Below are positions 1 through 39,893 of a DNA stretch of 39,893 nucleotides, one piece after another (within the stretch, counting starts at the first letter, position 1; every line of letters starts with the position of its first letter). The notes under the pieces were generated by a model. The model did not search any database and was not told where the DNA came from. It was given only the letters and a program-made list of their open reading frames with translations. The stretch is from Clostridia bacterium (lineage in GTDB: Bacteria; Bacillota; Clostridia; TANB77; CAG-508). The stretch covers positions 1-39,893 of the forward strand of contig JAAWEC010000100.1 in NCBI GenBank assembly GCA_022794095.1. Reading direction: 5' to 3'. The position numbers were made by a program, and so were the translations under genes.

Positions 1-29
1 CACAATTTAAATTTAAAATTGTAGAAGTA

Positions 30-58
30 TTGCAAAATTTTAATATAAGTGGTATATT
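30..58 (+). promoter_or_regulatory. putative sigma-A promoter upstream of murA
   Basis: TTGCAA (30-35), 17-nt spacer, TATATT (53-58) preceded by TGG (extended -10 like). A perfect 12-bp palindrome GTGTATATACAC (74-85) lies between it and the RBS. Confidence 0.4.
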
Positions 59-122
59 TATGTAGTTAATAGGGTGTATATACACTCTATTTTCATATTA
101 ATTTACTAATTTGGAGGAACTT

Positions 123-1383
123 ATGGAAAAATTAGTTATAACAGGTGGTACTCCTTTAAGAGGGGAAGTTTCTATTATTGGAGCAAAAAATTCTGCAATT
201 GCTATATTGCCTGCAACACTGTTGTCAAATGGTGTTTTCACATTATATAATGTTCCAAATATTATTGATGTAAGATTATCTTGCCAAATTTTAGAAGCTA
301 TAGGTTCCAAAATTACTTGGATAGACAAAAACACATTAATTATTGATAATAAAGATGTACATAGTACTAAAGTTCCTTTAGATTTAACTAGTAAATTTCG
401 TGCTTCATATTATCTAATTGGTTCTTTATTGAGTAAATATGGAAAAATAGAAGTCGGTTTACCTGGTGGTTGTAATTTAGGTGTTCGACCTATTGACCAA
501 CATATAAAGGGATTTGAAGCATTAGGTGCAGAATCTAATATTTCACAAGGAAAAATCTCCTTAAATGCAAAAAAATTAATTGGTACAAATATATATATGG
601 ATATAGTTTCTGTTGGTGCAACTATTAATATTATGATTGCAAGTGTTCTTGCCAAAGGAACTACTACTATAGAAAATGCAGCTAAGGAACCTCATGTAGT
701 TGATATTGCAAACTTTCTTAATTCTATGGGAGCTGATATTAGAGGTGCTGGAACTGATGTTATCAAAATTAATGGTGTTGAAAGATTAGCACGGAAATGC
801 AACTTATTCTGTTGTTCCTGACCAAATTGAAGCTGGAACTTTTATGCTTGCTGCTGTTGCAACAAAAGGTGATATAGTAATTAAAAATTGTATTACTAAG
901 CATTTAGAATCTATTACTGCAAAAATGATTGAAGTTGGTGGAAATGTAGAAGATAATATTGATAGTATTCGAGTTTGGTCTAATAAAAGACCTAATAAAG
1001 CTACTATAAAAACTTTACCATATCCAGGTTTTCCAACTGATTTACAACCACAAATGGGTGTTGTTTTATCTCTATCTAATGGAAATAGTATGATTCATGA
1101 AAGTATTTGGGATTCTCGATTCCAATATACAGATGAATTAAATAAAATGGGAGCTAAGATAACAGCTCAAGGAAAATCTGCATTTTTTGAAGGTGTTAAA
1201 AAGTTATCAGGTGCACCAGTTTATTCTTCTGACTTACGTGCAGGTGCTGCTCTTGTTATTGCAGGAACAGTAGCAGATGGAATTACTGAAATCTATAATT
1301 TAGAACATATTGATAGAGGTTACGAAAATATAGAAGAAAAATTCAGAAAACTTGGAGCAAAAATTGAAAGAGTTACAGAATAA
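123..1383 (+). CDS. murA: UDP-N-acetylglucosamine 1-carboxyvinyltransferase (MurA); needs a +1 shift at CGG-A 792-795
   Basis: ORFs 111..821 and 844..1383 are the N and C halves of one MurA-like protein (LVITGGTPLRGEV, VVPDQIEAGTF, DLRAGAALVIAG). GGAGG at 113-117 precedes ATG 123. The halves join exactly if GGA 793-795 is read after GCA 789-791. Confidence 0.9.
792..795 (+). other. recoding site: in-frame CGG followed by A; the +1 frame GGA (Gly) continues MurA
   Basis: tta gca C GGA aat gca act tat tct gtt gtt cct gac caa att gaa gct gga act ttt ATG(844). This gives VERLA-G-NATYSVVPDQIEAGTF. Confidence 0.8.
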
Positions 1384-1477
1384 AAATTACTAAACTCAAT
1401 GATTATTTTTATGCTTTTAAGAAAAAATAATAACTATTATTAATTAGTAATTAATAAAAAACAAAGGAAATAAAATC

Positions 1478-2269
1478 ATGTTAAATTTTTGTAGTTTATA
1501 TAGTGGTAGTAGTGGAAATAGTTTATTTGTAGAAACTCAAAATACAAAGCTTTTAGTTGATGCTGGTGTAAGTAGCAAAAAGATTGAAAAAGCTTTAGAA
1601 GATTTAGAAATTGAGCCATCTTCTTTAGATGGCATTTTAATTACACATGAGCATTCAGACCATGTACAAGGATTAGGAACTTTTTCTAAAAAATTTGATT
1701 TACCTGTTTTTGTTAATCAAGAAACATTAGATGCTATGCCAAAACAGAAGGATAAAATTTCGAGCAATAATATTAAAACTTTTAAAATTGCAGATAAATT
1801 TTCAATTGGTGATTTAGATATTAAGCCATTTTCTATTCCACATGATGCTGCTAACCCTTGTGGTTTTAATATTTGGAATAAAGGTAAGAAATTAAGTATT
1901 GCAACTGATATAGGTCATATGACAAATGATATTTTAAAGCAATTAGAAGAAAGTTTATTTGTTATGTTAGAAGCAAATTATGACCCTGAAGTTCTACGTT
2001 GTTCTTCTTATCCTTTCTCTTTAAAATCAAGAATTGCAGGTCCAATTGGCCATTTATCTAATGAAGTTGCTGGAAAGACAATTTCTTATTTGTTAAAGTC
2101 TGGTCTTAAATCTGCTATGCTTGGACATTTAAGTAAGGAAAGCAATTTCCCTGAACTTGCATACCAAACTGTTGTTGATGAATTGATTGGTAATTCTTAT
2201 TTTGAAGATAATTCTATTGGCTTAAGTGTAGCTAGTAGAGATACTCATAGTGAATTAGTACAGCTTTAG
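1478..2269 (+). CDS. MBL-fold metallo-hydrolase (YycJ/WalJ-like)
   Basis: 263-aa ORF with the beta-lactamase-fold metal motif ITHEHSDHVQG and N-terminal SGSSGN; AGGAAA RBS upstream. Confidence 0.8.
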   Translation: MLNFCSLYSGSSGNSLFVETQNTKLLVDAGVSSKKIEKALEDLEIEPSSLDGILITHEHSDHVQGLGTFSKKFDLPVFVNQETLDAMPKQKDKISSNNIKTFKIADKFSIGDLDIKPFSIPHDAANPCGFNIWNKGKKLSIATDIGHMTNDILKQLEESLFVMLEANYDPEVLRCSSYPFSLKSRIAGPIGHLSNEVAGKTISYLLKSGLKSAMLGHLSKESNFPELAYQTVVDELIGNSYFEDNSIGLSVASRDTHSELVQL

Positions 2270-2341
2270 TTTCCCTAAAAGTTTATGCTTTTTAGAAGCT
2301 TTAGCTTTTGGAAATTAGCAAATTTTAGAAGGTGGTATATA

Positions 2342-2821
2342 ATGTTAGGTATTCAAGTTATTTGTGTTGGAAAACTAAAGGAAACTTATTTAAAATCTGC
2401 TATAGCTGAGTATAGCAAGCGTTTGTCTAAGTATTGTAAGCTTGAAATTGTTGAGCTTCCTGATGAGAAAATACCTGAAAAATTAAATGGCAGTATATCT
2501 AATGAAATCAAATCTAAAGAGTCTGATAATATCCTTAAACATATAAAAAAAGATTCTTATGTAATTTGTTTAGATTTAACTGGAAAACAATTTTCTTCTG
2601 AAGAGTTTTCTTCTGAAATAGAACGTATTTCTATGACTTCTAGCCATATAACTTTTATTATTGGTGGTTCTTTGGGTTTAAGCAAAAACTTACTAGATTT
2701 TTGTACTCAAAAAATATGCTTTTCTAAAATGACTTTTCCTCATCAATTAATTCGCATTTTTTTATTGGAACAGTTATTTAGAAGCTTTAAAATTTCAAAT
2801 GGTGAAATATATCATCGTTAA
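2342..2821 (+). CDS. rlmH: 23S rRNA (pseudouridine1915-N3)-methyltransferase RlmH
   Basis: 159-aa SPOUT-type protein (IQVICVGKLKE..., IIGGSLGLS, SKMTFPHQL). AAGGTGG RBS then ATG 2342; the longer ORF from 2285 is probably over-extended. Confidence 0.85.
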   Translation: MLGIQVICVGKLKETYLKSAIAEYSKRLSKYCKLEIVELPDEKIPEKLNGSISNEIKSKESDNILKHIKKDSYVICLDLTGKQFSSEEFSSEIERISMTSSHITFIIGGSLGLSKNLLDFCTQKICFSKMTFPHQLIRIFLLEQLFRSFKISNGEIYHR

Positions 2822-2888
2822 TTATTTCTTAGTTCTGTTGATTTTAAAAAAATGTAATTATATATTAGAACTAAATTTATTACAATTA

Positions 2889-2999
2889 TTTTGTAGAGAA
2901 AATACAAGAATAAATTAAAAACTTAAAATTATAGGGGCTAAACTTAAATTTTATTATATATTTTTATATTATTTTTGGGGGAGTATTTTCTCTACAAAA
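2889..2999. repeat. 17-bp perfect inverted repeat (TTTTGTAGAGAAAATAC / GTATTTTCTCTACAAAA) with a 77-nt spacer
   Basis: Arms at 2889-2905 and 2983-2999, in the convergent rlmH/spmB intergenic region. Confidence 0.7.
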
Positions 3000-3156
3000 G
3001 TAAAAACTTAATTAATTGGATATTTTTTTCGAAATTTCTTTTGTTAGTTTCCAGATTATAATTTTTCTAACAATAAAAAAAATAATGATAAATAATAAAA
3101 CTTTTTTAATCATGAACAAATTATACTCTATATTTTCTCATTTGTCAACAAAAACT

Positions 3157-3684
3157 TTACGACATAATTCTACAAATTCCTACACTCACAAGCATTCCAA
3201 CAATATCTGCTGCTAAGCAAGCTATCAAAACAAATCTTGTTTTTTTTATTTTTACACAACTAGTATAGATAGCTATAGTATATAGTGTTGTTTCTGTTGA
3301 GCCCATAATTGTAGATGCTATCATACCAATAGTTGTATCTACTCCATATGTTTTCATTATGTCTGTTGCTACTGCAATAGAGCCACTTCCAGAGATTGGT
3401 CTTAGCATTGCAAGTGGCATAATTTCACTTGGAAAATGAATTACATTTAAAAATGGCATCACAAAACTAATTATTATGTCTAAAATCCCTGAACTTCTTA
3501 ATGCTCCAATTGCTACAAATAAGCCAATTAAAGTAGGGAGAATACTTATAACTATTGACATTCCTTCTTTTGCACCATCTAAAAAGTCATCAAAAACTTT
3601 GTTTTTTTCAATCAACCCATATATAACAATAATTAATATTACAAGTGGCATAGCTAAATTAGATACAAAACTAAAAATTTGCAT
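3157..3684 (-). CDS. spmB: spore maturation protein B-like membrane protein (nucleoside-transporter/FeoB-C fold family)
   Basis: 175-aa polytopic membrane ORF immediately downstream of the spmA-like gene, as in the Bacillus/Clostridium spmAB pair. Confidence 0.7.
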   Translation of the reverse strand: MQIFSFVSNLAMPLVILIIVIYGLIEKNKVFDDFLDGAKEGMSIVISILPTLIGLFVAIGALRSSGILDIIISFVMPFLNVIHFPSEIMPLAMLRPISGSGSIAVATDIMKTYGVDTTIGMIASTIMGSTETTLYTIAIYTSCVKIKKTRFVLIACLAADIVGMLVSVGICRIMS

Positions 3685-3733
3685 TTTTCATGCTCCTTTC
3701 TGCAATAATATATTTGAGTTGATTATATTTATT

Positions 3734-4325
3734 TTAAAAATTTTTAAACTTTACTTTTTTTATCAATATTTTTGCTACAAAAATTCCTGCTACAGCTGCA
3801 CATATTGTGGCAATCCAAACAGGAAAAACAATTGCTGTTGGATTTTCAGAACCTAGCGAATTTCTAATGGCAATTACAGTTGTTGGAATTATTTGAATAG
3901 AAGCCGTATTTAATACTATAAACATTAACATTGAATTACTTAAAACTTCTTTTTTAGTATTTTCCTTTTGCATTGATTTCATTGCTTTTAATCCAAGTGG
4001 AGTTGCTGCATTTCCTAATCCTAAAATATTTGCAATCATATTCATAGAAATTTCTTTTTGAATTTGTTTATTTTTTTTCATTTCTGGAAACAATATCTTT
4101 ATAATAGGAAGTAAAAAAAATGTTAATTTATCTATTATTTTTGTTTTGCTTGCAACTTGCATCATGCCATTCCATAAGCAAATAGTTCCGTAATAAATTA
4201 ATTGATAAGCTAATAGCATCATTTGTGCTTTGAAAAATTGAAGAATTTAGTTTTTCTAAATTCCCTGAAAAAATCGCGTATGAAAACGAAATGATAATAA
4301 ATACTGGCCATATTTTATTTAACAT
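3734..4325 (-). CDS. spmA: spore maturation protein A-like membrane protein; needs a +1 shift at CGG-A (4190..4187)
   Basis: ORFs 4128..4343 and 3734..4222 overlap and join as ...AISLSINLL-G-TICLWNGMMQVASK. AAGGTGA RBS then ATG 4325. LGLGNAATPLGLKAM motif in the C half. Confidence 0.75.
4187..4190 (-). other. recoding site: in-frame CGG followed by A; the +1 frame GGA continues SpmA
   Basis: Minus strand: aat tta tta C GGA act att tgc tta tgg aat ggc atg atg. CGG is in frame with ORF 4128..4343, GGA with ORF 3734..4222. Confidence 0.75.
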
Positions 4326-4448
4326 ATATATCACCTTAAACAATTTTATTCAAAATTAAATTTTTTATTACAATATAATTGACCTACATTTTTATTTGTG
4401 ATATATTATATATGGATTGTCTAAATAACTTTTAAGGAGGAGATTGAT

Positions 4449-4707
4449 ATGAAATCAACTGGAATTATAAGAAGAGTGGACGAGCTTCGGAAGAGTAGTT
4501 ATACCAATAGAAATCAGAAATCAATTCAATATTCTTGAAAAAGACCCTATTGAAATATATGTACAGGGTTCATCAATTGTGCTAAAAAAATTTGAACCAA
4601 ACTGTATCTTCTGTGGTAATAATGAAGATTTGTTATCTTATAATGACAAATTAATATGTCCTGATTGCGCTAAAAAAATCGGCAAACTTGAACTAAAAGA
4701 AAATTAA
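4449..4707 (+). CDS. abrB: AbrB/SpoVT-family transition-state regulator-like protein; needs a +1 shift at CGG-A 4488-4491
   Basis: Missing from the ORF track because the shift splits it. GGAGGAG RBS then ATG 4449. Read with the shift: MKSTGIIRRVDEL-G-RVVIPIEIRNQFNILEKDPIEIYVQGSSIVLKKFEPNCIFCGNNEDLLSYNDKLICPDCAKKIGKLELKEN. The span is 259 nt, which is 86 codons plus one extra base. Confidence 0.8.
4488..4491 (+). other. recoding site: in-frame CGG followed by A; the +1 frame GGA gives the conserved Gly of the AbrB DELGRVVIP motif
   Basis: gac gag ctt C GGA aga gta gtt ata cca ata gaa atc aga. Confidence 0.8.
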
Positions 4708-4737
4708 TTATATTTTCTTTTTAAAATTTGTATTTCT

Positions 4738-4770
4738 AAAAAGGCATAAAAATAATTATGCCTTTTTTTG
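4738..4770. terminator. bidirectional intrinsic terminator between abrB-like (+) and rsmI (-)
   Basis: AAAAAGGCATAAaaatAATTATGCCTTTTTTT: 8-bp GC-containing stem flanked by an A-run and a T-run. Confidence 0.75.
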
Positions 4771-4789
4771 ATTTTATATTAAATACATT

Positions 4790-5605
4790 CTACACAAATT
4801 TTTGATAAATTTCGTTTTTATTTAATCCTCTATCTTTAGCTATTTTTTTTATAATTTCTTTTTTCTGTAGTCCTTGATTTTCATATAGTTTATAATGTTC
4901 TTCTAAAGTTAAATTTTCAAAATTATTTTTTTCTTCAATTTTATTATTTTTTTCTATAATTAAAACCATCTCACCTTTTAAATTTTCTGATACTTTTATT
5001 ATTTCTTCTATATTTCCTCTAATAAATTCTTCATGAATTTTAGTAAGTTCTCTTGCCAAAACAACTTGTCTATTTTCTAATATTTCTTTTAAATCTTTTA
5101 ATGTTGATAGCAACTTATGTGGTGCTTCATATAAAATGATTGTTTTCTTACTTGCCTTTATCTCTTCTAATTTTTCTTTTCTTGTTTTTTTATTCAGTGG
5201 CAAAAAACCTAAAAATACAAATTCCTTTGTATCAATACCAGAAGCAATTAATGCATTTATCATTGCACAAGCTCCAGGAATTGGAATAACCTCTATTTGT
5301 TCTTCAATACATTTTTTTATAATTGCTTCACCTGGATCACAAATTCCTGGTGTTCCAGCATCTGAAACCAATGCAATATCTAGCCCCTCTTTTAACTTTT
5401 CTATTAAAATATTAGTTTTTTCATCTTCATTATGCCTATGATTGCTAATTAACGGTTTACTTATTTCAAAGTGATTTAATAATTTTAATGTATGCCTTGT
5501 GTCTTCTGCTGCAATTAAATCAACATTTTTTAGCACATTAATTGCTCTTAATGTAATATCTTCTAAATTTCCAATTGGTGTTGCCACAATATATAATTTC
5601 CCCAT
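4790..5605 (-). CDS. rsmI: 16S rRNA (cytidine1402-2'-O)-methyltransferase RsmI
   Basis: 271 aa starting MGKLYIVATPIGNLEDITLRAINVL...IAAEDTRHT, the typical RsmI tetrapyrrole-methylase-fold N-terminus. Confidence 0.9.
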   Translation of the reverse strand: MGKLYIVATPIGNLEDITLRAINVLKNVDLIAAEDTRHTLKLLNHFEISKPLISNHRHNEDEKTNILIEKLKEGLDIALVSDAGTPGICDPGEAIIKKCIEEQIEVIPIPGACAMINALIASGIDTKEFVFLGFLPLNKKTRKEKLEEIKASKKTIILYEAPHKLLSTLKDLKEILENRQVVLARELTKIHEEFIRGNIEEIIKVSENLKGEMVLIIEKNNKIEEKNNFENLTLEEHYKLYENQGLQKKEIIKKIAKDRGLNKNEIYQKFV

Positions 5606-5648
5606 TTTATTCTCCTTTATATAATAATACTTTAAGAAATAATACTAA

Positions 5649-6395
5649 CTATTTAATAATATTATAAATTTCTTTAATTTCTTTTGTATATTTTCCATTT
5701 TCATTATAAATATATAAATTATTTTGTACCTTTAAAAAAGGATTTGCATTTTTTATACCTTTTATTAAAATCAATTTTGGCTCACTTTTTTTATTTGAAT
5801 AAACAAAACGTATTACCTTAGGTTCTATTTTATATTTCCTCATAACACTTAGTATATCTACTAATCTATCTGGTCTATGTACCATATAAAATTCACCTTT
5901 ATCTTTTAATAAATCCTTTGATACCTTGATAAAGTCGTCTAATGTAGCTGTTGTTTCATGTCTGGAAATTATTTTCTTTTCTTCTTCATTTTTTATTCCA
6001 GTTCCTTTTTTCTTATATGGTGGATTTGTAACAATTGCATCAAAAGTATTTTTTTCTAATTTTTTATTTATATTTAAAATGTCCTCATTTATTATTTTGA
6101 ATTTATTTTCTAAATTATTTAATTTAATACTTTTTTTTGCCATTTCATAAACTTCTTTTTGAACTTCTATTCCTATTATCTCTTTTAATTTTGTTTTTCC
6201 ACATAATAAAGTCGCAATTATTCCTGTTCCTGTTCCTAAATCTAAAACCTTGGAATTTTCTTTTATGTCTTTTGCAAAATTTGATAATAATACACTATCA
6301 ATTCCAAAACAAAATCCTTTTTTGTTTTGAATTATTTTTAAATCTTTAAATTGTAAATTTTCTATTTTTTCATTTTCACTTAATTTAATTTCCAT
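5649..6395 (-). CDS. class I SAM methyltransferase, tRNA1(Val) adenine37-N6-methyltransferase-like (YabB/TrmN6 type)
   Basis: 248 aa with LKIIQNKKGFCFGIDSVLLSNFA, SAM motif LDLGTGTGI and catalytic VTNPPY. Confidence 0.75.
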   Translation of the reverse strand: MEIKLSENEKIENLQFKDLKIIQNKKGFCFGIDSVLLSNFAKDIKENSKVLDLGTGTGIIATLLCGKTKLKEIIGIEVQKEVYEMAKKSIKLNNLENKFKIINEDILNINKKLEKNTFDAIVTNPPYKKKGTGIKNEEEKKIISRHETTATLDDFIKVSKDLLKDKGEFYMVHRPDRLVDILSVMRKYKIEPKVIRFVYSNKKSEPKLILIKGIKNANPFLKVQNNLYIYNENGKYTKEIKEIYNIIK

Positions 6396-6832
6396 TTCCT
6401 TTTCCTTTTATTTAAAATTTTTGAAAAATTAAAATTTATTTTTAATTTTTTTATTTTATTTTTAATTTTATATTTTATTTTCTTTTTTTATTTTTACTTT
6501 TTTATTTTTTTATAAATTTAAAAATTTTTTCTCTTAACTTTTGTAAAAACTTTTGAGAAAAATGACCTTTCTCATTTTTACTTTTTTCAAGCTCAAAACA
6601 TGAATATTTTTATTTCTCAAACTTTATTTTTGTTTTATGTTTATTTATACAATTGATAATATATATGCTTTCTTTCTCTTTTGCCCCATAGCATTTATCT
6701 TTGTTAATATGTTTGAATTCAATTTTATTTTACCTTAATATTATAAAATTTGTAAACCTTTCTTTATTTCCTTCATATTATACTACAAAACACATATTTT
6801 TGCAAAATTTAAAAAATAGGAGACTAAAAAAA

Positions 6833-7015
6833 ATGGATAGAATTTTTCTTAACGAAAATAATAGAGGAGAAGAAAAAACTTCTCCAAAAAAATCTTTTGA
6901 TTTTAAATTATATAAAAAAAACACATTAAATTCTATTAATGATGTTGAAAAATTTTTAAATAATTTTCATCATTACTTTAAATACTTTAAATTATATAAA
7001 ATAATAAAAAAATAA
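6833..7015 (+). CDS. hypothetical small basic protein (60 aa)
   Basis: TAGGAGAC RBS about 10 nt before ATG 6833. It is the only plausible ORF in a 1-kb AT-rich spacer. Low-complexity sequence with no recognisable family. Confidence 0.25.
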   Translation: MDRIFLNENNRGEEKTSPKKSFDFKLYKKNTLNSINDVEKFLNNFHHYFKYFKLYKIIKK

Positions 7016-7420
7016 TTAAAATATTAAAAATTTTTACAAAACGTAGATACATCTTGCTTCTAAAAATTTTTTTACTTTTTACACAATTATTTTATAAGAA
7101 TATAAAATAAATTATAAAAAATAAATATTTTTTTAATTATTTTTTCATTTTTTATTTTTATATTTTATTTTTTTACACTTCTTAAAAATTTTTCCTAATA
7201 AAAATTTTTATATTTTTTGCTTTTTTTCATATACTTTTCTTATTATTTTAAGCTGTTTTTTGTATTTATGTATACCGTTTTTTGCTTTTTATAATATCGA
7301 CATTTTCCTTTATTCCCATGCTTTTCGCTCATTTATTCTCTTCTAAAATGCATTACTTTTTCTAAGGTTTCTCCTTATCTTTTTCTTCTTGTTTTTTGGT
7401 GTACATAACCCCGTTTTTTT

Positions 7421-7963
7421 CTATTTATTTTGTCTTGTGTAAATTTCCTTAAACTCTTCACTTTCATTTCCATCAATCAAAAACTTAACCTTATTTACTT
7501 CATTTAATTCTGTTAAAGTATTAACAATACAATTTATAATATTCATTTTTTCCTTTTCATCATCTTTAGAATAATTCAAAAACTCATTTGAAAAATCCAA
7601 AACAATGCAATCATTTTCTAAATAATTTTTATTTAGTTTAGTATTATCTGGCATCACTTTTTTATTTTTCTCATTCTTAGGACCTTCAATCAACAAATTA
7701 ATCAATTTATCATAAGGATTATTTATAATTTCCTTAATGTCAATAAGCCTTGCTTCTGGATTTATCTCATTTGTGTCTTTAGATGGAAAATACAAACTAA
7801 CAATTGTCTGTCTTACTTGTTCATCTGCAATTTCCTCTTGAGGAACATATTCCTCTACAATTGTTTCTTCCTTATTCTTTACATACTTAATTGCAAAATA
7901 GCCTCCCAACAAAATAACAACTAACAAAACGAAAAAAATTATACCTATCTTTTTTCCTTTCAT
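7421..7963 (-). CDS. GerM-like (GerMN domain) sporulation/germination lipoprotein-like protein
   Basis: N-terminal TM/signal (KKIGIIFFVLLVVILLGG), then a domain with SLYFP...NPYDKLINLLIEGP...VLDFS...IVNTLTEL..VKFLIDG, typical of GerMN. The internal ATG 7963 is preferred over the ORF start at 8023. Confidence 0.55.
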   Translation of the reverse strand: MKGKKIGIIFFVLLVVILLGGYFAIKYVKNKEETIVEEYVPQEEIADEQVRQTIVSLYFPSKDTNEINPEARLIDIKEIINNPYDKLINLLIEGPKNEKNKKVMPDNTKLNKNYLENDCIVLDFSNEFLNYSKDDEKEKMNIINCIVNTLTELNEVNKVKFLIDGNESEEFKEIYTRQNK

Positions 7964-8076
7964 AATCACTTCATTCCTTTCTAACTTACACAAAGTTGAT
8001 AATAAAAAATTAAATCTAACCATATCTCATTGTGTTTTTATATTTACTAACATCATATTACTTGTTTGTCCATTTT

Positions 8077-8207
8077 AGAACAAAAGGAGCATGATTAAAA
8101 ATTTTTGACCTTTCAGATTACTTTATATGCTCCGTCTTTGTTCATCTGCCAAATTTACTTTAGCAAATTTGTGTAGAATGTGTTTCTGTTATAGGAAAAT
8201 CGCATTT
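8077..8207 (+). repeat. structured intergenic repeat element, copy A (two hairpins; candidate ncRNA or IS200/IS605-type PATE-like element)
   Basis: Stem 1 is 8077-8094 / 8127-8143 (AGAACAAAAGGAGCATGA ... ATGCTCCGTCTTTGTTC). Stem 2 is 8150-8171 (CAAATTT actttagc AAATTTG). The tail TGTAGAATG..TTATAGGAAAATC follows. Homologous to 14611-14754. Confidence 0.6.
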
Positions 8208-8452
8208 GGGTCATTCAGTGCCTGTCCCAATTATGCCCAAATGGGTCACTCGGTGCCTGTCCCAGATATGCCCAAATGGGTTACTCGGTGCCTGTCCCAA
8301 TTATGCCCAAATGGGATACTCGGTGCCTGTCCCAGATATTCCCAAAAGGGATACTCGGTGCCTGTCCCAGATATGCCCAAATGGGTCACTCAGTGCCTGT
8401 CCCAGATATGCCCAAATGGGATACTCTGTACCTGTCCCAATTATGCCCAAAT
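8208..8452 (+). repeat. tandem array of 7 x 35 bp with no spacers (GGGTCACTCGGTGCCTGTCCCAGATATGCCCAAAT consensus)
   Basis: Units start at 8208, 8243, 8278, 8313, 8348, 8383 and 8418. Two subtypes: CCCAATTATGCCC in units 1, 3 and 7; CCCAGATATGCCC in units 2, 5 and 6, with unit 4 a variant (CCCAGATATTCCC). Unit 2 has 20 of 35 G+C, far above the surrounding sequence. Confidence 0.95.
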
Positions 8453-8475
8453 GATAACATTCCCATTTTGTCCCA

Positions 8476-8504
8476 TTGACAAATTGCCTTTTTCCGTATA
8501 AAAT
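8476..8504 (+). promoter_or_regulatory. sigma-A promoter of the activase-fusion gene
   Basis: TTGACA (8476-8481), 17-nt spacer, TAAAAT (8499-8504). It lies 24 bp downstream of the last 35-bp repeat. AAAGGAAG RBS before ATG 8527. Confidence 0.55.
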
Positions 8505-8526
8505 TAGGCTGAAAGGAAGTTTTTTT

Positions 8527-11500
8527 ATGAGTGATATTAGTGATATTAAAGGTGATTTTAATATAGATTTTGATTCAAATGATAATGCTGTTTTTAATGA
8601 TGTTTTACATGTTGGGCTTGATGTTGGTTCTACTACTGTTAAGATTATTGTTATGGATGGCTATAGGAATACTGTATATAAGGATTATAGGAGACATTTT
8701 TCGGATACGAAGAATACTGTTTGTGAGGTTTTGGAGGATTTGCTAAAGAGGTTTCCTTTGTGTTCGTTTACTTTGGCTCTTACGGGTTCAGGGGCTATGT
8801 CTGCTGCTAAGTTTTTGGGCGTTAGTTTTATTCAAGAGGTGGTTTCTTGTAAACGTGCAGTGGAGAGGTATATTCCGAAGACTGATGTTGTTATTGAGCT
8901 TGGAGGTGAGGATGCTAAGATTATTTATTTTGACCAGTCTATTGAGCAACGTATGAATGGGACTTGTGCTGGTGGTACTGGTGCATTTTTGGATCAGATG
9001 GCTTCTTTGCTTCATACGGATACTGCTGGTTTGAATGAATTGGCTAAGGGTTTTTCTACTATTTATCCTATTGCTTCTCGTTGTGGGGTTTTTGCTAAAA
9101 CTGATATTCAACCTTTGATTAATGAGGGGGCTGCTAGGGAAGATATTGCTGCTTCTATTTTTCAGGCTGTTGTTAATCAAACTATTAGTGGTTTGGCTTG
9201 TGGTAGACCTATTCGTGGGAATGTTGCTTTTTTGGGAGGTCCTCTTAATTATTTGTCTGAACTTAGGACAAGGTTTATTGAGACTCTTAATTTAAAAGAT
9301 GATGAAATCATTGTTCCTGATGAGGCTCATCTTTTGGTTGCAAAAGGCGCTGCTTTGGATTCTTTTAATTCTGATGAAATTACTACTAATGAATTGGAAG
9401 CCAAAATTGTTAATTTGAAAAATTCACATGATAATACTACACATCCTTTAGAACCTTTATTTAAAAATGAGAATGAGTATCAAGATTTCAAAAATCGACA
9501 TAATAATGCAAAGGTTGAAAAGGCTCAATTAGACGGTTATGAGGGTGATTGCTATCTTGGTATTGATGCTGGTTCTACTACTACTAAATTGGTTTTGATT
9601 GATAAAGATGGAAAACTTTTATATTCTCTTTATGGTAACAATGAAGGAAATCCTTTACAAAGTGTTATGAATATGTTAAAGGATTTATATAAAGTTTTGC
9701 CTGAAAAAGCAGTTTTAAGATACAGTGGTGTCACAGGATATGGTGAAAAGCTAATTCAAACTGCTTTAAATGTTGATTTAAATGAAATTGAAACTATTGC
9801 ACATTATACTGCTGCCAAAACTTTTGAGCCTAATGTTACAGCAATTGTAGATATTGGTGGTCAAGATATGAAGTATATTCGCATGAAAAATGGCTCAATT
9901 GATAACATAATGTTAAATGAAGCTTGTTCTTCTGGTTGTGGTTCTTTTATTGAAACATTTGCAAAAAGCTTAAACCTAGAGATTTCACAATTTGTTGAAG
10001 AAGCTATCAAGTCTAAAAGACCTGTTGACTTAGGTTCAAGATGTACTGTTTTTATGAACTCTAAAATTAAACAAGCACAAAAAGAAGGGTATTTGGTTGG
10101 AGACATTTCAAGTGGACTTTCTTATTCAGTTATTAAAAATGCAATTCAAAAAGTTATGAAGGTAAGAGATGTTGAAACTCTTGGTAAACATATTGTTGTT
10201 CAAGGTGGAACTTTTTATAATGATGCAGTTTTACGTGCTTTTGAATTGATTGTTGGCAAAAATGTTGTACGACCTGATATTTCTGGTCTTATGGGTGCAT
10301 ATGGTATGGCACTTTTATCAAAAGAACAATATGAAGCTAATTTGGATATGGAATACAAGTCTACTATTTTAAAGGAAAATGAGATAGATAATTTAAAGAT
10401 AAACATAACACATGCTCGTTGTAATAATTGTGAAAATCATTGTAAATTAACTATTAACAAGTTCAGCAATGGACAAATTCATGTATCTGGAAATCGTTGT
10501 GAAAAAGGTAGTGGCATGGTTACTAAAACACAAGAATTGCCAAACCTTATCCAATACAAACAAGATAGAATTTTTAATTATAAACCATTAGAGGAGCATT
10601 CTGCACCAAGAGGAATTATAGGTATTCCAAGAGTTTTAAATATGTATGAAGATTATCCATTTTGGTTCACTTTTCTAACATCTTTAGGTTTTCGTGTTAT
10701 TCTTTCTGAGAAAAGTACACGTAAAACATATGAAAAAGGAATGGAATCAATGCCATCTGAATCTGTTTGCTACCCAGCAAAACTTTCTCATGGTCATATC
10801 GAAAGCTTAATAGAACAAGGAATTACAACAATATTTTATCCTTGTATACCATATTCAAGAAAAGAATACGAAAAAGCAGATAATCACTATAACTGCCCTA
10901 TTGTAATTTCTTATTCTGAAGTACTTAAAAATAATGTTGAAGGACTAAAAAATGATAACATAAAGTTTATAAATCCATTTTTGCCATTTGAAAAGAAGAA
11001 CTTAGTTAAGAAAATAATGGAATTAAAAGAATTTGAAGAATATCATTTTACAAAAGCAGAACTCTTAAAAGCTGCTGAAAAAGCTGAATATGAATATCAA
11101 AAATGCAAAAAAGATATTAGAGATAAAGGGGCCAAAACTGTACGTTATTTAGAGGAAAATAATTTAAAAGGTATTGTTTTAGCAGGTAGACCATATCATG
11201 TTGACCCAGAAATAAATCACGGAATTGATACTTTAATTACATCTTTGGGGCTTAGTGTTTTAACAGAAGATAGCATTTGCGATAAAACAGAGGCAAAAAG
11301 ACCTATCCGTGTTGTAGACCAATGGGTATATCACGCAAGATTGTATGCAGCAGCAGATTTTGTTGGTAAACATGATTGTTTAGAACTTGTTCAATTAAAT
11401 TCTTTTGGCTGTGGTGTAGATGCTGTTACAACAGATCAAGTTGAAGAAATTTTAACAAGTTTTGGTAAGATGTATACTTTAATTAAGATAGATGAAGTTA

Positions 11501-12921
11501 ATAATTTAGGAGCTGTACGTATTCGTATTCGTTCACTTTTAGCTAGTATGAAGAAACGTGAGCAAGAAAAGTTTACAGAAAACCAAAATGGTGATTATGG
11601 CATTAAGAAAAAGATTTTTACTAAAGAAATGAAGAAAGATTACACAATTCTAATTCCACAAATGGCACCTATTCATTTTGAATTATTAGAAGCTGCTGTT
11701 CGTTCTTCTGGATATAATGTAGAATTGCTACGTGAATGTACTCAAAATACTGTCGAAACTGGTCTAAAATATGTAAACAATGATGCTTGTTACCCATCAA
11801 TCTTGGTTACTGGGCAAATGATTGAAGCTTTACAGTCTGGCAAATATGACTTAAATAAAACTGCTTTAATTATGTCACAAACTGGTGGTGGTTGTAGAGC
11901 TACAAATTACATTGGTTTTATACGTAAAGCTTTAAAAGATGCCGGTTTTGAGAATGTGCCTGTTATTTCTTTTAATATTGTTGGTATGGAAAAAATGCCT
12001 GGATTTAAGCTTACTGTTCCTTTAATGGAAAAGTTGCTTAAAATGTTGGTTTATGCAGATTTATTACAAAAAATGCTTACAAAGAATAGAGCTTATGAAG
12101 TACATAAAGGTGAAACACAAAAACTTTTTGATACTTGGCTAGAAAAATGTAAACTATTATTAGAAAAGTCTAATAATAAGGAGTTTAAACAAAGTATTTA
12201 TGACATTGTAAATGATTTTGAAAAAATCGAATTAGATACATCAATTGAAAAACCTCGTGTTGGTATTGTTGGTGAAGTTTTGATTAAGTATCATCCATTT
12301 GGTAATAACTATGTTGCAGACCTTTTAGAAAAAGAGGGGGCTGAGGTTATTTTACCTGATTTTATGGGATTTGCTAAATTTATGTGTACACACAAAATTA
12401 CTTTTAATAGTTTACTTAATACTAATAAAACTTCTTCTAAGATTATGAAAGCTGCAATTAAGTTGATTGATATTCTTGAAAAAGATGTTAAGATTGCTCT
12501 TTCTAATTCTAAAAAGGGTTATTTGCCACCTTGTGATATTTGGCATTTGGAAGAAAAGGTTAAAGATGTGTTGTCTATTGGGAATCAAACTGGTGAGGGT
12601 TGGTTTTTGACAGCTGAGATGATTGAGTATATTGAAAATGATATTCCAAATATTGTTTGTGTTCAACCTTTTGCTTGTTTGCCTAATCATGTTGTTGGTA
12701 AGGGTGTTATTAAGACTATTCGAGAGAAGTTCCCTGAGGCAAATATCTCTCCTGTTGATTATGACCCAGGTGCTAGTGAGGCTAATCAGACTAATAGGAT
12801 TAAACTTCTTATGACTGTTGCAAAAGATAATTTGCAGGCTAAACAAAATAGGAAAAGGGCTTTGGAGAATGAGGGCTTGGAGGAAAGTTTGGAGAAAAAA
12901 GAAGAAGAAAGCATTTCATAA
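8527..12921 (+). CDS. acyl-CoA dehydratase activase-related fusion protein (two BcrAD/BadFG-type ATPase modules plus Cys-rich linker plus two HgdB/DUF2229-like dehydratase-component modules)
   Basis: Two actin-fold ATPase starts (GLDVGSTTVKIIVMD and GIDAGSTTTKLVLID), a Cys cluster HARCNNCENHCK...GNRCEKG, then a long C-terminal region (CYPAKLSHGH, NSFGCGVD, NNDACYPS, TGGGCRATNY, VQPFACLPNHV). Start taken at the RBS-supported ATG 8527. Confidence 0.8.
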   Translation: MSDISDIKGDFNIDFDSNDNAVFNDVLHVGLDVGSTTVKIIVMDGYRNTVYKDYRRHFSDTKNTVCEVLEDLLKRFPLCSFTLALTGSGAMSAAKFLGVSFIQEVVSCKRAVERYIPKTDVVIELGGEDAKIIYFDQSIEQRMNGTCAGGTGAFLDQMASLLHTDTAGLNELAKGFSTIYPIASRCGVFAKTDIQPLINEGAAREDIAASIFQAVVNQTISGLACGRPIRGNVAFLGGPLNYLSELRTRFIETLNLKDDEIIVPDEAHLLVAKGAALDSFNSDEITTNELEAKIVNLKNSHDNTTHPLEPLFKNENEYQDFKNRHNNAKVEKAQLDGYEGDCYLGIDAGSTTTKLVLIDKDGKLLYSLYGNNEGNPLQSVMNMLKDLYKVLPEKAVLRYSGVTGYGEKLIQTALNVDLNEIETIAHYTAAKTFEPNVTAIVDIGGQDMKYIRMKNGSIDNIMLNEACSSGCGSFIETFAKSLNLEISQFVEEAIKSKRPVDLGSRCTVFMNSKIKQAQKEGYLVGDISSGLSYSVIKNAIQKVMKVRDVETLGKHIVVQGGTFYNDAVLRAFELIVGKNVVRPDISGLMGAYGMALLSKEQYEANLDMEYKSTILKENEIDNLKINITHARCNNCENHCKLTINKFSNGQIHVSGNRCEKGSGMVTKTQELPNLIQYKQDRIFNYKPLEEHSAPRGIIGIPRVLNMYEDYPFWFTFLTSLGFRVILSEKSTRKTYEKGMESMPSESVCYPAKLSHGHIESLIEQGITTIFYPCIPYSRKEYEKADNHYNCPIVISYSEVLKNNVEGLKNDNIKFINPFLPFEKKNLVKKIMELKEFEEYHFTKAELLKAAEKAEYEYQKCKKDIRDKGAKTVRYLEENNLKGIVLAGRPYHVDPEINHGIDTLITSLGLSVLTEDSICDKTEAKRPIRVVDQWVYHARLYAAADFVGKHDCLELVQLNSFGCGVDAVTTDQVEEILTSFGKMYTLIKIDEVNNLGAVRIRIRSLLASMKKREQEKFTENQNGDYGIKKKIFTKEMKKDYTILIPQMAPIHFELLEAAVRSSGYNVELLRECTQNTVETGLKYVNNDACYPSILVTGQMIEALQSGKYDLNKTALIMSQTGGGCRATNYIGFIRKALKDAGFENVPVISFNIVGMEKMPGFKLTVPLMEKLLKMLVYADLLQKMLTKNRAYEVHKGETQKLFDTWLEKCKLLLEKSNNKEFKQSIYDIVNDFEKIELDTSIEKPRVGIVGEVLIKYHPFGNNYVADLLEKEGAEVILPDFMGFAKFMCTHKITFNSLLNTNKTSSKIMKAAIKLIDILEKDVKIALSNSKKGYLPPCDIWHLEEKVKDVLSIGNQTGEGWFLTAEMIEYIENDIPNIVCVQPFACLPNHVVGKGVIKTIREKFPEANISPVDYDPGASEANQTNRIKLLMTVAKDNLQAKQNRKRALENEGLEESLEKKEEESIS

Positions 12922-12926
12922 TATAA

Positions 12927-12956
12927 AAGGCTAGGTTCTAAAACCTAGTCTTTTAC
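12927..12956 (+). terminator. intrinsic terminator of the activase-fusion gene
   Basis: AAGGCTAGGTTctaaAACCTAGTCTTTT directly after the stop at 12921. Confidence 0.75.
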
Positions 12957-13000
12957 TTTTATTTCTCTAATTTGATTTTCTAAATCTTTTAATTCTGTAT

Positions 13001-13853
13001 TTAAAATTTATCTTTCAAATACTTTTTCATTTGCTCATACCCCAACTGATACAATTCGTCAATCTTTTTCATATCTAATAATCCAACCTTTTCACTTTTT
13101 ATTTTTAAGACTTCATCTGCCCCTTCCATCTCATAATTTGACAATTCTTTACATAAAAGTCCAATTGAACGACCTGCCACTTCCACTAGATTTCTATCGC
13201 AATTTAAGTCCACTTCATCATCAAACATTATACTAAGAACATTTTTAGCACCTAGTTCTTTTAATTCTTTCCATGGCACATTTTCTCGAATTCCACCATC
13301 AATTAATTTAGTTTTTTTATAAGGACATGGAGAAAAAACAACTGGATAACTACAACTTGCTCTTACAGCTTTTCCAATTTCAATATCATTTACAAATATT
13401 GTTTTATTTGAAATTTCTCTAAATTCACATGATGTAAAGCAATAAACAGTACCGTTACATAAATCGACACTTGGAATTGCTAATGGCATTTTAATGTCTG
13501 ATATTGTTATAATATTTTTTGTTTTTGCTATTTTGTCTATTAATTTTTCAATTTGTTTTCCACTATTCAATCCCTCTATTACAATTCGTCCTGTAAAAAT
13601 AAGCCCAATTATTAATTTAAAAATATTCAAAATGTCAACATATTTTATTTTTTTACAGTATTTTTTGAATATTTTATACATCTCATCTGCATTAAATCCC
13701 ATTGCATAAAGACATGCTACTATGCTTCCGTGATGATGTTCCTCCTACATATTCAAATTTTATGTTACTCTCTTCCAGTGCTTTTATTGCACCAATGTGT
13801 GCAGCTCCTTTTACTCCTCCACCTGCTAAACATAAGCCTTTCTTTTCTTCCAT
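13001..13853 (-). CDS. patatin-like phospholipase; needs a +1 shift at CGG-A (13730..13727)
   Basis: GGAGGAG RBS then ATG 13853. [28 protein letters not shown] (oxyanion GGG), then [17 protein letters not shown] (the GxSxG nucleophile elbow) spans the shift. The DGG motif (LIDGGIREN) lies in ORF 13001..13702. Confidence 0.85.
13727..13730 (-). other. recoding site: in-frame CGG followed by A; the +1 GGA supplies the second Gly of the patatin GxSxG motif
   Basis: Minus strand: gga gga aca tca tca C GGA agc ata gta gca tgt ctt tat gca atg gga ttt. Confidence 0.8.
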
Positions 13854-13942
13854 AAACTCCTCCTAACATATATCACATTTTATGAATAAATATGTTGAAA
13901 CGTGCTTGGTTTTATGATATAGTATTTTTGAAAGGATTAAAA

Positions 13943-14599
13943 ATGGAAAAAAACTATTATGATATTTTACAAGTTAATAAAAATGCTTCTCCTGAAATTA
14001 TAGAAAAAGCTTATAAAGTTTTAGCAAAAAAATATCATCCAGATTTGCAAAAAGAAAAAGATAAAAAAGAAGCAGAAGAAATTTTAAAAGAAATTAATGA
14101 GGCATATGACGTTTTGTCAAATTCAGAGAAAAAGAATAATTATGATAATTTATTAAAAGAAAAAGAGGAATTAGAAAATAATCAAAAGTTTCAACAACAA
14201 AATAATTCAAATAATTCTAATGATTATCAAAATACATATACTTCAAATATTTCTAAAGATGAGCTTCTTCGTAGACAAGAGATTATACAAAAGCAACAGC
14301 AATATAATAAGCAGGTAGCAGAACAATTAAAACATGAACAGGAATTAGCTTATCAAGAACAACTACAATATGCTAGACAAAAGGCTTACCATGATGCTTA
14401 TATTCAAGATTTGAAAAATCGTGGTTATAAAATTCGCTATAAAAAGAGTTTTAAAGATTACATAAATGGATTTATTGCACTGGCAATTACTATACTAATT
14501 TTGTTTTTCATTTATCAGATTCCTTTTGTGAAAAGTTATTTTTGGAATTTATATAATGAGAATGAACTCGTACACTTCATTCGAAACATACTTAACTAA
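13943..14599 (+). CDS. J-domain (DnaJ-like) protein with Gln/Asn-rich linker and C-terminal TM segment
   Basis: NYYDILQVNKNASPEIIEKAYKVLAKKYHPDLQ (HPD motif) and C-terminal FIALAITILILFFIYQIPF. ATG 13943 preferred over 13892. Confidence 0.75.
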   Translation: MEKNYYDILQVNKNASPEIIEKAYKVLAKKYHPDLQKEKDKKEAEEILKEINEAYDVLSNSEKKNNYDNLLKEKEELENNQKFQQQNNSNNSNDYQNTYTSNISKDELLRRQEIIQKQQQYNKQVAEQLKHEQELAYQEQLQYARQKAYHDAYIQDLKNRGYKIRYKKSFKDYINGFIALAITILILFFIYQIPFVKSYFWNLYNENELVHFIRNILN

Positions 14600-14610
14600 A
14601 TCAATCAAAA

Positions 14611-14754
14611 AGAACAAAAGAGGCATGATTAAGATTTTATGACCTTTTAGATAACTTTTCATGCCTCGTCTTTGTTCTCCCTCGAAAATTGCAAAACAAT
14701 TTTCTGTGGAACGCTTGATATTATAGGAAGTTCAAAGAACTTTCCTATATTATC
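14611..14754 (+). repeat. structured intergenic repeat element, copy B (three hairpins)
   Basis: Stem 1 is 14611-14628 / 14659-14678. Stem 2 is 14684-14704 (GAAAATTG caaaa CAATTTTC). Stem 3 is the palindromic unit at 14716-14754 (GATATTATAGGAAGTTC aaa GAACTTTCCTATATTATC). Collinear with copy A, with compensatory stem changes. Confidence 0.65.
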
Positions 14755-14804
14755 AAAATGATGTATTTTTCTCCAGTCCTAAAATACCTCAAACACAATT
14801 GCCA

Positions 14805-14845
14805 AAAATAGGATTTTGGAGCTATTCCAAAATCCTATTTTTTTC
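14805..14845. terminator. strong bidirectional intrinsic terminator between the J-domain gene/element B (+) and the T4SS-like operon (-)
   Basis: AAAATAGGATTTTGGA gctat TCCAAAATCCTATTTT: stem of about 15 bp, A-run upstream and TTTTT downstream. Confidence 0.8.
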
Positions 14846-14877
14846 GACAATAATCCTGACACAAACGAGACCTGTCC

Positions 14878-16176
14878 CTACTGTGTCACATCAAATGACA
14901 TTACAAATTCGTAATTTTCTTTTAGTTGCATTATTAGAGTTATTTGTTTTTCATTTTTGTCTTCTCCTGTTATGTCACTTAAAGAAATGTCTAAAGTGTA
15001 TGTTCCTCTTTCTTCTGTAAAATCACTGTATTGTGATTTATAATGTAAAGGATAATTTTCTCTCATATAGTTTTCAAATTGCTCAACTGTTCCAAATTTG
15101 TTGTTTCTAAAGTTTTGGTCTAATACATTATATGCTGCTGTGTAATCTCTATTGTTTAACATTTGTATCCATTTGTCAGCATTCATTATTACTTTGTTTT
15201 GATCTTTTGATTTGTCATATTCTTGTTTGAATTTTTCTGTTATTATTGTATATGTATCTAATTTTACTGTGTAGTCTAGTATTTTGTTTTCTTTAAATAT
15301 GTAATAATTTTGGTATTGGTCTAAGCAAATGTATTCTATGTAATCTTCATACATATTTGATTGGTATTTGTTAAAAGCATATTTTTTTATGTCATCTTTA
15401 TTTTTTTCTATATATTGTTTGAAGTTTTCTAAGTTTCCAAATCTTGCTTCTTTATATTCTTTGTCTAAATATTGATATGCAACTTCTGGTAACGACAAAC
15501 ATAATCGTTTGAAGTCTACATAGTATTTATTAGATATATTTTCTAAGTTTACTTGTACTGATTTTATTTTGTTGTATTGTTTTTCTTCTATTTTTTCTAT
15601 TTGTTGTATATTGTTTTCTAAGTTTTCATATTTTTCTTTGCTTGGTTCTATTGCAAACAACATTGTAGATGGTTCTATGTAAACAATATATCTTTCAACA
15701 GATGTTTTTTCATAATTTAGGTTTTCAACAATTCCTTCTGCAATAAATATGCTTATGTCTTCTCTTTTTATCCTTTTAATATGTATTGGTATAAAAACCA
15801 TTTTTTCTTCATATTTTTTTATTTTTTCTTCTATATTTTTTGTTGTTATATTATTGTTTTTTATATAATTGTCACTTAATAGTTCATATAAAATTTCATT
15901 TTCTTCTATTACTTTTCCACTACTTCCATAATATGATGAGTTGTTTTTGTTTGCATAATCTATATATGCTTGGATTGCATTAGTTACATAATTGAATTCA
16001 TATCTTTCTAATTCTATACTTTGTTGATATTCTATTCCTTCTTTGTCTTGTGGTGTGAATAACATTTTTTGCTCTTCTTTGTTTTTTACTTTTAGCATAA
16101 TAATAGCAATAATTATTGCTATTATTATTACAAGACTAAATATGATTAAATATTTTAATTTTTTTGTTTCTTTCAT
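14878..16176 (-). CDS. hypothetical N-terminally membrane-anchored protein (last gene of the T4SS-like operon)
   Basis: 432 aa with one N-terminal TM (LIIFSLVIIIAIIIAIIML) and a Lys/Glu/Tyr/Asn-rich extracytoplasmic part. AGGAGG-like RBS (AAAGGAGGTCACAT) before the ATG. No family recognised. Confidence 0.6.
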   Translation of the reverse strand: MKETKKLKYLIIFSLVIIIAIIIAIIMLKVKNKEEQKMLFTPQDKEGIEYQQSIELERYEFNYVTNAIQAYIDYANKNNSSYYGSSGKVIEENEILYELLSDNYIKNNNITTKNIEEKIKKYEEKMVFIPIHIKRIKREDISIFIAEGIVENLNYEKTSVERYIVYIEPSTMLFAIEPSKEKYENLENNIQQIEKIEEKQYNKIKSVQVNLENISNKYYVDFKRLCLSLPEVAYQYLDKEYKEARFGNLENFKQYIEKNKDDIKKYAFNKYQSNMYEDYIEYICLDQYQNYYIFKENKILDYTVKLDTYTIITEKFKQEYDKSKDQNKVIMNADKWIQMLNNRDYTAAYNVLDQNFRNNKFGTVEQFENYMRENYPLHYKSQYSDFTEERGTYTLDISLSDITGEDKNEKQITLIMQLKENYEFVMSFDVTQ

Positions 16177-16194
16177 ATGTGACCTCCTTTTAAA

Positions 16195-19100
16195 TTACGG
16201 TCTTCTAAATACTTGTATTCCTGGCCAATTTGCATAATAATTCCAATTACCACTTGGCTCAATTGTGTGATTTTGTTGTGCACAAGCTTCATCATAAACA
16301 CCATTTCCCCCTGCGTAAATCATTACGTGATATCCATAAGCATTTACAACATCTCCTGGTTGTGCTTCAGACGGGTCTACTTGTACCCATCCAGCAGCTG
16401 GTAACATATCTGGGAAACCTCCTGCTCCTGTAAAGTGATAATTATATGCATTTATTTGGTCCTCTGTTAAAGCTCCTGCTCTATATAAAACTACTGCAAC
16501 ATATGTAGCACATACATATTGTGTATCTGATTCAGATGTCTTTTTTATGTCCCCCCATGTTTGTGGACCATATGTGTTACCTTTGTCTATCATTTCTTGT
16601 AATACTGCTCTTGCTGTTTGTATAATATCATCTGAACTTCCTCCACCTTTAAATGATGATAATTCTCTGTCTTTAAACATATCATAATATTTTCTAGCAG
16701 CAGCTGTTCTTTCTTCCATTCTTGGAATTCCTGGTTTTTCGAATATCCAACAAAATGCAACTGCTGCATCTTCTGGTGTAGAAGCATTTTCCCAATCATT
16801 TAATGAATATCCTCCATAGCTTGTTAATGCATAAGTTGCAAATCCATCTGCTCCTCCTCCTGGTGTCATTTCACCTATTAAAAATTGAATTTGGATATTT
16901 TCATCAGTCCATTCTTTTCCTTTAGATGCTGCATATTGTTCTAATGCTGTTCTTCTTTCAAAAGACCATTGACATAAACCTATTCCTATTCCTGTTCCAC
17001 CTTCTATAATTCCTGCATTAAATCCTGATTCTGCTTCAATGTTTCCTAATACTCCTGCTGCTGCTTCTTTGCTATATCCTGCATTTATAACTGCTACCCA
17101 AACTTTTTCTTGTATTGTTCCTCCATAAATTCCTCCTAGTGCACCAGCAAATCCTTTTATATCATATTCTGAAAATTTGTATTCATACACACCATATCCT
17201 ATTCCTGTTGCTTTCCATATTAGGTATTTTGTTAAATCAACCATATTTGCTGTTCTTTCATTTTTTTCTAAAATATCAAATAAATAATAATCTCTAACAT
17301 ATACATATGCTTTTGTTTCTTGATAAATTTTAACAAATTTGTTTGAATTTTCCTCTACTTTACCTTTACCATCTTCATATTTTATGTTTAGCCTTCTTGT
17401 AGTTGTCGCAGTTTGTTGATATGTTGTATAATTTTCTCTGATTTTATTACCTTTTTCATCTATATCTGTTATTACTCCACTATCTACAATATTTTCACCT
17501 ATAGATGTACTTTCTGTTTCATCTACTTTTCCTTTTATGTTAATAATTTTTTCTGTTTCTCCTTGTTGCCATCCTAATTCTTCATCACTGTATGTATTAT
17601 TTTCTTTTGCATATTTAACACACCATGCATCTGCATATGTAATTTCTATTTTGGTTGTACAATTTTCTGTTGTTTGTGTTGTTGTTCCTTTTTGACTCCA
17701 ACCACTAGATGCTCCATTTTCCATATCTGTTTTTTGTGATGTTGTTGTTGTATTTTGTGTTGTTGTAACATTGTCTTGGATTGCTACTATAATTTCTGTA
17801 TCCATTACTGCTTCTGCTAGTTTTTCTGAGAAATTTCTTTCATTAGTATTTATGTAAAGATATAATAGGTATTCATATGGCATTGTGTAATTTTTTAATG
17901 CTGTTTTTAAATCTATTTTAGATGTATTTTCTTTTATTTGAGTTTGTCCACCTGCTCCTGAATTCCATGTTGCAATTATAATCTTTCCCTCTTCATCTAT
18001 TGTATATTTTTTTAATGCTTCTGCATTACCACTGTTAATTAACTCTTCAAATTCTTCTTTTGATACATATTTCAAATTCATTATTTTAGATTCGATTAAT
18101 GTTTGTGTTTTATTGTCATCAACATTAGTTGCTGTATATCCTGAATGGTCTGCTTTTAAATATTCTAAAATACCATTTACAATTCCTTGTGCACATTTGT
18201 CTGTACCATCTCCTCGAAGCATTGTTGAATCTGGCTCTCCATCAAGAAAACCACCTTCTGTTACAACAGATGGAAAACCTGATGTAGCAGCATTTTCAAT
18301 TATACCCAAATTTCCAATTGCTGTTCTTTCTACATCTGAACCTGCTCCTTTGTTAGGTAATCCCATTGAACTTGCCATTCCATCTGATAAAAACTCAGCA
18401 AGTTGTTGTGATATTCCATCCCCTGCTTTATAAATTGCTTGTACACCACTACCTCCTCCTGCATCATAATGTATTTGTATACATAAGTCTGGATTTGCAT
18501 CTTTTGCAAGTCTTGTTCTATCTCCAACAGTTATTCCTGATGGATTAGCTGATGTACTTCCTACTTGAACTACTTTAATGTTTTTATATTTTTTTAATAG
18601 TTGCTCAACTTTTTCTGCTGTTCTTATGGTAAGTTCTTCTTCTTTTAGTGTTCCATCTGGACTTCTTGCTCCTGTATCATCTGAATTATTGTGTCCTGCT
18701 GCAATTGCTATTACATATTCTTCATCTTTATCTTTTCCTGCATATTCTGCTTTGTCATCATCTGCTCTTGATGTAATAGTTCTTTCTTTTCTTGTTTTTG
18801 AAACTTTTGTGTCATCCTCTTTTTCTTTTTTCTCAGTTGTTCCAGTTGCTTTTACATTTTCTGCCCTAACGAATTTCTTTTCTTCTTTATGTTCAATTTC
18901 TACATAAATAACTACTTCTTTTGTTAGTGGATTTGTTGCTTTTTTATATGTTCCTGTGTAAGTGACAGATGTCCCTTGTTCAATTGTTTCATATTCATTT
19001 AGTAACTCATTTCCATTTTCTGATACTTTATGTTTTTTATCCCATTTTCCTGTATCTTTATCTGGGTTCAATTTCGATTCTGCTTGTTCATAAACTGTTG

Positions 19101-19707
19101 CTTCTCCAAGTATTGTTAACTTTTGTCCTTCTTCCCATGATTTAACTAATCCCTCTTTTGTGTCATCTGATGGTTCATAAATAACATCATCTTCTTGTTT
19201 TGTTACTTCACCTTTTCCTGGATTGTCATTAATATCTCCCATTTTTTTATTTGGTGTTACTCTTCTTAATGTTGTTGCACCTTGGAATCCTGAACTACCT
19301 TCTGGTATGTTTCCTCCTAAATCTGGGTATTTTGTAACTATTTCTGCCTTAAAGATATTTTTTAAGAATTCTGTGTCATCTGGTAATGTATGTACTCCTG
19401 ATGTCATATCATAATTAGATTTTTCTATAATTTTCTTTAATTTTGCGTCTATTCCTTCTACAAAATCTAAATAATATCCACTTCCATCTGGTGATTTTTT
19501 AATTTCTACTAATTCGTCTAAATCTTCTACCTCCAATATTTCATTTATCATTTTTGGCTGATTTTCTGCATGTATCATTTCTCCTAACCAGTCAAACATA
19601 ACTGTTACTAAAAGTGTTGGTAAAAGTACTCCTAATATTATTGGAAAACTAATTAGTGTTGTTCCAAATCCTTTTATTATTTTTTTTATCTTTTTAATTG
19701 GATGCAT
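16195..19707 (-). CDS. three-domain peptidoglycan hydrolase (Amidase_3-like, then phage-tail-lysozyme-like glycosidase, then C-terminal CHAP/NlpC-P60-like peptidase), membrane anchored
   Basis: N-terminal TM. Amidase block: AIAAGHNNSDDTGA...LCIQIHYDAGGGSGVQAIY...GFPSVVTEGGFLD. Lysozyme block: VLGNIEAESGFNAGI...GIGLCQWSFERR. Cys/His peptidase block: YVCATYVAVVLYRAG...GYHVMIYAGG. The role is analogous to CwlT/TcpG/PrgK of Gram-positive conjugation systems. Confidence 0.75.
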   Translation of the reverse strand: MHPIKKIKKIIKGFGTTLISFPIILGVLLPTLLVTVMFDWLGEMIHAENQPKMINEILEVEDLDELVEIKKSPDGSGYYLDFVEGIDAKLKKIIEKSNYDMTSGVHTLPDDTEFLKNIFKAEIVTKYPDLGGNIPEGSSGFQGATTLRRVTPNKKMGDINDNPGKGEVTKQEDDVIYEPSDDTKEGLVKSWEEGQKLTILGEATVYEQAESKLNPDKDTGKWDKKHKVSENGNELLNEYETIEQGTSVTYTGTYKKATNPLTKEVVIYVEIEHKEEKKFVRAENVKATGTTEKKEKEDDTKVSKTRKERTITSRADDDKAEYAGKDKDEEYVIAIAAGHNNSDDTGARSPDGTLKEEELTIRTAEKVEQLLKKYKNIKVVQVGSTSANPSGITVGDRTRLAKDANPDLCIQIHYDAGGGSGVQAIYKAGDGISQQLAEFLSDGMASSMGLPNKGAGSDVERTAIGNLGIIENAATSGFPSVVTEGGFLDGEPDSTMLRGDGTDKCAQGIVNGILEYLKADHSGYTATNVDDNKTQTLIESKIMNLKYVSKEEFEELINSGNAEALKKYTIDEEGKIIIATWNSGAGGQTQIKENTSKIDLKTALKNYTMPYEYLLYLYINTNERNFSEKLAEAVMDTEIIVAIQDNVTTTQNTTTTSQKTDMENGASSGWSQKGTTTQTTENCTTKIEITYADAWCVKYAKENNTYSDEELGWQQGETEKIINIKGKVDETESTSIGENIVDSGVITDIDEKGNKIRENYTTYQQTATTTRRLNIKYEDGKGKVEENSNKFVKIYQETKAYVYVRDYYLFDILEKNERTANMVDLTKYLIWKATGIGYGVYEYKFSEYDIKGFAGALGGIYGGTIQEKVWVAVINAGYSKEAAAGVLGNIEAESGFNAGIIEGGTGIGIGLCQWSFERRTALEQYAASKGKEWTDENIQIQFLIGEMTPGGGADGFATYALTSYGGYSLNDWENASTPEDAAVAFCWIFEKPGIPRMEERTAAARKYYDMFKDRELSSFKGGGSSDDIIQTARAVLQEMIDKGNTYGPQTWGDIKKTSESDTQYVCATYVAVVLYRAGALTEDQINAYNYHFTGAGGFPDMLPAAGWVQVDPSEAQPGDVVNAYGYHVMIYAGGNGVYDEACAQQNHTIEPSGNWNYYANWPGIQVFRRP

Positions 19708-19716
19708 ATCTTAATC

Positions 19717-20646
19717 TCACCTCTCAATTTTTAAAGAATAGGTTTCGTTTTCGTCTCCTTCTTTTACGATGTCTGTAAAATTCACAGATGTTATGTTAAG
19801 GTTTTGTCGATATGCCACATTGAATTTTATTTGTATCGTTTTTGCTTCTTGTGGTTCTAAAATAAAATCGTCTTCTGCATTTTCATAAATAATGGGTTCG
19901 AATTTATTATTTTTGTCATCTGTTACATACATACTTTTAGATTTTTGTTTTGTGTCTAATATTATTGTTTGGTCAGTATTATTTTTCAAACGAATTGTAT
20001 AATTTTGATATTCCATATAATTGTCACAAACAGAAATTGTTGCTGTTATTGGTTCAATTTCTCCTTTTTTATTAATCTGTTCTCTTCCAATATATCCATT
20101 AATGTTTAGTAAATAGTTATCTTTATATGGAACTATTGTTATGTAATCTTCTATGTATTGGTCATTTTTCTTACCACTTTCTAACATGTTATCAAATATT
20201 TTTACTTTGTAAATGTAAATATCATTGCTTGATTTTGACCAAGATTGAAAAGAGTATTGTTTGTTTCCTTCGAATTTGTCTTGATAGTATAAGCTTTCAA
20301 ATTCTTTTTGTGTTGGATATAATACTTTTTTTGTGTCTGATGCTAATAGTTCATATGCTTTTTCTGGCTCATGATTTATACAGAATGTATAGAATTCATC
20401 TATTATTTCCCCAAAATCATCTTTATAAGTCTCTGACACATTTCCTTTTGAGATTATTGTTTCACTCTCATTTTGATAAGAAACAACGTTATCCGTTGTT
20501 TCTTCTTGTTCTTTTATTCTCTTTTCCTTTGTTTCTTCTGCTTGCATTTGTATAACTTTAAGAATTGCAAATGCAAATATAACTGCAAATATAATTATCC
20601 ACACTTTCATACGATTTTGTCTATAATATCGTAATAAATTATGCAT
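19717..20646 (-). CDS. hypothetical N-terminally anchored protein (possible VirB8/TcpC-type scaffold, unproven)
   Basis: 309 aa with a single TM (VWIIIFAVIFAFAILKVI), then a globular beta-rich-looking region. The position between the VirB6-like and hydrolase genes matches where VirB8/TcpC-like genes sit in Gram-positive systems. Confidence 0.55.
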   Translation of the reverse strand: MHNLLRYYRQNRMKVWIIIFAVIFAFAILKVIQMQAEETKEKRIKEQEETTDNVVSYQNESETIISKGNVSETYKDDFGEIIDEFYTFCINHEPEKAYELLASDTKKVLYPTQKEFESLYYQDKFEGNKQYSFQSWSKSSNDIYIYKVKIFDNMLESGKKNDQYIEDYITIVPYKDNYLLNINGYIGREQINKKGEIEPITATISVCDNYMEYQNYTIRLKNNTDQTIILDTKQKSKSMYVTDDKNNKFEPIIYENAEDDFILEPQEAKTIQIKFNVAYRQNLNITSVNFTDIVKEGDENETYSLKIER

Positions 20647-20665
20647 CTTTTATTTCCTTTCTATT

Positions 20666-23285
20666 TTAAGACTGTCCGTTTTGTTGTCCATCTTGTTGAT
20701 TTGGATTGTTGCGTGGTCTTCCACTTTTTCCTGTTGATTTTGGCTGTGATTGTGGTTGCTTTGAAGCTTTTCCCAATTTTCCATGTTGCTCATATATACT
20801 TTCTGCTCCAAAAATTTCTGAAATCGTGCGTTCTGCTTCTCCTTGTGCCTTATCACCACTTACTTTTCCTTGTATCATTGTTTCTACTTTTTCACGACTC
20901 TTGCTTTCTGCTATGTCTTTATATCCAATTCCATTTTGATGTGAGAATGCCGCAGCGTCTACAAATTTTTTATGATTTTTACCATTTAATTCTCCATCAC
21001 GTTTATATTCTGCTTTTAGTGTATTTGTAATTAATTTATCATCTGTAATTCCTGCTGCTTTCATATCAAATACTGCATCTTGTACATCTTTTAGTTTTCC
21101 TGAATAATTAGGAATTTCAGATGCCATACTTCTGCATTTTCTAATTTGACTTGAGTTTTTATAAAAATCTTTTCTTGCCTTTTCGATTTGTTTTTGTCTT
21201 TTCATTTCTCTTGCAGCACTATATCCATATGTTTCCTCATTTATTGCGTTTTGCATATTATTAACAGTATTTTCTGCTGATTTAGATATTCCAGTTGCCA
21301 AACTACCTATTGCTCCAGGTGCATTTTTTCCTAAAATGTTTCCAGCTACTGCTCCTGCCATCATATTTGTTACTAACTTTTCTGGTTGCCCAGTTCCAAT
21401 AGAAATAACTCCTGCTGTTACTGCTCCCATTCCTGCAAGTCCTAATTGAGTTCCTTTCTTCGCTGCAAATATAGAACCTTTTAATGCCATTTTTCCTGTA
21501 GCTTTTAGCGCTCTTCCTGCAATTCTTCTTTTAGCTCCAGGTCTTGAAACATATTTTCCATTTTGTCTATTTTTTTCTATTTCAGCCTGATGCTTAGCTC
21601 TATTTTGTCTTTCAAATTCAGCCTCTCCACCTGCATTATTTATGTCTTCTCTCGTTGCATTAAGTCTATCCTGCCTCATTCGTTTTTCAATTTCTGCTTG
21701 TTCATATTCATTAAAATTATAATCATTTTCTGGTTCATTTGAACCACCACCTAATGATCCACCACCATTTGGGTCTCCGTTATTTGTTCCTATTCCTCCT
21801 AATGATAAATCTCCATTATTATCTTCATCATCACCAATTTCTTCTGGTTTATTTCCTCCAAAAGTTGTTAATTCTCCATCTTCATCTTTTGGCATGAAAA
21901 TAGTGTCATCTGAATCGTCACTATCATTAGAACCTTTCTTTGCATTAGCTGCCTTACTTCCACCTGCTCCTATTTTACTTAATGCTTGCAAACCTGACAT
22001 TGCTAAGGCTGCACCAGCAGCAGAAGGTTTTCCTCCTTTGGCTGTTTCTGCTCTTCCACCATCCAGTATTTTAGCAAACCAATTATATGCTGGAATAACA
22101 AATCCAATTGCTACTATTGAATAAATAGGGTTATCTCCAGCTATTGCAGGAGTAATTAATGCTCTATATACAATTAAGTGAACTGGTTGCATAGCAGCAT
22201 TTTCTACGTATTCTCTTAGTACCATATTTAAAGCTTGTGCTTTTCCGGTCTCCATAACGGTCAATTGGATAAGTTACTGCAACTAGTGGTGATATCATTG
22301 TAAAAAATGCCATATATAATAACCTTTTATAATACATAAATGTAAATGTACATGTATAAACAACTAAAATACCATAAATTATAGTGTATGCTGCAACTTC
22401 TCCAACTTTTTTAGATTGTGCTCTGAAACGAACAAGTCCCATTAGGTTTGTTTTAAAAGGTGCGTCATCTCCTACTTGTACTACATATCCTTCGTTAATT
22501 TCTTTACTAAATAATCCTGTAATCTGGTCACATACCATTAGAGTTGCTGACATAATAAATTGCATGAAAAATACTAAACATAATGCAACTACCCAGTCTT
22601 TTATAGCTTCTTTATATTTTGCCTTATCTTCTGCTGTTGAACCTATTAATATTCTAATTCCTAGATAGATTAATATTGATAATAATGCTACAACTGCAAT
22701 GTTACGAAAAGACTTGTACCAATTAGCTACTGTATCTCTTATTTTTGTAGCCCCTGATTCTGAAGCTTCTGATGCTGCATCACTAAATTTATCATCTCCT
22801 CCTCCATAAACAGAAGAGTATGTATTAGGTCTTAAAAAGTTAACATCTAATGCAGCTATGTTATTAGAAAAAATGTTTTCTGGTGCATATAGCATGTTGG
22901 GAATTTCATATTTAGATGATAATCCTAAACGGCTAGTATCAATTTCATCTGCTTCAAATTTATAGTCTACTGGTTTTCCCTCTGCATAAAGCCACGATTC
23001 TGGATTTTCTAAATTGGGGTTATCATCTTTGGGTAACATTGCCGAACCAAATCCTCCAAAACCTGTATTGGCACCTAGCATAAAGTTATTTAGCATTCCC
23101 ATTATTACGTCTCCAAACCATTGTAGTAGTTTCATTACTTCTTTTGCTAATGCTCCTCCAATAATCCAGTCATCATCTTCAGCAGCATAGGATGCATATG
23201 GTACTAAACTAAAATTCACTAACAATAAAATAATACATACTACTATTATCTTTCGTACCGTAGTTTTTTTAGTGAAAAATTTCAT
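20666..23285 (-). CDS. VirB6/TrbL-like polytopic membrane protein with a long Gly/Asn/Asp-rich and coiled C-terminal extension; needs a +1 shift at CGG-A (22247..22244)
   Basis: ORFs 22164..23285 and 20666..22264 join as ...VAVTYPIDRYGD-G-KAQALNMVLREYVENAAMQPVHLIVY. Signal/TM N-terminus plus several hydrophobic helices (IAVVALLSILIYLGIRILIG, WVVALCLVFFMQFIMSATLMV, AAYTIIYGILVVYTCTF, MAFFTMISPLVAV, IVAIGFVIPAYNWFA), then a hydrophilic tail of about 450 aa. Confidence 0.65.
22244..22247 (-). other. recoding site: in-frame CGG followed by A; the +1 GGA continues the VirB6-like protein
   Basis: Minus strand: cgt tat gga gac C GGA aaa gca caa gct tta aat atg gta. The frames of both ORFs were checked by coordinate modulo 3. 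Confidence 0.75.
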
Positions 23286-23300
23286 TTTCTCCTCCTTGTT

Positions 23301-25262
23301 TTATGTCCTCTTTCTCGATTTTACTAGTTTATTTAAGTTAGTTTCTACAAACTCAAATTCTTTTGCTGTTGGTGTTATTTGTAAGATAGCTGTATCTCCT
23401 CCTACTTTTAATAACCCCTCTCCTTTTAAGCATGTTATTAAAAACCTTGATTCTCCCTCACTTAATTTGAATACTGTCTTTAAGTACTCTATTTCAGATT
23501 TATCTTGTGCTAGAAATAGCTTTGTATCTGATGATGTCAAAACTGCTTGTGCTTCTGGTTTTTCATAAAAGTCTTGAAATCTTTGTGAAACAATTGCCAA
23601 TGAAACATTTCTTTTTCTGGCACGTCTTGCCATAGTATTTAAGAAGTCTACTGCTTCTGGATATGGTAATAACATCCATGCTTCTTCTACTAAAAACATT
23701 TTCTTTATTGCTTTTTTTCTTTCTTCACTATTCTTCTTTACATATTTTTCCCAAATCCAAGAAAGAAGAATTTGCTGTGCTAGTGGTCTTGCAAACCTTT
23801 CCTCAAGTTGTGAAATGTCTAAGTTTATAAAAGGTGCTCCTTCTAATAACTCGAATGTTGATTGTCCATCAAAGTAAGCCATTTGACCATTATATTCCCT
23901 AATATATTGTTTCATAACTTTTAGTAAATAACTATAGTGGAATTGGTAGTCTTGGTTTTTGTTGTCTTGTGCTTTTCTTTCAATTCTGTGATACCATGTT
24001 CCTATTGTTGGCATTTCTTTTTTGTCTTTGTAAAGTTTATCTCCTGTACTAACTTTATCTCCTGTTTGATATAAGCTATTTGGATTGCTTGTAATTCCTA
24101 TACTTGCATATTCTTCTGCTACGGACTCAGCAATTACCTGTTTTGTTAATTCATTTACATCTGTACTTCTTGTACTTCCTCTTGCCATTGTAAGTAAAGC
24201 CTGCGTAACATCTTCTACTTTATTTTCTACATTTAAAACTGTTCTTTCACGTCCAGTAATTGCATCTTTTACAATCTCTGGTTCAATATCAAATAAGTTT
24301 ATTACTGTTGTTGATGTTGGACTTAGTACTACATTAATTCCTCCTAGACTTTCTGCAACTATTGTGTATTCTCCTTCAGCATCTAATGCTAAACTTTCTA
24401 TTCCCATTAATACAGAAGAACGTGAGATTAATGTTTTCATTGTAACAGATTTACCTGCACCAGATTTTGCAAATATAACCATATTGTAGTTTGTTAAAGA
24501 TGAATGGAAATTGTCAAATAGTATTGGTGTTCCTGTTTGTTTGTTAAATCCTAGTGGAACTCCTGTTGGGTGTCCAACTTCTGATGTAGTGAATGGAAAT
24601 ACTGTTCCCATAGAACGGCTATCAAATGAGTGCGTCTTTTTTATTTGGTCATTCATTAATGGTAAGTTTGATTGAAATGCATCTTCTTGTATTGCCCATG
24701 CACTTTTTATATTAACTAGGGATTTTGCCATTTCTGTTGATAACAGTTTTGTTAGTCTTTCTAGGTCTTCTAAATTATATGTAAATAATGTTGCTATTAC
24801 AGATGCTTCATACATTCTATTAAATCCTGCTGCTATTTGGTCTCTTAATTCTTCTGCCTCAAATCTTTTTTGACTTAATGTGCTTTCCCTGTTGATGTTT
24901 CCTTTGTCTGCTGCTACAATTCTTTCTGTTTCTAGTTCGTTTATTACTTTGTTTAGTTCATTTTGTGAACGTGATTCTGCTATTGGTGTTATATATATAG
25001 ATGTATTTATGTCTCCAAAGAAATATAGGTCTCTAAATAATTCTGGAAAGGTACACATACGTGGCAATGTAGAAATGAAGAAGCTTCTAGCATATCTTTT
25101 TACATTTGAGATAATTTCTAGATGGTCTATTTTAGAGGCATCTATTCCTGATGGTGCAATTAGTTCTTTTATTGTTTTTGTTTTTAATGTTCCTATTTCT
25201 TGCATTCTATTTTGCTGTTGTCTTCTTTCTTCCTCTAGTTGTTGTTTTTTTGCTTTCTTCAT
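23301..25262 (-). CDS. virB4: VirB4-family type IV secretion/conjugation ATPase
   Basis: 653 aa. Walker A VIFAKSGAGKSVTMK, Walker B-like KKMFLVEEAWMLL, later SLAIVSQRFQDF. AGGAGA RBS before ATG 25262, which overlaps the upstream gene by 56 nt. Alternative start at ATG 25205. Confidence 0.85.
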   Translation of the reverse strand: MKKAKKQQLEEERRQQQNRMQEIGTLKTKTIKELIAPSGIDASKIDHLEIISNVKRYARSFFISTLPRMCTFPELFRDLYFFGDINTSIYITPIAESRSQNELNKVINELETERIVAADKGNINRESTLSQKRFEAEELRDQIAAGFNRMYEASVIATLFTYNLEDLERLTKLLSTEMAKSLVNIKSAWAIQEDAFQSNLPLMNDQIKKTHSFDSRSMGTVFPFTTSEVGHPTGVPLGFNKQTGTPILFDNFHSSLTNYNMVIFAKSGAGKSVTMKTLISRSSVLMGIESLALDAEGEYTIVAESLGGINVVLSPTSTTVINLFDIEPEIVKDAITGRERTVLNVENKVEDVTQALLTMARGSTRSTDVNELTKQVIAESVAEEYASIGITSNPNSLYQTGDKVSTGDKLYKDKKEMPTIGTWYHRIERKAQDNKNQDYQFHYSYLLKVMKQYIREYNGQMAYFDGQSTFELLEGAPFINLDISQLEERFARPLAQQILLSWIWEKYVKKNSEERKKAIKKMFLVEEAWMLLPYPEAVDFLNTMARRARKRNVSLAIVSQRFQDFYEKPEAQAVLTSSDTKLFLAQDKSEIEYLKTVFKLSEGESRFLITCLKGEGLLKVGGDTAILQITPTAKEFEFVETNLNKLVKSRKRT

Positions 25263-26430
25263 TTGCCTTTTCTCCTTTCTCTTTTGATTTTTGTATTTCT
25301 TCTTTTGCTTTTTCAGCTATATCTGTTCCTAGATATTCTTTGTTTTCATCTAATATTATTGCTGCCATTTTTTCAACTAGTATTTCTAGGTTTTTTTCTT
25401 TTTCTGCTGCTATTTGTTCTGGATTTGATTTTACTTTTTCTATTGCTTGGTTTGCAAGTTCTACTGCTCGTTCTTCTACTACTTCATCTAATACTTTTAT
25501 TTTCTTTTCAAATACATCTGATGCTGTTGAGTATAAATCTTCATATCCTGCTTTTAATGCTCTATCAATTCCATATGCTTCTGATTCGTCTCTGTTGTAT
25601 GCAACATATAAAAGTTCTACTAATTCTTTTGAAGATAGTATTTTTCCACTTACTGAGCATGATGATAATGTTCTTATTATTGATTGTGATTTTGTATAAA
25701 GTTCTGAAAATGCCATTCCTTTTATTTCTTCATTGTCATATTTTTCGCTTCCTACTTCTTCTACAAAGTAAGGGATTATTATGTAATATTTTTTGTTTAG
25801 TACGTTTTTGTTTAAGCTCATTTTTTCTGTGTTGTTTACTAAGTCTTTTCCATATTCTAATAAGTTTCTTTCTTTTGTTATTTCAAAAAAGTATTTGTCC
25901 ATATCTTCTACTGAGTATGCTCCTGATTCTCTCATTTGGTTGTACTGATATTGCATTTGTCCATATTTGTCTTCTATTTGTTTTACTCTTTCTCTATATG
26001 TTGCTAAACTGTTTTCTAAACTTATTGTTCTTGTTTGTATATATATTTGTATTGGGTGACGCAAGGTATTTAGAAATTGTTGGAATCCTTCTTCTACACT
26101 TATTTTTTCCATTTTTGACATTAAATCATAGTTTACTCCTTGACATTCTACTACCATTAAATATTTTTTTCCTTTTTTTTGTACTATCATGTTATCTTCT
26201 ATTTTTTCAAAGTCCATAAAGTTCATTATTGATTGTTTGTTATATGATGTTACTGTAGATTGCGTTGTTGTACTTTTTTTATTTTTTTTATCACTTATGT
26301 TGTTGCTTTTTTCTTTTATTTTTTCTCTTGTTTTTAGTACAACAAAAATGGTAACTAATATTATAAAGATGCATATCATAACTGCTAATACTATTAATAA
26401 CATTTGTGAGATTGTATCTTCATTATTCAT
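25207..26430 (-). CDS. membrane-anchored T4SS accessory protein resembling the non-ATPase N-terminal module of VirB4-family proteins
   Basis: 407 aa with an N-terminal TM (MLLIVLAVMICIFIILVTIFVVL). The block FEKIEDNMIVQKKGKKYLMVVECQGVNYDLMSKMEKISVEEGFQQFLNTLRHPIQIYIQTR parallels the start of the adjacent VirB4 (IDHLEIISNVKRYARSFFISTLP...INTSIYITP). No P-loop. Lys/Glu-rich tail. Confidence 0.5.
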   Translation of the reverse strand: MNNEDTISQMLLIVLAVMICIFIILVTIFVVLKTREKIKEKSNNISDKKNKKSTTTQSTVTSYNKQSIMNFMDFEKIEDNMIVQKKGKKYLMVVECQGVNYDLMSKMEKISVEEGFQQFLNTLRHPIQIYIQTRTISLENSLATYRERVKQIEDKYGQMQYQYNQMRESGAYSVEDMDKYFFEITKERNLLEYGKDLVNNTEKMSLNKNVLNKKYYIIIPYFVEEVGSEKYDNEEIKGMAFSELYTKSQSIIRTLSSCSVSGKILSSKELVELLYVAYNRDESEAYGIDRALKAGYEDLYSTASDVFEKKIKVLDEVVEERAVELANQAIEKVKSNPEQIAAEKEKNLEILVEKMAAIILDENKEYLGTDIAEKAKEEIQKSKEKGEKANEESKKTTTRGRKKTTAK

Positions 26431-26791
26431 CTTTAGATTCCTCCTTGTTTTCTATTTTTTCTTCTGGTGTATATACATATATTTTCTTTTTTTGCATTTT
26501 AAATTTAATTCCTCTTTTTATTATTTCGTCTATGTTTTCTCCTCCTGTTTTTTTCGTGAATTCTGAACGGTTGGTGTCTGGTACTTTGAATGTTGCAATG
26601 CTAAAACCTATTAATCCAAATATTCCAATTAATATAACACCTACAAATGTTAGTCCTATAAGACTGAATATTAGATATAAGATAAGGCCTATTCCTATCC
26701 CAACTGCTGTATATACTAGTGCTTTGTATGAAAATATGTATAAGATTCTTCCCTCTCCTTTTACATTTCTTGGTACATTATATGTTCCCAA
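26423..26791 (-). CDS. PrgI/VirB3-like small two-TM T4SS protein
   Basis: 122 aa. VPRNVKGEGRILYIFSYKALVY followed by two adjacent TM helices, positioned directly upstream of the VirB4 genes. 8-nt overlap with the next gene. Confidence 0.6.
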   Translation of the reverse strand: MGTYNVPRNVKGEGRILYIFSYKALVYTAVGIGIGLILYLIFSLIGLTFVGVILIGIFGLIGFSIATFKVPDTNRSEFTKKTGGENIDEIIKRGIKFKMQKKKIYVYTPEEKIENKEESKDE

Positions 26792-26837
26792 ACTCCATTC
26801 CTCCTTTTTGTCTATTTTCCCTTATATATAATTATAA

Positions 26838-26871
26838 CAAAAAAACGCAAAAAAAGTAACATTTTTGCGTA
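26838..26871 (-). terminator. intrinsic (attenuator-like) terminator between the pilin genes and the T4SS machinery genes
   Basis: Minus strand: ACGCAAAAA tgttacttt TTTTTGCGT (9-bp stem, 26870-26862 / 26853-26845) followed by TTTTTTT. Confidence 0.65.
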
Positions 26872-26954
26872 AAAAAGATAATTTTAATTGTTTTGTAATA
26901 TGTTTGTAAAAAAAAAGAAACAATTCTTTAAAAAAATTGCTTCTTTTTCGTTTT

Positions 26955-27338
26955 TTATTTTGCTATCCAATCTGTTTTTGCCATTCCAAATAATACACTA
27001 CAAATTGCTCCTGCTCCAAATACAAATATTGCACCAATTGCATATGGAAGTAATGTTTTTTTGTATTCTGCTTTTTCTTCTGCACTACCCATCATATATT
27101 TTATACCTAATACAATTAAGATAATAACTGCTAATACTGATGCTCCTGTTGATACAATACCTAATATATTATTTCCAAAACCTTCAACAGCTTCTGTTGC
27201 ATCTGTTCCTGTTTTTGTACTAAATTTTCCAGGGTCTACACCTTCAACAGCTGCTAAAGATAGTGTTGAATACATCATTCCTGATATTGTAATTGCAAGC
27301 ATGGTTAGTTTTTTCCATAATTTTTTCATTGTATTCAT
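26955..27338 (-). CDS. VirB2/TrbC-like pilin paralog 3
   Basis: 127 aa. Signal peptide (...TLSLAA/VEG), then TM1, charged loop and TM2: VLAVIILIVLGIKYMMGSAEEKAEYKKTLLPYAIGAIFVFGAGAI. AAGGAGG RBS. Confidence 0.65.
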   Translation of the reverse strand: MNTMKKLWKKLTMLAITISGMMYSTLSLAAVEGVDPGKFSTKTGTDATEAVEGFGNNILGIVSTGASVLAVIILIVLGIKYMMGSAEEKAEYKKTLLPYAIGAIFVFGAGAICSVLFGMAKTDWIAK

Positions 27339-27407
27339 GCTTTTTCCTCCTTTATTTTTTCTATTTATTTCTCCTTTTAGAAGATTAATAACTTGTTTCT
27401 ATTACTT

Positions 27408-27436
27408 ATTATAACATTAAAAAACTTTTTTTGCAA
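27408..27436 (-). promoter_or_regulatory. sigma-A promoter in front of pilin paralog 3
   Basis: Minus strand: TTGCAA (27436-27431), 17-nt spacer, TGT-TATAAT (TATAAT = 27413-27408). Confidence 0.55.
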
Positions 27437-27464
27437 TAGTTTTATTTTTTTCGCTACTTTATTT

Positions 27465-27858
27465 TTAAAATGCTCCCATTGCCATTTTATATATTACATT
27501 TAGAATATTGCTTATTCCAAATACCATTATGGCTCCGAATAAAATATGGCATTAGTGTTTTTTTGTATTCTGCTTTTTCTTCTACACTTCCCATCATGTA
27601 TTTTATTCCTAATACAATTAAGCTTATAATTGCTATTAATGACCCTACTGTCTGAACTACTCCTAATATAGTTCCTACCATGTCTGTAAATGTAGAAGAC
27701 ATTGGTTGACTTTGTGCGTATTTTTCAAATTCTTGTATTCTTGTATCTTCTGCCATAACTTGTGGTTGTATTGAAAGTATACATATTATTAGACTTAAAA
27801 CTATTATTTTAATTTTTTTCTTTTTTATTTGTTTCATTTTATCACATTCTTTCCTCAA
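27465..27858 (-). CDS. VirB2/TrbC-like pilin paralog 2; needs a +1 shift at CGG-A (27537..27534)
   Basis: The track ORF ends ...KKTLMPYFIRSHNG*. With the shift it reads ...LIVLGIKYMMGSVEEKAEYKKTLMPYFI-G-AIMVFGISNILNVIYKMAMGAF, stop at 27465, collinear with paralogs 1 and 3. Start is either TTG 27858 or ATG 27837. Confidence 0.65.
27534..27537 (-). other. recoding site: in-frame CGG followed by A; the +1 GGA restores the second TM helix of pilin paralog 2
   Basis: Minus strand: cca tat ttt att C GGA gcc ata atg gta ttt gga ata agc. Paralogs have PYAIGAIFVFG and PYVAGCAVVFG at this position. Confidence 0.75.
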
Positions 27859-27867
27859 AGATTGTTT

Positions 27868-39893: not shown

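Follow-up and report, generated by a model that had tools for sequence, protein, structure and literature searches.

The 39,893-nt stretch of Clostridia DNA analysed here (contig JAAWEC010000100.1, hereafter the window) contains related intergenic sequences, copies A and B, that fold into hairpins. What are they? An earlier note on the window read their conserved loop and covarying stems as the signature of a functional RNA or single-stranded DNA structure, and proposed either an unannotated small RNA (sRNA) family or a non-autonomous IS200/IS605-type (PATE-like) element. The stems do covary, but this does not by itself imply a functional RNA. Most likely, the sequences are selfish REP/BOX-like repeats rather than a small-RNA gene.

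Copies A and B and their surroundings

Both copies were found where the earlier note had placed them (Table 1), and they align collinearly from AGAACAAAAG over ~125 nt. A 36-nt loop pattern, searched with up to three mismatches, matched A and B and nothing else in the window, where shuffles predict 0 matches. The two copies are thus real, but "present twice" understates the content of the window, which also holds a divergent full-length copy, a lone tail module, a tail-like palindrome and a remnant. The first stem is as the note described it: GGAGC/GCTCC in A corresponds to GAGGC/GCCTC in B, and the GTC bulge is retained. The second stem is a hairpin of different sequence in each copy, as claimed, but it is not perfect in A, which has one A.C mismatch (CAAATTTAC/GCAAATTTG). 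Its difference between A and B is not private to them; it stems from two module types, M-alpha and M-beta, that already existed and turn up across the family. A third hairpin, the tail, had been missed; it is whole in B, and in A only its 5' arm is left, a truncation also present at the orthologous locus L034 (5904-6047). Beyond position 8201, copy A runs into a tandem array of seven 35-bp units. On the + strand, the folding energies are -37 kcal/mol for A (z -3.9) and -43.3 kcal/mol for B (z -6.4). The possibility that A and B are part of a longer duplicated segment was rejected, as their flanks are unrelated and do not align and the unit edges are sharp.

The boundaries of the unit are confirmed by independent data. 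In four DNA metagenome runs, contig depth rises from ~5-15 to 130-730 across ~14610-14753, and loose contig ends cluster at both edges of copy B (14607-14613 and 14746-14753). Depth is back at the single-copy level in the bin beginning at 14758.

Table 1. Family members, modules and adjoining features in the window
Feature	Position	Strand	Basis
Short remnant: linker and start of M-beta, just past a terminator	4785..4801	-	sequence
Copy A, whole	8077-8201	+	covariance-model match 8077-8221, 102.6 bits
Copy A, head module H1: A-tract AGAACAAAAG, stem GAGCAT..ATGCTC, ~30-nt loop, GTC bulge, T-tract CTTTGTTC	8077..8143	+	sequence, alignment, folding
Copy A, middle module M-beta: CCAAATTTAC-TTTA-GCAAATTTG, lower stem and linker	8144..8181	+	sequence, module typing
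Copy A, tail module T-beta: 5' arm only (GTTATAGGAAAATC), without 3' arm	8182..8201	+	sequence, covariance model
Tandem array, 35 bp x 7 (GTGCCTGTCCCAGATATGCCCAAATGGGTCACTCG), replacing the rest of the copy A tail	8207..8453	.	sequence
Copy B, whole	14611-14753	+	covariance-model match 14611-14753, 162.9 bits
Copy B, head module H1: stem GAGGCATGA/TCATGCCTC	14611..14677	+	alignment, folding
Copy B, middle module M-alpha: CGAAAATTGC-AAA-ACAATTTTCTG and linker	14678..14714	+	sequence, module typing
Copy B, tail module T-alpha, complete: ATTATAGGAAGTTC-AAA-GAACTTTCCTATAT, bulged T	14715..14753	+	folding, covariance model, contig depth
Bidirectional intrinsic terminator, ~50 nt past copy B, between a DnaJ-domain gene (13892-14599, +) and a 432-aa gene (14878-16176, -)	14804..14844	.	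sequence read directly
Lone linker and T-alpha module; hairpin and T-run directly after	29491..29537	+	covariance model, sequence
T-beta-like palindrome adjoining a terminator, between rsmG and parA	31885..31925	-	covariance model, sequence
rnpA	38374-38727	-	neighbour of divergent copy
Divergent full-length family member between rpmH and rnpA; head stem GGAAAGCC/GGCTTTC, complementary again	38791..38930	-	covariance model
rpmH	38949-39083	-	neighbour of divergent copy

The window adjoins rpmH-rnpA-yidC, which places it near the replication origin. The 35-bp unit beside copy A belongs to a separate dispersed repeat family, arrayed in 2-4 units or paired in inverted orientation at loci L004, L017, L027, L034, L047 and L076. 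The array had suggested plasmid iterons or a replication origin, a reading rejected because the neighbours are chromosomal housekeeping genes and the array is itself a dispersed repeat. At the site of the short remnant, a related metagenome-assembled genome (MAG) carries two full units. An Rfam scan at the terminator past copy B returned generic hairpin matches only. Copy B and the lone tail module flank a type IV secretion cluster; they were considered as attachment sites of an ICE, no integrase or relaxase was seen, and given the density of the family the flanking is likely due to chance. An alternative genetic code behind split genes was also discarded, as mnmG and a 1481-aa activase read through under table 11.

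Modular anatomy of the unit

The family unit measures ~142 nt and has a fixed module order: a head hairpin (H), a middle hairpin (M) and a tail hairpin (T). Each module exists in alternative types (H1/H2, M-alpha/beta, T-alpha/beta) whose arms are complementary within the type, and the H2 loop is quite unlike the H1 loop. Besides single units there are truncated and nested ones and arrays joined head to tail; the modules H, M and T also occur alone, and copies truncated at the 3' side (H only, H-M) are at least as frequent as lone T or M-T copies. The organisation is that of BOX-type modular repeats in its fixed order, alternative types, lone modules and arrays, with the whole unit being what repeats. 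The single 20-40-nt palindrome with a 5' tetranucleotide and alternating orientation that marks REP/BIME elements was not found, the unit being 142 nt long with three hairpins and arranged head to tail.

In the head, an A-tract and a T-tract enclose a 9-bp G+C-rich stem with a 30-nt loop. This is the layout of a bidirectional terminator with an oversized loop, and the - strand reads the stem followed by UUUUGUUCU. A scan of two consecutive units for canonical terminators (G+C-rich stem, 3-8-nt loop, U-run) called none, and the 3' end of the + strand is an A-run instead of a U-run. The two end hairpins are unrelated: the head stem GAGGCATGA encloses 30 nt, the tail stem TATAGGAAGTTC only 3-4 nt. 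The classical test for MITEs found no terminal inverted repeats, the 5' end AGAACAAAAG and the 3' end CCTATAATA(T) not being reverse complements of each other. Similarly, the head arms AGAACAAAAG and CTTTGTTCG(Y)C fit neither core of integron attC sites (RYYYAAC, GTTRRRY), and units lie back to back without ORFs. A mini-ORF (AAGAGG-C-ATG, 5 codons) was set aside because its start lies 1 nt past the putative ribosome-binding site, a spacing that is too short. An outward - strand promoter in the head loop (ATGAAA-17-TAAAAT) was rejected, its 9-of-12 match being no better than chance.

Covariation of the stems

The claim that pairing constrains the stems was substantiated across 46 aligned units. 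Paired cells reach 97.3%, compared with 91.9% in shuffles, and 84 cells are changed on both sides, compared with 24.9. The covariation score is 0.168 against 0.072 in shuffles; 0 of 500 shuffles attain the observed score, and slid structures score at most 0.061. Head arms are matched by type, with AGGCATGA/TCATGCCT in 33 copies, TGGCATGA/TCATGCCA in 30 and cross-type combinations in only 5. Pair flips (A-U to U-A, G-C to C-G) make up many of the compensations; they can also arise by template switching in DNA palindromes and so are not by themselves proof of a functional RNA. The conservation of the loop of about 30 nt is partly an effect of ascertainment: among copies that the covariance model retrieved and the loop pattern did not, loop identity is no higher than that of the stems.

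Family size and hosts

The search for more copies that had been proposed was run with the loop pattern and a covariance model, and it uncovered a large family rather than two copies. The exact loop pattern occurs at 83 loci, spread over 18 species-level MAGs from gut Clostridia that have not been cultured. Across 636 kb, the covariance model returned 168 matches; among the best 132 matches, 82 lie in MAG CAOKGO01, the closest relative of the window, which therefore has at least 82 copies. In four DNA metagenomes, the head is covered ~40-75x as deeply as the flanks, which suggests ~40-75 heads per genome. The hosts form a gut Clostridia clade from mice, plus one human (Hadza) sample, and most data come from short-read MAGs, in which repeats break or collapse assemblies.

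The family is previously undescribed. No paper matched in a full-text literature search with its diagnostic sequence strings. The suggested Rfam check gave no family match: at the gathering threshold, the whole window returned two tRNAs only, and around A and B, at E up to 10, generic hairpins scored 11-21 bits against gathering thresholds of 44-229. Viral contigs contained no match to the element. A plasmid or phage origin was also dismissed; searching plasmid and phage collections in "near" mode gave only a conserved-gene match to Fusobacterium, and "distant" mode gave only chance matches of 20-40 nt.

Genomic position and junctions

The family is almost entirely intergenic, with 1 of 107 arrays inside an ORF. 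Six arrays separate divergent genes, 18 separate convergent genes and 49 have co-directional neighbours; these 49 are antisense to the genes in 37 cases and sense in 12 (p = 5e-4). In 55 of 73 arrays, the 3' end of a gene faces the T side. Further, a unique stem-loop with a T-run lies beyond the T end in 22 of 64 cases, compared with 4 of 81 on the head side and with 95 of 2000 sites taken at random (Fisher 5e-6), and the 60-nt flank on the T side has a median folding energy of -9.95 kcal/mol, compared with -4.8 and -5.0 kcal/mol in controls. Overall, about a third to half of T ends are adjacent to a terminator-like structure; copy B lies ~50 nt from its own nearby terminator. This adjacency could reflect where copies survive, not where they were inserted. 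On the strand of the element, 76 of 99 arrays have a negative GC skew, but the skew is consistent with gene strand in 90 of the 99, which makes the orientation bias inseparable from replication direction. Copies A and B both have their - strand on the lagging-strand template.

The 5' flanks of units are unrelated to one another, and among more than 100 separate loci neither the 5' nor the 3' flanks are related. Past the end ...CCTATAATA, the flank reads TAA[A/C]AAAA(G). In tandem junctions, ...TATAATA is followed directly by GAACAAAAG-hairpin. In a nested unit seen at loci L033 and L061, which may be copies of a single event, ...TATAACA is joined to GAACAAAGAC-GAGGCATGA, that is, the head of the host unit on the other strand, and no bases are duplicated. 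A search for target-site duplications found 5' and 3' flanks not to be identical within copies (~85 arrays clear of locus ends, of 108). Judging from a few junctions and one nested structure at two loci, insertion appears to proceed without target duplication.

Strains differ in array length. In CAOKGO01, the locus orthologous to copy B carries an array of 3 or more units where the window has 1, and at another locus 3 units in one MAG correspond to 1 decayed unit in a second. No clean filled/empty pair with exact junctions was found: two candidate loci were too diverged or rearranged, contigs with exactly the flanking proteins were all the same alleles or were broken at the repeat, and comparison of the window with L034/L083, as well as BLAST of flank pairs across loci, gave diverged or rearranged sites only.

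Proposed origin and mode of spread

On the sequence evidence, A and B are probably members of a non-coding, non-autonomous interspersed repeat family of the same general kind as REP/BIME, BOX and SPRITE, with insertion at the foot of terminators. New copies would be placed, without target duplication, directly 5' of an A-rich 9-mer and hairpin on the + strand of the element. On the other strand, this site would be the position right after the hairpin and T-tract of an intrinsic terminator. As the head of the element is itself an A-tract-hairpin-T-tract structure, a resident copy would be a preferred target, and such mimicry would give rise to head-to-tail arrays and occasional nested insertions. 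Arrays could also result from unequal recombination between the first 9 nt of the head and the similar 3' flank. Spread would depend on the hairpins being intact, so that a putative trans-acting enzyme could recognise them, either as folded single-stranded DNA or as a cruciform; only variants with compensated stems would then multiply, hence the covariation. The orientation bias may arise because copies past a terminator are little transcribed and harmless, and so persist. Any effect on transcript ends would be a side effect and not the reason for the existence of the family.

It would be a long shot to go further and see in the family a new class of non-autonomous mobile DNA, one that targets the foot of the terminator hairpin by structure, recreates its target through a terminator mimic at the far end and is moved by an enzyme new to such repeats. 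Candidates for this enzyme would be a single-copy host HUH nuclease or recombinase, with a reverse transcriptase acting on an A-tailed transcript being the least likely.

Alternative explanations

A derivative of IS200/IS605 elements of the PATE type is unlikely, even if several features agree with it. Here the hairpins would be left and right ends for a Y1 HUH TnpA encoded elsewhere, and the element would move as single-stranded DNA on the lagging-strand template, inserting 3' of a T-rich target. The lack of terminal inverted repeats and, in the nested case, of a target duplication agrees with this idea, as do the strong strand bias relative to genes (37 vs 12) and GC skew (76/99) and the lagging-strand position of the - strand in both origin-proximal window copies. 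Further, the sequence beside one end resembles the other end (CTTTTTTTA in the flank, CTTTTGTTC at the end, - strand). However, H and T are dissimilar in sequence and shape, unlike the ends of IS608-type elements. In ~640 kb around the copies, clustering of 566 ORFs revealed no recurrent ORF beside copies, and Pfam assigned all ORFs bracketed by H and T modules to housekeeping genes. A tblastn search of the same DNA with IS608 and IS200 TnpA gave a best E of 0.2, which makes for a weak test.

That the element is a host-selected cis-acting RNA in neighbouring mRNAs, serving as a 3'-end stabiliser, back-up terminator or insulator and spread by its usefulness, is also unlikely. Transcripts reading through from the genes whose 3' ends face the T side (55/73 arrays) would cross T', M' and then H', a hairpin followed by CUUUUGUUCU, and a back-up terminator role would put transcript 3' ends at ...CCUCUUUUGUUCU on the - strand. 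The 30-nt head loop and the empty terminator scan argue against such a role. In about half of cases, a canonical terminator stands between gene and element, so that most copies should be poorly transcribed. Contigs from RNA libraries that contain the element do show higher depth than flanking genes; however, this is expected from copy number alone, DNA carry-over is possible, and the contigs are assembled and unstranded and hence uninformative on transcript strand or ends. BIME, BOX and SPRITE elements have been reported to affect co-transcribed genes (PMC3049150; PMC10969869), but truncated, nested and arrayed copies suit selfish spread better than selected function.

It is very unlikely that the family is a non-mobile sequence akin to a minisatellite, whose spread and changes in length come only from recombination, slippage and segmental duplication. 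Such processes would fit the strain differences in head-to-tail array length, and the 9-nt similarity of head start and 3' flank could support unequal crossing-over. They sit poorly with more than 100 loci having unrelated flanks on both sides, with sharp and constant unit boundaries, with a nested insertion in reverse orientation and with a consistent polarity relative to terminators.

A multi-copy family of independently transcribed small regulatory RNAs, the other proposal of the earlier note, is highly improbable. The stable, covarying three-hairpin fold and the presence of the element in metatranscriptome assemblies are compatible with it. In the middle hairpin, G.U pairs occur in the lower stem on the + strand only (60 G.U vs 2 A.C), but the head and tail stems have no G.U excess. 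Genomes carry tens of copies, at least 80 in one case, that include truncated, nested and tandem ones and are mostly antisense. They share no conserved 5' flank, a promoter scan of units gave one weak match where 1.9 are expected by chance, the + strand closes on an A-run in place of a terminator, and no Rfam relative was found.

Finally, a SINE-like retroelement, whose + strand RNA ending in an A-run would be reverse-transcribed by target priming from a nick in a terminator T-tract, is barely credible: the 3' A-run merges with the target A-tract, lone T and M-T copies look 5'-truncated and the target is T-rich, but there is no reverse transcriptase in sight, no flanking duplication and no evident promoter, 3'-truncated copies are at least as frequent, and we know of no bacterial precedent outside group II introns.

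Implications and comparison with known systems

Short hairpin repeats (REP, BOX and Correia elements, for example) influence where transcripts end, how genomes rearrange and how well they assemble. How repeats lacking terminal inverted repeats spread is a question that most such families pose. In the present family, three kinds of junction (host terminator, tandem and nested) obey one rule, giving a testable hairpin-foot model with a self-renewing target. The family also accounts for contig breaks in the MAGs of its hosts, where it should be masked or annotated to avoid calling sRNA genes or riboswitches. Further, it shows by example that covariation in the stems of a repeat is not enough to indicate a functional RNA.

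Among known systems, class C group II introns reportedly insert right after a terminator hairpin and T-tract, recognising the DNA stem-loop (Robart, Seo and Zimmerly, 2007). The likeness lies in the choice of a safe target site and not in ancestry, as the family unit has 142 nt and lacks a GUGYG 5' end, domain V and an intron-encoded protein.

IS200/IS605 elements and PATEs have hairpin ends, lack terminal inverted repeats and target duplication, insert at a specific sequence and have an orientation tied to replication or strand. The family shares the hairpin ends, the lack of terminal inverted repeats and target duplication, a short specific adjoining sequence and the strand bias. However, the left and right end hairpins of IS608-type elements resemble each other, whereas those of the family are unlike; no tnpA or tnpB with matching ends was found around copies, and tandem arrays are atypical of IS200/IS605.

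REP/BIME elements are multi-copy extragenic palindromes in mosaic clusters with compensated stems, without terminal inverted repeats or target duplication, on which an HUH enzyme (RAYT, TnpA-REP) presumably acts when they are folded as single strands. REPs are single 20-40-nt palindromes with a conserved 5' tetranucleotide, typically arranged as inverted doublets (REPINs). The family resembles them in its many extragenic palindromes, mosaic clusters, compensated stems and lack of terminal inverted repeats and target duplication, but consists of three different hairpins in a 142-nt unit in direct orientation, and no RAYT gene was seen in the DNA sampled around copies.

SPRITE-like repeats are interspersed, resemble an intrinsic terminator and are enriched downstream of genes (PMC3049150). 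The family is similar in these respects, but in it only the head is terminator-like, with a 30-nt loop, the scan for canonical terminators does not call it, and the elements adjoin host terminators instead of replacing them.

BOX elements (boxA-boxB(n)-boxC) of S. pneumoniae and S. suis, of which S. pneumoniae ATCC 700669 has 125 built from 422 modules (PMC3049150), are like the family in having a low-G+C Firmicute host and about a hundred intergenic copies. It is the internal module that repeats in BOX, whereas here the whole H-M-T unit repeats head to tail; further, the ends of the family are not inverted repeats of each other and the family has a polarity relative to terminators. The likeness, drawn from architecture and not from sequence similarity, extends to short modules in a fixed order, lone modules, clusters, heavy base-pairing, the lack of a transposase of their own, a strain-variable length through repeated modules, and the insertion of elements into one another.

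A modular family of hairpin repeats

The two structured intergenic elements, copies A and B, belong to an intergenic repeat family that is modular, present in high copy number and built of three hairpins, with sharp unit boundaries. Its stems are under pairing constraint, its arrays (one or more adjoining units at one locus) vary between strains, its orientation is biased, and it has a polar tie to terminator-like structures. The observation in the earlier note is sound. Inspection at both coordinates found the copies where they had been placed, collinear over ~125 nt starting with AGAACAAAAG; the description also proved correct for the compensatory swap of stem 1 (GGAGC/GCTCC to GAGGC/GCCTC), its GTC bulge, the second hairpin and the conserved loop. 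A longer duplicated segment was rejected, the flanks of A and B failing to align on either side. Within the window, the 36-nt loop pattern (≤3 mismatches) matches only these copies, with 0 expected by chance, and their + strands fold at -37 kcal/mol (copy A, z -3.9) and -43.3 kcal/mol (copy B, z -6.4).

The unit of ~142 nt comprises head (H), middle (M) and tail (T) hairpins in the fixed order H-M-T. Head H1 runs from AGAACAAAAG through stem NGGCATGA, a 30-nt loop, TCATGCCN and the GTC bulge to CTTTGTTCG, a layout of A-tract, hairpin and T-tract; a second head, H2, has the stem GTGGGCTGA/TCAGCCCAC and a loop unlike that of H1. The middle occurs as types α (CGCGAAAATTGC..GCAATTTTCTGTG) and β (TGCCAAATTTGC..GCAAATTTGTGTAG), and so does the tail (α, ATTATAGGAAGTTC..GAACTTTCCTATAAT; β, GTTATAGGAAAATC..GATTTTTCCTATAAC), with a bulged T at the identical place in both tail types. 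The tail is a third hairpin beyond those first noticed, complete in copy B (H1-Mα-Tα) and reduced to its 5′ arm in copy A (H1-Mβ and half of Tβ). What had been read as covariation in stem 2 is therefore the difference between two established module types that recur in the family. Units are found singly at 93 loci, as head-to-tail pairs at 12 and as triplets at three, and truncated units also occur. Twice a reversed H2-Mβ-Tβ unit is nested between the H1 and M of its host.

Distribution and strain variation

Searched exactly against one genome for each species, the loop pattern matched 83 loci, spread over 18 MAGs that carry the label uncultured Clostridium or Clostridia and one Bacteroidetes MAG. 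The sole match outside Clostridia MAGs (locus L012, 5329-5354, on a 1.2-Mb contig) has neither flanking similarity nor a covariance-model match, and was thus rejected as a chance match. The repeat-bearing MAGs come mostly from mice, with one Hadza human sample, and the window (29% G+C) is itself present in mouse gut metagenomes. A covariance model built on 46 aligned units gave 168 matches with E below 0.001 in 636 kb; 82 of the best 132 of these fall in 267 kb of CAOKGO01 ('uncultured Clostridium sp.'), the closest available genome (89-99% identity over window 3001-14749). Contig depth in four DNA metagenome runs (flanks ~5-15, head 285-730) suggests ~40-75 head copies per genome equivalent, and the same runs contain loose ends at 14607-14613 and 14746-14753.

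The locus of copy B has one unit in the window and in two other assemblies; in CAOKGO01 it has three or more, in an array that reaches the contig end. Elsewhere, three units in CAOKGO01 correspond to one decayed unit in CATLUC01, and window 4680-4800 retains only a remnant where CAOKGO01 has two units. A contig from an RNA-labelled library (run X27) joins 14339 to 14857 via 25 other letters, so that copy B is absent from it, as are the terminator and the 3′ end of the DnaJ-domain gene; it probably represents a related strain with the locus arranged differently.

Genomic setting

The neighbours in the window are chromosomal housekeeping genes (see table). Judging by the parB to rpmH gene order, the window lies at the replication origin's edge, and the fork is accordingly expected to pass through it from right to left. 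The rpmH-rnpA pair, normally tight, is split by a divergent copy of the repeat, and a 20-bp repeat in three units lies beyond rpmH. Of 107 arrays, a single one falls within an ORF. By gene context 6 arrays are divergent, 18 convergent and 49 co-directional, the last antisense to the genes in 37 cases and sense in 12 (p = 5e-4). GC skew of the element strand is negative in 76/99 arrays and concordant with gene strand in 90/99, which makes transcription and replication effects on orientation inseparable.

Features of the window and of fetched loci (L-numbers, around copies of the repeat)
Feature	Position	Strand	Remark
Copy A	8077-8201	+	tail 5′ arm 8182-8201
Copy B	14611-14753	+	third hairpin 14715-14753
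Divergent full-length copy	38791-38930	-	between rpmH and rnpA; covariance model
Lone tail module	29491-29537	+	covariance model
Tail-like palindrome	31885-31925	-	covariance model
Short remnant of repeat	4785-4801		
Germane-domain protein gene	7421-8023	-	
BcrAD/DUF2229 activase	8476-12921	+	1481 aa
DnaJ-domain gene	13892-14599	+	
Type IV secretion/conjugation cluster	14878-28785	-	adjoins two tRNA genes
Amidase + phage-tail-lysozyme protein	16195-19707		1170 aa; in cluster
VirB4-like ATPase, CD1110 family	23301-25262		in cluster
Two tRNA genes	29049-29290		
parB, parA, rsmG, mnmG, mnmE, jag, yidC, rnpA, rpmH	30088-39893	-	
20-bp repeat	39191-39252		three units
35-bp repeat	8207-8453; L004 ~5760-5830; L017 6-111, 1029-1160; L027 5680-5750; L034 6046-6150; L047 1510-1580; L076 502-610		seven units in window
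~33-nt motif	14867-14889; L004 495, 539; L017 3429; L024 7756, 7895; L039 1951; L044 6011, 6067; L066 723; L077 3971; L084 704; L085 5275, 5379, 5487, 7407, 7787		degenerate in window

Copy B and the lone tail module flank the type IV secretion cluster in direct orientation. The cluster also holds PrgI and several TrbC/VirB2-type pilins; neither integrase nor relaxase was found among the ORFs scanned in it. Several conserved genes appear split: murA occupies two ORFs that differ in frame (111-821, 844-1383), mnmE is matched only in its N-terminal half (35716-36378), the patatin-like gene (13001-13860) is divided into 53 + 233 aa, a split recurring in independent assemblies (L001-L003), and in L081 (2732-5285) a class A PBP is affected too. 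Such splits point to frameshifts or to genes becoming pseudogenes, and the genome is rich in repeats as well. Very A+T-rich low-complexity tracts (6435-6513, 7126-7175; TTTATTT-type, periods 7 to 32) occupy the 1-kb gap from a methyltransferase gene (5649-6395) to the Germane-domain gene; in the related MAG (L034, 4190-4330) the edge of this tract carries two inserted hairpin units.

Two further repeats accompany the family. The 35-bp unit GGGYNAYTCRGTGCCTGTCCCAWWTATGCCCAAAW is found as arrays, 2-7 units long, in the window and at five of the fetched loci, and as an inverted pair at L004, for seven places altogether, often a few hundred bp from hairpin elements; unit number differs between the window and L034. 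The window array takes the place of the 3′ half of the copy A tail hairpin. The ~33-nt motif ATGAGACAAATNAGACCTGTCCCTNCTGTCTCA, a hairpin (TGAGACA..TGTCTCA) whose loop is conserved, in several loci immediately precedes a ribosome-binding site and start codon and could be a regulatory site or 5′-UTR element. Both share CCTGTCCC, found 48 times in ~640 kb against ~1 expected from base composition.

Covariation of the stems

Covariation was measured on a MAFFT alignment that was not fitted to any structure. Standard pairs fill 97.3% of cells (91.9% in shuffles), 84 cells are changed on both sides (24.9 in shuffles), and the covariation score is 0.168, compared with 0.072 in shuffles, none of 500 reaching the observed value, and at most 0.061 for slid structures. 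Head arms are matched within type (AGGCATGA/TCATGCCT, 33 copies; TGGCATGA/TCATGCCA, 30 copies), only 5 copies being cross-type, and the GGAGC, GGGGC, H2 and 38.8-kb variants are likewise self-complementary. Because subfamily copies share descent, the independent events number perhaps a dozen, not hundreds. Many double changes are pair flips (A-U to U-A, G-C to C-G), which template switching can generate in DNA palindromes. An excess of G.U over A.C is confined to the M lower stem (60 vs 2); the H and T stems are Watson–Crick on both strands. The pairing constraint, upheld across the family, is real, but covariation does not tell whether the folded molecule is RNA or DNA, and the earlier reading as a functional RNA was too strong.

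A single junction rule

Beyond ...CCTATAATA the consensus flank reads T(0.88) A(0.82) A(0.96) A/C A A A A (G). Directly past the tail end, a detector found a unique-sequence stem-loop with a T-run in 22/64 cases, as against 4/81 on the head side and 95/2000 at random places (Fisher 5e-6); by eye the share is about half, because long loops escape the detector. Median folding energy is -9.95 kcal/mol for the 60-nt flank on the tail side, compared with -4.8 on the head side and -5.0 in other intergenic DNA. The tail-side structure is a bidirectional intrinsic terminator, and its A-tract is the A-run of the flank. Tandem units pass from ...TATAATA into GAACAAAAG and a hairpin, and nested units from ...TATAACA into GAACAAAGAC-GAGGCATGA, the host head on the opposite strand, with no duplicated base at either of the two junctions of the nested unit. 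One rule thus covers all three kinds of junction: the tail end directly adjoins, on the 5′ side, an A-rich 9-mer that leads into a hairpin. This rule, connecting terminators, arrays and nesting, is the most useful new point.

Origin of the family and comparison with known repeats

The account we consider probable is a composite one. As it spreads, new copies would insert at the foot of A-tract-hairpin-T-tract structures and duplicate no target sequence; the head, resembling a terminator, would renew the target, giving arrays and nesting; the hairpins would be what a mobilising enzyme recognises, giving the covariation; and copies beyond terminators, being harmless, would persist, giving the orientation bias. 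Within this composite, a single-strand mechanism of the HUH type, the PATE-like idea of the earlier note, is possible but unlikely; no Y1 transposase was found around copies, a weak test, no ORF recurs among those examined around copies, and those bracketed by modules are all housekeeping (PBP, SMC, EF-Ts, peptidases). Slightly less likely again is a benefit to the host exerted in cis at the RNA level; the RNA-library contigs with the repeat are unstranded, and their depth is as expected from copy number. Spread by recombination only is improbable. An independent sRNA family is more doubtful still, as no promoter or terminator was predicted within units and the 5′ flanks of copies are unrelated to one another, and a retroelement is the least credible.

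The repeat is a demonstrable member of no named family. Rfam gave no family match, even at E up to 10, its diagnostic strings were unmatched in a full-text literature search, and the viral, plasmid and phage collections searched contained no relatives. The unit has no terminal inverted repeats. Tests for features that define MITEs, REPs, attC sites and canonical terminators came out negative; some features of IS200/IS605 derivatives are absent as well, leaving membership there unproven. In how it works, the repeat is like REP/BIME, BOX and SPRITE elements, with which it has modularity, location and dynamics in common (PMC3049150; PMC10969869).

Follow-up and report, generated by a model that had tools for sequence, protein, structure and literature searches.

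RAYT-like genes (TIRYT) that are flanked by terminal inverted repeats (TIRs), and not by canonical REP sequences, have been described by Di Nocera et al. (2013), the gene and its repeats together forming a TIRtron (PMC3733652). Most TIRs share the motif GGGGWSAS, and the TIR families occur as single units, dimers and clusters and are 'moderately abundant' (PMC3733652). In the survey of the superfamily by Quentin et al. (2018), 20 of 26 TIRYTs were placed in TnpA-Y1 subclass 2.1, whose members are long and end in an HTH (Bac_DnaA_C, HTH_23 or HTH_28); no REP-like sequences were found near their genes (PMC6006769). TIRYTs and subclass 2.1 are probably the same group. RAYT Group 1 occurs in Clostridia as well, where its flanking 16-mers are only modestly abundant, and highly abundant 16-mers are linked only to Groups 2 and 3, which are from Proteobacteria (Bertels et al.; PMC5581495).

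Here we analyse a tandem array of 35-bp units in DNA from an uncultured mouse-gut Clostridium. The window, as we call the whole stretch of DNA analysed, is 39,893 nucleotides long. No description of this repeat family was found in the literature searched. The array is very likely a local cluster of dispersed REP/BIME-like repeats that belong to a REP/RAYT-type system and stand closest to the TIRtron, the TIRYT class being assigned here from features.

Short head-to-tail units in variable number at many intergenic loci are also known from the pneumococcal BOX (boxA-boxB(n)-boxC), the mycobacterial MIRU and the Staphylococcus aureus STAR elements. Their copy number differs between strains, and STAR units are GC-rich in an AT-rich Firmicute. 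None of these families is known to have a flanking transposase-like gene of its own, and in sequence they are unrelated to the 35-bp unit.

Results

Structure of the array and its surroundings

The features of the region are collected in Table 1. Tandem Repeats Finder called the array at 8207-8453 with a period of 35, 7.1 copies, 89% matches and no indels, and a print of the register gave the seven spacerless units in exact phase that had been reported in an earlier note made on this DNA from the sequence alone. The GC-richness ascribed to the unit was also found: unit 2 contains 20 G+C in 35 positions, and the GC content of the array is 51.8% as compared with 28.9% for the window. A 29-mer taken from the unit matched six times in the window when up to 3 mismatches were allowed, as against no match in shuffled sequence. 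Two subtypes (AATTAT and AGATAT) can be distinguished as had been claimed; they follow one another in the order 1-2-1-2-2-2-1, and the interleaving is therefore only partial.

Table 1. Positions of the array and of neighbouring features in the 39,893-nucleotide window.
Feature	Position	Strand	Basis and remarks
35-bp array, 7 head-to-tail units	8205..8452 (register 8208-8242 ... 8418-8452, TTT of the first 5' arm ahead)	+	Tandem Repeats Finder, register print, unit frequencies, independent contigs
Degenerate or truncated eighth unit, GATAACATTCCCATTTTGTCCCA (..TTGTCCCA)	8453..8475	+	Sequence, alignment with L036, loose end of X36 before 8475; abuts the -35 hexamer
Sigma-70-like promoter TTGACA-17-TAAAAT of the activase-fusion gene	8476..8504	+	Promoter scan, 11/12 matches; conserved in L036; native, not repeat-derived
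1464-aa fusion gene, BcrAD_BadFG (two ATPase domains) + DUF2229 CoA-enzyme activase	8527..12921 (ATG 8527)	+	Pfam, ORF list; downstream of the array
Germane/GerM-domain sporulation gene, divergent from the activase gene	7421..8023	-	Pfam PF10646, E 2.3e-21
Element A, one copy of a second, unrelated dispersed family	8077..8201	+	Depth, copies in fetched loci, compensatory pairs
Element A, second, complete copy	14611..14760	+	blastn, sequence

The seven-unit array is not an assembly artefact. The sequences of all seven units are mutually distinct, and contigs from independent mouse-gut runs match the array exactly and cover it in order, with all seven variants present. These contigs cover 8084-8241 (X2), 8252-8381 (X9, 130 nt, 0 mismatches), 8305-8373 (X1, X2) and 8357-8900 (X1, X2).

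With CRISPR arrays the array shares a repeat length of 35 bp and partial dyad symmetry. Unlike them, it has no spacers, and its unit is dispersed over many loci in both orientations. The period equals the length of the unit (35 bp) and indels are absent, so we concur with the earlier view that this is not a CRISPR.

The -35 box was correctly located 24 bp past the seventh unit. As the intervening nucleotides are those of the degenerate eighth unit, repeat-derived DNA abuts the -35 box directly. The identities given before to the divergent flanking genes, gerM-like on one side and a 1464-aa activase on the other, agree with the Pfam domains. The true start of the Germane/GerM-domain gene is likely the ATG at 7963.

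Anatomy and folding of the unit

A unit of the array consists of a near-invariant core, GTGCCTGTCCCA-NN-TATGCCCAAA, which is followed by an 11-nt variable arm, (T/A)GGG-NN-A-N-TC-(G/A). When 166 units were compared, the core CCTGTCCCA-NN-TAT-N-CCCAAA was conserved to 95-100% at most positions and the 11-nt arm was variable. The reverse complement of the core GTGCCTGTCCCA is TGGGACAG, in which GGGGWSAS is matched at 7 of 8 positions; in the lineages L086 and L088 it is GGGGACAG, with 8 of 8. The unit consensus holds GTGC (GGTGCCTG). The REP tag GT[AG]G is absent, there being neither GTAG nor GTGG at either foot.

Singleton units read TTTGGGCAT..GTGCCTGTCCC..ATGCCCAAA; their ends can pair over 10-12 bp into a hairpin whose loop holds the core, with a folding energy of -20 kcal/mol for RNA and -13.5 kcal/mol for DNA. 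Within arrays, a short hairpin GCCC-AAAT-GGGY is possible between the 3' part of a unit and the 5' arm of the next one. The folding of the whole array is unremarkable, with MFE z-scores of -1.38 for the plus and -1.48 for the minus strand. Array units thus fold weakly, and the strong hairpins belong to the singletons and to other lineages. Nothing relevant was found in Rfam 15, either at the gathering threshold over the whole window, where it was reached by two tRNAs only, or at a permissive threshold over 7900-8600, where the best matches have E values of 4 or higher.

The unit is dispersed over intergenic sites

One representative genome per species, for 185,579 species in all, was scanned with the exact pattern CCTGTCCCANNTATNCCCAAA. 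More than one copy of the unit was present in three genomes only, all of them MAGs of uncultured mouse-gut Clostridium, namely CAOKGO01 (34 loci), CATLUC01 (21) and CANORX01 (2). About 15 unrelated genomes returned a single match each, close to the chance expectation of roughly 17 for a pattern with 18 specified bases, and the JGI metagenome scan for the unit gave single, chance-level matches only.

The loci fetched in this way contain 172 units in 85 arrays of 1-4 units, these lengths being lower bounds and possibly collapsed because the MAGs are short-read assemblies. Densities along the loci are biased by ascertainment, as the loci were fetched for containing the unit. Exact 35-bp spacing was found in 73 of 87 cases, the remainder being 34 or 42-51 bp. 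According to crude longest-ORF gene calls, all of the arrays are intergenic and lie next to unrelated genes, often after stop codons or between convergent genes. Their orientation with respect to co-directional flanking genes is unbiased (about 19 the same, about 23 opposite). Where arrays on opposite strands are neighbours, they are ordered (-)(+) in 12 of 12 cases, with the GTGCC ends inward and the CCCAAA ends outward. A search for the 35-mer beyond its locus had been proposed as a check; it places the unit at 85 or more other intergenic sites, in both orientations, and shows that it is not specific to the activase locus.

Metagenomic depth leads to the same picture. In four metagenomes holding the window's strain, contigs over 7700-8900 have a single-copy depth of 7-17 on both flanks and of 100-1000 over 8069-8437, and many contigs continue into differing flanks. 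The depth of the unit in the metagenomes holding this strain is 55-87 times that of single-copy DNA. No target-site duplications were evident at the flanks of the arrays. This fits the chemistry of Y1 transposases, which are not expected to make them.

A Y1/HUH transposase-like gene lies between inverted arrays

In one of the fetched loci (L023, from the sister MAG CAOKGO01), an ORF of 267 aa at 3673-4476 on the minus strand is situated between three (-) units and one (+) unit. The protein matches Pfam Y1_Tnp with 44.2 bits (cut-off 23), whereas its score of 52.2 bits against the NCBIfam RAYT equivalog REP_Tyr_transpos (NF047646) is under the cut-off of 80. The HUH motif (H60-I-H62) and Y119 within RYIHQNP are invariant across sets of 14 and of 23 homologues. 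The match to HTH_23 at residues 233-264 is weak (E 0.004) and under the gathering score; a segment G-x-TQ-x-QI-x-RVLG is conserved in the C-terminal HTH, and helices are predicted across 227-261 with a pLDDT of 80-89.

The AF2 model of the 267-aa protein is of moderate quality (pLDDT 66). A Foldseek search with this model returned Y1 transposases for all of the top 27 hits, each with a probability of 1.0, and the E. coli RAYT (4er8) was at rank 2. Sequence searches of the PDB, both with the single protein and with a 14-sequence profile, gave no match. Judged by its motifs, the gene flanked by the arrays is a domesticated Y1/HUH transposase homologue with a C-terminal HTH. Points that speak against assigning the repeats and this gene to a REP/RAYT-type system are the absence of the GT[AG]G tag, the 52 bits versus the NCBIfam cut-off of 80, the lack of a PDB sequence match and the pLDDT of 66.

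The gene is also present in the window's organism, on a 1284-nt contig (runs X1 and X2) that is 98% identical to L023 3533-4814 and carries units at both ends. The depth of this contig in X2 is 13.6, as against 14-17 for single-copy DNA of the window, and the flanking units are 55-87 times deeper; the gene was at single-copy depth in four runs. At an E value of 1e-10 or better, the 267-aa protein has 1747 homologues, many of them on contigs of about 1 kb, as is to be expected if the repeats break the assembly on both sides. A further ORF between inverted arrays (L037 6391-6744) was considered as a transposase candidate and rejected, as it is a fragment of a glycosyltransferase-2 gene.

Conservation across lineages

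Orthologues with 85, 73, 71, 68, 64 and 53% protein identity were compared. A GH15 glycosidase gene adjoins all five of those that have enough flank, and gap (GAPDH) is on the other side in four of the five; counted by lineages with enough flank, the GH15 neighbour is found in 6/6 and GAPDH in 5/6. The orthologue with 85% identity (L077) comes from a contig of 1 kb that is taken up by the gene and the units flanking it, with units at both ends. Inverted flanking arrays with the core CCTGTCCC are present in all six orthologues, and the gene is bracketed by inverted arrays in eight lineages (L023, the window's organism, L077, L078, L082, L085, L086 and L088).

Across these lineages the core reads (G/T)T(G/A)CCTGTCCC(A/C). 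The period is 35-36 bp wherever at least two units were resolved: units start at 1325, 1360 and 1395 in L085 and at 1320, 1355, 1390 and 2284, 2319, 2354 in L088, and in L082 the period is 36 bp. Further dispersed copies of the unit were found 5-9 kb away from the gene in L112 and L114, as compared with about 0.04 chance matches to CCTGTCCC expected per 20-kb locus.

The hairpin arms, on the other hand, are lineage-specific yet self-complementary (GTGCCC-AAAA-GGGTAC; ACCCC-TTAA-GGGGT; ATTATCCA-CAAA-TGGATAAT; TTAACCA-AAAA-TGGTTAA). Covariation was assessed for a 7-bp helix in an ungapped alignment of 21 units from six lineages, with 500 shuffles. The helix was paired in 68% of the cells versus 58% in the shuffles, and 4 of its 7 pairs had changed on both sides. 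The covariation score of 0.281 (0.138 in shuffles) was reached in none of the 500 shuffles and lies above that of every slid register; since the units are related, this covariation is supportive, not conclusive.

In CATLUC01, the gene is lost from the spacer between GH15 and gap, where a (-)(+) doublet of units is left, and many units are kept in the genome. This gene-less doublet suggests a possible route by which inverted doublets elsewhere originated. The enzyme may consequently not be needed for the maintenance of units, or the gene may be located elsewhere in this genome.

Element A and unit number at the activase locus

Element A, upstream of the array, has a unit of about 141 bp with three hairpins, and compensatory pairs are present in all three stems. 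In the copy next to the array, the second arm of the third hairpin is replaced by the 35-bp units. The depth of element A is 10-75 times that of single-copy flanks, and about 70 copies, often in tandem, were seen in the fetched loci. The complete copy is positioned between the stop codon of a DnaJ-domain gene and a terminator-like hairpin, and its stems show compensatory changes with respect to the copy at 8077. Element A is thus a separate dispersed family and not a leader of the array, which lends no support to the proposal that the array continues it as a transcribed RNA. Element A followed by the array merely resembles the A-B(n) module of BOX, the two being independent families; the possibility of a single BOX-like module was considered and rejected, as most copies of A and most arrays stand apart. 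The spacer between the gerM-like and activase genes measures 563 bp, of which about 400 derive from these two families of selfish or domesticated repeats. Conclusions on regulation that rest on the 'structured' look of this spacer should for that reason carry little weight.

In the sister MAG, the locus orthologous to window 3001-10323 (L036) has flanks that are about 89% identical and carries element A and the array at the orthologous site, with the same left junction and 3 units. In a 151-nt contig from an RNA-seq library, which derives from a strain about 97% identical, position 8220 is joined to 8431, so that one unit is left; the junction is spanned by 31-mers. Another relative is without the array, its homology to the window starting exactly at 8476, the -35 box. 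An ENA contig with a coverage of 3.9 (L002) shows A + A + 5 or more units and is possibly a repeat-induced chimera. No variation in unit number was seen within populations, samples of the same strain carrying all seven variants.

The array had been proposed to be a copy-number-variable control region. The variability has some support, with 7, 3 and 1 units in the window, the sister MAG and the strain with about 97% identity, whereas the dispersal of the unit speaks against a control region specific to this locus. Given these differing unit numbers and the absence of the array from another relative, the sequence comparison makes an effect of copy number on the activase promoter possible.

Discussion

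Relation to TIRtrons and to REP/RAYT systems

The system described here is like a TIRtron in that a Y1/HUH protein longer than a RAYT (267 aa), with a C-terminal HTH, is encoded by a gene with inverted repeats around it. GGGGWSAS is recognizable in the repeats (7/8 positions in the window's family, 8/8 in L086 and L088), and further copies occur elsewhere as singles, dimers and clusters. There are also differences. The gene is flanked by phased head-to-tail arrays of 35-bp units and not by single TIRs. The unit is present at 55-87 times single-copy depth, whereas TIR families were termed 'moderately abundant'. Finally, the host is an uncultured mouse-gut Clostridium, while the main texts of the two studies contain no case from Clostridia or Firmicutes (PMC3733652, PMC6006769).

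REP/BIME and REPIN sequences with their RAYT/TnpA-REP proteins, as known from E. coli and Pseudomonas (PMC3333891, PMC3116915, PMC5581495), are likewise hairpin units of about 35 bp that are extragenic and of high copy number. They too occur as single units, as inverted doublets of fixed polarity and as clusters. In both cases a single-copy, vertically inherited Y1 gene is flanked by the repeats, as in a REPtron, and the repeat co-varies with the lineage of the gene. In contrast to REPs, the units described here have no GT[AG]G foot, and their clusters are mostly direct (head-to-tail) and not alternating. The protein also differs by its extra HTH domain, by scoring under the NCBIfam RAYT equivalog cut-off and by its Firmicute host.

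Because of the flanking inverted repeats, the GGGGWSAS-like core and the absence of GT[AG]G, we file the array as a TIR/REP-like cluster of a TIRYT-type system. What is distinctive with regard to known TIR and REP systems is the combination of strictly phased head-to-tail 35-bp arrays with an unusually high abundance in a Firmicute.

How units may be mobilised

The dispersal of the units, their copy number and intergenic siting, the polarity of inverted pairs, the association with the Y1 gene, the conserved period and core and the covarying arms are established features of this family. That the Y1/HUH-like protein mobilises the units we infer by analogy. As for E. coli TnpA-REP and the TnpA of IS200/IS605, the protein would recognise the hairpin and the core on single-stranded DNA. 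It would then cut and rejoin the DNA, by which units or groups of units could be seeded into intergenic DNA. Arrays would supposedly grow and shrink either by repeated insertion beside existing units or by slippage or unequal exchange. That the present cluster is placed at the activase -35 box and within element A is most likely a coincidence, and any effect of the array on the promoter would be a side effect.

IS200/IS605 elements insert with strand bias, and here there is no orientation bias with respect to genes. This lack of strand bias and the survival of units in the gene-less CATLUC01 are mild counter-indications to mobilisation.

Other explanations

Units might be kept by selection as chromosome-structuring sites or as sites for genome-wide binding, either of a host protein or of the HTH of the transposase, with mobility being secondary. 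Roles of REPs do include the binding of IHF, gyrase and Pol I (PMC6006769). The near-invariance of the core over 166 units from three species that differ by about 10% in their orthologous flanks, the persistence of arrays at orthologous sites across species, and the single-copy state and synteny of the gene down to 53% identity, which is expected of a domesticated gene, all agree with such a role. Ongoing copying or gene conversion would explain the conservation of the core equally well, however, and CATLUC01 retains its units although the gene is gone from the conserved site. We consider this explanation unlikely.

A bolder extension, to which we likewise attach rather little weight, is that the locus belongs to the first well-resolved REPIN/RAYT-style pair in Clostridia. 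Here a domesticated TIRYT (TnpA-Y1 subclass 2.1) would maintain strictly phased 35-bp arrays in large number which, in this case set against a -35 box and differing between 1, 3 and 7 units in close relatives, would be bound through the HTH and would serve the host as copy-number-tunable elements of promoters or of chromosome structure.

Alternatively, the array could act as a VNTR, in which slippage changes the number of units and with it, in a phase-variable manner, the spacing or topology ahead of the activase promoter and so its expression. Such a modulator is compatible with the TIR/REP-like cluster favoured above. Three unit numbers at the orthologous site and the perfectly phased, highly similar units, which are a good substrate for slippage, would speak for it. 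Variation within populations was not seen, though, the count of 3 in L036 has perhaps been collapsed by short-read assembly, and the array is upstream of the -35 box and not between promoter elements. As an explanation of the array, the VNTR therefore appears improbable to us.

In the earlier note, an operator or iteron array had been suggested, that is, a set of binding sites for a regulator specific to the divergent gerM-like and activase promoters. The array does end directly upstream of a near-consensus promoter, and 95-100% conservation of core positions is what one would expect of a protein-binding site. Yet the unit recurs in both orientations beside dozens of unrelated loci, the number of units changes between 1, 3 and 7 in relatives while the promoter is conserved, and one relative has the same -35 box with no array upstream. 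Dispersal thus largely refutes a local operator, which we hold to be very improbable.

Hardly credible, too, is a structured repeat RNA that would act as an sRNA or a 5' leader or would extend element A: the 151-nt RNA-seq-library contig does reach from element A across one unit and the promoter region into the start of the activase gene, and small hairpins are possible in each unit, but RNA contigs are sparse, shallow, possibly due to DNA carry-over and from relatives with 90-97% identity, units are on either strand with respect to flanking genes, and neither the Rfam searches nor the z-scores lend support.

Implications

Taken as a TIR/REP-like cluster with its TIRYT-type gene, the system offers a clean Firmicute case in which an abundant repeat family goes together with a long Y1 transposase homologue that bears an HTH. 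The large superfamily survey of 2018 found no such repeat partners for subclass 2.1 (PMC6006769), and this system would supply one. Concrete oligonucleotide substrates are now at hand for testing what such Y1 enzymes do.

The 35-bp repeats also account for the many intergenic breaks in short-read assemblies of this mouse-gut lineage. In a comparison of strains based on the GerM protein, contigs were likewise found to break at the repeats.

Element A

Element A is a second dispersed repeat, and a very abundant one: the fetched loci, which total roughly 450 kb, contain about 70 copies. These frequently follow one another head to tail, in tandem arrays of up to four copies whose period is about 141 bp. 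Each unit comprises three hairpins, and compensatory changes were seen in 13 of the 30 predicted pairs; stem 1, for example, occurs as GGAGC/GCTCC, GAGGC/GCCTC, GTGGC/GCCAC and GTGGGC/GCCCAC. No matching family was found in Rfam. Element A may be a MITE-like DNA element or a structured RNA, and the 35-bp array may be the less unusual of the two repeats.

Positions of element A copies in the window and in fetched loci, and of genes in the window
Feature	Sequence	Coordinates	Strand
Element A	window	8077-8201	
Element A	window	14611-14760	
Element A	window	31890-31922	
Element A (example site)	L032	1-501	
Element A (example site)	L024	1-388	
Element A (example site)	L052	5906-6316	
DnaJ-domain gene	window	13892-14599	
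Two adjacent tRNA-Ser genes (anticodons GCT and TGA)	window	29046-29290	(-)

Shortly 3' of the element A copy at 14611-14760 of the window follows a strong hairpin that resembles a terminator (AAAATAGGATTTTGG..CCAAAATCCTATTTTTTT, 14800-14845). Judged from this sequence arrangement, the copy would be located in the transcribed 3' UTR of the DnaJ-domain gene and is predicted to be co-transcribed with it.

Junctions with the 35-bp arrays

Element A and the 35-bp arrays repeatedly abut, namely in the window (8201-8208) and in the fetched loci L010 (~6740-6800), L006 (1800-1820) and L023 (4518-4814). In the window and in L036, its sister-species orthologue, the second arm of the third hairpin of element A is replaced by the 35-bp array. 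The first bases of element A are fused to the end of a 35-bp unit in L006, and a partial element A is found in L023 between the Y1 transposase-like gene and that gene's (+) unit. The recurrence of these junctions suggests that element A and the 35-bp units share insertion preferences, perhaps with hairpins as targets.

The window's intergenic region with the array is arranged differently in L002 (positions 1-520), an ENA contig of the same species with a coverage of 3.9. Here the first element A is complete, its hairpin 3 having both arms, and is followed by a second copy and then by at least five units, including variants not present in the window. This arrangement reflects either genuine variation between strains or a chimeric assembly caused by the repeats.

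Variation of the 35-bp unit

In one subfamily of units (L026, 1076-1187; L043, 7566-7679; L021, L035 and L038), an insertion of 7-8 nt, GTGCAAA(A), in the arm that separates CCCAAA from GGG gives a period of 42-43 bp. Two further periods, 45 and 51 bp, were found as well. In L114, which comes from a lineage with a Y1 protein of 71% identity, additional dispersed copies (4417-4500 and 14685) have the form TGAGACA-CTTAAGACCTGTCCCTT-TGTCTCA. Here too the hairpin is lineage-specific and its loop contains the conserved core, an arrangement shared with singletons of the window family.

The related mouse-gut MAG CATLUC01 lacks the Y1 gene in its GH15-gap spacer (L042, 3440-3540, versus L023, 3440-4880). 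This conserved spacer keeps a head-to-head (-)(+) unit doublet, and the MAG as a whole still has 59 or more units, most of which stand singly or in pairs.

Downstream of the gerM-like gene, the window is extremely AT-rich at 6435-6513 and 6900-7250 (GC 6-13%), with T-rich low-complexity repeats.
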